A model generated the notes under the pieces. The model saw nothing but the letters and a program-made list of their open reading frames with translations. It was not told the DNA's origin and did not search any database. The position numbers and the translations under genes were made by a program. A stretch of 64,000 nucleotides of DNA from Marsupella aquatica (Eukaryota; Plantae; Marchantiophyta): positions 17,687,437 through 17,751,436 of the forward strand of contig OZ316895.1 in the NCBI GenBank assembly GCA_973895155.1, in the 5' to 3' direction. Of this stretch, positions 1 to 64,000 are shown one piece after another (positions within the stretch are counted from its first letter, which is position 1; each line of letters opens with the position of its first letter).

Positions 1-1
1 G

Positions 2-1819
2 AAGGACGTAGCATATGTATGGACTGCAGCAAGGCAAACAGCCTTTGAAGTTTTAAAAACCAAACTAACTGTTGCGCCCATTCTACAACCACCGGATTGG
101 CAGAAACCTTTTCATGTGTATATTGATGCCTCAGCTTTTTGTGTGGGCGCTGCCTTAAGTCAACTGGATGATGAGAAGAAAGACCACCCTATATATTATG
201 CCAGTAGGCAAATGAATAGTGCTGAAAAGAATTATACGGTCACAGAGAGGGAGGCCTTAGCAGTCATTTTCTCTTGTAAAAAGTTCCGGCACTATCTTCT
301 GGGTTATAAAACTATTTTCCACACGGATCATTCTTCTTTAAAATACCTAGTGAATCAGGCAGATTTAAGTGGGCGCATTGCTAGGTGGGTACTTCTTTTA
401 CAAGAATATGATTATGAGGTACAAGTTCGAGCCGGGAAACACCATGAGAATGCAGATTTCCTATCACGATTGCCTGGAGATCCTAGTGCCGAACCTTTGT
501 CTGATCAATTTCCGGACGAACAGCTATGGCATTTGCAAGGAGAAGAATCAAGGTACTTTGACATTGTTCAGATGCTTACTCACGGAATTTATCCACCAGG
601 GTTGAATGCAGAAGAAAAAGCTGTTTTCCTCTACAAAGTAGGACCATATACTATTGTGAGGGGTGTTCTATTTAAATTATTGCCAAATCAGAGACTTCAC
701 CGTTGCTTGGAAGCTCAAGAAGTTCCAAAGGTTATTTCAGCCTTACACACTGAAGCCTCCGGTGGACACTATGCCGTAAATACAACTGTTAAGAAAATTA
801 AGGACGCTGGATTTTGGTGGCCTACCATGCATAAGGACACTTATAACTACATTCAAAGCTGTGACCCTTGTCAGCGAATAGGGAAGCCTACTGCAACATC
901 AAAATGGCCTCTAACACCCATTTTGCCTCTAGCTCCATTTGAGAAATGGGGGATAGACTTTATTGGCCCCATTTCCCCTGCTGCTAGACGAAGTAGAAGC
1001 AGATATATCATTCTTGCTACGGACTACCTCACCAAATGGGTGGAGGCTAAGCATACTAGGAAGAATGACGCTGCCACAGCCGCCAATTTCTTATTTGAAA
1101 ACATTATTACCCGGTATGGCTGTCCCTTGGAATTGGTAAGTGATCGAGGCCTGCACTTCCTTAATGAGACAATTGAGCTCATCACTGAGAAATATCTGAT
1201 TAAGCATCGAAAGACCACCCCTTATAATCCCCGAGCTAACGGATTGACTGAAAGAGCTAATGGGTTAATGGGAAAAATATTGAATAAAATGGTGGAAGCA
1301 CATAAAACGGATTGGGACATCAAACTCCACTCTGCTTTATGGGCTTACAGAACTGCAGAAAAGATTACTACCTTGAGAACGCCCTTCTACTTAACTTTTG
1401 GTATGCATAGTGTTACCCCCATTGAATTTGAACTACCTACTGAACGGCTTCTGATCTCTGAGAGGTTACCTGAACTTGATAGTTTCCACACTAGGTTGGA
1501 AGTTCTGGATGAATTAGAAGAACATAGACTTCTAGCGTTACAGCATACCATACAACAACAGGATAAACGGAAGATGGCCTATGATAAGAGGTTAAAAATA
1601 CCGACACTACAGCCAGGAGATTTGGCGCTTGTGTATGACTCTAGGTATATGTTCTTCCCTGGGAAGCTTCACACTCACTGGATCGGCCCTTACAGAGTTG
1701 TTACCGTATGGCCTAATGGGTCTTTAACTTTGGAAACCTTGAATGGAGAACCTCTTGATACCAGAATCAATGGATCCAGAGTGAAGAAATATTATATACC
1801 CCACTCCAATGGCTTGTGA
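2..1819 (+). CDS. pol: Ty3/Gypsy pol, C-terminal part (RT connection, RNase H, integrase); 5'-truncated by the window edge
   Basis: Frame is open from base 2. RNase H motifs DAS...YYASR...NY.VTEREAL...TDH; integrase HHCC (H..GGH...WWP...C..CQ); DDE core (GIDF...SDRG...ERAN); GPY motif. No chromodomain. Confidence 0.95.
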   Translation, partial: KDVAYVWTAARQTAFEVLKTKLTVAPILQPPDWQKPFHVYIDASAFCVGAALSQLDDEKKDHPIYYASRQMNSAEKNYTVTEREALAVIFSCKKFRHYLLGYKTIFHTDHSSLKYLVNQADLSGRIARWVLLLQEYDYEVQVRAGKHHENADFLSRLPGDPSAEPLSDQFPDEQLWHLQGEESRYFDIVQMLTHGIYPPGLNAEEKAVFLYKVGPYTIVRGVLFKLLPNQRLHRCLEAQEVPKVISALHTEASGGHYAVNTTVKKIKDAGFWWPTMHKDTYNYIQSCDPCQRIGKPTATSKWPLTPILPLAPFEKWGIDFIGPISPAARRSRSRYIILATDYLTKWVEAKHTRKNDAATAANFLFENIITRYGCPLELVSDRGLHFLNETIELITEKYLIKHRKTTPYNPRANGLTERANGLMGKILNKMVEAHKTDWDIKLHSALWAYRTAEKITTLRTPFYLTFGMHSVTPIEFELPTERLLISERLPELDSFHTRLEVLDELEEHRLLALQHTIQQQDKRKMAYDKRLKIPTLQPGDLALVYDSRYMFFPGKLHTHWIGPYRVVTVWPNGSLTLETLNGEPLDTRINGSRVKKYYIPHSNGL

Positions 1820-1835
1820 GGGCACGGCGCCGTTT

Positions 1836-1845
1836 GAGGAGAGGG
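1836..1845 (+). promoter_or_regulatory. Polypurine tract of the Gypsy element
   Basis: GAGGAGAGGG lies just downstream of the pol stop and 3 nt before TGTAG. Confidence 0.75.
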
Positions 1846-1959
1846 CTATGTAGATAGGCAGTAATTCCAAAGTCATGAAGAAAACCGGAAAATTTTTAAA
1901 TTTTTGAAGTAGTTAAACTATATTTGCTGATAACTCGAGTAAACTAAACTCTGCCGAAG

Positions 1960-2135
1960 ATTAAGAGTTTAAGAGTTGAAGAGTTGAAGTGTTTAAGAGT
2001 TTACGGGTTTACGAGTAAACCCTACTTTAATAGTTTAAGAGTTTAAGAGTTGAAGAGTTGAAGTGTTTAATAGTTTAAGAGTTTAAGGGTTTACGAGTAA
2101 ACCCTACTTTAAGACTTTACGACTTTAAGAGTTGC
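1960..2135 (+). repeat. Degenerate 8-bp tandem array (TTAAGAGT-like)
   Basis: Repeated ttaagagt/tgaagagt/ttacgagt units. A smaller copy of the array occurs at about 4938-5002. Confidence 0.8.
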
Positions 2136-2336
2136 GACTTGCGAACTGGCGAGCCCCGCGATTGTGACAGGCTACGGCTAACTCCAACGGGACTTTGCAA
2201 CAAAACGAGGAGCAGGCCTTGAAGGGGGAGGAATCCAGAACATAGGCGCTCACTCCTGACTTCTCTTCCGCTGCATCTTTCATCGCTCTCGACTCCAAAC
2301 AATTCTTCGCGTAGCTCAGTGAGCAGAATTTGAGCT

Positions 2337-4733
2337 ATGGCTGACTTGAACGCTGATGCACAGTATCGTGTTCAAACTCTGGCAATTCCTAAGAGTGTGG
2401 TCGCTCGAATTCCTTTGGCGCCCGACAGTTGTGAAAATTTGAGAACATCGTTACAGCAGCTCGGATTGGAACATCTACTCGCAATCCCTTGGAATGTGGA
2501 GCTCGACTCTTATTTACAGGATTTTGTGAGAGGATCACTGATTGCCCCTGAATTTCGACAAACCATTCGAGCTCGGCCAAGTTTATGGACAGTTGAGCAA
2601 GTAGCTCATGCCTTCCGCTGCCCCTTAGATGGAGAAGGATTATATTCAAAGAAAAAAGATTTGTCCACTCCTTACTTTTCAGGGATTCGCCATCCTACCA
2701 ATGGCTGGAATGTGACACAATGTACCTATCCGGATTTGAGGATTCTTTTAGAATTTCTAGTGCCCATTCTCCATCCGAAGAGACCAACTATCTGCCCTGT
2801 GGCATTGGCGAATACTATCGTAGCTTCTCACAGTGGAGCTATTCAAGTAAATTGGGCGTTGTTACTTTTCAATGTGATGCACGATCAGGTGAGAAGTATG
2901 AAGGCAGGCAGACCTACTTGTCTACAAGTCTATCTATCTCAGCTGTATCAAGCACATGACTGTTTACATCCGGAGGAGAAAACAGAAAGGGGATTACTTC
3001 TGATCGAGTTGGACATTGAGGAAGAAATTAGTGTAGCAGAATCAGAACAGGACATTCTGCTGAATTCCACTGATCAGGATGTTAATATGGAGGATGTCTC
3101 GATAGATGGTTCGGAATTTCCCCCTGAACACAACATGGAGGTCATTTTATACTCTCCAAGAGAAATCAGTGGAGCAGATCAACTTGAAGCTGAAGGAGAC
3201 GAGATTTTTCCTGAGCAACAAGAAGTCGTTGTTGAACCAACTATTACTGCCATACGAGGAGTCACCATGCCCCCTTTTTCGAAAGCAGAGTCAAATCAGC
3301 AGCTTATTGATAAGTTAATCTCTCTCTTCGGTTGCAGTGATGTTGAACTCTACGATGTTGTCTGTGATTTGAGATCCGAGGCAGTTAGCTTATCCTCTCC
3401 ATTTCCAGATCAGCTAACCCCTGTCAGGACCGCTTCTCCCATTGAGAGGTCAGCACCAGAAGAATTTGTTGCTCTCACTCCTACTGTCCCACAGAATCTA
3501 CCTCCAGAGCCAAGTGAACCTGTCTCAAGGATAGGAAACACAAGTTGTGTTGCAATTGTAACTGACCTACTGGAATTGCTTCAGTGTGAACCTGAGGAGA
3601 TAATCTCTGTGGTTAGTGACTTAATTCCGAAGTACACAGAATTCAAAGGCCCTTCCAACCCGGGTGACTGCATTTATAGTCCAGATTCCAATTATGAGCC
3701 AACCGAGGGACCTATTTATACCCAACCACAGTATGAACATCCTTCTGTTAGACAGGATCTTCCTGAGGATTCTGATCCACCCTCTGATTTTGATTCCATC
3801 CGATCTTATGACAACTCTGTCGAGTCGTCACCAAGGCAAGGATTTGAGGATGTTGACACTACCTTAAGATCTGATCCAAATTTAGTGGCAGTTGTCACCT
3901 CCTCTACTCAAACACCCCGGTATTCTGTCATTGAGAAAAGATATACACGACATCCAGAGTCTCAAGTGCAGAGGTACGTGGAGACTTGTAAGATAATGCA
4001 GGCCAACAGACCCCCAATTGGAGAGTTTTGGAGATACTACTACCTTAAGAAGACTGAGGCCAGTTACATATTTGACCTCAGAAGTTTCGGAACTTCAAGA
4101 GTGGAGATGGCTCAATTTGATGAGTTCTGGGCTGACTCAATCTACTTCCGACCCATCCTTGCTATGATGCTACTTCAAGGGGATGTAGAAGTAGAAGATC
4201 CAGATTTGGTTTTGGCCTATTTCGGGAATTTTGCAGCTTACGCTCTGGACTTTGTGATTTCTTTTCTCATGCAGAGTAAGAAATCCACTTCTCACCAGAA
4301 CTCTTACATCCCACGAGAGCCGAAGGTTGTCCTTGTTTCCACCAGTTCCCTAGCTGAGAAACAGAGGATCTGGAATAATGTCACTACTCAGACCCTGGCT
4401 CATTTCAACCGATATTTTAAGGATGTCAGATGGAGACTTCGACCCTTCTATTCCAGGATGATGAATAGTGATGAGTTTCTGCATCACTATCCCCAAGTAT
4501 ATGCTGCCACCTGCAACAACTATGATGTACTAGGGATATACAGAGAAGCTCTTCGTATAAATTCCTGTTATTTGATGAAGCGAATGCCTTTGATGTATCC
4601 TGAGAGACAACTAAGGTGCCTACCCTACTCTCGAGGATCACCACGTCAGACTGAGCTGATGGAGGTAACACAGAATCGGACTGTCACCTACGTGGAGCTG
4701 CTCGAACCCGATGATATTCGACAACAAGCTTGA
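2337..4733 (+). CDS. 798-aa retrotransposon-associated protein of unknown function
   Basis: Long intact ORF. Globular-looking N-terminus (PW..., TIR..P..WT, LEFLVPILHP), acidic S/P/E-rich middle, aromatic-rich C-terminal domain. Confidence 0.8.
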   Translation: MADLNADAQYRVQTLAIPKSVVARIPLAPDSCENLRTSLQQLGLEHLLAIPWNVELDSYLQDFVRGSLIAPEFRQTIRARPSLWTVEQVAHAFRCPLDGEGLYSKKKDLSTPYFSGIRHPTNGWNVTQCTYPDLRILLEFLVPILHPKRPTICPVALANTIVASHSGAIQVNWALLLFNVMHDQVRSMKAGRPTCLQVYLSQLYQAHDCLHPEEKTERGLLLIELDIEEEISVAESEQDILLNSTDQDVNMEDVSIDGSEFPPEHNMEVILYSPREISGADQLEAEGDEIFPEQQEVVVEPTITAIRGVTMPPFSKAESNQQLIDKLISLFGCSDVELYDVVCDLRSEAVSLSSPFPDQLTPVRTASPIERSAPEEFVALTPTVPQNLPPEPSEPVSRIGNTSCVAIVTDLLELLQCEPEEIISVVSDLIPKYTEFKGPSNPGDCIYSPDSNYEPTEGPIYTQPQYEHPSVRQDLPEDSDPPSDFDSIRSYDNSVESSPRQGFEDVDTTLRSDPNLVAVVTSSTQTPRYSVIEKRYTRHPESQVQRYVETCKIMQANRPPIGEFWRYYYLKKTEASYIFDLRSFGTSRVEMAQFDEFWADSIYFRPILAMMLLQGDVEVEDPDLVLAYFGNFAAYALDFVISFLMQSKKSTSHQNSYIPREPKVVLVSTSSLAEKQRIWNNVTTQTLAHFNRYFKDVRWRLRPFYSRMMNSDEFLHHYPQVYAATCNNYDVLGIYREALRINSCYLMKRMPLMYPERQLRCLPYSRGSPRQTELMEVTQNRTVTYVELLEPDDIRQQA

Positions 4734-5925
4734 AGGAGACTATCTTTTTAGCTAGTATTGAAAAGTATAGTACTTTTACCAATTTTTCTAAATGTGTTGT
4801 AGAGCTTTAAAAGCTATGAGACTTCTTTAGGCTGTAGTCTGTACCTAGGAAACCCTGCTGGAAAAATTTCAGAGTTTTCCGAACCAGGAGTAGAAAGTTA
4901 AAAATAGTTGAATCTACTCAATTTTTAGTATACCGAAATTAAGAGTTTAAGAGTTTAAGTTTTTACGTTTTTAAGAGTTTAAGTTTTTAAGAGTTTAAGA
5001 GTTCATACTTAGCCATTTTTTCCGGCTTTCCACTTATTGAATCGTCGTTTTGACTTTTTGAGGGTTATGAAGAGGCATGTCTCTTCGACCCTGTGACCTC
5101 TTATTCTGTAGTTCATCACTATTTATACCTCTTCCCCTAGTGTAGAGAGATGGTTAAGTTTTGCAGTTTTGCCTCTCCCTTGTGTTAAACTAGTTGATCA
5201 TGAATCTATGAGTTCGAGATCAGGTTTAACATTTGGAGAGACTTACCTCCTTCTTGTATTTTGGAACCCAAATACTTGAAGTAAAACCTCAGTTATGAAT
5301 CTCGTGAATTATAATGTCAGATTCCGCTTTGGTGACACATTGTAATCTCACAAGTTCTTAGAGTTAACTCATTGAGTTTAAGTTGCATTGGAAATGATGT
5401 TTTCACCTTCATGTTGTTTAGTACCATCTAAATGCTGAAGTATTTATCCTTTTAGATCTTGACTAAGTATCACTTAGGAAGAAAGGTCAAGACATGTTGC
5501 CGGCATTTTAAAAGGATACTCTAGTATGCAGTTTAGATCTGAAAAGCCGTGTGGATTTGGATTCCCTTTAAAGTCATTCCATTATTACTTATGTCTAAGG
5601 AGTAACCTTGGTCTATTCCAGACTCCCTTAAGCATACTCTGAGAGATTTTTCCTTGTGTTTTGTTAATTGCAATCTTTTGCTTAATTGAAGGTTATCTGA
5701 TGTTGAGTTATCATCAAAAACTACTCACCGCTGTGGAGCGATCTTCAAAGTACCTGATTAAAGTAGTCAAGATTGATTACTATGTGTGACACAAGAGCTT
5801 AAAGCTTTGTTTTTAGTTTATTACATCAAACCAACCCCATCTTGTTCTTAAAGGGAACGAATACCGAGTTTAGAGACTTTAAAATGTGATTTTTGGTTCT
5901 CTATGGCAAACTACATGCCCGCAGG

Positions 5926-6522
5926 TCATTTTCTAGAGTTTACGAAAAGAAGTTCTTGGTTTCTTTCGGTGACTAGGAGGTGGGCTATGAGCTCGGAGTA
6001 TTGCCCGAACTTCATGTTTCGATACTGTGTTGATAGCCACACATTCGATGAATGAAATGTCGACAAGGTCTTCTCTAGCAGATCCTTGTCTGTGACCGGC
6101 TCGCCACATAGTGCGAGGGTTGAGGTTATTCTAAAGAGTTCACTATTGTAGGCTGATATCGAGGTTAAGTCCTGGACTCGCAGGTTGAGCCAGTCTTGCC
6201 TGGCTTTAGGTAATTCGACCAGTTTCTGGTGGTCGAATTGGGTCTGTAGGGCTGTCCATAGTTCCCGAGGGGTCGATAGGTGCATGTATTGTCTCTGGAG
6301 GAATCTATGGATATGGCGTCTCAGGAATACTAGAGCCTTAGATTCGTTGGCTTTAGTTAATGGGTCTGGTTGTGGTTCGCTGGCAAGGGTGGATTGAGCG
6401 AGCCCTATCGCAGGGAGTAGGGTTAGCGAGGTTAGGTTTTCTTTTAGGTTCATGGACCATTCTAGGTAGTTGCCACCATCTATTTCTAGGGCGGGGAAGG
6501 TGAGTTTCTCAAGGTTGGCCAT
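5926..6522 (-). pseudogene. gag: Bianca-type Copia gag fragment
   Basis: MANLEKLTFPALEIDGGNYLEW...FLRRHIH...LW..L...FDHQK...WLNLRVQD...YNSELFRITS.L.LCGE...LLEKTLSTFH. Premature TGA, followed by the Gypsy LTR junction at 5915/5916. Confidence 0.85.
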
Positions 6523-8158
6523 CTCTAAGGTCCTGGCGTGCAACGGTGGTGTGCGTGTTTATATATAATGTATATAGTCAAAAGACAATGCACATTTGCC
6601 GCATGCAATGGTGGAGAAAGGGTTTGCACTTATTAAGTTGGTTTTCTTTGTGAATGTATAACTGCAAGGTTTCGTTTGTATTATCTTTTTCCTTTGTTAA
6701 GCTGTGCAGTTGTCTAGTTGTGCACTTAGGGTTGCAGTTATGGGTGGTAATATACTCGTGCCTTGGTTAAGTGCACTTGCAGCTTTGTAAAGTAAATTTT
6801 TCTTTGTTACGGTGTGCAATTATAGAGGTTTTGTGGTTATTTGCACTTAGATGGTTAAGTGCTTGGGTTTCTTTGTGTGCAGGAAATGACTTTGTAAAAC
6901 TGTGCAATTGAGGAGGGTGGTTTGCTTATCGGTTTTCCCTCGTTATTCTTCCTTGCATTGTTGCGCAATTTGACACCTCAGTTGTGCTTGCTTGGCAGCC
7001 CCGGTTCCTCCTTGGGTGCACACCGATCTTGGTTTCCTCCTGCAGTCGAGCGTTTCGACTCCGTGGTCTCTTGGGGCTCGTGTGTTGTTGAATCTGTAAT
7101 TCTTGCTCTCGCTATCTCAACAACGTGAATAAGGTCTATCTTAGGCCCACTCAGTGACTTTCGGGAATATCAAGGGGCGGAACATTTGGAACATGGTGGA
7201 TCAATTGGGTTTTCCGTTTCTCCTCTCATTACTCTTAATTGGGCTCACGTCAGCTATCAGTCACCATCGGGATCGCTCGCTCTTCGTAACCTCTGCAACC
7301 ACGTTCGGCCTTACGTTCCTTCTCTTTACTTCTCGATCTCGACCCTTATCTTTGCTCTATCTTCGCCTTCGATCTGCTTCGCTCTTCTCTTATGCTCTAT
7401 TTTTACTCCTTTCCTTATTTCGATCACTTCTTGGGGCTTATCGTTCGTAAGCTTTTCTTTCGTAAGCGTATCCTTTCTTAAGCTTTTAGGGGGACTTTTC
7501 GATCAACTTTCAATCACATTCGAGATCTTCTCAGGCGATTTCGCCTCGACCTTCAACCTTCAATCGATCGCTCCAATCTCCTCCAATCTCTGTAGGCTTT
7601 TCAAAGTGTCTTCGCTTCTTTCCGATCTCTTTTCTTCTCTCTCGATTCTCCTCCAATGAGTCCGGATCGGTCCTTATGAATTCTTTGTCTTTGTTCTCTT
7701 CGTTGCAGAAGAGTTCGGGAGTCTTGATTCTCTTTGCTAAAGGGTGAGGCTCCACTTTCCTTCAATTTTCGAAAGGTTTTATGGCCTCGTTGTGTTTCTT
7801 ATCATTCTCGGTTCTCCTCTATTTTCGAAAGTTCTTATGGCATCCTCATTGTCCTTTCTCGCTGCGCCTGTGATAGACCGACTCGTTTGGAGCCTTGTAA
7901 TTTGTTAATGATTCAATGTTCCTTATCACCTCCGATTTCCGTAAGCCTTCGAAAGTTTCCTTCTCAATCTCTTTGATGCTTCATCGAGACCTTCTTTCTC
8001 TTAATCGTCGGAGTCCTAAATTCAGTCAGTAAATCGTCGAACCCTTTCGCTTTGCATTGCTTACCCCTCTCCTTTGTTTTTGGAAAAAAAATGTTATCGC
8101 CTTATCGTTGTTTCTTATCATTCTCAATTCTCTGCTCTGCTCTCCGCTCGTTAAGCTT

Positions 8159-8172
8159 TCGTGCTGATAACG
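8159..8172 (-). promoter_or_regulatory. Primer-binding site of the Bianca-like element
   Basis: Reads CGTTATCAGCACGA immediately after the LTR-terminal CA on the minus strand. This is the internal half-tRNA-Met type PBS known from Bianca elements. Confidence 0.7.
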
Positions 8173-8280
8173 TGTGAGAATAGAATGAATCATGTATAGT
8201 CTGTGGCGTTTGGTACATGTAGTGGTGCCGGTCCGGTGACTGGTTGGTCCGGTCGTCCGGTCACCAGGTAGAGTCTAACA
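8173..8280 (-). repeat. 5' LTR of the Bianca-like element (108 bp)
   Basis: TG...CA termini, directly adjacent to the PBS. Confidence 0.65.
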
Positions 8281-9471
8281 ATGTGCAATTCATAGTTAGT
8301 CCTTACCCTATTTTTGCACCCTACACACTTGTATTGGGTTGTTAGGATGCAAGTGATGAGGCAAAGTTTAGGGTTTAGGGTTTCTTCTTTTCAAGTCAAG
8401 TATTTCTCTATTCAGGACTTTAGTATTCATGAAAATAGGGAATTTACAAGTGAAAAACTCTCTTATGGATTAAATTTGTTTGACAATTTCATTTTGATTT
8501 GGTTTGATCTTTTGTTTGTTCAGGTTTGCTGGTGACAGAAGAGAGATTCTCTCTAGACGGTTTGTGACCCGATATTGTGTTAGAATGCAAGAGGCCATGA
8601 TCTAATGCAGACTTTGAAGCAGGAGTTCATAATTATGGTATTGCAAATGAGGGAAGCCTTCTTTTTGTGACGTACATATTCCTAAAGGTGTGAGCAACAC
8701 TATTTGGAGGGCCTGTTTTCCTGGGCTCTCTTAAACTAAAGGTTTTCCTGTAATGCCATACAAGCAAATGATATCTCATTTGCTTCAATTCTCCTAAATC
8801 CTTACCTCAATAGATAGCTGGGCTACACTTTCCAGTACCTCCAATTTGAAAGTCCCATGAGCAAGTCTGACAAAACCCCGGATGTGTACAAGCAAGTCAT
8901 ACTCCCCAGGATTGCACTTCAGATAAGAAAATTCATTTTTCAGGTCCATCCAACCATCAACTTCATGAAATATCATCATGTCCAAGTAGGTTGAGAGACA
9001 ATCTACAACCCACCAGTAGCCCATCTTTGGAGCATCCAGCATTCTAGACCAACCAGGGAGCTAGCAAGGGACCTTACCAGGAAGAGAGGGATAAATCAGG
9101 GTCCCAAATTGGCCAAGGAGCGTATAAAAAGAGCAGATTCAGGTGGATAGCAAGCAAGACATCGAAGGTCAAACTTTGGGCTAGAATACTTTTTGGAAAA
9201 GAGAAGGGTGTCAATGAGTGAATGTGTAAAAAGGTATCACTGTCGATGGGGTTGCATGGTTCAAAGGCTCGGTCTATAGAAGCATCATTCCACTAAAAGG
9301 GACTGTAGTTTGTTTGCCTTGGAATATGAATCAAACATATGGCTTCCAACATCTATGTGTACTTGTAATGTAAAGCAGGTCCTACGAGCTTATTGTCAAG
9401 GCTGAAGAGTTGGGTCCCGCGTCACAGCACTCTTTCGTTGTTGAGAGCAGTGAACTCGTTCCCTCGGCGGC

Positions 9472-12400
9472 ATGGCTCACCTGTCCGATGTCAAGGTGTG
9501 TTCCGTGGAATTCTGTAAGCTCCTGTTTTGCTGTTGCAGCGGCATTTCTCCCTTCTTGCGTGTCTCTTCCATTTCATTAGAATTTCCTCCTTCTGAACGG
9601 CCATGATTCCGAGAGACCATGACACCAATTTATCCTTGATGGAAGTATGATCCCCAAACGATATGGCTCGTGGCTTAAGATATGACGGAGCCCTTTCCTC
9701 GAGCCAAATCGTCGTGTGTCTCCGCAGAGAGAAGTCCTCGGGCGTTTGGCACATTGAGTTGGGTCTCCAAAAGAACTTGAACTTTCGATTTCTCAAGCTC
9801 GTTCAACTGCGATCAGCTCATAACTTGACTGCGCTAACTTGAATTTGGGGGTCGCGATAGGTCGTGGGCGTGTGTCTCCGTGGAGAGAAGTCCTCAGGTC
9901 TTTGGCACACCGAATTGTGTTTCCGAAAGAACTCGGATCTTGGACTTCCCTCTGTGTGGAGAGAGACGCACACGAAGATTTAGCTTGAGGAAATCCCGTT
10001 CGCCTAAACAAAAAATCCACGACCAGCTCCAGGTCTATTGCAATGGGGCTCTTTGAGCTATGTCTGCTCCAAGCAGAGTTCCTTTATTTCTTGGATTACC
10101 TGGAGTACCAGCCTCTTATCTGTAACAAGATATGTTGGGGAGTTTTGCAGATAATTCTAGGTTCTTCATCAGTCACCCGCCAAGCTATACTCAAGGAGAT
10201 GGGCTTTGACTTTGTTGTTGTGGTATGCAAAGCTTCTCTACCTCTTGGTCCCTTTGGGAAAATCTCTTTGAAAGTCACGTTTACTAATGGCTATGCTGTA
10301 CTGTGAGTATGAAAAGTAATTCATCTTTTCACAGGGGAATAGTCATTAAGTCTTTCCGTCGGAGCAGTCTGTATTTGAGGTCACAAGCGTAGAAGGATTC
10401 ATTTCTTAAATAGACATTAGATGTATGCGCCTGTTTTAGAACACAATACTTATCACATTACTGGCTCGAGATGATAGGATTCGTTTTGGGGGCTGAGGCC
10501 TTTTAGTTTCAGAGACCAAACTCTGCGAATGAGACTTGGTTAGACTGTCTATTTATTTCAATCTCACTTTGGAACACTCACACACACCTACCCAGCTGCC
10601 CTCTTGATTGGTTTGGCTGTCACAAAGTAACGTTTGTCACATCTGCTCTGTTGCTCTTGATTTTCCATTCAATATTCAATATTGAAAATTGTTGTGAAGG
10701 TATTTGAATCTTTTTAACATTCCTGATTTCCTTTTCCTGCCAAGCATTTTCATCTCGATGGACCTACGGAAGACTTTGCACGAACTTAGTATTTCTACCC
10801 ACCATGATATTGTGGCCATAATCTGCCGTTTGTGTATATTCGTAGCAATTCGTTAAAGTTCATTGCTGGTTGCTGCAGAGTGCGGATATCGATGAGAGTT
10901 TAGTAAGGAGGGAGAAACCCGAAGACCTTGTCATGGCACTTGCCGAAGCAAAGGTAAATGATATGTCTTACGTGGGGAGTAATTTACTTCCTACAAACTT
11001 TGCCATACCCAAGACCTTAGCATAATTTTGGCAACGGGTGGTTTGCAATTGTATGATACTGAGTGATTATAGATCGTCAAAGAGTTCGCTTTCTGGGCTT
11101 GCTGTTGTTTCAGTTTTCTCAGCGTCTTTCAGATTTTTTTAAGCTACAGTAAAAATATCTATTGTCCGCTCAGCTAATTTCCTCTTTCATTCAACTTGGC
11201 AGGCACAAGCTATATTGGCAAAGTTAGCTGCGTCTCCAGCTACGGACCTTTTACAAAACTCTGAAACAACTTTGCTTATTACAGCTGATCAGGTAGTAGT
11301 GCTAAAAGGCCGTAGGTGTTTGTTAGGGAAATGTGCGTGGAGGATGTGTAGTCAATATCGTCCATCCTCAAGTTTGGTTCGGACTTTTGACTGCCCTATC
11401 CTACTTGGTTCCCGCTAGGTACCTGAGATTTGAACGTCTTGGGGGTTGGCTAATTGTGCCCGTATCAAAATATGCACAATGTTGTAAGGTCATGTTGTTA
11501 GCCATTTACTAGGTAAGACTTGCATCTGAGTTTGATGGTATGGGGTAAGTGATGAAGTGAGAAGGCAGGTGGTCGTACATGAAGGTAATATTCGAGAGAA
11601 GCCCCGGACTGTTGAGGAGGCCCGGCTTTTCATTGAAGGTACAGGACTGAGCACTGTGACGTCGCTGCCAGATCTTCTGGCTTTTGACCAGTGTTATGGA
11701 TGTTCGTTGCCGTGATTTCATGCCTCTATCATTTAGCCTGGCCTCTACGAGGAATGTTCGTGAACATGCTTTCCATGCTGCACAGAAGTCTGGGGTCCTC
11801 AAACGTTTGGGATTACGTTGACGCACTCTTGATTCCTGTTCCATGCTAGTTTAGTGATGCGCGATAAGTAGAATGTAAGCTGATACAAAGAGAACCTTTG
11901 ACTTGGTGGTATCTTTTGGCTAGGATACTCAAGATCACCTGCCAACACTGTGGGAGCTGTACTAGTAACCAATCTTACAACAGGCGCTACTAAGGGTGGT
12001 GTTGATCGAACTGAGGTTTGCTTTCTATCTCTTTACTTGGAGGACTCTTAAATGTACTCAGCGTGTGTTGTAGACACATGCGAAGACTCCTTTGCACTTC
12101 TGCCGAATGCTTCTTGATTCAAATGCTGTTTGGAATCTGCCTTCTCCTACCGACAATGTGAATGTCGTGCAAAGGGATCAGTGAAGAGAAAACCTGATTT
12201 GTTTACCTCTAAAGACCACTCTTCAAGAGGAAAATGTATTAAGATTTATGATTTATATTGTGGAAATCAGATTTCGAGTACTATAGCTCCTTTGTAATTG
12301 TTAATCTCAGGAAGTTATTGTGAGAAGTTTTGCATGTGATAAATGTCTTTTTGAGGATGCTAGTTCATGTTTTACTTGCTTGCTGATATATCTTCATCTT

Positions 12401-13037
12401 AACCAAAGTATTTGCTTGGGCTTCCTTCCAGATCTATTTCCACCCAATTCCAGATCAAGTCATCAACACCCTGGTCAGTGGTTCCCGTCTTTAGAAAATG
12501 GTTTTTCAAGCTGTATCTTCTATTAGACTGTGTCACAGGTATCGATTGCTATTTTCTGCCGAACAAACTGCATTCTTGGAATAATATTAATGGAACCTGA
12601 GTGGCCCGCATACCATCTTCTGAATACGAGATGAAGTTTGCTCAAAATTGGTCATTCCGAATTTGTGATTGGTACAGATTGAGGAAGGATCCGTCTTCTG
12701 GGCAGCCGGAGGTCTACTTGTGGAGCATCCTCTGGTTTCTCCTTTGGTGAACTCTATGGTTTGTGCGGCACCTTAATTGGATATCGTGTCTTTGTCCACA
12801 TCTTATGCACAGAATCTGTCGTTTAGGCCCTGGTATAACTTGAAACCATCTACTGGATGAATTCGAAGGCACCATATGGAGAAGTAACTGAGGATCACGT
12901 CTGCAGTTTTTTTTATAATTGTTTTTCTAATTACAGCATCTGTGTTGCAGGTGGGCTCGATAGACAGTGTGATGGGTTTACCTAAAGAGCTGACAATAAC
13001 TCTCATCCACGAGGCCTTGCAGACCAACAATCAATAG
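9472..13037 (+). CDS. maf: Maf-family nucleoside triphosphate pyrophosphatase (plant Maf-like, probably YceF/m7GTP type), 9 exons, 210 aa
   Basis: Exons 9472-9495, 10151-10222, 10879-10953, 11203-11292, 11569-11638, 11924-12015, 12432-12473, 12678-12758, 12951-13037. All introns are GT-AG and the exons join in frame: MAHLSDVK-IILGSSS.TRQAIL..MG-SADIDE...RREKPEDLV.ALAEAK-...LITADQVV...IREKP...EA-...AAGGLLVEHP-...DSVMGLPKEL. Exon 1 is the least certain. Confidence 0.92.
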
Positions 13038-14538
13038 TTGCTAAAGCAGGATCGCAATGCCCATGAGTACCTGGTGTAGGAATGACCCGACTGACTCTTC
13101 GTCAGTCTGTGCGTTCAACAGATTGACAGAAGGCCAGCATGATGTTTGTAATGCAAATGATTTTCTGCTTAAAGCCAGATATTTTACGTCGAAGATTCTG
13201 ATGGGGCCCTCGTAGATAAGAGGAGCAAGATCCATTGTACGTAGAAATAGGTTTGAGAGATGTGGCAAGGCCTCTCTAAGATTAGTGCTTACAAATGTGC
13301 AGCCCGGCGTACCTGCAGGACCCCACGAAGAAGAACAAAGGAGACGTATCATGTTCATTGAATAGGCAGCTTGCACATTAACTGTCGTTTTCCCCCTTTA
13401 TCGAGATTTTGGCCTTTGGGATCATGTCTCCCGGTAAGGCGGTTTTGTTCCCCCTGCAGTTCTATTTAATTATATTTATACTGTCGCAATGGCGCACATT
13501 GCCGTTCGTTGACCTGGCCGAGGGTGCCCTGGGTTTGGAAGTAGTGTCTGGTGGCGCCTACTCGAAAATAGCCTATAGTCCGGAGTCACTGTATACACGT
13601 TACGAAGAAAGTTGTTGAATTGATGCACAGCCGGCGGTCTACGTGGTGTAGAATCGGGGCAGATTTTGCCGAACTTCTGAAGTCCTCAACCGTCAAAAAG
13701 ATTTGGACAGACATTTGCCCCACTTAAGAGTGCGCGTGTACTCTGGTGAGCCAATGTTTTGTATCGTTGACTTTTTAAGCAATATATATTTCATGTGAGG
13801 CTCGGACAAATTTACCTAAATTTCTCTAGCAATATTCTGCTCGATATTTCCATCCGCATCCCTCTGTGGCTTGTGCAATGGATGATTGCTCTTCCTGTGT
13901 CATCGTGAACTCTTTACGAAAGCCTTGAGACGATCATTCCTGGAGATATAATCTCTTTACAACTCAATTGAATACTCATAGCCACGTAAAATTGATCTAT
14001 TAGGGATTAGGCCGGGATTGGCTGTGAGAGTTTTCGCAAAGTGCGCGCCGAGTGATGCCGGAAAGAGCCGCTGAAAGTGGAAAGGGGCTCGTCGTGTATC
14101 GTGTATATATACATGGAAGCTTTTAGATATAAACACTGGTGCGAGTTCTTTAAAGCACTTGAGATTTTTTTATGTATTGTGGAAATTTGAGAACAGTAAC
14201 ACCCAAAGTACAGGTCCCTATGGAGCCGCGAAGGCAATACAGTCATCTCCTGAGGAGAAGGGAAGCGCACAGTGTCCCACAAGATACTTCCAAAGTGGCA
14301 ATAAATGGTGCAGGACTAAATTCCGAAACGTCTCTTAAAGTAGGGGAAGGAAATTTCTCTTTTGAATGCCCCAAGCAAACCAACTAAAGCTCCGTTGACC
14401 CCTTTGCATTGTTCACTGTCCTTTAGATTCTTCACCTCAGTACATCATGTCGAAGGAGTTGCAATCTGCACGCGGCAACAATGTCTGATTCTAGAGATGA
14501 ACAAAACATTGTCCAACCCGTCCCCAGGAGTTCTCCTA

Positions 14539-15117
14539 CACCGTCAACAAAAAGAAACTACCAAATCCCCCACGAAACATTCATAGAATTATTCCACCAT
14601 GGTTTTTCCATTCACGGTTTCGGCTTTCTGTAATCGTAGTTAAATCGATTTTCAGAACAGTGCCCACCATGAAGAATGTGTCTGGGGATGGAATAGATTC
14701 CCGTATATTGAAAATGCTTACCGGTTCTCAGATTTGACCATCAATTGGAAACAAGTTAGAGACCATTTGACACGACCGGATCATGCGAAATCCTGGCTGG
14801 TGTATTGCTTCCGATGCCTCTGGAACAATTGATTCTAGGTAGCATACTCATACAAATCTGAAATATAGCTTCACCTTTCCGCATTGCAACCTAATTATGC
14901 TGACATCTTCCAAGACAAGCACAAACCAAACCAATGCAGTCATGGGCAGACCATGAACTGTGAAAAGCTATTGAAGGGATTGTAGTAACCAATACATATC
15001 CCTGTATATGTATTAACTACTATTACAGAAAACCTAAACCGTGAATGGAAAAACCATGGTGGAATAATTCTATGAATGTTTCGTGGGGGATTTGGTAGTT
15101 TCTTTTTGTTGACGGTG
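14539..15117. mobile_element. MITE / non-autonomous TIR element with about 105-bp TIRs and TA flanks (Tc1/mariner-like)
   Basis: CACCGTCAACAAAAAGAAACTACC... on the left and its near-perfect reverse complement ending at 15117. TA on both sides; no internal ORF. Confidence 0.85.
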
Positions 15118-16684
15118 TAGGATTACAGGTGACTAGACCATGAACGAGAGTGTTCATGAGATCATCAGAACACACCATTTGACTATATTTCGGAGCTTAG
15201 TGAAAGTCTGAAGATACAGTTGTTGTGGTGGAAGCAAAGTTTCTCATTTTCACTGTTTAACGCTGACCAGTTGCAGCTATAGCTCCACCATGGGAATCAG
15301 TGTTTCCTTGTTTGTGCGAATTTTCAAAACATTTGCTACCAACACAGAGGTTTCCAAAAAGATTTAGTTAACTAATCCAAAATCAATGGTCCAGATCTCA
15401 CCATACATGGATCTAACAGTCATAATGTGATAATACAAGTAAAACATACAATAATTAGAGGCTTATCAACCCCTCATAAGTGGGGTCATTGTAGCATGCC
15501 AAGAAACAGTAAAAAATTCTTTGCATGAGTAATTGTTTTTCCTCACATGACCCCTAATTTTTCTATATCCAATTGCTTAGCTAATAAGAAGCTGGTTGAT
15601 AACGTACATTTTTGGGGCTCCTCTTTTTGCTAGCAAACCCGCTAGCCATCTGGAGTCATAAAGAAACACAAAAAATAGAAATGGCAGAAAAAAAGCAAAT
15701 TGAAATTTAAAACTTTTAGTGCCTGCCTAACAACACTCTTCTTGATAGCAAAAGTGCTGTTTGCTCGCATTATACAATACCTTCCATAAGTGCCACCTGC
15801 AAAATACAAAAAGGAACATAGATGGGAACGCTTACATTAACCATGTGTCACTCTATCTTTATTGTATCCATCATTTCAAGAACGAAGTAAAGTGTTGCTT
15901 CTGACTCTTGAGAGAGATTTGCTTGGTGGGGTCTCACTTGAAAGCTGCCGACTTAACAAGTCCCAAAAAGTCCAAAATGACTTGGTGGGACCTCAAACGT
16001 AGGTTGGAGCCGTTTAGCAAGAAGTTGCCGGGCCCTGCAGATTTCTGACACCATACCTAAGTGAGAACAGGAAAATTTTACGTTGGGGGGGAGGGCAGGG
16101 CCTGTGTATTGTGTACCCATTGGAACACTCACGGGAGGCAAGACCCCACTGCATCACTCACGGGAGGCGAGGCCCTGGACTTCCTAAGTAAAACGTCGAT
16201 TGCCATTGATTGAGAACCCAATGTTGATACATTGTGGTGGATTGTCGAGAGTCAAAGCTGCGCTGCACCCGGCGCTGCACTGATTGAGAGGAGCTAGAGG
16301 ATTACTGATCGTTGAGAGTGATTGATTGAAGCTGCGCTGCCCTCCGGGCTGGGCTGCGAGAGGGTGAGGATCGTACAGAGTGATGTGGTCGATGCTATGA
16401 GGAGAGCTTTGACTGGAAAAGTGAAAGGGCTGATCGCCTGAAGCTGATTGAGCTCTCGATTGAGCTGCATGTTGGGGAAAGAAGTGATTGAGATGCGTGC
16501 TGGCCGGGGAGAGAAGTGAACTAGGTGCGTGCTGGAGAGAGAAGTCAGCGCGCTGCGGATCACTTGGGAGCAGTGTCGGTGCTTCATGTTGCGTTCTGGG
16601 GGGAGGAGTTAATTTGTGGTTGAAGCTGCAGTGCTTACACATTGCATCGCTTGCTCTGTGTAAGCTGTTCAGGAAGACTGTTCA

Positions 16685-17290
16685 ATGGCTAAAGCTATAG
16701 AGAACCATTTTGACAGCCAATTCTGGGTTGCTTGTCATGCATTGCTCTGGTTACTTGTAGAGGCACTTAGTGCCATTTTTGGCACTGTGCATCTCATGTT
16801 GGAGCGACTCCGCCCACTCCCTACTGCACTTGGATCTGAGCCAACAACTGTGGAAGGAGTCGTGCCTATCGACAATGAAGAGCTTCGTGGAAATGTCCAC
16901 ATATATCCACCCAATTGTTTAGTGTCTACTCCTTGCGCTACACCTAGTGCATTTCTCGGTAGTGCAATCACTAGACCATATAATTGTAACCTAGGAGTTT
17001 TCTCCAAGCAAAAATGGTATGCAGTGGCCATAGGGAGAACTCCAGGAATATACAAGACTTGGGAGGAGGCTGCCAGACATGTCAATAAGTACAGTGGGGC
17101 CAAACACAAGTCCTTTACGTCTATATTACAAGCAGAGAATTGGATGGACAGGGAGTTGGCTGCCACAGGATATATCCCATATTCACGTCATAGGCAAAAC
17201 ATAGAATTTATGGGATTAGACGATGCAGGGCATCATGTTTATAGATGTGTGTGTTGTGGTGAGATATTTTGTGGAAATGGCGAAATGTAG
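16685..17290 (+). CDS. MULE accessory ORF with an RNase H1 N-terminal hybrid-binding (caulimovirus viroplasmin-like) domain
   Basis: KWYAVAIGRTPGIYKTWEEAARHVNKYSGAKHKSF...AENWM (17012-17146) fits the YAV..GR..G.Y..W..C...V..Y.GA..K.F consensus. Hydrophobic N-terminus; C-terminal H..RCVCC....C. Confidence 0.85.
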   Translation: MAKAIENHFDSQFWVACHALLWLLVEALSAIFGTVHLMLERLRPLPTALGSEPTTVEGVVPIDNEELRGNVHIYPPNCLVSTPCATPSAFLGSAITRPYNCNLGVFSKQKWYAVAIGRTPGIYKTWEEAARHVNKYSGAKHKSFTSILQAENWMDRELAATGYIPYSRHRQNIEFMGLDDAGHHVYRCVCCGEIFCGNGEM

Positions 17291-17416
17291 AGATAGGGAA
17301 TTCTCACATACCAATTTCCCAATTTTGGAATAAATATGAAGCATTTTATTTGAATGAAGTTGGCGTGCAATTACAGTGGTTTTCTTGCTGCCTGTTTCTG
17401 TATGGTCCATGTGATT

Positions 17417-20279
17417 CTATGGGTCAAATGCTCCACTTGCTGATTCTCTTGCTATCTCATCTGCAAGGCTAATGAAATAATCCATGTCACTGACTTCACT
17501 TGGTTCCTGATCTGAGTTCATTGGATCCACACTATCAGATTCACATGAATTGTCTGAACTGTCCAACAATACTGCAAGTGGGCCTGATGGGTTCACTAGC
17601 TGAGAAGTCGGTTGTGCATGGTCACCCAAGTCTTGTCCATCATCTTCTGGTACTACTTGTGCAGGAGTTGTACCTCTATTAACAGGACAAGTTCTCCTGT
17701 TGTGGCCCACTTGACCACAAACAGAGCATTTTGTCTTTCCAGTATTCACTTGAGGCCTCCTGCTAGTCCTGGTTGAACCCTGCCTTCCTCTTAGAACTTG
17801 TTCGCACCTGGCTGTAGTTTGTGCAGTTTGCATTGGTGTGATCCTATGACTGTCATCTCGAATTGGAAATTGTCGAAACAAATTACCCTCTGCATCCACA
17901 TACTTGTCTTGAGCAAGTTCTGATGCTATGGATGATCTGTTGCCTCTCTCAATCTGCACCACTCGATGCCTGCCTTTTTTCACAGCTGGAATAGGAGGTA
18001 GAGAGTGCTCTGACGGGTCTAAATCAGAAACCAGGAAACAAGGTACCTTAGGCTCATATAACTTTCGCAAAGAAGCCATTTTCCAGCAGTGGTGGAAATG
18101 TTGAGTGAAGTCCTTCCCGTCCCTGTCATACCAAGCCATTAAATGTTCACATGGCCATAACATTTCTTGTATTTCCACACAACTGCAACTGAGTTTTGGT
18201 GATAGTGTGACCAAATACTCCTCTTGTTGGTCTGTGGTCTGAACTTTTGCTTGGCATTGTCCATCATCTAGCACTTGCCACTGTCCAAAGTTTCGCAGGT
18301 TCTTTGTGTGTCTCTTCAAGGCTTGCTGGCTGTAAGTCTCTTGTCTTGCAATTGCAGCGGATTTCTTGTTGTTGTAATGGGTCTGGATGTAATACCACAA
18401 CTCCATTAGCACTTTAAAAGGTGAAAACTCCCTAATGGGAAGCAGACCTGAGTTGGCTTGCTCCACAGGGTTGCTGGTAACCTTCCCAAGTTGGGGCAAG
18501 GGGAATGCATGTCTAGCATAACAATTCTCGTCCATGTCTCTGATGTGCTTCAGCCCCGTCTGACAGATGATGACAAGTGGTCCAACAACAGCTCAAACTT
18601 GCAACCCATGTGAATGCCAATGTATAAGCAAAGTCAATCTATGTAAGGTTTAGCCCTTCCTTAGTCAAACTGAAAGTAAAACATTTCACTGTACTAGACT
18701 TGGGCCTTAGCTTACCGTCTCTTAGTGTTGGCATACACACAAGCCAAAAAGATTCGTTCCGCTCCCTTGCCGTGACATTTCCTAACATTGGCTCTCAAAT
18801 GGTTGGCACAGTGGCCATGAACTTTTGTTGGGAACACATTTCGAACAGCTGCTTGCAAGCCCTTCTGTCTGTCAAAAATCAATGGAATCGTAGGGTCTAC
18901 TATGCCGTGAACTGATCGCTCCAACCATGACAAAAACCATGTCCAATTGTCAGTATTTTCCACAGGAGCAATGGCATAACATAGAATGTTCACTTGAGAG
19001 TTTCCATCAAGTGCTGTAGCTACAAAAAGTTGAATAGGATACTTCCAATTCTTGGTGTGGCAAGCATCAATGCACACCACAGGTTGGCTGTACTGTAAAG
19101 CTATGCGGGTTGCAGATGGGCATATGAAAGCTCGATTGAAAACTCTACTGCCTTCCACAGTAGACCAATCCACTACACACTCTGGATCAACAGCCTTCAT
19201 TCTATCCAGCAAAGATGGGATTAGGAGGAAACTCTGGCGCTGGCCACCAAGGTACCAATCTCTAACAAGATCTCGAGCCTGCCACATCTGATGGTAATTA
19301 CAACTCTTTTTGTAGTCCATCTGGAGTCCATTTAACATTTCCTTCACTGGCACTTGGACATTCAGCACTACTCGAGGCGCTAGCGTCACACCCAACCATG
19401 CAGATTTTTGGACAGGGCCTCGCCACTTATGCTTGTAACCTAGACATGTATGCTGCAGATTGCATACTGTGATTGTAAACTTCCCATCCTTCTCACGTTG
19501 ACATCTTACTCAAATGGGCAGGGCTGAATCAATTCAGTGTTGTCACTGTCTTGTGGTGGCAAGAACCGACATTGCTCTCCACATGCTCCGGTTTTTGACT
19601 GATTCCGCAGCTTCGCCCCTGCTGCCTGTTGCTGTGGAAAACTTGCAGGGATCCACTCCCTAGTATGTGCCACGTATTCTCTTAGGTTATTGTTAGTTCC
19701 AATGGACTGTGGAATAGTATTGGCCACAATTTCTTGTAATGGTGTTGTGGAATTGATGGGCCTTGGAGTAGTTGTCAGTTCCCCTGCAATGTCTTTGTCA
19801 CCACAATCTTCCTGGGATCCTGCCAAATTACTAAATTCAGCCGGGAATTCAGCTTCATGAAAGCCTGCAATTTCTATCTCAGAGTCTGGGCCTGAATTTG
19901 AATTGCTTCCTCTCCAACGAGGTCTGGTGTTAGGTCCAAATCAACAAACTCTAACTCTGAACTTGTATTTTGTCGCCAGCCTGTGGCTCACCCTCCCATA
20001 TAGCACACTCCATGAATCCAAGCAGCGATCAAATTCATTAAAAGTGGAGAAAGATTCTCCAAGCCTAATACGAGTAGCCTCCTCTTCCACCTCATGTGGG
20101 GACTTCCCTCTCAATAGTGGATTAACTTGTTCAATCTCAGAATTCCAAACTGCAAAATGACCCTGCAGCTCATTGCTTGGAGGCAACGGAAGCCTCTCAT
20201 GATCTGGAATGTGTAACGGATATGCATCCCCTCTCATCCAATCTGGCACTTCATTTTCATCACAGACTTCTGCCTCCAT
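17417..20279 (-). pseudogene. MuDR/Mutator transposase, disrupted
   Basis: MULE core (CIDACH...ATALDGN...ENTDNWTWFL...IFDRQKGL...HGHCANHL), SWIM zinc finger (CSC...PCEHL), zinc knuckle (CSVCGQVGHNRRTC). In-frame stop near 19941, frameshift near 19506, probable intron at about 18600-18715. Confidence 0.9.
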
Positions 20280-21708
20280 AGTGCAGTTCTATTCACAATT
20301 AGAAATTAGAAAGTGCAATTGGACAATCTATAGTGCAATGTCCAATTTCCAGTCTCGGGTGCCCTGCACACTGTTCCTCTCCCCACAACACACCTGCTAG
20401 ATCACAAAAGATTGGAAGGCTAATTTCGGGTGAGCCAATGCTAGCAGTGAAACCCTTCTCCCAACATGGAGCGGCAGATCGTCAAGTAGCCGCCCCGCTC
20501 TGCAACACAGAGCATCAACAACGCAGCTTCAACTCCCGGCAACTGCTGCTCGATCGTCGCATGTAGCCCGAAGCAGCAGTTGGGTCGCCGCATGTAGCCC
20601 TTAGTAGCTGCTCGAGAGTCGCATGAATGTATCCCTTTAGTTAGCGCCTTAGCAGAATGGAGAGAAAAACTGAGCATTGAATGGGACCCTGAACTCTGGC
20701 AAAAGATCCTCTCGTCGCAGCATTTACCAGCGCACAGCACAGTCACCCTAAACCCACGACATTGTTCTCAGCATGTCTGGACATTGTCCACATCACTCTC
20801 AAATGATACTCTCCGCTCCTCTTAGTGCAGCGCAGCATAGCTTGGACTCCAATCAACCACAATGTATAAACATTGGGTGCAATGGCACCCTGACTTTTTG
20901 CCACGAAACTCACGGGAGCCTTGCCTTGCCTCCCATGAGCGATGCAGTGGGCTCAAGATAAGCAGTGGGCTCCAGATAATGGGTACACTTCACCTCCCGT
21001 GAGCGATGCAGTGGGGTCCAAATAATGGGCACACAATAAGTTCTCCCTATCCTCGCTCCAACGTAGCTTTTTGCCGTTCTACAATAGGGTAAGGTGCAGG
21101 GCCGGCAAAGTCATACTAAACCCGGTCGATCCTATGTTTGAGGTCCCACCAAGTCATTTTGGACTTTTTGGGACTTGTTGAGTCGGCAGCTTTCAAGTGA
21201 GACCCCACCAAGCAAATCTCTCGACTCTTGACCGCTAAGTTTTTGAACTCCTCTAACAGTTAATGTGCTCCCAAAAATCCATTCCAAGAATGTCTCGTAT
21301 CCACATCCATTATTAAGAATATTAAGAGTGCTGGGGCGAGCACTTACGACGGGTATAGGATAAGTTGAATACCACGACGAAGGAGGTACAGTAGTAATCT
21401 CTCTCATTTCATTGTTAATTTATTTATTGTCATTAATATATGTGTAAAGCAACGGATCATATATCCTCCGCCGATAACTTTTGGCAGTGATTTGTCTGTT
21501 GAAGGTCAAACGAGCCTTTACTTCTTTGTCGATTCCAAGATCCTGGTTGATATGATGTCTCCGTTGCAAGTAAGGAAGGACCATGATTACCCATTGATGG
21601 GTGTTTGGCTAGAAATGGGCTTATTCTTCGGACCTTACAGTAATTGAAATATAGTCTCCTAGTCCATGCTATTTAATTACCCACGATCAATTCAATTCTA
21701 CAGTGTGG

Positions 21709-21914
21709 CCGTTGGATAGGGACTGTTTGATGGAGAATACTGTGCACTAATTCCGCTGGAAATCAATTTTTAATACCCTAACAAGATTGCATACTGTACA
21801 AGTATATGGGACCGTTGGATAGGGACTGTTTGATGGAGAATACTGTGCACTAATTCCGCTGGAAATCAATTTTTAATACCCTAACAAGATTGCATACTGT
21901 ACAAGTATATGGGA
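21709..21914. repeat. Perfect 103-bp tandem duplication
   Basis: 21709-21811 is repeated at 21812-21914. Confidence 0.9.
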
Positions 21915-22170
21915 GGGCCCCCGGCCCTTGCTGTTGTGTAAGGATCCCTACATTGGGGCAGCTATCTGTACAGTGTCAGGGAATTTGGTGATCTACAATA
22001 TTATGTGGTGTCTCGATTTTGTTTGGGGTGATTGATGGCATTTGGTCACAAGGAAATAACCCTAATTTGTTTTCAAAGTTTTAATAGCTTTTGTTTACGC
22101 TATATTACATTGACTGTTCCAGTTGGCCTACTTGTTGAAGGTAATTTTTCATATATTTGAAGGATCTCTG

Positions 22171-22515
22171 TGTTGAACATAGACAAAAATTGCAACTGCA
22201 AGCCCATGAACCATCCAATGCACAAGAGTCGACACAGAGAGATACGTGATTCACCTCCTCATGAGGCTACATCCACGGGAACACACACGAGTTTTACTGC
22301 ACTCTAGGCCGACCGGCCATACCAAGCATCCACAATGCAAGCTCTCTTTATCTCTCAACTAGCTCCGTAACAATGAGCCTGAGTTCCCACTCTCCAAGCA
22401 AACACCGCTTGGTTATAGAGTGTGCACAGCATGACTAACCTAACCAAGTCTGCGACTAAGGTTAGCCTTAACTACGATACAGTTGTAACTCTAAACCTAA
22501 GAGTAAATCCTAACA
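22171..22515 (-). mobile_element. Copia-family solo LTR
   Basis: TG...CA termini, 5-bp TSD CTCTG. Reverse-strand similarity to the LTRs at 28498 and 40611. Confidence 0.9.
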
Positions 22516-24269
22516 CTCTGTACGATTTAAACTTTGAGGTTTCTAAACATTTTGATGTGGAGGCCAAAGCCCAACTTTTTCTTTTCATTTGTCAACCGTA
22601 GTGGATCATTAATCAAGTTATGAATAGCATAAACAAACTTGCATTTGCAGAAGGTATTTCATCCTTTTCCGGGTTCCATGTGTGCAACCATGGTAGATCG
22701 TTGATCAAATTGTGATTGGCTGTGGACACCTCCTGACATTAGGCTATTGGTTACAAATAGTAGCAACAAGACCCCATTTGCAGAAGGTATTCCAAATCCC
22801 TTGTCGATAATCACACATCAAAATGTGATAAAATATAATGTGCACTTGATTTAAAGAAGATAACTAGATTTATCATGGTACGGAGAATGTCATACACCAT
22901 ATATGTCATATTTTGATGTGTAACTACCGGCTCCAAATCTCTGCAATTCAAACTACGTGCAGTCATAAATTATTCATAACATCTTATTCACAACTTATCT
23001 TATTTGTAACTTCTAAGATCTTATGAACTGAAGGTCTGCCACCTACTTCCAATGACTATGTCCAACTGTATTAAGTTAATGCTCCCTAGTTTTCTTGGGG
23101 CCGCATACATTGCCCCTCCGGTCCCCAATACATGTTGCCTGCTCGGGTGCCTGCTCTGGCTGGATTGACTTTGTTTTCTATTCTTTCAATATCAAAGTTG
23201 GTTGACAATCTGGTTTATGTTCTGCCAAGTGTTCTTCCCCTCTTGAGTCGTGGTTGCAGGTCTGGCAGTACTTTGTTCTAGGTGGAGTCATGGTTGCTTT
23301 GCTAACAAAGTCTAAGTGTTTTCAGACAGAGCCTGGTACTTTGGTCAAGAGTCATGATTGATAGACCCGGATTGACAGAGTCTTGAATTGTGTTGCAAAC
23401 TTGTGCTTCCCCTATCCCGAGGTCTCATTTAGTCAAAAATGGCACATCATATGTGACAAAGTATATTGTCATTTAATTCCCAATTGGATTTGTTTAGAGT
23501 GAAGACTTGGTTTGTTTGTGAAAGAACTTAGATAGGGTTTTTAGCCCACTCTTGGAATATTTTTTAATATTCCAAGAGTTTTTAGGATTAGTAAAGGTTG
23601 AAATTTTCCCTATTTTTCTTTAAGTTTTAGGGTGTTCAAGTCTTCAAAACTTTTGCAAGTGGTGGGGGCCCCTATGTAGTGAGACCCCCAAATCCCAACA
23701 AGAGTCAGGACTATTTATATGGCAATGAACACTGAAATTTGAGTTTGTTTATCAATTTGTAAACACTCTTAAGTTCACCCTCATACATGGCTTCCATAGA
23801 CAACTCCGGGACAGCAAAATGTGAAGGGTGCCAGAACTCAAACTTAAAGTAGATACACAAATCAAATTGATCGGGAGCAGACAGCACACATTGGGGACTG
23901 GGACAAGTAAAATACAGGCCCCAACAAAAACTGGGGAACAGTAATTTGACTTATTTAATGCAGGGTTTATTTCCATGGAGAACAGGTTCTCACGATCGTA
24001 GTGCTTGGGGACACTGTGTCATTCCAAGGCTTGATTCAATTTTCTGGAAGTCTCAAATGTCAGAAATCCGCACTGTCAAGGTTGAATTTATTCACTAATC
24101 AATGTGCAACATGTCCATTGTTGAGTTTTTGGCTGACATTCTTGAAACACAATATGGGCTTATGACTTACCATCATTTTTCTTCTGTGTGCTCATCAGCT
24201 GTCTTGCATTTTTTCCAAGATTGCTCATGATGTTCCTTATGCTAGCTTCCATATCATAGCCTTCCTGCC

Positions 24270-24700
24270 AACAGGGCAGTAGCCATCCGCCCTCCATCCC
24301 ATGGCTCTCCAGCCCATAGCCCTTCATTTCCTTGTGCACTCCACACCCGGCTGGTTGCCATACCCATAGCCCTCCAAAAGGTAATGCTTCCCATACAAAG
24401 AGGACCCTCCCCCAAAACCAAAAACAAATTGGTGCTGAAAGTTTTGTTACATTCACATAGTTGACTTTTATTCTAGCTTCCATCCTATAATAGCTCTTTG
24501 GCCAACCGGACAGTAGCCGCCCAGTCTCCATCTCATAGCCCTCTGGTCTTCAGCCCATAGTTCTCCGTCCTCCAACCCATAACCCTCCAGTCTCTAGCCC
24601 TAGCTCCCCCCCCCCCCCCCCCCATGGTCCTCCGGTCTCCAGCCATAGCTCTCCGGCTTCCATCTCAAAGCCCTCCACCCTCTCCGCACCCATAGTCCTA
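24270..24700. repeat. Degenerate minisatellite (CTCCAGCCCATAGCC-like units) with a poly-C run
   Basis: Recurrent ctccagcccatagccctc motifs. Confidence 0.6.
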
Positions 24701-26691
24701 TAATTGCATGCATTTTGAAAAATAAACAATTTTATCGACTATCACACATGTTCATTTTTTGTGCATATGAGTTTTTTCAAAAATGACACAAGAAACACAT
24801 TTCTAGTTTTTGCCCGATATCTTACAACAATTGCTTTTTTATTTTCCTCCCTCAAGCGCAGAATATATCAAAATGAGTGAAACTTTGATTTTTTTTAACC
24901 AGCCAAGTGTGCCTCTTCAATAGGCTTGTTCTACCTTGTCACTCACTCACCCCAAAAATTTGCAACATGCCGAGCAAGAAGGTGGACACTTGAGTTGTTC
25001 ATGTTCATAATTATGTCATCTGCAAAGCCTTCTTAGCTTCTCAAAAGAGGAAGTGATATTCATGGCGGCCGTGTACAAATTGTAATAGGCCTGACAGAGC
25101 TCAGAAACCACTAGGCTTACCAAAGCTGGACCAAATGTGATCTTGCAACTAGATCAGGAGACACTGCCAGATTTCACAACTTAATATACCACACTGAAAG
25201 CACATATGCCCACATGTTATGTGAATCATATCTTATAAGAATAAGACGACGATGACATTGGTGCAGTGTTCCATATTAGAAAATCATTCTACTCTATATT
25301 CATTTTCCCTTACGTTTCTTGCACGTTGGGAGAATCACGTGTTCATGTATTTTTCCATTGAGGGTACTATTTACAGCCTGTTCTTCAGGGCAAAAATGAG
25401 CTCAATTATAAGTGTGAAAAGTATTTTGTCACTTTTGGCTAAAACGAGCTAAGGTTTTAGCCAATATCTGTAGGAGATTTCCCAGATTAATGTCTGACAT
25501 GTGCTTTTTTTAGTATATCTGACTGTGTCCTGGAAGATTTGAAAATCAGATATTACACTTGTAAAATTAGAATAGTAATTTTCTGAGCATCTACCAGAAG
25601 GACAAACGCATAAAATTATTAAAAATTAAGTGACTATTTACCCCCCGGGTTGGGAATGGGTCCTCTCCTGCCCGCACGGTCTTCGGGGCAGCCTTTCAGT
25701 TGTAGGGTCGCATCTTGGATACTTCTGACGCCCTCATGCGCCCTCCGCAAGCTGTCCTTTCCAGTGCGTGAGCTTCCCCTTTAGGTACACTGGTACAGGC
25801 CCTTCCCACGGATTTGTCCTTTCCGTCCGTGAGGGTCAGGAGTCAGGGCAGCCTACAGTGTAGGCCGTGTCGTCCGTCTCTCCAACCCCAACGAGCCATC
25901 ACAGGGGAGCTACGTACCCTTCCCTGTCAATGAGGGCTTGGGGCACCATTTTGTTGTGTGGCGAAAATCTGTTAGATTCCATTCCTGAAAGCCATTAGTG
26001 TTAAATTGTTGGGCTATATTAATGCATTGGTGTTACTCACATTGGGCTAAGAGCATTTCCAAGGGTTAAGTTGTACATTAATTACAGCGTTCCTCTGTTG
26101 CTTTTTTCAGGTTGCACTAAAGCCTGTGCGGGGTTTTTCAAAGGGCAATCCCATCAATTATGCCATTTTTTTGTGAGCGTCATTTTAAGTTGACTCGTGT
26201 CTGGCTGTCCAGCAAAGATGTGGTCGCTGGTATTGTGTTTGCCCCCTCTCTTCACGGAGGTCCACTCCGCAATGGCAATCAGCAAGCTCAGACAGTGTTG
26301 GGCTTTGGACATATGTTTGTTGACCTTTCACAGCCATACTTTTGAGCTTCCTGTTTCATAGGTCTGTCCTTTGTGAACTAGACTTGGCCCGTGTTCCCAT
26401 TGAAAGCACTTGTCCATTTTGGCTGAAATTGTTCTGTGACATTGATGGCAGAGTGCACCACAATGTCTGGTGGATTTCATGGGACTCACAGTGAGCTTGA
26501 AAGACACATAAGTCCTCTCTTGCCATTTCTTGAATAATGAATTAATTTGCATTTTCAGTTCCTCTCCTTCAAGAAGCATTTTTGTTTGTGAGCTAATTAT
26601 GGATCCACCTCAATTTTGCATTGGGTCCGATGATGACATAGAGGATGTTCTTGATGATCAATCTACAATCTCATCCATTGATCTCTTGGTA

Positions 26692-27359
26692 TGTTAAGGA
26701 TTGCTCTTAGTCTTGTGACTCAAAGGTTACGATAATTAGGTTAACCTCAGTTAGGGACTTAGCTGAGGTTAGATTAGTTGTGTGTGACCTTGCATATATA
26801 CCAGGGCTAGTGTAAGCCGCTGGTATGTGGTGTTTGCTCATTGTAACGGAGCAACTTGAGGAAGAGAGAGAGCTTGTGTGTTTGACTACTCTAAAGTAAA
26901 GTTGGTGTGTTCATTGTTAGGTATTTACTCAAGGTCTAGGGTTACGACATGTAACCATAGTTAGGCTAACCATAGTCCGAGACATGGTTAGGTTAACTAG
27001 GATGCACACTATATGTCAAGCGGTGTTTGCTTGGATAAGTGGAACTTAGGCTCATTGTTACGGAGCCAATTGAGAGATGAGGAGAGCTTACATTATGGAG
27101 ACTTGGTATTGCACATGGGCTTAGAGTTCAGTAAAGCTCTCTTGTGTGATCCTCAAGGAGGTGAACCACGTATCTCTTGTGTCGACTATTTGCGCATTGG
27201 ATGTGTCATGAGCTTACCGTTGCAATTATCGTCTATGCTCAGCATTTGTGTGGACGTAACCTTGGAGAAGAGGTGAACCACGTATGGATTGTGTCGACTA
27301 CGTGAGCATGGTATGAGTCATGATCATATCGTCATGAAGGAAGACATCATACTTCAACA
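26692..27359 (+). mobile_element. Old solo LTR containing a second solo LTR (26915-27244)
   Basis: Outer TG...CA with degenerate TSD TGGTA/TGATA; inner TG...CA with TTCAT/TTTGT. Both resemble the local Copia LTR family. Confidence 0.75.
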
Positions 27360-28002
27360 TGATATATCCGGTTCTTACAATATACAGTTAACACGATTTC
27401 CGACCGAACGAGAACTATTTCCGCAAATGAGAAGTGTGTTTTCATTTTCCGCCGAAACTCGCGAAATCGGTGGTTTTTTTAATCAAAAACAGGATTTTGA
27501 GGAAATAATGTAATCCGTATCGGAGTTCGGATTGAATCAAGAAATTTAGGAATGGTCCAAACCACTGAAATTCATGCTCAAAAACATTCAATTTATCAAG
27601 GAAAAATTAGATCCGAAAAACTTTCGCCTGAACCTCATATTCACGCTCTCCGAAGATATATGAAAGGTCTTATCTAGAAATCCATATCCACTTTTTGAGC
27701 AAAGTCCGATAACTATATCGGACTCCGGATTTCAACAATGAAAGTTCCGACCCAATCTCAGTTTTCTCAATTTTTGGTTATTTACCGTAACTATTTTACA
27801 TCACAGTCGATAAGAAATTACTACACGGTTTGTCAAACTTACCTTGCAGTTACCTCCACAATTGACCATAGTTACCTCCGCAAGTGACCATAGTCAACTT
27901 GTCGTTGTCTCAACCGCAATGTGCCGTCCGATAAAATTATCGTGAAAACTCCGGACGGCCAAAATACTTGCCGACAATACTAACATCCTTCGATTCATCG
28001 GT

Positions 28003-28380
28003 TAAATTTCAAAATTGCAACTCTCCATATGAAGAAAACACTTTTGCAATACCAACATCAGATAAATTTATCGCTTAAATTTCAAAATTGCAACTATCCA
28101 TATGAAGAAAACACTTTTGCAATACCAACATCAGATAAATTTATCGCTTAAATTTCAAAATTGCAGCCATCCATATGAAGAAAACACTTTTGCAATACCA
28201 ACATCAGATAAATTTATCGCTTAAATTTCAAAATTGCAACTATCCATATGAAGAAAACACTTTTTGCAATACAAACATAGATAAATTTATCGCTTAAATT
28301 CCAAAACTGCAAACATCCATATGAATAAAATCTATTTTGCAATACAAACATAGATATATTTATCTCTCAAATTTCAAAAC
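28003..28380. repeat. 73-bp tandem array, about 5 copies
   Basis: aaaattgca recurs at 28011, 28084, 28157 and 28230. Units carry the GATAAATTTATC palindrome. Confidence 0.9.
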
Positions 28381-29274
28381 TACATAATTTCGCCAAGATG
28401 CACATGTAAGAATCAAATTGGATATTCAAGAAATATACCCTTCTCTGTTATTTTGTCGTTTAGCAAGACAGTCAATCAAAAGTGGCCACGTGGGCCATGT
28501 TAGATAGTGCTCTAGTCTTGTGACTCATGAGCTAACTATAGTTAGGCTAACTCAGGTTAGGACTTAGCTAATGTTAGCGATAGTGCTGGTGTGCATATAG
28601 CCAGGGCTGATGCCAGACCCTGGTGGAACTTAGGCTCATTGTTACGGAGCTAGTTGAGAGATAGGGAGAGCTTGTGTTGTGAATGCTTGGTATGACCGGT
28701 CGGCCTAGAGTGCAGTAAAGCTCTTGTGTGTTCCCGTGGACGTAGCCTCATGTGGAGGTGAACCACGTATCTCTCTGTGTCGACTATTGTGCGTTGGATG
28801 GTTCATGGGCTTGCAGTTGCGAATGTCGTCTATGCTCAACAAGTGGTATCAGAGCATGCTTGGGAGGTGATGAGGTTTTTTCGTGACAGGTTTTTCCAGC
28901 GTTCATTGTCGGTGGCACATTCAGAGTTTTGTCGCATGAAACTTGAATGTATGTGGCTATGCGGATAGGTTAGTGAGAGGGCTTTCTAACGGTGGTTAGA
29001 ACTCGCTGATCCGTGGTGCGGAAGAATTGAAGTTTGCATCATTCAGGGTTTATTCGTGTTCGACGGTATTTCGGGGGAGAGACCAGAGATCGTGTTTTTC
29101 AACGGTATGAGCCGTGCGGTGCGGGAGGGATCGCACATTATAGCTCAAGTTAAAGGTTGAAGCGAGCTGGTCGTTTCGGTAGTTGGATAGCTGCCAAGTT
29201 GTTACTGAGTGCGACGTGACGAGTGAAGGAGGCATTCAGGTTTTTTCACAAGCTATGGAGCTTGTTCTCATCTG

Positions 29275-29618
29275 TGTTGAGCATAGACGAAATTTGTAAT
29301 AGCAAGCCCATGAACCATCCAACGCACAATAGTCGACACAGAGAGATACGTGGTTCACCTCCACATGAGGCTACATCCACAGGAACACACAAGAGCTTTA
29401 CTGCACTCTAGGCCGACCGGTCATACCAAGCATCCACAGCACAAGCTCTCCCTATCTCTCAACTAGCTCCGTAACAATGAGCCTAAGTTCCACCAGGGTC
29501 TGGCATCAGCCCTGGCTATATGCACACCAACACTACCGTTAACATTAGCTAAGTCCTAACCCGAGTTAGACTAACTGTGGTTAGCTCATGAGTCACAAGA
29601 CTAGAGCAATATCTAACA
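29275..29618 (-). mobile_element. Solo LTR of the same Copia family, inserted in inverted orientation in the 5' UTR
   Basis: 344 bp, TG...CA termini, TSD ATCTG. Reverse complement of the host LTR. Confidence 0.93.
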
Positions 29619-30912
29619 ATCTGAACCGGGTTTCTCTTTACAGTGACATTTGACTCGGTGGAAGAAACGCGAAGTGCTCCGGCTCAACAGTTTGATCGCG
29701 GCGAGGCGGTCATTTTGAGCCCGGGATTGGCACTTGACGCGGAGTGAAGGCGACACGGCAGAAATTTTTTACTGAGCTGGGGCTGCATACTGTGCCGATG
29801 CAATTCGGCAACTTTTTCCATCAGCGGCATTCATTTTTCTCGTGAGAAACAACAGCTTTTCAAGTGAGTTTTTTCATTCATTTATCCCGTGGGAGTTTTT
29901 TGGTTGTAAGGGGCTTAGCGGAGTCCCTTTGGTGTGTACATCTTGAAAGAGTACACACACCCGAGGGTCCCCCATTCACCCCGTTACTCCCCCCGCCTCG
30001 CGTACGTTGTTTCCCCCCGCGCGCACCCCAGTTTTAACGGCACTCCGCAGCGCCGGCCTGCGCATTTGCAGCCGCCCGGCTGCTGCCACCCTTCGGCCTC
30101 CTCGCGCCCTGGCCCTTTGTATTCCCTTATCACCGGGCGCACCTCGCTCCCCCTTCGCGAGCCGGCCCCGACTCCCTCCTGACAGGTTTCTCCTTATGGC
30201 CGGCCCTGCCTTTGGCCTACCCCCCCCGTTGCGACCTTCAATTCAACCGGCGCCCCTCCCCGGCGCATGGCGTACAATCACCCCCCTCCCGACCCTGTAT
30301 TTGGCTGCCTTATACGCAGCCGCCCAACGCCCTTGCGTACTCTGTGTGCCCTTGTACTCTGCGTACACCGACGCGCCTTTTTTATACATGTATTTTCTGA
30401 TTTAGCACCCCCTTTAAGGGCCTATTTTGAACCTTTTTTCCTTCCTTTTGTTTCCTCTTGTGCCGGGACCTGCCGCCCTCCGTTTTAACCGCTCCGACAA
30501 GGGGAACGGCCCCCTGTGAGACCTGTCGGACTGTGCGGGAATATTCCCAAAAAACATGGAGCTGTTTTTCGGCCGTCCAACAAAGATTTCATCCTCCAAA
30601 CGGTAACTTTTTTTGGTTCTTTTTTGGCAAGGACGTTGCCACTGGAGTTAGCAACGCGGCGCACCGATCACATCGCGATTCCGACGACGGGTTGTACTGG
30701 GTATTTTGGTTATTCTCCAAGGTGGTCAAAATGGGGGAGTTTCCCAAGGTTTTACCCACCCCGACTGAAATTTGAATAACTTTTCCGTCGAATTTCAATT
30801 TTGATTTTGGCTTTTAGTATTGGACTCCTAGCTTCGTGGGCTACGTGGCGGTGTTGAGTTTTGAGTTTTATGAGAAGTTTCAAAAAAAGACGTTTTTTTG
30901 TGATTATTTTAT

Positions 30913-33900
30913 ATGAGTGACTCGGAGGATACTAGAAGAATTGGCATGGGTGGAGCTTCAAGATTGCGACGGACAGACGGTGAGTCTGAGGAGCTGCTAC
31001 CATTTGAGGAAGAACTAGTGACACCGGTACGATCACCAGTGCGACGTGCAGTGGAGGAAGCTGTGTTACTACTAGAGCTGTCGGTAATTGGAAAGAAGAG
31101 GGAGATGGCTAGATTTGGGTGAGTGAAGTTTGAGGTGGAGAAGTACGATGGTCGTACTGATTACTTGTTGTGGGAGAAGCAAGTGAAGGGTGTTCTACGG
31201 GCCATGGGCTTAGCTCATCTGCTCTCTTTGCAAGAGCCGTATGATGGAGAGGAGGAGATTTTTGTGAGACAGTGGAGACAGGAGCAGGTGATTGCTGTTA
31301 ATGCAGTGATGCTATATCTCAAGCCGCACATCATCAAGCAGCTGGATGATTATGCGGATTGCACGTCACTGTTCAAGCCTCTTAGAGAGAAGTACTATCG
31401 AGAAGATGCGTCAGACCGGCTGTACAAGAAGTCTCTCTTAATGAGCCTCAGGCTCAAGGAAGGGAGCAAGATGCAGCATCACCTGGATGAGTTTGACAGT
31501 CTAGCGGTGGATCTGTCAAACCTGGGAAAAGGAGTTGAAGATGAAGATAAGGCCTTGCTTCTGCTAAGCTCCTTACCGCCATCTTATCAGGGCTTGAAAC
31601 AGGTGCTCTTGTACAGAGATTTGAAGTCCATTTCGTATAATGAGGTGGTGAGCTCTTTACTATCTGATGATGCTCAGAAGAAGTTGGGACAATCACATAC
31701 AACATCTTCTTCTGGCACTGTGCTCAATGTGAACAGGGGAAGAGCAGCGCGGAGCACGAATGGGCAGAACAGGTTTAGATCTACATCATGGGGGAGATCT
31801 AAATCCAGAGGGAAATCGCAAGAGAGGAAGCCTCTTGCATGTTGGAATTGTGGCAAGCCTGGCCACATGAAAAGGGATTGTCGAGTAAAGGTCCCTCCTG
31901 CCTTTGCTAACGCGGCATCGAGCTTGCATGAGGTAGATTTACTCGATGATGATGACATATTGTGATGCCAAGGTTATGCTCTCAACGTAGTGTCAAATCC
32001 AAGTAGTAATGACTGGATTCTAGATAGTGCATGTACTTTTCACATTTGCTCTAGGAGAGATTTTTTCAATTCTTACACGGTTTCCAACGGGTCAGTGTTG
32101 ATGGGAAATGGAATCCCATGTCAAGTTGTTGGACTTGGATCTGTAAGATTTCAGATGTTTGATGGTGCTGTGAGAATGTTGAGAAATGTGAGACATATTC
32201 CCAGCATGATGAAAAATCTCATTTCACTAAGAATTTTAGAAGCAAATGTCCATCAATAGAGTTCTGCTAATGGTGTCCTTCAGGTTTCAATTGGTACTCA
32301 AGTTGTATTGAAAGGAAAAGGACATAGCAATCTATACGTTTTGGAGGGCAGTGTAGTCTGTGATGAAGCCAATGTAACCTTATCTCATGAGGAGACGGCC
32401 CAATTGTGGCACTTCCGTTTGGGCCACATGAGTGAAAAAGGTTTGGCTATTCTTCAGAAGAAAGGATTACTTTCTAATTTGCAATCTTGTAAGTTGGAAT
32501 TTTGTGAGCACTGTGTGCTAGGGAAGCAGCACAGGAAACCCTTCGGAGTTGGAACTCACACCAACAAGGAGGTACTTGAGTATGTACATAGTGATGTGTG
32601 GGGTCCAGCCCCTACTCCCTCACATTCTGGACGGTTATACTATGTCACGTTCATTGACGATTACTCAAGGTATATGTGGATATACTTTTTACACAGTAAG
32701 TCTAATGTTTTTGCCACTTTTAAGGAGTGGAAAGCCCAAATTGAGAATAAGACTGGTAATAAGGTGAGATATCTATGATCGGATAACGGTGGTGAATACA
32801 GTTCTGGTGAATTTAGAACATATTGTAAGGAGCAGGGGATTACCCGCCATCTCACAACAAGTTATACTCCTCAGCAAAATAGTATTTCTGAGAGACTCAA
32901 CCGAACACTATTGGACCACTCGAGGAGTATGTTGAGTCAATCATGCTTACCACATGAATTTTGGGCTGAAGCTGTCAACACTGCAGCTTATTTGTCATGA
33001 TACAGTTCATGACAGGAGAGATGGAGAAGCTCCGGGCTTGGAGTTGGTTCCTGTGATGGAACAAGAGGAGCAGATTGTTGCTGGGGTACCTCAAATTCAA
33101 CCAGCAGCAGTGGCAGATCAGCTAGAGTCATCTACTAGAAGAACTTTCAATCGTTCTACTAGAGCTCCTACCAGGTATGGTCAATGGGCAGACTCATCTA
33201 AGCTAGATGATACTTGCACGATTCAACATGGAAAACTATAAGCCAGTGAGTATTCCTTTAGCTTCATATTGCAAGTTATCATCGGCTTTCTCTCCTACGG
33301 ATGCTGTGGATAAAGGTCTGATGGCTAAGATTCCTTATGAGAAGGTAGTAGGCAGTCTAATGTATTTGATGACTTGTACTAGGCCTGACTTAGCCCTAGC
33401 GATGGGCAAGGTTAGCAGATTCATGTCAAATCCAGGAAAGATACACTAGGAAGCTGTGAAATGGATTCTTAGGTATCTCAAGGGTACATAGGACTATGGA
33501 TTACTATTATATAACAAATCAGATAGAACGTTAGTTGGCTATGTAGATTTTGACTATGCAGGCTGTCTGGATACAAGGAGGACGGTCTACAACTGGGTTT
33601 GTATACACTTTTGGAGGAGGATGTATCTCCGGATGTATTAGTTGGAAATCTACCTTGCAAAAGTGCATATCTCAGTCTACTACAGAAGCAGATTATATTG
33701 CAGCAGCAGAAGCAGCAAAGGAAGCAATTTGGTTGGATAAGTTGATCGCGAAGATGGGTTTAGAGCATGGAAAAATGACTCTAAACTGTGATAGTCAGAG
33801 TGTTCTTCACTTGGCTGTTAACCAGGTGATGGATAGCAGGGTGAAGCACATTGATATCAGGTACCATTTTATCAGGCAAGCAGTGTCTGATAAAACTTTT

Positions 33901-34011
33901 GAGCTAGTCAAGATTGATGGAAAGCTCAATCCCGCTGATGCCTTTACCAAAGTGATTCCTTTGGAGAGTTTTTCAAGACACGGTGCTACTTTGCAGGTTT
34001 TGCAGTTGTAA
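30913..34011 (+). pseudogene. gag-pol: Copia gag-pol with stops and internal deletions
   Basis: Gag with CWNCGKPGHMKRDC; protease WILDSAC; LWHFRLGHMSEKGL; integrase CEHCVLGKQ/VHSDVWGP; RT C-terminus TRPDLA; RNase H KHIDIRYHFIR. Several stop codons; the integrase C-terminus and most of the RT are deleted at about 32995-33210. Confidence 0.93.
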
Positions 34012-35512
34012 TGCAAGTAGAGTTATTTAGCAATGTGTGACTATTTGTATGTGGATTACTCATTCCTATTAGGCTACGACTTAGTTCTAGTTAACCCTTG
34101 TGGTTTTTAGGGGGAGACCTCGTTTGGTGATTGTCTAGAACTTCCCGTTGAGGATTCCATATGGTAGCATTTAGTCTAGTCCCCAAGACAAGAGTCAAGG
34201 AGGAGTTTGTTAGATATTGTTCTAGTCTTGTGACTCATGAACTAACTACAATTAGGCTAACTCGGGTTAGGACTTAGCTAATGTTAGCGGTAGTGCTATT
34301 ATGCATATAGCTTGAGCTAATGCTAGACCCTGGTGGAACTTAGGCTCATTATTACGGAGCTAGTTGAGAGATAGAGAGAGCTTGTGTTGTGGATGCTTGG
34401 TATGGCCGGTCGGCCTAGAGTGCAGTAAAGCTCTTGTGTGTTCCTGTGGACGTAGCCTCATGTGGAGGTGAACCACGTATCTCTCTATGTCGACTATTGT
34501 GCGTTGGATGGTTCATGGGCTTGCAGTTGCGAATGTCGTCTATGCTCAACAGGCCAACCCCTCAACAGACAGGTATTATATAAGGGCCACCGCCAATGAG
34601 TTTTTGGCATCATTATCCAGAGTAGAGTTTTTTTTGGAGTTGTGTTCTTGGAGCAACATTTTGTCTGTTGAGCCATTCGTTTTCCCTGATTGAGGGGAGG
34701 TATGCAAAGCCCCATAGTGTCTCGGATAACCATGTCTCAATCAGACATAGATTCACCTTCAAGTTTAGTTAAAATCCTCTCCTAATGTTGTCGCTTGCTC
34801 TTTGCTAAGTCGCATCCCTAAAGCTCTACCTCTCGCATAGTAGATTGTGCCTGAAATCTTTGACTTTGATTGGGATTTTGATGCAAGTTCTAGTCCTAAG
34901 CCCAATTCTTACTATGTGTCGCCTAATAAACCTGAGAAGTGTTCTCTATTGAGCATTCCATCGCCAAGAATTGAGAAAATTTCAATCCCACGTTTAGGTC
35001 TGAGATGTCGCTTCAGGCCATCCATCCCGGGTTATGGAGAGGGTATTCGGCAACTGATATGCGTATCGCACTCGGCATTCAAGTTGCCACATTCAACTCA
35101 CATTCAACGATGGATTTTTCAGTCTCCGGGTGAGGAACAGGAAGCAGAAAAGAGTAAGTTTCTAAACCCGTGTGTTACTCCCAATAATTTTATTGGGTTG
35201 AGGATTCCAATGCTTCTTCTTTGGTAATTGTGTGTGAATATATTGTTTGAATAGCTTGAATACTTATCCCAATAAATTTATCGCTGTCATGGTTTAACAT
35301 TATGGTAATCAAATCAAGTGTTTGAATACTGAACCCGATAAATTTATTGTTATCAATCCAGCAAAGTTCTAAAATTTTTTATTATTGAGGAAAATTCTCA
35401 ACATTGCTAAACGAGCATCGGAAGGCACAAGCATTGGAGAGGAAGAACTTAGCAAAGCACCTGAGCAAATATAACAAGAGTTCTGAGAAATATTTGGAAC
35501 ACAAATTTGGAC

Positions 35513-35990
35513 CAAAGATAACATGGACAACATAACACCACTATTAGACTGGGCTCATTGAGGGCTTCAAAATGAGTCCAAACATGACTATCTATAAACA
35601 CCCACAAACAACATGTCAACCATTCGTAGTTTTGTAACTTTCTATAATGATAAAACAATATCAATCTTTGGAATACAAACAACAATAAATTTATCGCAAC
35701 TTTCATTCTTCCTTATATTTTGGGTACTCCTGGTTGATCTCTCGAGGTTAGATCCATTAGCACAAGATTTTGAGTAACAAATATTGTCCCTATCATTATC
35801 TTGTATTGAAAGATAAAATGGAAAACATAACACCACTATTAGACTAGGCTCATTGAGGGCTTCAAAATGAGTCCAAACATGACTATCTATGTACACCCAC
35901 AAACAACATACCAACAATTCTTAGTTTTTTAACTTTCTATAATGATAAAACAATATCAATCTTTGGAATACAAACAACGATAAATTTATC
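35513..35990. repeat. About 180-bp direct repeat, two copies roughly 295 bp apart
   Basis: The block ...ACATAACACCACTATTAGACT.GGCTCATTGAGGGC...AATCTTTGGAATACAAACAAC occurs twice. Confidence 0.85.
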
Positions 35991-36029
35991 AAAGCTTTAT
36001 CAAAATTTATCGAACAAAGGAATCTAGAA

Positions 36030-36230
36030 TGTGATAAATTTATTGCATGTTTGTTGGAATCTTGAATCCAACAGAGGAATGCATACTACGATAAAATTAT
36101 CGCATGTTTGTTGAAATCCTGAATCTAACCAAGGAATGCAGACTGCGATAGTTTTATCGCATGTTTGTTGGAATCCTAAATCCAACAGAGGAATGTGGAT
36201 CGTGATAAATTTATCGCATGTTCACAGAAA
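36030..36230. repeat. 57-bp tandem array, about 4 copies
   Basis: GATAAATTTATCGCATGTTTGTTGGAATC-like units at 36033, 36090, 36147 and 36204. Confidence 0.8.
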
Positions 36231-36849
36231 TCCTCTCACATTGATAATGAATTAATAACAAACCTTACATAATTGATAATACTCGAATCGAAATGCAAAT
36301 TCCGATAAATTTATCGGGTTTTTGAGAGAAAGATTCAAATCTCCTTATAGGAATTTAAGACTTGATAGGAGTTTGGTATTTTCTTTAAGACAAATGTTGT
36401 TTGATTTGGCAATCAAACTAAACTTTTATGGCCATCTCGCTCCTCCTTATATAGGGAATGCTCTAACCATGGTTACTATTTCCCACAAACCATGGTTAAC
36501 TTTGCACTAATCTGGGTTAGTGCGTGGTCGACTCTTGATTACGTGATTGGGACCAAGTTACTCATAGTTGGGACTTTGGGCAGCTTTTGAAAGTTACAAA
36601 TGTAAAACCCGATGCACGTATCACTACCTACATTCCTGCGATGATGCAATGTCCAAAACTGATGTTTTTTTGATTTGACATCCATTTTATTGGAGTTTGC
36701 ATTGCCTTAGAAAAAAATAGAGTCGGGCTAAACGAGAAGTGTGTCACACTTCTTGGTCGGTCCGAAATCGTGTTGCCATGAGGGTGCGATAAGTTTATCG
36801 CACTTTGCATTCACCTAGAAGACATGGCCCCATCAAACACCTAAGCCCT

Positions 36850-37290
36850 GAATCCATCACAGGAATGCACACTCTGATAATTTTAGCGGATGTCCTCTGA
36901 ACCATCTTCAATCCATTAAAGGAATGAAGACTCCGATAAAATTATTGGAGTCTCAAATCATCGTCAATCAATCACAGGAATGGAGACTCCGATAAATTTA
37001 TCGGAGTCTCAAATAATCTTCAATCCATTAGATGAATGAAGACTCCGATAAATTTATCGGAGTCTCAAATAATCCTTAATCCATTAGATGAATGGAGGCT
37101 CCAAGAAATTTATCAAAGTCTCAACTAATCCTCAATCCGTCAAAGGAATGAAGACTCCGATAAATTTATCGAAGTCTCAAATAATCCTTAATCCATCAAA
37201 GGAATGAGGACTCCGATAAATTTATCGGAGTCTCAAATAATCCTTAATCCGTCAAAGGAATGAAGACTTTGATAAATTTATCGGACCTTG
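36850..37290. repeat. 57-bp tandem array, about 8 copies, built around a palindrome of up to 28 bp
   Basis: GAGACTCCGATAAATTTATCGGAGTCTC is a perfect palindrome at 36983-37010 and recurs with variants every 57 bp. Confidence 0.9.
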
Positions 37291-37979
37291 AATATAGTCT
37301 ATGGAATGAATGCTCACTCCTATAATTCTATTTGATGTTCTTCAAACATATTCAATTCTTCAAAGGAATGTAACTGAGGAATGCAGAATGCGATAAATTT
37401 ATCGCAATCTGCTCGGGTCAGGACATTGACACCACATGACAAGTCAACCTTACATAGATGTTACTCAAACTGGAATGGTAGTTCCGATAAATTTATCGGG
37501 TTATCTGGAGAAAGAGTCAAGTCTCTTGTGAGGAATGTAAAACTTGATAGGAGTCCAATATTCGCTTTGAGTGAGGTGTTGTTTGCTCTGGCAAAAATAA
37601 ACCTTTCATGGGCAGCTTGCTCCTCTTTATATAGGGGATGCTCTAACCATGGTTTTTTTTCCCGTTAACCATGGTTACATTTGCACTAACCCGGGTTAGT
37701 GCGTGGTGGACTCTTGATTACGTGGTTTGGACCAATTTACTCGCAGTTTGGACTTTTTCACAGACCAAATGTAAAACCCGATGCATGTATCGCTCCCTGC
37801 ATTCCTGCGGCGATGCAATGTAGGCAACTCGTGTTTTTTTTATTTTTTGGCAGTTTTATCGGAGATTGCATTGCCTTAGAAAAAAAATGGAATCGGGCTA
37901 AACGAGAAGTGTGTCACACTTCTCGGTCAGTCCAAAATCGTGTTGGTAAACATCACTTACTTGGTAGTCTACAACTCAT

Positions 37980-38840
37980 GAAGTCAGCTATCTTTTGGAG
38001 GAAGGAGACAGGCTCATCAAACACTTCAAAACACATCAATAACTTTGTAGAAGCCATTGTGAATTGCTTTGGCAATGAGTACCTTGGGAAATCTATGGAG
38101 GAGGATATGAAAGGCATATGGAGATCAATCAAAAGCGAGGATTTGTTGGGATGTTCAGATCCCTTGATTGCACCCACTGGACATGGAAGAATTGCCCAAT
38201 GGGTGAACAAGGCCAATCTTGAGACAAGGATGGGCTGAATTCAATTGTACTTGAAGCGATTGCCACTTCAGATTTGTGGATATAGCATGCATTTGCTAGA
38301 ATTCAATGATCAAACAATAATATCAATATCATTGACAGATCTCCTTTGTTGGTGAACTTGTTGAATGGAGTGGCTCCTAATGTTTGTTTCTCTAATAAGG
38401 GGCATGACTACAAAATCTTTTATCTCCTTGTTGACGGAATCTATCCAGATTACACAATCTTCATGAAGACGCTTGCAGATCCTCAAGGAGCAAAAGGAAA
38501 TGGTACACCAAGAGACAAGAATCAGTGCAAAAGGATGTAGAATGTTGCTTTAGTGACTTGCAGACCCAATTTGCAATGGTTAAAACCCTGCACGATGGTG
38601 GAGTAGGGATCAACATTGATCTGGAAAGTTGTACTCATCATGCACAATATGATTATTGGGGACGAGGCTGATGAATTGGACTTGACACATATTCAATCGA
38701 AATGATGTTCAATGGCTGCACAGGGTGATGTGTTGCTTTGCACGGTTTATTGCCAAATAACGCAACAAATGTGAATTAGCTTCAAGATGACCTGGTTGAG
38801 CATCTATGGCAAATTAGAGGTGACAAAGACGAGGAGTGAC
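37980..38840 (+). pseudogene. PIF/Harbinger DDE transposase remnant
   Basis: Read across frames: FGNEYL...SLDCTHWTWKNCP...IVLEAIA..DLWI*HAF...NIIDRSPL...YLLVDGIYP...QES..KDVE. Many stops and frameshifts. Confidence 0.85.
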
Positions 38841-40610
38841 ATAGTGGGGATTTTACACGGGATTTTAGTGAAGGAAGACGGTAGACAGTGCTGAGTCTGA
38901 CGTACACCTCAGATTGTTCAAAGGAATCTTATGGGCTTCATCTATATATAATTCTCCACATTTTGTACACGTGAAAAATTGAAGGAGTTGCATCACTTTC
39001 AAGAATTTGAGTTTATTGTTTGCATAGAAACCTAGTTGTTCATATCCTATGAGGTTGCAGTCAATCCTTGTGCATGTGACGACTTGTCTGAGTGGCCGGT
39101 GCAAGTTTTGCTCTGTGTGAATGGGACGGTGTGTGAATTGACATGAGTCATGTGACTACCGGACGTTCACTTCAAAGTGTAGTACCCTTGGTTGTTACGC
39201 CTGAATACCGTATTACATGAAAACTTCTACAAACTTTTCCATGTGTGTAATTTAATGCAATTTGGGGGAACGTTGAACATGTCAGTCCATAACTTGAGAG
39301 AATTGCAGTCCAAGAGGGTATTAGTGCTCCGCAATTTCCAAGCGTCAAGAGCTAAAGCTGTTGAAGTCCTCAAACTTGATCAGTTTCTTGTGAACTTTGT
39401 GGAGAGTTTTGCTGAAACTACAATGGCGAGGTCAAAGGTGATGTCGGCCAGAGATTCAGGCCACCCCATCATGACATTTGCACCATATGTGATTGTATTG
39501 TGGAGTGATACAACGGACTCTGAAAATGTGGAAGCAACCAATCCGCAACATGTGGGTGAGGGTAGCTCATCACAGGCAAATACACATGTTGCTGTGGTTG
39601 CAGCACATCTTGCGGAGGCAGTGCAGAATGCGGACGGGAAGGGGGAAGCACACAACAATGGCACCAGGGATGTTGCAAAAGTTGCGCAAAGAAAGCCTAA
39701 TTGAAGAGGCAAGCCACTACAAAAAGTATTTGACAGAAGGAAAATTAAGGAAAGAGTGGAGGAGAAGAAGGCATGCATGGAAGACCGCTCAAACTGGTCC
39801 AATGACTTTGACAATGGACAACTCAATTCCAATGGGTACCGATGGGAATGGCCTCCTCTCTAGACACTCTTCTGGACAATTGAATCACCACTGAGGTGGT
39901 CAGACCCATGTTTAGGTGAATAGTCCTATGTAGTTCATAGTTGTGCAAATGTGGTGCATTTGGAGTAGAGTTAGTTTTCAAAGTACATTCAATGACAATG
40001 CACTACAATGGAAGGAGCAATTGTAGCTGGAATGTTTGGTCTAGACCATATGAATAAATATAGTGATGAGAAATACAATGTACACGCAATTGTTGGTTGT
40101 TTGTGAAATCCATGGTCTTTTGGCACACTACATGAAAGAATACATGAAAGGTACTAGAGAAAAGTCCCTCCAAAGACTCCATCTGGTTTTGACTTTGAGT
40201 ATCCAGGGGAGTAATTATTGTTAGCATTTGCAAAGTCCCCTACGGCTAGAGGTGATTCCTCAATGTCCTCACCCTCCTTGATCTTCATCTTTGATCCTTT
40301 CATCGCTTTGGAAGAGCGCGTTGTTGCATTCTCTTTTTGCAACATTGGGAGAAATGTTCTCGTGCTGAACTGGAATTGTTGATGAGGGCAATGGTTCATC
40401 TCTCAATGTTTGCACAAATTTCAGGTGCTTCATTAGCTGCAACTCTGACTCTCTCTTTTCATTTTCAAAGACTTTTTGAGTCTGATGGTCCAGGTTATCC
40501 ATGTTCAAAGAGAAAAGTTGAATCTCATACACATCCTCCATAGCACGAGCCCTCTGATTCAAAGGAACGACAATCTTTGATGTGGATTTGGTCAATGCTC
40601 TTGTTCTTTG

Positions 40611-42445
40611 TGTTAGGATTTACTCTTAGGTCTAGAGTTACGATTGTACCACAGTTAGGGCTAACCTTAGTCACATACTAGGTTAGGTTAGTCATGTTGT
40701 GCACACGCTATACCCAAGCGGTGTTTTCTTGGAGAGTAGGAACTCAAGCTCATTGTTACCGAGCCAATTGAGAGATAGGGAGAGTTTGTGCTCTGGATGC
40801 TTGGTATGGTCGGTTGGGCTAGAGTGCAATAAAGCTCTTGTGCATTCCCGTGGACGTAGCCTCATGCTGAGGTGAATCACGTATTTCTTTGTCTCAACAC
40901 TTGTGCCTTGGATGGTTCATGGGAGTCACGGAACTTGACTACCTTAACACTTAGCTCCGGCGTCGCTGACTCCGACGCCGAGCTCCCTTATGGTCCAGGC
41001 CTGGATAGGCCATCCGGGGAGGACTTAGCATGGGGAGACTTGTGGGCAATGAGACGTGGCACTAGCGAAGGCAAGGAGCCAAGCTGGTGACACACACTAA
41101 GGACTTAGGCGAGTTGAGAGTTGGTCGGGTCAAGGGGAAAGAGGTCGGACTCAAGGTCAACCGTCCGGTCCCCCGGACGGACTTTGAGTTTTGAGGGCTT
41201 GAGTGTGAGCTCCTCTTGGGCCCAAGGCCAATGGAGTTGACGCCATGGGCAACGGACGCTTGGGGCACGAGGTATGGCCCGATCCGGGTTTGGCCGATCG
41301 GGGACCCTGAGCGGCGATGAGACCTGAGGGCCTAGGCATGAGCACTGGGTCGGCCCGATCACAACGGGCTAAGGCACTCTGATTGCGGACGCCTAACGAG
41401 AAAGTTATGGGCGTTGCCAGTTAGTGGCGGCCCACTATGCGCGATAGGATTCGGGTTGGAGACCAAATGTTTAGGGACCAAAGTTGGTCCGAGGGTGGCA
41501 GGTCTCCAGAAGCATAAATGAGGGGAGTGGTGTGTCCCTGGGGGCCAAGGGCGAGCCGAAGTCGTGAGCCGCGGAGGTCGTGACACTAAGGGAAAACGTC
41601 AAACGGAAACGACGATATCTTTCCAATGAGAAGTCCGTTGGAGGACTTATTGGGTGCGTTGGAAAGCTCTCAAGGAGGGATACGTCCTCCTGAGCTCAGC
41701 TGGGTCTGGGGTGCCATGGGTTCTCGAGGTTTGCGGGTGTTAGCTCGCCCACTTGTCAAATCTTGCCAAACAGCAGCCAAGCCGCGTTCAGTCTCCCAAG
41801 GGAGCTTGCGTTGGGGACGCAAGGCCAAGTAGGCGTGGAGGTTGAGTTCCAAGGGTGCTTGGCCCCTAGACCATCGGTGGGGTGAGAACCAGGAGTTGGT
41901 TGCTAGAGTCGGGGCTATTCTGGTCCGGGCGTGTTGGGACAAGCTACGCTATTTGGGCCATGAGCATGTCCTGGGGTTAGGGCGGTCAGTTGGTGATGGA
42001 TAGGTACGAGGGGGAACCCGAGGCACGCCCAAGGAAAGAGTTGTTCTGGACGAACAGTGGACGTGGGTTCTGGTTCCGGCTTATGGCCTCGCTTATGGCA
42101 TCAAGAGGACCTATTGCTGACCTATTTACCAACGTCTGTTGAGCTTGAGTTAGGATGCTAAACTTGGCGAGTTCTAGATCCTGAAGGGTTACTTACCAAG
42201 GTGCTTGGTTGGTTGTGCAGACAATGAGGACCGTTGAGTAGCAGTTGTGTTGGAGAGCAAGTGCGGCTTCGTATGGGAGGGGCCGCTGGCGGCGCAAGGG
42301 GCACTAGGTTGCTTGCTTGAGGTATTCTGTGGAGGCGTTCAGGCACCAGGGGCACTTAGGCATGAATGTTGGGATTGGTGAGGGTGCTGGGTGGCAGGGT
42401 CCACCACTATGGGCTTGCTATTGCGATTGTTGTCTATGCTCAACA
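40611..42445 (+). mobile_element. Copia-family solo LTR interrupted by a 1485-bp insertion
   Basis: TG...CA termini, TSD CTTTG. The LTR sequence breaks at ATGGG (40919-40923) and resumes at 42409. Confidence 0.9.
40924..42408. mobile_element. Putative Gypsy-type solo LTR with AGT...ACT termini
   Basis: 5-bp TSD ATGGG; GC-rich; non-coding; termini AGTCACGG / CCACCACT. Confidence 0.7.
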
Positions 42446-43363
42446 CTTTGCAGCCTACCTTTCTAGCATAGCCAACTCCTTGGCTTTCTTGTTACCAATT
42501 GGACAATCAATGTTTGAGAAATTTGCCTGCTTCTTCCCCTTTCCCTTGGCAGAGACATCTTGTGGAGGCATGGCAACGCAGTGTGGGAGCCAAAAATTGA
42601 CAGCGAGAGCACAGACCTGACAAATTCTCTGTGGATGCCACTACGCATATATGCTTCAAGATGTGCTTTGCCTTGTTCAATTTCATGCATTCATTGTGTG
42701 CGAGTAACCTTTTACCGACTTGAAGCGGGAATCATTTCACAGTTTGCATTTTCTCTTTCCTGTATGGAGCTCCTTCCGGGATGGAGCCACCCACTTGATA
42801 GTACACTAGTTCTAAGCAAAGTGAAAAAAACAGTTTGCAACACCCACAACAATTAGTGAAATTTGGACGCATCAACACATACACAGAAATGTGTTACTAA
42901 CACTGATTTTGGGGTAGCACTAATCTCACAAATTAATTGTCATGAACAGTGTGGACTTTTTGTTCCATTAGAGGTATCTTGCATGTATCCCACCCTTCAA
43001 TTGCAGCCACAGTTGATGCTCAGAAACCACATTAGTGCATGAGAAGTTCATGCCAGAATCATTTCATTAGTCAGGCTTGACTGCTTTTTCAAGCATAAAT
43101 CCTAGGGCAAAAGTATGCAATCATTCCAGCCCTTGGCCTCCTGACCTTTGAAATATCAATAAAACAAAGCGTACCCACAAAGTGCCCCTCCAACATCTAC
43201 TGTGCACCAAAACAGCAAAGCAGAGCAACTAAGCCTTACCCAGTGATGCGTATTCGGACCAGATGATGCTATGTCCATTGCAATTGACTTTTCCCAAGAG
43301 TTTAGGGAGGTTTAAGGGCCAAAGCGTTGAGGGCTGGCTACATGCAAGATAACTCTTAGCCGG

Positions 43364-43495
43364 TGTCACACCTAGACATTGACCCCATCAGCCAGAATCT
43401 AATGGTCTGGTAGTTGAACATCCCATGGATGTCACACCTAGACATTGACCCAATCAGCCAGAATCTAATGGTCTGGTAGTTGACCGTCCCATGGA
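43364..43495. repeat. 66-bp tandem duplication
   Basis: TGTCACACCTAGACATTGACCC.ATCAGCCAGAATCTAATGGTCTGG... occurs twice. Confidence 0.85.
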
Positions 43496-43884
43496 CCACA
43501 TTTCCCAATTTGAGTTCAGTTGTTATAACTTGGTAGTAATAAATTCAGATACTTTTAGTTTTGGGGATTTTGTAGACAAAATATAAGCTACACTTCCAAT
43601 AAAGTGACAAGTGGCCATTTTTGGGTTGAGTACTTCATCATGAATTGTGGAGGGGTAAGTTCAATTAGATTAATTAGTATGAAATATTTGGGTTTGTTCT
43701 TTTGTAACCTCCTTCTCTAGTTCCCTTGCAGGCAAAACGAAAAACCAGTAAACATGACTCCTCCCCTAGCTTGAATATTCATGCAAGGAAAAAAAAAATA
43801 TATATATATATATATATTGCTTTTTGTAGGCCATACCCTAAAGTTGTTTTTGAAATTGTGGAGTATTCTTTGCCATAAATGTAT

Positions 43885-44255
43885 TTGGACCACCTGTACA
43901 CCTTTTTCTTACCTGTACATCTTTTTCTCACCTTACCATCTTTTCTCACCTCAACGTTACACAAAAGATGTAGAGGTAAGGAAAAGATGTCAAGGTCAGA
44001 GAAGATGTCCAGGAGAGAAAGATGGTGAGGCGAGAAAATGATGTCAAGGTGAAAAAAGATATCGAGGTGAGAAAAATATTTCAATGAAAGGAAAGATGGT
44101 AAGGTGAGAAAAAGATGTACAGGTGCAGAAAAGATGTTAAGAAGAGAAAATATTCGAAGGGTGAGGGAAAGATGTCAAACCAAGTGAGAAAAGAGTAGAT
44201 GAGAGAAAAAATATCAAGGACAGAAAATATGTTGAGGGTGAGAAAATATGTAGGT
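43885..44255. repeat. Degenerate approximately 19-bp array (AGGTGAGAAAAGATGTC) with an inverted block
   Basis: 43911-43943 is the exact reverse complement of 44092-44124. Confidence 0.7.
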
Positions 44256-45326
44256 AAAGATTTCATATCCCCCACCCAAAAACAAAGATTGTTTAAGGGC
44301 TGGTAATACTCCAGTTATGAGCCCCAAACTCCCATAGACCACCAAACTGTGATCTACTGTAGGGAGCACTCTTTACACAAGGGTTATCTTAGCTTCAGTC
44401 ACCAAGAAAAGCATGTTACTCTCCTCGTCTTAGTTTTTTAATTTGAAAACAAGCGATGCACTGGAAATCAATGTTTACCTAAGGTGATCAGAAGATTCTC
44501 AAGTTTGACATGACAAAATACTTTGTAGATCTCACAAAGACCCCAAAATATTTGTTAATAAGTGACCCAAAATATTAATAATTATATATTTATTGCTCGA
44601 ACAAGGACAAAGGACAAAGTTTGACAGGCAGGAACGTGATGAGCAGTGGGTTGTAATATAATAATGACACCCTGTAGTGCACATTCCACACAGGCAGGTA
44701 GTGGACCGCGGTAACGGCCAACCTCCTGATGAAGCTTGCGACATTATTATTGATCGTTCCATTTTTGTACGTATGAAACTGTGCTCTCAGCATGTTGGAA
44801 CTGGATGTTGAATTTGGCCAATTGATTTGATTTGATGTACGATGACAGGGTCAAATTGACAGCTCCAAGAGTTAGAGATTTCAAGGTCTCGCTGAAGCAG
44901 TCGCTATTTTATCAAGTCTGTCAAAAGGCGGAGTCATCAAGAAAGTCCTTTCATTGGCACTCGGTCAGTGACTGAGTTGACGAGTGACACGGAAGGATAG
45001 TCTATGTTAGGGAGGACGAAAGGCAGTCTGCACCTGTATTTGATTCATAGTTTTCATACCTTCACTCATCGAGAAGTTTTCAAACACATGAGCTGAAGTA
45101 ACAGGAAGACTTTCGATGGATGGACGACTGCAGAACTACTTGTCAGAATAATTCACATAGAGCTCTTGGGCTCGTTCAATCAACCACGCTCCTGCCCGAG
45201 CTTTTATAATGGTCAAAGTGGCTACATCAGCTGACACTCTTTGGTTTTCTCACAATGTTGGTTTCGGATTTCCTCCTGCCCCCTTCACATCAATACTATG
45301 CATGCTCATTTCAAGGCAGTTCTGTG

Positions 45327-45504
45327 GAGGTATTTGCTTGGTCCACCCCCAAAATGAAACTTGTTCCTTGATCGATCCCCCTGAGGTCTATCAATGGTCC
45401 AGATCTGAGATCGAAAGGTCCATCAACAGTCCAGATTGGGGAAAAGTATTGAGGGTTGATTAAGCAAACTTTTTTGACAAGGGGGTCTACTAAGCATATC
45501 TCTC
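45327..45504. mobile_element. 178-bp Mutator-type MITE, copy 1
   Basis: Imperfect TIRs GAGGTATTTGCTTGG / CTAAGCATATCTCTC; 10-bp TSD CAGTTCTGTG. Confidence 0.85.
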
Positions 45505-46524
45505 CAGTTCTGTGGTACTAAAAGCTAACATTCTGAGTCCGGCACTTTCAATTGCCTTCTGCCGTGTTTCTTGCAATAAGATTAGTCATGATGTAAGAAC
45601 ATGAAATGCATGCTGCCAAGTATATGATTCTATCTTGAGGATTCTGACTGAGTTTTGGCAGCCTGTTCCATGGGTAGAGAACTGTGAGGCCACATGCCCT
45701 TCCAGACAGATTTTAGCATTTTCAGTGTAGCTGTAAAGCCGCAAAGGCCTGGTCTAACCTTCTAAATGACAAAACAATCTTGGCCTTTCTACTATCTCCC
45801 CAGCTCGTCTGATTATATAGATAGAAGTTGCTATTTTTTTCTTGTCCTCGACGGCGAGTTTCACTCAAAGAAGAAGTTTTTGGATTCAACTGAAACTGCT
45901 TTGGTCTTCACGAGTATAGTAATAAACTCTCCGATATTATTATAAAATTAAAAAGTTTTAAGAGATAAACTCTCCAATATCCAATTTCCTGCTTCGTCAT
46001 CCGTCCCCTTTCTGTTCACGTCAGTTTTAGCCGGGAAGCTCTGTGGAGGCAAGTTGGCCCACAATAGTGAGAATCGTAACGTTTCTGAATTCTGATCATG
46101 AATCTGCTATGGGATCAAGCTCTGCATTTACAGAGAAATGCACTGTTTAGCTTTATAGCCCGTCTGAGTGTCGTCACTGGAAGGCTCTGCCTGACCTCTT
46201 TGGGAGCTTGGGGCAGAGTGCGGATTCGTGTCACAAACATGTCCCTCCCTGCCTGGAATAGACAGAGTCCCTTCACCCATTGGCTCATCGTTACAAATTG
46301 GAATACTGCCCGGTCGTTGGTACTTCTCACGAACAGCTACTGCGCAAAACAACAAATAAATGGGAATACAGTAATGTTACCCTCACCCCACTTTGACTTC
46401 GCCATACTAGAGAGAACCATTTTTGACCTGACCGCTGAGAATGAACATTTCCTAATTAATTAAGTATTGACCTCCATGTTTGCCAAAAGACTCCTATAGA
46501 TTTTGTAACTTGGACTGCAACCTC

Positions 46525-46600
46525 TCTTGTCAGTTGGCCAGGGGATGAGCCTAGAATCAAGGGGTCCCAGGTTCAATTCCCCCCTCCACATGTAAGGGTT
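46525..46600 (+). other. Possible tRNA-derived SINE head
   Basis: B-box-like GGTTCAATTCC at about 46570 with a weak A-box-like motif upstream. No cloverleaf. Confidence 0.3.
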
Positions 46601-49600
46601 GAGAAGCACATGCAAGGGTTGTGGAGGGTGAGTGAGTGTGTTGGTGGGGTGTAGTGGTGGGAGGTTTCTCCTCGGCCCCTGGCTGATTCCTTTTGGGGCT
46701 CTGGTCCAACCCTGAGCTCTCCCTCCTGGGCCTGGGTATGATCCCCCTTGTGGGCTACCCTACACAGGTGCATGCTCCAGAGTTGATCATCTATCCTTTG
46801 TTGGATGGGTATTGATCCTTTGTTGCATGGGTCAGCTTTTGGTTTCAAGGTAATCTGTTCACATCACACAGATGACATAGATAAGTGAAATGTGCAAGAA
46901 AGATGACAATCATATTTAAAAATTTGTAGGTCTCTCAATTCTCAATGAAATTTGAAAATAATTATTAGGCTCATTGGAAAAAGATTTCCAAGCCATTTCT
47001 AGCAAACCCGAGAAAATAAGATTCCATTGGATAGAGGTAGATACTCATTGTCAAAGTTAGCTCTTGAAAAACATTTGGAAGCCTAAATTGTGCACAATGA
47101 GTGATGGAACAATGTTTAGAAATTCATAACTTTTGTCAAAAGTAGACAAATTAGTGTAAGGCATTTACTCATATGCCTAGAGTTATGAGTGTAGCCATAG
47201 TTAGGCTAAACATAGTTACATACTTGGTTAGGTTAGTTGTATTACTACTATGAAAAAATACTTTAATGAAAAATAGAGTATGTAATTTTTATACATATTC
47301 AAAGTTTATTATTCTACTAAATTTTATCTCTTATTGATTAGTTTTATTCTGGGCAGGCATAGGCAGACATTTGATTTGACATTGGAAGAGTGTTTAAGTG
47401 ATTTGATGGTGCCAAAAATATTGGTTTCTGGGGAAGGCCAGGATTGGCTCCCGCTGTTTTCTGAATGTGTCAACCAAAGAAGTACTATTTTTGGTGGGAT
47501 AAGATATTATACTACTATAGTGGTTGATTTCAACTCAGACAAGAGAATTGTCGTCTTAAGCTACTACAAGACAAAATACTAAGCAAATTCCAAGATGATA
47601 ATACTATATTATATGGGAGAATCTCACCTCACACCATGCTAGGCCTTTCATGGACACCCAATTTGGCGTTCCTGTCGTATAACATGGCACCCAACCAGCC
47701 CCAAAGTAATTGGTAATAAGGTTGGGGGAGATCCAGTTCTTAACTTCTTATCGACTCCGCCAATGTGTTGTACACTGAAGGCAACTCGTGACTAGTCGCC
47801 AAAGGTTTTGGAATTTTATGCCACCTGCTCCAGTAACTGGGGTCATCATCAACTTCTCTCTATTGTAGCCTGGGGTCCACTCATGCATCCCTGCCATTCT
47901 ACACTTTCTCTCCATCGAACGGTACACAATCCCTTGCGCGGTGCTGTCACTCCTGTCAGGCTGTCACACCGTGGTGTGTTGTTCATGAGAATGATACCCG
48001 ACAAATTCAGATTGCAGACCGTACCGTGTAAACGGAGGGACCGTACCGTGTCATACATTGTGGTACGGCAAATCCACAGCCTGCTCCTTGCTCTCGAAAG
48101 AGGCGACTTTACGGAAAGAAATAACTGATAAAAGAAGTTTCCAAGCGAAGGGGACAAAGACACGGAATAATAATCTTCTGCAACCGCCCCCTACCGAGCG
48201 GTAACTTTCCAAAGGACGTAGGTGCCTTTGCTCTAACCTTTGCCTTAGAATACGAAGAAACAGGTAAACGAACTTTCCAAAGGAAGTATACTGAAAAAGG
48301 GGAAGTATAACCTTGCCCTGGGACTACAAAATTAAAGAAACCCCTCTTCCCGTGCCTTCCCCGTTTGGCCAAAAAATATATAATTTTAAAAATTTGGGAC
48401 CTGTTCGAAAACTATTTCAGAGTGCTTTAAAATTTCTAAAGAGTTTTAAATTCAATTTTGTGTAATTTGAGGAAACATTTTAGATTTTTTACTAAATCTC
48501 AACAGAGTTTTACTCTGAAAATTATTTGAACAGTAAACACTGAATTTTCCAGGAAGCTGTAAAGCAAGCCTTCATGGACAAAGAGGTTTATTCAGATGAC
48601 CAGGATGGACACAACCATGTGACACTGTAAGAAGAATCACCAATTACACCAAACAAATGGTACAGTCTCTCATTAATTAACGGAAGGAGAGATGGAGTCG
48701 GCTAGAATCGAGAAGCACCAATAGAGAATTGAGAAGCACCATCAGAGGATCAAAATACCTTGGCTGATGCATAAGAACCATAGCCATGACTCGCATCTTA
48801 CACCTAGTCCGGATTTCCAAACTCCTAAGTAGGTTACTTTGGCAAATCATAGTAAGGACCGTGTGCCTTTGTTGCAAGGAGGAAAATTGGACAGACTACC
48901 GGAGGAATCAACTGAAAACCACTGGTCCCGGTCATATACCCCCTTACAGGTCACTTTGGGAGTACAATTAAAAAATGTGTTATAGGAGCAAAAAATGAAA
49001 TTGGGTTGTGTCTATCTGGGTTGTGTGTGTCAATCTGGGTTGTCTTCCAAAGGTATGTGTCCATGAGAACTTTAAGTTTGAATTTCCAGACTAACCATAT
49101 TTTTAAATTAAAAACCACAACCAAAATAATGCCATGTTTTAAGAAAGGATGGACCACCATGTTGGACACATGCTTCCATGCACCACAATGGTGCTGGTCC
49201 ATGGGAGTTTGGGCCCATAATTTGAGGATAAGCATATATCTCTAGAAGGATTGCACTACGATACTTTGGCGGTTTAGGTCTGTGGGGACGCCTTTACGTA
49301 TGACTCCGGCACCAATGAAAGGTGAGGATTTCGCCCTGGCTATGATGGCAATGTGATGATCGTCGATCTCAGTCCGACTCCTCATCTATTTTCTAGCCTT
49401 ACAAAATAATCTTTCTTAGGAGAAAGGCAGACAGGGATCCCGGAACCAGGTCTGGAAGAAAACGTTGTGCAATACTCCGTACAGAAGAAGGATGTCCTCG
49501 TTCCTTGGATTCGTCGTTACACGAGACTTCATCCAAAGCGTTCTTTAATGGTTCGCATGTCAAAGTACGGTACATGCTAGTTCTAACTCCTTCACGAGGA

Positions 49601-52600
49601 CTGGGGTTCCCGTGAAAAAACCATCACAAGTTGTTTTTCACTGTAGCCACTTTGGCGACAGCCCATTTCATAAGTTCAGTGGGGTGGCGACGGCGTGACT
49701 CTAAAGGTTTCTGCACTTTCGCCAGATCGGCAATGTCACCTTGTCTGAAAAGAGAAGATGTTACGAATTTTCTTTATCTAACTATATTCTATTATTTTTT
49801 GTCCGTCACATATACCTCATTAATATGACCATAGATTCTGACAAACGTGGCTATGTGGCAATTGGATGAAAGACAATCTAGTCAATTTTAGCCAAAAGTG
49901 GAAATGTTTTTTAGAAAGGTAGAATCTAGTTAATTTTGCCACTAAAAAAAGGCAAGTTTGCCACCTCATTGAACCATCGCTTAGGTGGGTAAACTTTCAC
50001 TCACCCAGGGTCTATTTTTGGCAAGTTAGAGTTTCTAACCTTCTATGAACAAAGATATTTGGCTGGTGACTAAAATTCAAGTTCTGTCAGAATTTCGGGT
50101 GAGTTAAAAAGTAATAGTTTAAGAAGAGCTGGCCAGTAAAAGAAGTTCTAGGAGGAGCCGAGGAGAGCAGCATGTACAAAGGACATTGCAATTGTGGTTA
50201 CTTAGGTTTGCCCAAAAAGATTAATTTTTTAAAAATGTGGCTTCTCAAAAACTTAAGGTCGGCTGAAAAAAATTGCTGACAATCTCAGGTCATGGGAAGG
50301 AACAAAAATTCAGACTTGACAGCCTCAAAGCTTCACACGAGGCATTAACACAGTCTTGATCTCAACGAGCAAAATGAGTTTTTTGTACATTGCCAAGATA
50401 ACTAGAATGATGTCACATAGAAAATATGAGGCTATATTGTCTCGTTGGTTGCAATTGCAGTTTAGCGTGTCCCAATGTAACCTCTCGTTTTTACGACAAC
50501 TTCATCTGGAAAGAATATGTATACTTGACAAGAGTAACCTCTGGTAGGCAATGAATACCATGCTGAGATACAAGAAGGTCCATTGAATCAAGAGACTTGG
50601 ATGCCCTGGAGGCCATTTGTGCCCTCTTTCAAAGGCTACTGCAACAATGGCAATGAAAGAACACCAGGCAAAATAACTTATTTGAGTATTTTTGTTGACT
50701 ATTTATATATTTATATATGTCAGTTCAGCCTGCCCATCAACTGGGTAATCATTACCTGGCTTCAAAAGTTCCAAAATTTGGGAAATTTAACAAAGTAGAT
50801 AAAGTGTGCCTAAAGGTAAGCCCAGCGGGGGTGCTATTTGGGAAAAGTGGCATCTGAATTTGAAAAATGTGGTTAAGCGTGGGATAGCTAGGAGTTAGTG
50901 ATTTAGAATGTGTGAATTTCAGCCATTCCCCAGGGGAACAAGGTAAAATTTTGATGAGTTTGGTAATAATAGGATGTCCTTCACAATTTGCAAGGGTCAT
51001 GCCTTAATGTTCCTTCAGGTACACAAGTCTTAGAAAACTTCATCTCGGGATAGTCACCGTGGAAGCTAAGGAGGTGTCAAATCCTGTTAACCTGCTGTTC
51101 ACATTCTTAACAGGCACTATAAGTAGCCAAGCAATTTTCTGAAAGAATTCTCATTATCTCCAAAAGGCAGAAGGTTGATGCTCAAATGGACCACAATGTT
51201 TTACCTTAGGATGCGCTGAACCAAACACTTGTTGACACCAAAACATACGAGCATAATGCAGAAGAAAAGTGTTCTTTGCGAAACATTTGTGAGTGATTTA
51301 TGCAGGTAGTAAAGGTCCATCAAACAAAAGGCATGATGAATGATTGATACCGCTCCCCCGAACACGTGGTGTTGTATTCAAATAGTGGGCCATGGGGCAC
51401 TCTGTGAATAGTGTGATCGGGGTGTTGTATGCATGTTTTGATGAGATGTTTTACTTTTCAGTGCTTGCGGCATTGTGCTTGGATGTTGGAGGATGCAAGC
51501 ATTGTGCTCAAGAATGACTAATGAGCACCGCTTGAGATGAATTTAGGCTGTTAGCAGGACTTAAAGCCATAGAACTGATGTGTCTTAGAGAACAGAGTTT
51601 GAGTTCAACCTCTTCTACTTCCCAACAATATTTACGGACCCCCATGGGAAGTTCTTTCCAAAATTCCTGGATGCCCGTGTAGCCACATCAGCATGATTTG
51701 TCACAAACAAGAACCTTTAGGTGTGCAAGAAGAACCAAATTTGATTATTCGTGCTTGAGGCAAGGCAAAGAAAAGCAGTTCTAAAGACCCTATAACTGTA
51801 AAAACAATGGAAAACTTAAAAGTAACATTTCAAGTAAACAAAAAAAAATGGTAAAATAGAGGTGAAAGAAAATAATTTTGGGATGAGTTGTGATTGATAT
51901 ATCAATGTTTTTTAGTAATATATTTTAATTTTTGATTTAATTTAAACATTTTTGAAATAAAGAGAAGTAGAAAGAAACTCTTCAACTACTCTAACATTTA
52001 CCAAGGTAACAAAAGAAACCCAAGAAACTTTTCAGCTTCTCTACATTTAGCAAGGTAACTTCAGAAACCCTTTGGCTACTATGGATAGAGGAGTAACAAG
52101 TAAAGCATGATAAGAAACACCATAACTACCATGGGTAGAGCAATATTAAGAGACTCTAAGACCTTTCAACTACTATGGACATAGTGATATTTGCATGAAC
52201 TATGCGGAAAGTTCCATGTATTGTATAGACATAGAGGTGCTAAGGGAAACGTTTTGCATGGAGAATTAACATGTGTATTACTATGAATGTACTCCTATTT
52301 GTCTTCCATTAAATTGTCCTAATTACCTTTAAAATTCACTTAAATTAGAATACTCCATTTAATCTTTGTACTCTCATCTATCTATTCCCATGTGCAACTC
52401 TTCATTGCTCCAAAAGTTTATTAAAACAAGCTTACATAGTCATGGGGTACTCAAACTAATTCCTCCTTAAAGGAATGTGTAGCTAATGTTAAACATTGCA
52501 ATGACACAATTGGAGAGCACAAATTTGTAATACCAAATATGACCTTATAAACCATTAGTACCAAGTCTACTAGTATCATTTGGTAGCACATCTAGGTGAA

Positions 52601-55456
52601 ACATATTTACCACATGCAACACTTCACCATTTGAGCTGTACCTTTTTAAAAGTGCGCTCCAAATGGTCACTATTGCCATTGACTATAGACTGATATGTTG
52701 ACATTCTTCAGATTGCTTTTGAGTGGCATTTGAATTGAGTTGAGTCTCACTGAATGGCATAGAAGGGAATTGAGTTGAAGTGAAACAGAGTTGTTCATAG
52801 TGTCCAAGTGACTCTAAATGTAGCCCCCAATGTTGTGATAGAAAGATATTGTGGTTGGATTCAAATGACTGATAGTACACGAGACCCAATTTTGTCACTT
52901 CTCAGAAATCAGAAACAAATGGGAGCCAATCCTGACCTTCATTAAAAAAGTTATTTTTTATCACCGTCAGTTCCACCCATACAGTCCTTCTATCTCAATC
53001 TATCTCAATTGTTTGCCTGAGGGTCTGCTCTGAGGGTCTTCTTGTGCATGGAACATGGGCTTTGTTTAAACCATCTTGAGTGGATTTAATGTGTTTACAA
53101 GTCACAGGTAGTTGTAGAGATGTAGGAACTATATTTAAAAAATGCAAAAATATGAAGGGGGTTTCCCACCTGTAAGCCAGTTCTCAAGCCAGTTGCATAG
53201 CTTGCTCAAATTGCCGTCTGCTGCTAAAAACAAAACCATTCTTATGCACCAAGCATGGAAGGTGGCCTGGGGATGGCTTTTGTATGATCTGCACAGAGAC
53301 TCCCCAGAACAGACACCATCTTTCTTTTGTTGCCGCTCACACAGGATTGTTTGGCGTTATAATGTCCTATTTTCTAATTATCGTGAAAGGAGCTACTCTA
53401 TCACAGGCTTTCCTAGTCTTATCAATTTGATTGATCAAGTTTGCGGAGGAATCCCCAGCCTTCTGCCACATTGTTTGTTCATTCATGAAGTGATCTAATC
53501 ACTTGGAAGAGTAGGAATGAGACTCAACACCAGCACCATTTTGGCTTCTTTTCTCCCATGATTGCCGCTTTAGGAATAATATGCACACTTGCGCCATCTA
53601 CTGTACATATTCCCACAAGAAACTTGAGAGGCTGCAGTACAGTTTCAAGTGAATGGACAAGGTGCTGGACCATTCTGGAACAGTCTAGGAATGTTTCGCC
53701 TTGGTCTTAAACAAATTTGTGTCTTATTGTTTATATTGGATTAGATATCTTGTCGGGTGATTATCTTTAAGGGTATAGATCGGGTTCAGACACATTGCCC
53801 TACCTGATGTACTTCAATCTAGGATTGGCTTTTGCCACTGTCTATGGTATTTTCTCCTGAGAATCGCATTGGGTTGGGACATTTATGTTGTCTTGTTTGA
53901 TGCTTGTATTTTTCCAGGCAGTCTAAGTCTTATGACAGAAGCTATAATGTATAGATTGAAAGCTCCTCTCAGGCCCACTGAGATCGAGTGACTCTTTTGG
54001 CATAGCCGAGGGTGGGGGTGCAGCAGAATCGAGGGATTAGAGGAAAGTCATTGGAAAACTTAGAAATGTGAATAGTAAGGAATTTCTTTTGGTTCTCATC
54101 TCTGAATAGATTATCAATTCCCTAATATCTAACTAATATAGCGCAATTAAAAAGGAGGGGACAAAAATGACAAGGAGAAAGCATGGAATCTTTTTTCGGA
54201 AGGTTTTTTTCTCTACATCTGTATTTAAGTTAAAGGAATGGGTAATGAGGCGCTAGTGTTCAAAAGTGGTAGTCAAGCTAGTCCATACTATAATTCACAA
54301 TCTAAGTTCGCACTCATCACCTGCTCCACAGAGCGGAAACATAGGCAATGACATCTCTCAGAACAATTTTTCAATATTTAGATCGTTGCTCTGAATACTG
54401 GGCATGGTAAGTATGGGTAGAGCGAGCCCTTCATGGCAGACTCACGGTATTAGGGTTCCTATAGGTTATGGTAGTGGAGAGGTTTTGTTTACCTATGACA
54501 TGAGTGCTGACTAGTGCTTGGAATCGTGCTTTTATTAGAACTTAGTCTTCTTGGCCCCTTAGGACTGTCTTGCACCTGAAAGTCCATGAGGTTCCGGCCA
54601 TCAACATTCCAAAATACGCCCCCTTAAAGCAGACTTTGCTTGGCCACAGGATTCACTTTTTTTTTCTCATTCTCAAATCAAAGATCAAGGGCCAGAAAGT
54701 TTCCTACCCTTGCCCTTGGAAACCCTTAATGATTGTCATCAGAACTGCCAGGAGAGAGGGTTGTGGCCAGTGTTTTTTTTAGTGGCAAAAATTCCACCTA
54801 CCCAAAAATTGTTTGCCACTATTGGCAAAAATTCTCTACTATTTTGCTGTCTCACTAGCAAGTGTTCCACCTAATCCTAGGCCCCATTAGCCAGAATCTA
54901 ATTGTCAGCCTTAAATCTAGGGAGATCTGACAGTCAGAAAATTTATTGACTTGGGGATCTTTTGAGCATCTTCTCCTTCACACATTTTACATTGGCCACT
55001 GTGGCAAAAAAAGTAAAATCCTTAAAAAATAAGCTGGTTGTGGCATGAAAGTCTAGCCCATTCATATATTGTCATCAGTTCACTTAAAGGCCAATTTTTG
55101 GAGGACCTTTTACATGCAAGATAACCCTTATTATTGTCCCTTAGGCAACTTGATTGGGCCTTTGCTGGTCCTCGTTTGACACTTTCAGCTGTTGTACTTT
55201 GAGGGTTTTTCCTCGTAATTAATTCTGGGCACGGCTCACTTTTTCCACATACAAAACAAAAACAACGATGACTTAACTGGACTGTCACATGGAAGGAGTC
55301 AGTTGCAGGGCCTATTTATGTCTGGCAGGCGGAGCAACATAACCAATTAGAAGTACTATTACCTTGAGAAGGTGATGTAAGATGGTCCACCATGTTTGAC
55401 CAAGGGACCTGGATGGAATTAAGAAACTATTGAGACCCAAGAATGTGAGCATTTAT

Positions 55457-58400
55457 CCTCCTCCCCCCCCCCTCCTCCCCCCTCCTCCCCCCGCCTCCCC
55501 CCGCCTCCTCCCCCCCCGCCTCGTGGTCGCCTTTGTGTTTGCTCTTCTTCATTGGATCTCTCTCATCTTCGTGATGACCCCATGCCCGATGTTCTGCCAG
55601 TCCCCCCAGTCTACTGCCCACCCCATCGACGCCCTGGCTCCTCTCCCCAGCCCATTCCCCCTCCACCCCTCCCGCATCCCCCTCCGGCCTCTTCATCCAC
55701 GTCGGTTCCCCCCACCTCCTGTCCAGTCGTTCCCTGCTCCCTCCCCAGACGAGCGTCCCCTGCATACTTGTCCTGAGTGTGGCTGGGTTGGCCTCTCCCT
55801 TCCTCATCACCGCGGGCGGGGCCGGTGCCAACGTCGCCAACAAGCCCAATCCCAGCCCCAGCCCCCTCTTGACCCAGTTAGCTCTGCCCCTCCTTCCTTG
55901 GAGGCTTCCGAGCAGGCATGGAGTTGGGTTCGCTCTCTAGACCCCCTTCCAGCCTACCATCCAGGGTACATTAGACCTCGCCTTTATAACCACATCCCAC
56001 TAGCGTTGCGCCCATTAGTTCGGTCATCCTTGTTGCAACTCATGCAGCTTATCTTGGCGCATCCTATCGAGGTCTCCTATTGGTCTTTACTCATGCTTTT
56101 TCCACAGTGGACTCTTACCCTCCCTAGTCACGGTGGTCGCGTGGGTCATCATGAGACTGCCTCTCGTATCCATCGTTTTCTGCGGGAGATTGGGAACAGT
56201 TTCAGGAAGAGTACTTTCTTCAAGCCCGTTCCTTTACTACCCGTGCTTTGTCTGACCCAGCTCGCCACTCTCATCTTCCAGAGCACAAACGCCTTCGTCA
56301 CTCTTGTCGTTTAGCCCAGGCTTGTGAATATCGTCGTGCAGCCCAAGCCCTATCTCCCACCACACCAGCCCCCCCTGGCGAGGTCACCTTGACGGCCCTT
56401 CAGGATCTCCATCCGCAGCCCTATGATCAGCTCCCTTTGTTCGTGGAGGATTTTGAGCCTGAGGAGGATCTTCAGTTTAGTAGGGACCACTTCACCTATG
56501 CTTTCCTCCATGCTCCGCGTTGCGCGGCTGGTGGCCCCTCTGGCTATGTCTTTGAGCATTTTCGTGATTTATTCCCCCCTGAGGATCCTCAGTCTGGTTT
56601 TCCAGTTTTCTTCTCCTTTTGCCAGTGTATTGCTGCCGGCCGTTTACCTCCTCCCGTCTCTCGGCTTTTGAGTGCTTCTCATTTATTGGCCATGGCTAAG
56701 TCTTCACCGGGTGTTCGGCCCATAGCTATTGGAGAGGTTTTTCTTCGTCTGGTGTCTCGCGCACTTTCATCGTAGTATCGCTCTGCACTATCGGATCATC
56801 TCTCTCCACATCAGTTTGCAGTGGGCGTTCCTGGCGGTTGTGAGACAGTTATTGCGGGTATTCGTACTACCTTGGACCTCCACCCTGATTGGGTTGTCCT
56901 CCAGGTTGATGTCTCCAATGCTTTCAATACGGTTTCTCGGGCAGCAATTTTTCGTGCTTTGAGGGCAGCGGATCCAGACATCCAGTCCCTTATCCCCTTT
57001 GTCCGTTGTTTTTATGGGTTCGAGGCCCCCCTCTTCTATAGTCATCACACCTCTACCGGAGTGTATACCACTCTTTCTTCTGCAGAAGGTACACGTCAGG
57101 GTGACCCTTTGGGTGGGCCTCTTTTTGCCATTGCCCATTTTACTGCTTTACGAGAAGCCTCCGCGGCCCACCCCCAGTGTATCTTCCCCTCCCTTTCAGA
57201 TGACACCCACATCATTGGTCCACCTGTTGCTGTTACTTCTGCCCTCGCCACCCTTTCCACCCATTTGTTGGGCCTCGGTTTACGAGTTCAGCCGGTGAAG
57301 AGTCGTGCATGGAGTCCAGCTGGGTTACCCTCTGATCTTGCGCTTCCCCCTGGGTTCTTACGTCCTACCGACGGTCTTCGGGTCCTTGGCTCCCCAGTCA
57401 GTACCGCCTCCTTTTGCTCATCTTTCATTGCTGACGCTCTCCAGGCTGCCTTAGCCCCTACTCCTATGCTCCCTAAGTTAGCAGACTCTCAGGCAGCATT
57501 TGGGTTGTTGTTGAGATGCATCCACCCTCGTGCGTCCTATTTGGCTCGGACACATCCCCCTACCAAGGATCTTTATCTACACCTCCGAGCGTTTGATGTC
57601 TCCATTCGTGAGACTTTGGCCTCTCTTTTAGGGCCAGGTACTTTACTCTCATCTCCGTGGCTTCATCGACAGCTCAGTCTTCCTATTTCTCACGGTGGTT
57701 TTGGGCTTACTTCCACTGAGCGCCTTGCACCTTTGGCCTTCTTGGGCGCGTGGGCGGCCGCCTTCTCATTGTTGGCAGATCGTTTCCTTACTGAGGATTG
57801 ACCTTTTTTACTTTCATCTCTCATGGAGGTTGAGGAGGGTTCCCTCCCATTTCAGGTTCATTTGCGCACGGCGCGGTCATCATTACCCGATCCTGTTCGA
57901 GCTGCGTTACCTTCATTCCAGGAGTTTTTATCCTTGGACCCCGTTCGTCTTCAGGCAGACCTTGCTGGGCGTATGCACGCTTTCACCCTTTCCAGCATCC
58001 TCACCGAGGCACCTGACACGGACCGAGCTCGGATTCTTTCTTCCGGAGGGAAGGGCGCAGGTGGCTGGCTTCAGGCCAATCCAGTCATTCCTCACCTGCG
58101 GATGTCTTCAGCGGAGTTTGCGACAGCCATGCGTCTTCGTATGGGCTTGCCCCACCCACTTCTTGCTGGTTTACCTCCTACTTGCACTTGTGGGAAGCCT
58201 TGTGATGCCACAGGTGTCCATCTTCTTCGATGCAGTTTGGGCGGCGAAACCATTTTTGTTCACGACGCTGTGAGAGATGCAACTGCTCAGGTTCTCTCTG
58301 GCTCTTTGGTCTGCGCACGGCGGGAGGTGGTGCTCGAGTTACCTGGTCCTCCATCACAGCGGTTACGGGTGGATCTTACCATGGTCCGTGACGGTCACCG

Positions 58401-59085
58401 TACTTTGGCAGATGTAGTGGTGGCAAACCCATTGCACCAAGACATCATTGGGACAGCGGCAACAACGGCAGGGGCAGCAGCATCACGAGCAGCAACAACG
58501 AAGGAGGCCAAATATGCTGCACGAGCTTCATCTGATAGCTTCCTGCCCCTTGCTCTTGAGATATTTGGGCATCTCCATCATCAGTTCGACGGGCTTCTTC
58601 GCCAAGCTGCTCGGGATGTTCACGGCCGCATGGGTCCCACCGGGCCCCCGCTATCTGTTTTGACCACGCACTTTCGCCAACGCATTTCAGTCACCTTACA
58701 GCGTGCTCAAGCTCGGGCCGTCTATCGTCGATCTCTGACAGTGGGTGCTAGTGTGACTCCGCAGCGGCTAGCCCCCCTCGAGGACATTCCTGTCCCACTT
58801 GCCGATCTAGTTTCGACACTTGATGTAGACCACTAGCTTGTTGCCACATTTTCTAGGTATGATGAGGACCTCGGTCCATTGCGGTAGTTTTAGTTCCTCT
58901 TTCTTGGTTTTTAGGGGTTTCCTTTTGCTCACTTCTTTTAGTTCCTCTTTCTTGGTTTTTAGGGTTTCCTTTTGCTCACTTCTTTTGCGTTTGGTTTTGT
59001 CCACTTGGGACCTCTCTTGTTTATTCTTTTGTACTCTATTTGGCCTTTTTCTGTAAAAAGTATGTGTATATTCCCAAAATTTATA
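55457..59085 (+). mobile_element. CRE-clade-like non-LTR retrotransposon (RT plus restriction-like endonuclease), near full length, disrupted
   Basis: N-terminal CPEC..HH..C; RT motifs VRPIAIGEVFLRL, QFAVG..GGCE, DVSNAFNTVSR, GTRQGDPLG..LF, SDDT; zinc knuckle CTCG...H...C; HDAVRD; RVDL..ADV; KEAKY; FLPLALE.FG. One frameshift near 56190 and stops at 56773 and 57799. C-rich 5' end; 3' UTR with a 48-bp duplication. Ends are approximate. Confidence 0.88.
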
Positions 59086-59399
59086 CACACAGAATGACTA
59101 TGTGAGTAAAAAAGGCATAACTTAATGGAGCCTGTCTATCAAAGCCCTTTGTAAAATGTGGTGGTCAATCTAAGCTTCTTCTTTGGTTTGTAAAACCACT
59201 TTTATTGACAATTCTTGAGGTTCTAGCTATGCCTCCATTTTCAAACCCTTAAACATTAATTAACGTTTTGGTCTAAGTCAGGCCTAGAAAGCCATGAAAG
59301 AAGTGGTCTCGTGTTGGATTATATTGTTCTTCCTATACCACATGGGGTACACAATTCACTGAAACACATGGGTTCTTTGCACCAGTTGCATTGACAAAT

Positions 59400-59670
59400 A
59401 TCTTAGGATTAGCTCGTATAGTCTTAGGTTAATTGGCATTAAGGACTGGGGCATAGAGGAGCAAGAAAGTGCTCCTATATGGGACTCATGCTCATTTGTT
59501 GGTGAGCATGCTAGGCACTAGGCTAGCAATCTTGGAATTCATAGTTGGAGGCTTGTGTGGCTGTGGTGACCAAAGCTTAGTAAAGCTCTTGTATTCCCAT
59601 GGACTTAGCCTTGACGAAGGCAAACCATGTATCTCTTACGTCCATGTGTGCATGCTTGTTGGTTTCTTGT
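59400..59670 (+). mobile_element. Highly degenerate fragment of the local Copia LTR family
   Basis: GTAAAGCTCTTGTATTCCCATGGACTTAGCC...TATCTC resembles the LTR core. A further fragment lies at about 47155-47240. Confidence 0.5.
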
Positions 59671-60400
59671 CTGTGTTGGTGCAGGATTTCTCCACAAAAT
59701 ATATGAATTCTAGGGTGGTCTGTTTGTTGACTTTCCTGACACTTTTTAAAAGTGTTTTACATCCGACATGGCTAAGCCACCATGAAAAGTTAACAATATT
59801 AGAGTATACTTACTCAGTGTTTCCACCCCAAAGAGAATGCTGTTTTGGCAAGTCATTGGTGGAGCAGGTTTAAGTTGTGTTATTAAGAAAACAGCATTGT
59901 CATCCTCCAAAAGCATGCCGTAACTTAAAGAAACCAATTATTTATGCTTGAACTCATCCAGCCAACACTCCTCTTAAAGACATAAGGAATTGTCACAGAT
60001 CATTGGGCTGAAGGCTAGTTCTTTTCATGCATTCCAATGCACAATAGATCCACATTGATGAATTTCATTGGATTTTGCTAGGCCAAATCACGAAGATTGC
60101 TTCTTCATAATCAACTACAATCTGGCATTGATTTTGTCTGGCATCATGGTTAACAACAGGTGGGCAAAACTCAAAATAACTTGCCACACATTGGAATCCA
60201 TGGAATCCTAAATTTGATGGGATTTGGGGAAGTTTTTACTCATTTCCCTTTATTTTCTTGTCCTTTTGTTTGGCTGAGGTACGAGGTGCATGCAACTGCC
60301 AGTGAGTGAAAGACCCTAACCCAAGGAATTTCTGAATACACCAAAATACACATAGGCTTTGCACCTAGCCACTTTATGTGAATTTCCATACCAAAATTGT

Positions 60401-60578
60401 GAGGGATTTGCTTGATCGACACCCAAAATGAAACTTGTTACTTGATCGACCCCCTGAGGTCTATCAACGGTCCAGATCTGAGATCGAAAGGTCCATCAAC
60501 AGTCCAGATTGGGGAAAAGTATCGAGGGGGTTGATTAAGCAAACTCTTTCCAGAAAGGGTTTACTAAGCATATCTTTC
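60401..60578. mobile_element. 178-bp Mutator-type MITE, copy 2
   Basis: Closely similar to 45327-45504; 10-bp TSD CCAAAATTGT. Confidence 0.88.
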
Positions 60579-61899
60579 CCAAAATTGTCCTAATGATTAC
60601 GAAACAAGGACTATAATGGAATGAAGCTTTGCAATAAAACACTTGCCCAAGTTGGAGACAACCATTCCATTGTACCACGGTTTCCATGCCTTCGTGTGCA
60701 GTTTCATGAACATATCATTTACCGAATGAATATACCATTTATCCAATATAAATATTTAGGTGGGAGGAGGTAGGTAGGGTGCAATCAGAGGGGCACAAAA
60801 TCATCCTCACGTGGCAGCATGAGCACACAAAAAGATCTTTCCACTTTGCACCACCCCCTCTTAGGTAACAAAAGCGCATCAAAAGTTGCACCATATCCCT
60901 CCAGCACACATCTCAAATTCTGCACCTTGCGTAGATTGCGGCAAAGGATGCCAAATGGATGTAATACCACCACTTATTACTTGCACCCAACTCTCTTTCT
61001 ATGTGTGTATTTTTGCCAAATTCTTATTCCCACCTCACCCTTACTTGTACCAAAGATTTGTTTGCGAGAAAATATAGCCAGCAATCCTCTCCATTTTCTG
61101 ATGCAGCCACCCTCCTTGTTGTTGCACACTCTGTCCCCATCACATTCACCAGCCAAACGTTTAGGTCCACAACGGTTATGATGGGCCTACATCCATCACA
61201 ACCTTCCCTCAGGTGATGTGGCTGGTCATTTGCCAGCTCCTCAAAGACCCTCCCGCCTCAATTGCCTTCATACAGCCCCTCCTCTAGCCTATGGCCAGTG
61301 ACTCTTTAATCTCCCCAAAATCAGACCCTAGGTGAAGGAAAAAGCACTTGGCAATTTGAGTCCCCTGACTGTCCGCTGCCCACCTATTGCCTGCAAAATC
61401 TGAATGATTCCTGATTTGTCTAAGTGTAAGGAGTTTAATCTGAACCCCACTTTTGGGTGGTATTTGTGCAAAGAGCACCCAGCCTCACAGGGTTTCCAAC
61501 CCTTCACATCCCCACGCAAATATAGTCTATTGCAATGTTCACACATTGTCCAGTGACAAAACTAAGCTCCTATTCGTGATATTTATCTTTATATCATTTA
61601 TACACAGTTGGGGTAGCAATGGGGGACATTGGGTATAGTTGTCATCAGAAATGCCATAAATGATATTCCAGGGATCCGTCGCTTCAAATGAGAAAGAGCT
61701 CCCAATGGATTGTTCTATGGGTCACCAACGCTCCCAAACTCAGCCGACGGGCCAAACGTGGGATTGTTCTATGGGCCAGATTCTGGCTAACCTGACTTAG
61801 AGTCTAACTCGAGTATCTGGTCAACAGTCTTTGACTTGGATTTCCTGCCTCCCACGAAAGGCAGCATTACCACCATATAGGGGCCGGAATCTACTAGTA

Positions 61900-64000
61900 A
61901 CGGTATGACGTCGCACCTACACTATACAGGGACGGGGCTAGATAATTATTCATTTTATAAGTTCTCTGACACGTTCTGACTATCGTGGCAGCGGTAACCG
62001 GCGCTCCGCGGGACGGCTCCACCCCTCCCCCATGTGGGTCTGGTCCTCAACCCCCAACTCTCTCTGAACCAGTCACAATCCCGACCAGTCTCCCCACCGC
62101 CCCCTCCTCCGCACACCGCCCCCTCACCTACCAGGTCGTCGAATGTTCGCTCGCGAACGTGTTCTACTTTTGCGGCGACTCGACCTCCTCTTTCCCGGCG
62201 CCGGGAATAGGGTACCAGTCGGGGATAGAGTACCAGACTACCAGCAGCATGCAGGCTCACCACGAGACACACTTCGAAGGCCAACCTCCACAAACGAAGG
62301 GACTTTTTCATTCATCCTCGTGGGAAGTACTCACTCGTGTCGCTCCCCGGGTTCGCTGGTTCGTCCGCTGGACCGCCGTCAATCGCTCGATCCTCTCAGA
62401 TCTCCATGCAGCAGGGCGAGAACGAGCGAAGAACGTAGGAGCATTTCTCCAGTTCGGAGCAGGGAGAGCTTGTTTTGCGTCTGGGTTTCCTCATTGACTA
62501 CCATTGATGCGGAGAAAGGATACACGTTCGTTCTTCTTCTCGCCTACCGACAGGAGTTGTCTCCCGGGAAACGAATCGTGCTTAGAAGAGGAGCGAGCAG
62601 AGAAGGAAGGAAGGGAGCTGGTCGGTGGGCAGGCAAGTAAGCATGCGACTGTGGTAACATTTACGCAGTGCTCGTGTTGTCGACATGGAGTAGCGGTTTT
62701 GTGGGTCGTGCTCTACTGCTCTTGTAAGAAAGGCAATCGAGTAGCTAGTGCAGTGCAGTGCAGGCAGACGTAGCAGCCAGCCACTTCGGCACGGAGGGCA
62801 CTGGATACGGGTTGATCCTTTACGATCTCGTCCCGCGGAGCTTGCATTGTCGCTGAGGAGGATCTTTTTCTTGATTCGCAGGAAGGGAGGAGAAGGAGCA
62901 GGTGAGGTGAGGTGAGGTGAGGTGAAAGACAGAAGATCGGATGGCCAACTGCAGCTGGCGTTACGGAAACGAATTGAAAAGATTGAGCCACCTAGTTTTC
63001 GAAGCTTGAGAGTTGTATGCTCTTGTAAAGAAGTCAATTTGTCGGGGGAGCTGAGAAAGAGGTTCATCGGCGGATTAGTGCAGGAAGGGCACCAAAAGAA
63101 GGGTGGCCATTGTCCTTGAGGGGCGGTCGTTCTGAGTCTCTCTGTCTGTAAGGAAAGATTTTTTTAAGTTTAGTGAGCAGCAGCACAGCCTTCGGAATAG
63201 CTCAGATCGGCTGCGGTTTGTGTCCCGCCGGAAGAGTTCGGTCGTTCCCATTCTGCTTGTGTTCTTGGAAGGTAGCCATCTTTGTCACAGCGAAGGAGCA
63301 AACGAGAACAACAGCAGTATAGAGGACCGTGCTGTGGCTAAGACGCTTTGGGGCATTGCAAACCAGAGGTGTGGGAGTGTCCCTGCATTCGTGGAGAAAA
63401 CAGCGTGTAGTATGGTGAGTTTCATGGCTATGTGTGCAACACGTTGAATGTACCACTGAATTCGTCACAATTCGTGAGTCTCGTAGCTCTGGAGGATTGG
63501 ACGACGGGCGCAGTTTTTCAGTGGGTTCAAGGGGAGCGAGTGGTTGGAGGGAGACGAGAGGAGTGCGGAACCCGGCTTGAAAGAATTGATCTTGCCCGAG
63601 AAATAAACTCAGCTTGTCGAGTCCACAAACATCGATTGTGCTTGTGTACTTTCCGACACTCTTAATCTGCTCTGATGATTCACATCGTGATTCCAGCCTT
63701 CGTCAATGAGTGACCTTCAGCTCCATTCTGCATGCTTGGTATCGTTTTCCTTGTTTCGAAGCCCCGAGCAACAAACAGCTTGAGAAATAGGGCGGAAACG
63801 AACGGCTTTCACATGGCCAGAACTGAGCTGTGCTCTCACAAGAAACAGAGACACGGGTCCAGAGTGACACATAGACAGCTATGAGGACCAACATCCTCAT
63901 TTGTCATTCCTCTCCGCTCCATCTTTTTCGCCTTGGCTTTGGTCAGTAGGCTGAACGGTATCGCCTGGCTCAGGGAAAGACATAGGACGAAGCGAATTGG
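61900..64000 (+). other. Possible promoter and multi-exon 5' leader of a host gene extending beyond the window
   Basis: Non-repetitive and CpG-rich. Donor-like GTAAGC at about 62637. Exon-like block 63291-63414 bounded by CAG and ATG|GTGAGT. No coding homology recognised. Confidence 0.3.

Follow-up and report, generated by a model that had tools for sequence, protein, structure and literature searches.

The pol end and the 798-aa reading frame

The window, by which we mean the whole stretch of 64,000 nucleotides analysed, begins inside the pol of a plant Ty3/gypsy retrotransposon and contains that element's 3' terminus; pol type and Atlas taxa mark the host as a plant. The visible pol comprises 605 open codons up to a stop at 1819, with Pfam matches to RT_RNaseH (32–136), Integrase_H2C2 (239–293) and rve (311–410); RNase H precedes integrase, which is the Ty3/gypsy order. 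In these 605 aa Pfam finds one RNase H and integrase domains only, with neither a chromodomain nor an additional RNase H (aRH), as in non-chromovirus OTA elements (Athila, or Tat without aRH), an assignment that applies to the visible part, upstream pol lying outside the window. Over 600 aa, this pol is 66% identical to that of L002, one of two loci taken from a metagenome scan (2 of 75 pattern matches). Behind the stop, a tract of ten purines (1836–1845) is followed by CTA and then by TGTAG at 1849; CTACA lies at 5911–5915, followed by TGCCC. A sequence-only reading of this DNA had described the pol stop with the tract and TGTAG (1849) behind it, an ORF at 2337–4733, a TATA-like box (5120) and CTACA (5915). 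All of these are in place; the parts of the region are as follows:

2–1819, plus strand: 3' part of a Ty3/gypsy pol (RNase H, integrase), free of stops and frameshifts from the window edge onwards
1810–1852, plus strand: conserved pre-LTR block (GGCGCCG motif, polypurine tract 1836–1845, CTA, TGTA), common to sister families that differ on both sides
1849–5915, plus strand: likely 3' LTR, 4,067 bp, TGTAG...CTACA; left end from two low-depth flank contigs and a threefold depth step, right end from empty-site contigs starting at 5916
1961–2140, plus strand: array of 8-nt units TTAAGAGT that contains AAGAGTT 9 times and is itself an 82-nt duplication; putative binding sites of the encoded protein, from sequence
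2247–2336, plus strand: leader rich in pyrimidines, with AG dinucleotides just upstream of the ATG, from sequence
2337–4733, plus strand: intact 798-aa ORF, P0001, 59% of the LTR; from the ORF list and conservation
2364–2996, plus strand: N-terminal domain, aa 10–220, with a predicted VANC21-like fold and a weak lead to Transposase_32/ATHILA; from predicted structure
3297–3635, plus strand: acidic linker holding a short helical module (L..L..C....I..VV..L) twice; from the sequence pattern
3954–4730, plus strand: C-terminal domain, aa 540–798, a conserved family without name or known fold; from relatives
4806–4818, plus strand: TTTAAAAGCTATG, perhaps what remains of a second polypurine tract, lacking the G-rich core; resembles the tract before the L002 LTR, a weak, post hoc likeness
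4939–5003, plus strand: second array of the 8-nt unit of 1961–2140, with 5 AAGAGTT copies, from sequence
5120–5127, plus strand: TATA-like box TATTTATA, presumed main LTR promoter with the U3/R border downstream, from sequence
5916–6522, minus strand: insertion target, a copia element with a gag ORF at 5926–6522; from Pfam and contigs

Where the LTR begins

The boundary motifs by themselves are within chance, and sequence alone leaves the LTR start unfixed because seven sites in 1800–5800 have an inverted-end match of at least 5 bp (7 bp at 5107, 6 bp at 4833, 5 bp at 1849) and eight TG sites follow a tract with at least 11 purines in 13. In a 12-nt purine scan, 5151 ties with 1849 (10 of 12 purines each). 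Sequence comparison detects no second copy of the LTR within the 64-kb window, and none of the contigs listed covers the whole element; TGCCC at 5916–5920 is the predicted target-site duplication. A PBS-like GGCGCCG is present at 1826, inside the 1810–1852 block.

The boundaries at 1849 and 5915 are nevertheless supported, because contigs from outside the window have junctions at 1849 and at 5916. Seven of nine public runs contain part of 1–6500; contigs were compared on 1–6700 for X1 to X4 and on 1760–1950 for X1, X2, X5 and X6, the evidence for the left end coming from the pieces (26 of 59) and loose ends (21 of 33) listed and that for the right end from the 32 pieces listed of 6,343. Among the pieces listed, foreign flanks abut exactly 1849 in two of the four runs compared there, which stem from two coded organisms: record 6 of X1 (depth 8.7) carries 975 other letters before a match to 1849–1891, and in record 26 of X6 (depth 6.9, the other organism) 1849 is preceded by 101 loose letters, of which the 30 visible ones contain no purine tract. 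Record 23 of X5 starts at 1849, and record 14 of X2 stops at 1878, that is 1849 + 29, where a 31-mer graph would presumably merge, given k = 31. At the other end, record 16 of X2 and record 24 of X3 match from exactly 5916 behind other letters, like empty or uninterrupted copia sites. These data are assembled contigs, in which depth is no copy number; with that restriction, depth rises about threefold just inside 1849 in the two runs with both sides visible (150.9 to 452 in X1, 508.5 to 1551.9 in X2), and the ORF is deeper than the adjoining pol end by 1.9x in X1, 2.4x in X2 and at least 2.2x in X3. If 8.7, the depth of one contig, is the single-copy depth in X1, these depths correspond to about 17 copies of the pol end, 33 of the ORF and 52 of the LTR start. 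Thus the tract abuts a TG...CA LTR, with TG at 1849 and CA at 5915, and this LTR likely spans 1849–5915 (4,067 bp), the ORF beginning 488 nt inside it.

In all four runs, related contigs among the pieces listed agree through the tract and TGTA and part from the window behind 1852; X2 and X5 each have one contig that does so already behind 1848. The 1810–1852 block has loose ends before 1809–1814 and behind 1851–1852 in four of four runs, and its summed depth exceeds that of the adjoining pol several-fold in X1 and X2 (both among the pieces listed); it may serve many sister or non-autonomous families.

Not all depths agree with this placement. More-upstream pol contigs nearly match the ORF in X2 and X4 (ratios 1.0–1.3) and partly in X3, and the 3' part of the LTR is 2–3.5x deeper than the 5' part of the ORF. 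An improbable way to read this is that the usual LTR is short, starting near 4833 or 5107, with the ORF as an ordinary internal 3' extra ORF and 1849 as a second, rarely used junction. The longer inverted matches at 5107 and 4833, the higher depth at 4583–5915, the ORF:pol depth near 1 in X4 and the position of TG in L002, only after a second tract downstream of the ORF, would all suit such an LTR; yet the sequence scan finds no purine tract before either site (pyrimidines directly precede 5107), and a rarely used junction fits poorly with foreign flanks in two organisms, the depth step there and sister families that diverge after TGTA. The sequence-only reading had put the ORF inside the LTR and had named an LTR of about 5107–5915 as the result that would speak against it; the contigs listed for 1–6700 and 1760–1950 do not bear out the latter. 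Sister families that share pol or R-U5 and differ in U3 would explain the depth discrepancies.

A further contig in X3 (depth 49) joins 2127 to 4984, the short side being only 21 letters long; this joint may mark a 1.2-kb LTR that lacks the gene, or may be an artefact of the repeats. It could mean that the family's LTR is short and gene-less (1849–2127 joined to 4984–5915, about 1.2 kb) and that one sub-lineage gained the ORF segment, a passenger, by insertion between the arrays, and the greater depth of the LTR start compared with the ORF (452 against 291 in X1) points the same way. We give this history little credence: the joint occurs in one of four runs and within repeats, a deletion from one array to the other would be the simpler course, and the gene appears to be an old part of the lineage because ORF homologues follow pol in L002, whose pol is 66% identical. 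Gene-less LTRs may nonetheless exist.

Overall, we regard it as highly probable that the gene lies inside the LTR. Judged from the TATA-like box, it would belong to U3. Plus-strand synthesis would then be primed at the tract just after pol, so that every transposition would, through reverse transcription, place the gene in both LTRs and solo LTRs would retain it; an intact element should carry two identical LTRs, and ORF-bearing solo LTRs should occur.

The encoded protein, its arrays and a possible role against silencing

P0001 has a full-length sister, P0003, with 71% identity, and among the pieces listed there are contigs without any differing letter over 2172–4285 (X1) and 2041–3815 (X2). 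No Pfam family is found in P0001. Fold comparison gave VANC21 (PDB 9lnk) as the best match of the predicted N-terminal domain, with a moderate fold score and 10% identity but no match at the sequence level, whereas the C-terminal domain (about 260 aa) has no known fold and no assignment in Pfam, PDB sequences or the Atlas. The N-terminal domain also gave a weak Atlas lead to Transposase_32 and ATHILA clusters (0.89), and it is 38% identical to its counterpart in L002. The helical-module pattern of the linker occurs in 7 of 157 proteins, with p of about 0.03 for the internal repeat; a variant lacking 84 codons in frame (3318 joined to 3585) was seen in all four runs among the pieces listed. The leader at 2247–2336 may be read in two ways, as a Y-patch promoter/5' UTR or as a splice acceptor; expression could proceed from the gene's own U3 promoter or through splicing from the 5' LTR promoter.

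Comparison with two familiar classes of accessory protein did not place P0001 in either. Membership of ATHILA ORF-1, Transposase_32 or PMD misses the Pfam cut-off for P0001, and Pfam finds none of these families among 40 relatives; a Transposase_32 match occurs in 1 of 65 relatives (E 0.005). An env-like ORF is expected to have a transmembrane segment, for which the usual Kyte-Doolittle threshold is about 1.6, and the highest 19-residue mean is 1.53, at aa 624.

The arrays stand on both sides of the ORF (2337–4733). The word AAGAGTT is found nine and five times in these non-coding flanks and a single time in the ORF; pol has none, and the other 58 kb have 17. L002 has AAGAGTT once and AGCGCTA 11 times (four in the LTR, three in the leader, three in gag-pol, one in the ORF), and AGCGCTA does not occur in the window. 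Each element has its own short word clustered in non-coding DNA, in a sample of two families with words picked post hoc. The available text of PMC5735166 reports that VANC21 and VANC6, encoded by the Mutator-like VANDAL DNA transposons of Arabidopsis, bind words of 8–9 nt that form family-specific arrays in non-coding DNA. P0001 resembles them in the predicted fold of its N-terminal domain and, as far as that source describes them, in the family-specific 7–8-nt words in non-coding tandem arrays and a variable linker with internal repeats; it differs in its host, a gypsy LTR retrotransposon rather than a Mutator-like element, and in its 10% identity. A true VANC is VANDAL-encoded and this ORF sits in a gypsy LTR, so our claim concerns only how the protein works, which is likely as VANC does, probably by binding the AAGAGTT arrays. 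The trans-acting regulator suggested by the sequence-only reading gains support from this predicted fold and the flanking arrays.

Given a gene inside the LTR, VANC-like action on the arrays appears a somewhat better than even prospect, and the reading we lean towards, with similar reserve, is a 4.07-kb LTR whose intact accessory gene encodes a VANC21-like protein that would bind the flanking AAGAGTT arrays and keep the LTRs of its family unsilenced. The protein would thereby counter silencing in trans, on every copy bearing the word, gene-less relatives included. A general chromatin or particle accessory protein of the PMD/ATHILA kind, likewise functional and encoded in the LTR beside arrays that are host transcription-factor sites or slippage products, seems unlikely to us, if well short of negligible. 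It would sit comfortably with the moderate fold score, with the C-terminal 260 aa that lack an assigned fold, with PMD-type proteins such as MAIN, which act in silencing and not against it according to the accessible part of PMC5418596, and with tandem arrays being common in comparable (non-chromovirus Ty3/gypsy) elements, as stated in the available sections of PMC6317226. It is opposed by the words themselves, which differ between the two relatives and in both sit in non-coding LTR or leader DNA, the pattern of VANC targets in the portion of PMC5735166 at hand.

How the gene came to lie in the LTR is suggested by L002, a circularly permuted, collapsed element. There, a purine tract with GG behind it comes after pol, next comes the ORF, and then a second tract with TGTG behind it at 6574; about 1 kb further on, this segment ends in CTACA, before a PBS at 7576 that may be Athila-type. 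The L002 ORF looks internal, a collapsed contig being no proof of an LTR start. The first tract is thus followed by TG in the window and by GG in L002. From this one relative and the weak, post hoc motif at 4806–4818, we tentatively propose that the gene once lay between two polypurine tracts, as it does in L002, and that this ancestor went over to priming at the upstream one; such a change in plus-strand priming would move the gene into U3. In L002 we also observed that gag-protease ends in TAG, with in-frame CAATCA directly after it (both within 814–822) and then RT-RH-INT, which fits a CARYYA stop-readthrough signal, though its place between protease and RT would be unusual.

Extra ORFs of plant elements are described as lying in the internal region in the available text of PMC7264820 and PMC6317226. 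In these sources, Athila, Tat and Ogre elements share with ours a sense ORF downstream of pol (ATHILA ORF-1 PF03078, PMD PF10536, Transposase_28/32), long LTRs (up to ~5 kb reported) and tandem arrays, but their ORFs are internal, while here the tract precedes the ORF and places it in the LTR. The rice elements Retrosat2, RIRE3 and RIRE8 combine LTRs above 3 kb with an extra ORF, ORF0, which lies upstream of gag-pol, a comparison by description from the accessible part of PMC3485330. Our literature search, mostly outside subscription papers, found no whole gene inside a plant LTR. The layout, called unusual from sequence, is less unique than implied, as the LTR of MMTV also holds a protein gene, sag, which is present at both ends of the element and mostly kept in solo LTRs (490 of 527 sag-bearing contigs have no other retroviral genes and are read as such; PMC4667437, available part). 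According to the same text, MMTV is an animal betaretrovirus whose sag encodes a membrane superantigen with only 'the majority' of the gene in U3, whereas the ORF here is 2.4 kb long, begins 488 nt into the LTR and has no clear transmembrane segment.

What the extra ORFs of plant Ty3/gypsy elements do is named as an open question in the available text of PMC7264820, and this element allows a direct test: a predicted VANC-like domain stands beside its candidate word, and the different word of L002 provides a built-in specificity control. If our reading is true, LTR retrotransposons join DNA transposons in having sequence-specific anti-silencing, and solo LTRs, usually viewed as host disarming of elements, stay active helper genes. 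More speculatively, and in our view rather doubtful as a whole, the lineage packed an anti-silencing module (a VANC-fold gene plus target-word arrays) into its LTR by the tract switch, giving two doses per element and solo LTRs that serve as trans-acting cassettes for the family and its gene-less relatives; VANC-like anti-silencing would then be older and wider than the VANDAL elements of dicots, to which VANC is described as specific in the accessible part of PMC13547354. As surveys give the position of extra ORFs with reference to the polyprotein region, very long plant LTRs are worth checking for genes.

Other elements in the window

Besides the copia element at the insertion site, a second copia gag with a zinc knuckle lies at 31204–31965. 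Pieces of a MULE transposase with SWIM and zinc-knuckle traces occupy 17417–19338 (minus strand), adjoined by an ORF with an RNase H1 N-terminal domain at 16685–17290. A repeat of about 340 nt occurs in both orientations, 86–95% alike, at 22167–22516, 28498–28841, 29271–29622, 34204–34551 and 40610–40923, and possibly represents transposon ends. Tandem arrays of 73-nt and 56/57-nt units at 27920–28384 and 36009–37406 have a common GATAAATTTATC core with internal palindromes. Finally, a GC-rich, broken retroelement at 55400–58836 matches RVT_1 (E 4e-8) and has a downstream Cys/His knuckle with an endonuclease-like motif, which we take to resemble CRE-type non-LTR elements.

Follow-up and report, generated by a model that had tools for sequence, protein, structure and literature searches.

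A putative accessory gene encoding an RNase H1-type hybrid-binding domain in a Mutator-like element of the liverwort Marsupella aquatica

The function of the accessory proteins encoded by Mutator-like elements (MULEs) is a long-standing question. The two genes of MuDR are convergent. To our knowledge, its accessory protein MURB has no recognisable domain and is not known to have an RNase H1-type hybrid-binding domain (HBD), and we know of no molecular reader behind the preference of Mutator for transcribed, open chromatin. The caulimovirus protein P6 is a silencing suppressor. MURB binds the N terminus of MURA and is needed for insertion (PMC12973397), and the VANC proteins of the Arabidopsis VANDAL MULEs, whose domains are named as DUF1985 and DUF287, recognize DNA motifs in a sequence-specific manner (PMC5735166). 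Accessory genes in MULEs are thus already known (PMC6446971); the accessible main text of that article contains neither the term "RNase H" nor the term "Cauli." The Pfam model of the HBD, Cauli_VI (PF01693), has been tabulated in accessory proteins of active plant transposon clusters (1 of 1,846 for MULE, 3 of 775 for CACTA, and 1 of 217 for PIF/Harbinger) and within the transposases of three of the 217 PIF/Harbinger clusters (PMC12973397 Table S6). The term "Cauli" is absent from the main text of that paper, and its MULE entry is tabulated without discussion. The domain was also found in capE, a captured gene of a fungal (Pleurotus) Helitron (PMC4289320), and a term search in the accessible main text of an Arabidopsis transposon-product atlas from 2026 gave no mention of Cauli_VI (PMC13547354). 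In the accessible text of these sources, the earlier transposon cases amount to entries in tables or to one captured gene, with no analysis of family, selection, or function.

Here, we analyzed a 64,000-nt window (the whole stretch of M. aquatica DNA under study), which consists almost entirely of repeats and retroelements and contains a MULE with a second, intact ORF (Table 1). The element was assigned to the MULEs by the size of its target site duplication (TSD), its long terminal inverted repeats (TIRs), and its MULE-type DDE transposase with SWIM/CCHC fingers; the TSDs of MULEs range from 8 to 11 bp (PMC6446971). The inverted arms were initially detected at 15912–16039 and 21095–21222. The outermost 87 nt of the TIRs are near-identical, and the identity falls to 75% over the full length of ~260 nt. 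No second copy of the element was found within the 64-kb window. The exact TSD, the TIRs, and the open frame confirm the first-pass annotation of a TSD-bounded MULE with an intact convergent ORF of 201 amino acids.

Table 1 Features of the Mutator-like element and its accessory ORF (positions in the window)
Feature	Position	Strand	Remarks
Mutator-like element (MULE)	15912–21222		5,311 nt; TIRs and exact 9-bp TSD
Left TSD	15903–15911	.	9 bp; identical to 21223–21231
Right TSD	21223–21231	.	9 bp; identical to left TSD
Left TIR	15912–16170	+	~260 nt; 75% identity to right end over 261 columns
Right TIR	20990–21222	-	pairs with left end
Subterminal non-coding region with short degenerate direct repeats	16250–16630	+	32-nt unit ×1.9; scattered 16–30-nt repeats
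Accessory ORF	16685–17290	+	606 nt; 201 aa; intact; convergent to transposase
N-terminal hydrophobic helix, aa 2–42	16688–16810	+	predicted; pLDDT >90 over most; KD19 1.87
PYNC motif, aa 98–101	16976–16987	+	ahead of the domain; each position retained in 13–14 of 15 rows
RNase H1-type HBD, aa 110–153	17012–17143	+	PF01693 match; 1qhk and 3bsu matches
His/Cys tail (H169, H183, C188, C190, C191, C196)	17189–17278	+	three strands predicted
MULE transposase pseudogene	17417–20279	-	D, D, E motifs; SWIM-like and CCHC-like fingers
31-nt tandem repeat	20536–20628	+	~2.6–3 copies; upstream of transposase

The transposase gene matched the Pfam family MULE (PF10551) with an E-value of 2.9e-14. The SWIM and CCHC matches were weak (E 0.024 for SWIM, where the curated cut-off was exceeded only by the homolog P0156). 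The four closest matches showed 59–63% identity, one of them being from a liverwort. Among proteins of 465–2,000 amino acids, six matches were obtained, and the three with species names are all from liverworts (Calypogeia fissa, 63%; Riccia sorocarpa, 42–43%), which by themselves would suggest a bryophyte host, probably a liverwort. A transposase scan of viral sequences gave no match. Alignment to the homologs located an in-frame stop at 19941–19943, and a frameshift lies at 19511–19512, where other copies carry one extra base at 19511. A second frameshift probably occurs near 18560, adjoining a probable intron from 18715. Because the transposase is broken, the copy in the window is probably dead. 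The coding DNA of the element is depleted of CpG (observed/expected 0.28–0.37), which suggests long periods of methylation for the element copies. The first-pass annotation had set the lesions of the transposase against the openness of the shorter ORF. The lesions were verified, but the openness is uninformative, since three to four lesions in ~2,760 nt spare a 606-nt ORF with a probability of 0.42–0.52. The Pack-MULE trait of a non-autonomous element that has lost its transposase was ruled out, as the element retains a full-length, though broken, transposase gene.

In the two non-coding ends (15912–16684 and 20280–21222), the hexamer AAGCTG occurs eight times in inward orientation, whereas in 200 shuffles no hexamer occurred more than seven times; two of the eight are mirrored TIR copies. 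It is a possible, weak candidate for a binding motif of the transposase or the accessory protein. Outside the MULE, a small MITE-like element was observed at 14534–15122, its 110-nt inverted arms being 97% complementary, and just left of the MULE lies a repeat (~15480–15780) on which far more contigs align than on the MULE itself. To the right, there is a perfect 103-nt tandem duplication at 21709–21914. Dispersed repeats of ~300 nt in both orientations (22167–22516, 27017–27244, 28498–29622, 34204–34551, and 40610–40923) are likely the termini of another TIR element, and arrays of 56–57-nt units occupy 36000–37400. Retroelements include non-LTR retrotransposon reverse transcriptase frames at 55400–58833, interrupted by a few stops, and a Ty3-type pol at 2–1816. 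The latter adjoins a 799-amino-acid open frame (2334–4730) without a Pfam match, possibly an extra retrotransposon ORF.

The stop codons of the accessory ORF and the transposase gene are 126 nt apart. When the 1,247-nt interior outside the transposase was shuffled 300 times with dinucleotides preserved, no ORF of this length arose. The hydrophobic N-terminal segment and the C-terminal Cys/His cluster claimed in the first reading are both present. The helix ends in a conserved H-x-x-L-E-R-like motif, whose Glu40 is almost invariant in the family described below. The His/Cys tail lies outside every Pfam family and is likely zinc-binding. The alignment-based model of the protein had a mean pLDDT of 76; for the core, alignment-free folding yielded a poor model (pLDDT 44), which was set aside. 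In a wide structural search, the matches were dominated by the N-terminal helix (Z ≤ 4.6). A search of the ESM Atlas with the whole protein returned only leads below 0.9, which were basidiomycete Cauli_VI clusters, and the tail alone gave no usable match there.

Cauli_VI was the sole Pfam match of the accessory ORF. It covers residues 110–153 with an E-value of 2.2e-17 and 63.5 bits against a cut-off of 21, and it spans all 44 model positions. The closest solved structures are the N-terminal domains of yeast and human RNase H1 (1qhk and 3bsu), and the predicted HBD superposes on the human HBD (3bsu) with an rmsd of 0.7–1.3 Å. An RNase H domain is absent from the ORF. The full-model match together with this absence bears out the earlier description of an HBD without a nuclease, and the identity of an RNase H1 enzyme was rejected for lack of the catalytic domain. 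By alignment, Trp43, Lys59, and Lys60 of the human HBD correspond to Trp126, Lys142, and Ser143, the human numbers being assumed from residue spacing and chain length. The equivalents of Tyr29, Trp43, and Lys59 are thus present, and Lys60 is replaced by Ser. In the family, the Tyr29 equivalent is retained in 15 of 16 rows, the Phe61 equivalent in all 17, and the Trp43 equivalent in 13 of 17. Position 59 is Lys or Arg in 12 of 17 rows and Glu in the other five, position 60 is Lys in only four of 17, and the charge of the HBD is merely mildly basic in several members. The mutant W43A/K59A/K60A is the standard non-binding HBD (PMC6868509). Since the Trp, 59, and 60 positions vary across the family, hybrid binding is plausible but not assured. 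The Kd values of the human HBD are 0.2 μM for the hybrid, 4.9 μM for dsRNA, and 23 μM for dsDNA (PMC5737507), and these affinities favor hybrids over dsRNA as the ligand.

Figures for related proteins were obtained by a phmmer scan, which gave 1,834 matches at E ≤ 0.001. Among the best 150 of these matches, which were examined, 22 resemble the query beyond the HBD (Logan contigs supplied 21 of them and ENA one; longest contigs, 0.9–3.6 kb). The layout of this family is a hydrophobic helix with the H-x-x-L-E-R-like end, a variable linker, the PYNC motif, the HBD, and a tail with the pattern H-R...G-x-D-x-x-G-H-x-V-x-x-C-x-C-C...F-C-x-N. The HBD and the His/Cys tail occur together in 16 of the 22 members, and an RNase H domain is absent from all 22. 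Core identity among 18 aligned rows is 26–100% (median 36%). In the tail, His169 and His183 are retained in 17 of 17 rows, Cys190 in 16 of 17, and Cys196 in 15 of 16. Where conserved Cys columns are substituted, the replacement is Tyr in nine of ten cases, and truncation is seen in several members, a pattern that fits decaying methylated repeats; four Tyr in a single column may instead be a subfamily trait. The helix has a KD19 above 1.6 in five of 11 members, whereas the best window reaches only 1.1–1.2 in four of them and 1.09 in one more of the same cluster. Three family members (P0058, P0113, and P0125) have the N-terminal helix and the HBD without the His/Cys tail and are either a subfamily or truncated copies.

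When a tail profile was run against 152 proteins, 20 matched, 18 of which were rows used to build the profile, and no match was found among the multi-HBD or RNase H proteins in this set. In a quick tree built from 49 columns of 152 HBDs, one branch (SH-aLRT 90) contained the 22 family rows, two further members, and three unrelated rows, and the family HBDs grouped apart from the sampled RNase H1 domains. A metagenome scan with the single accessory protein gave no match. Scans with a five-sequence alignment detected 80 metagenome and eight viral loci; neither a related transposase nor the His/Cys tail was present at any of these 88, so they match via the HBD only. Likewise, no viral protein matched the accessory protein beyond the HBD. 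No distant member of the 22 could be placed in a MULE, their contigs being 3.6 kb or shorter. Protein searches found related liverwort transposases but no named liverwort protein of the accessory family, the word-indexed search being insensitive (one and two matches).

Copies of the element were sought in public sequencing data. Six runs from three coded organisms contain part of the element, all as contigs, and four cover more than half of it; the best-covering run may be the source of the window itself. No RNA run is listed among the six, which carries no weight for or against expression. Element copies were read from runs X1, X2, X3, and X6 and ORF copies from X1–X4, X5 and X6 holding small shares only. 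In region 17131–17288, X1 contains four distinct sequences, whose differences number 0, 28, 35, and 26; the fourth also has two gaps. The alignments of the diverged contigs start at the ATG (16685) or 11 nt upstream and end at 17288–17293, with unlike sequence outside. One diverged copy has 98 nt of the linker swapped for 113 nt with the frame preserved, and other copies carry ORF frameshifts, as expected of dead copies. The genomic context, which covers only copies with at least 80% nucleotide identity, is given for one lineage by a 1,477-nt contig. This contig carries the ORF end (17002–17289) with 35 differences in 288 nt (88% identity) and, 198 nt beyond it, the 3′ end of the transposase gene (17444–17554) on the same strand and in the same geometry. 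The joint occurs in two of four runs, both from one study, and it indicates that the convergent pair persists in one or more lineages at 88% identity. Separately, contigs of X2 and X3 that join 17124 to 20973 and 16241 to 19854 point to internally deleted, non-autonomous derivatives.

Selection was assessed from the 40 best supported of 143 differences, which were pooled, unpolarised, and counted without a codon model. On this basis, the whole ORF has 21 synonymous and 19 non-synonymous differences (pN/pS 0.25). For codons 95–201, the counts are 17 and 9 (pN/pS 0.13, p 7e-7), and for codons 1–94, they are 4 and 10 (pN/pS 0.78, not significant). In the 28-difference lineage, 21 of the differences were classed, 14 as synonymous and seven as non-synonymous; when the seven remaining were all counted as non-synonymous, pN/pS was 0.25 (p 3e-4). 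Overall, the core pN/pS from the listed differences ranges from 0.12 to 0.25, and the core (codons 95–201) is clearly constrained between element copies. The ratio below 1 proposed as a check in the first-pass annotation thus applies to the core and not, with significance, to the N-terminal half. Several diverged copies, the purifying selection, and the wider family without RNase H all support its reading of the ORF as an element-borne accessory gene. The ORF is very probably an accessory gene that has some function and is kept by selection, and it is likely to be a mudrB-position gene under selection and not a recent host capture.

Compared with the known systems, the ORF resembles mudrB in being a second small gene inside the TIRs of a long-TIR Mutator element with a 9-bp TSD and in being selected among copies; the likeness described here is one of position. 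VANDALs are not known to have long TIRs, whereas the element in the window has them. With VANC, the ORF shares its coding by a MULE, a division into conserved and variable parts, and short repeats in the non-coding ends of the element. It has neither DUF1985 nor DUF287 in a Pfam search at E up to 1 (domains as named in PMC5735166), and VANC identity was therefore rejected. With the HBD of RNase H1, P6/TAV, and ANKLE2, it shares the full-length profile match, the fold, and the Trp43 and Lys59 equivalents; it differs in being a single domain with no nuclease and with Ser for Lys60. The PYNC motif, the His/Cys tail, and the hydrophobic helix that flank its HBD were not seen in the RNase H1, P6/TAV, and ANKLE2 proteins. 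The factor had been called undescribed at first, and this stands for the family: no description of it or of a hybrid-binding MULE accessory protein was found in the literature covered, to which subscription papers and preprint supplements do not belong; the one tabulated MULE entry may belong to the family. It does not stand for the presence of Cauli_VI in transposons, in view of the MULE, CACTA, PIF/Harbinger, and fungal Helitron entries.

By analogy with MURB and from the recurrence of the domain in transposons, we tentatively suggest a possible role, one that falls short of being probable: the product of the ORF, a conserved MULE accessory gene, may be a MURB-like cofactor, a predicted hybrid binder that would direct the transposase to transcribed chromatin with R-loops. 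The ORF would be transcribed from the left end of the element, and its HBD is predicted to bind RNA:DNA hybrids at R-loops. The hydrophobic helix may contact the transposase or further copies of the accessory protein, and multimers formed in this way would add the avidity that a single HBD lacks. The His/Cys tail would fold around zinc. The transposase might thereby be delivered to R-loops. The occurrence of Cauli_VI within the PIF/Harbinger transposases suggests a role coupled to transposition.

An unlikely alternative is that the protein is an anti-silencing factor, which binds hybrids or dsRNA at the element (convergent transcripts or scaffold RNAs of RdDM) and shields them from host silencing. 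Read-through across the short distance between the two stop codons could yield dsRNA, and caulimovirus P6 shares the HBD by computation. Short repeats also lie at either end of the element, a hexamer is mildly enriched, and the anti-silencing VANC proteins of VANDALs target non-coding tandem repeats (PMC5735166). However, the VANC domains are unmatched here, and, in contrast to VANC, an HBD confers no sequence specificity. The affinity of the human HBD for dsRNA is about 25-fold lower than that for hybrids (Kd 4.9 versus 0.2 μM, PMC5737507), and the CpG-depleted coding DNA suggests that the copies have long been methylated.

A rather unlikely reading follows the proposal made for ANKLE2: the HBD fold would act in protein docking, on a scaffold that is oligomeric or anchored in a membrane, and the protein would recruit a host factor instead of nucleic acid. 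ANKLE2 combines a transmembrane helix with a caulimovirus domain that supports the interaction with PP2A (PMC11103583). In the accessory family, the hybrid interface varies in its basic residues, and the hydrophobicity of the helix is transmembrane-like in the five of 11 members above the KD19 value of 1.6. Against it stand the five low-scoring members noted above and the retention of the equivalents of Tyr29, Trp43, and Phe61 (15 of 16, 13 of 17, and 17 of 17) and of Lys or Arg at position 59 (12 of 17).

The last explanation, a captured host gene of the Pack-MULE type carried passively in one MULE family, with the distant homologs being bryophyte host genes or genes of other elements, is improbable: although MULEs are known to capture host genes (PMC6446971) and all 22 distant homologs lie on short contigs (≤3.6 kb), the ORF is under purifying selection between element copies, its conservation is limited by the start and stop codons, it forms a complete gene without introns, as opposed to an exon of RNase H1, with a nuclease in no member, the family HBDs stand apart from the sampled RNase H1 domains in the quick tree (SH-aLRT 90), and the homologs show repeat-like decay patterns.

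If the product does act as a cofactor that guides the transposase to R-loops, a wider but doubtful extension is that a bryophyte MULE lineage has long kept a dedicated R-loop reader to tether its transposase, with R-loops as the insertion-site signal, and that the domain was co-opted to this end in separate events by CACTA, PIF/Harbinger, and Helitron elements. As both the ligand and the interface residues of the domain are known, the idea of its function is directly testable. If R-loops are read, this would be a new route of transposon targeting or silencing evasion, and the protein would provide a small nuclease-free R-loop probe. If they are not, the ORF would still represent an accessory family that is new and under selection, in a group of plants that has been little sampled.
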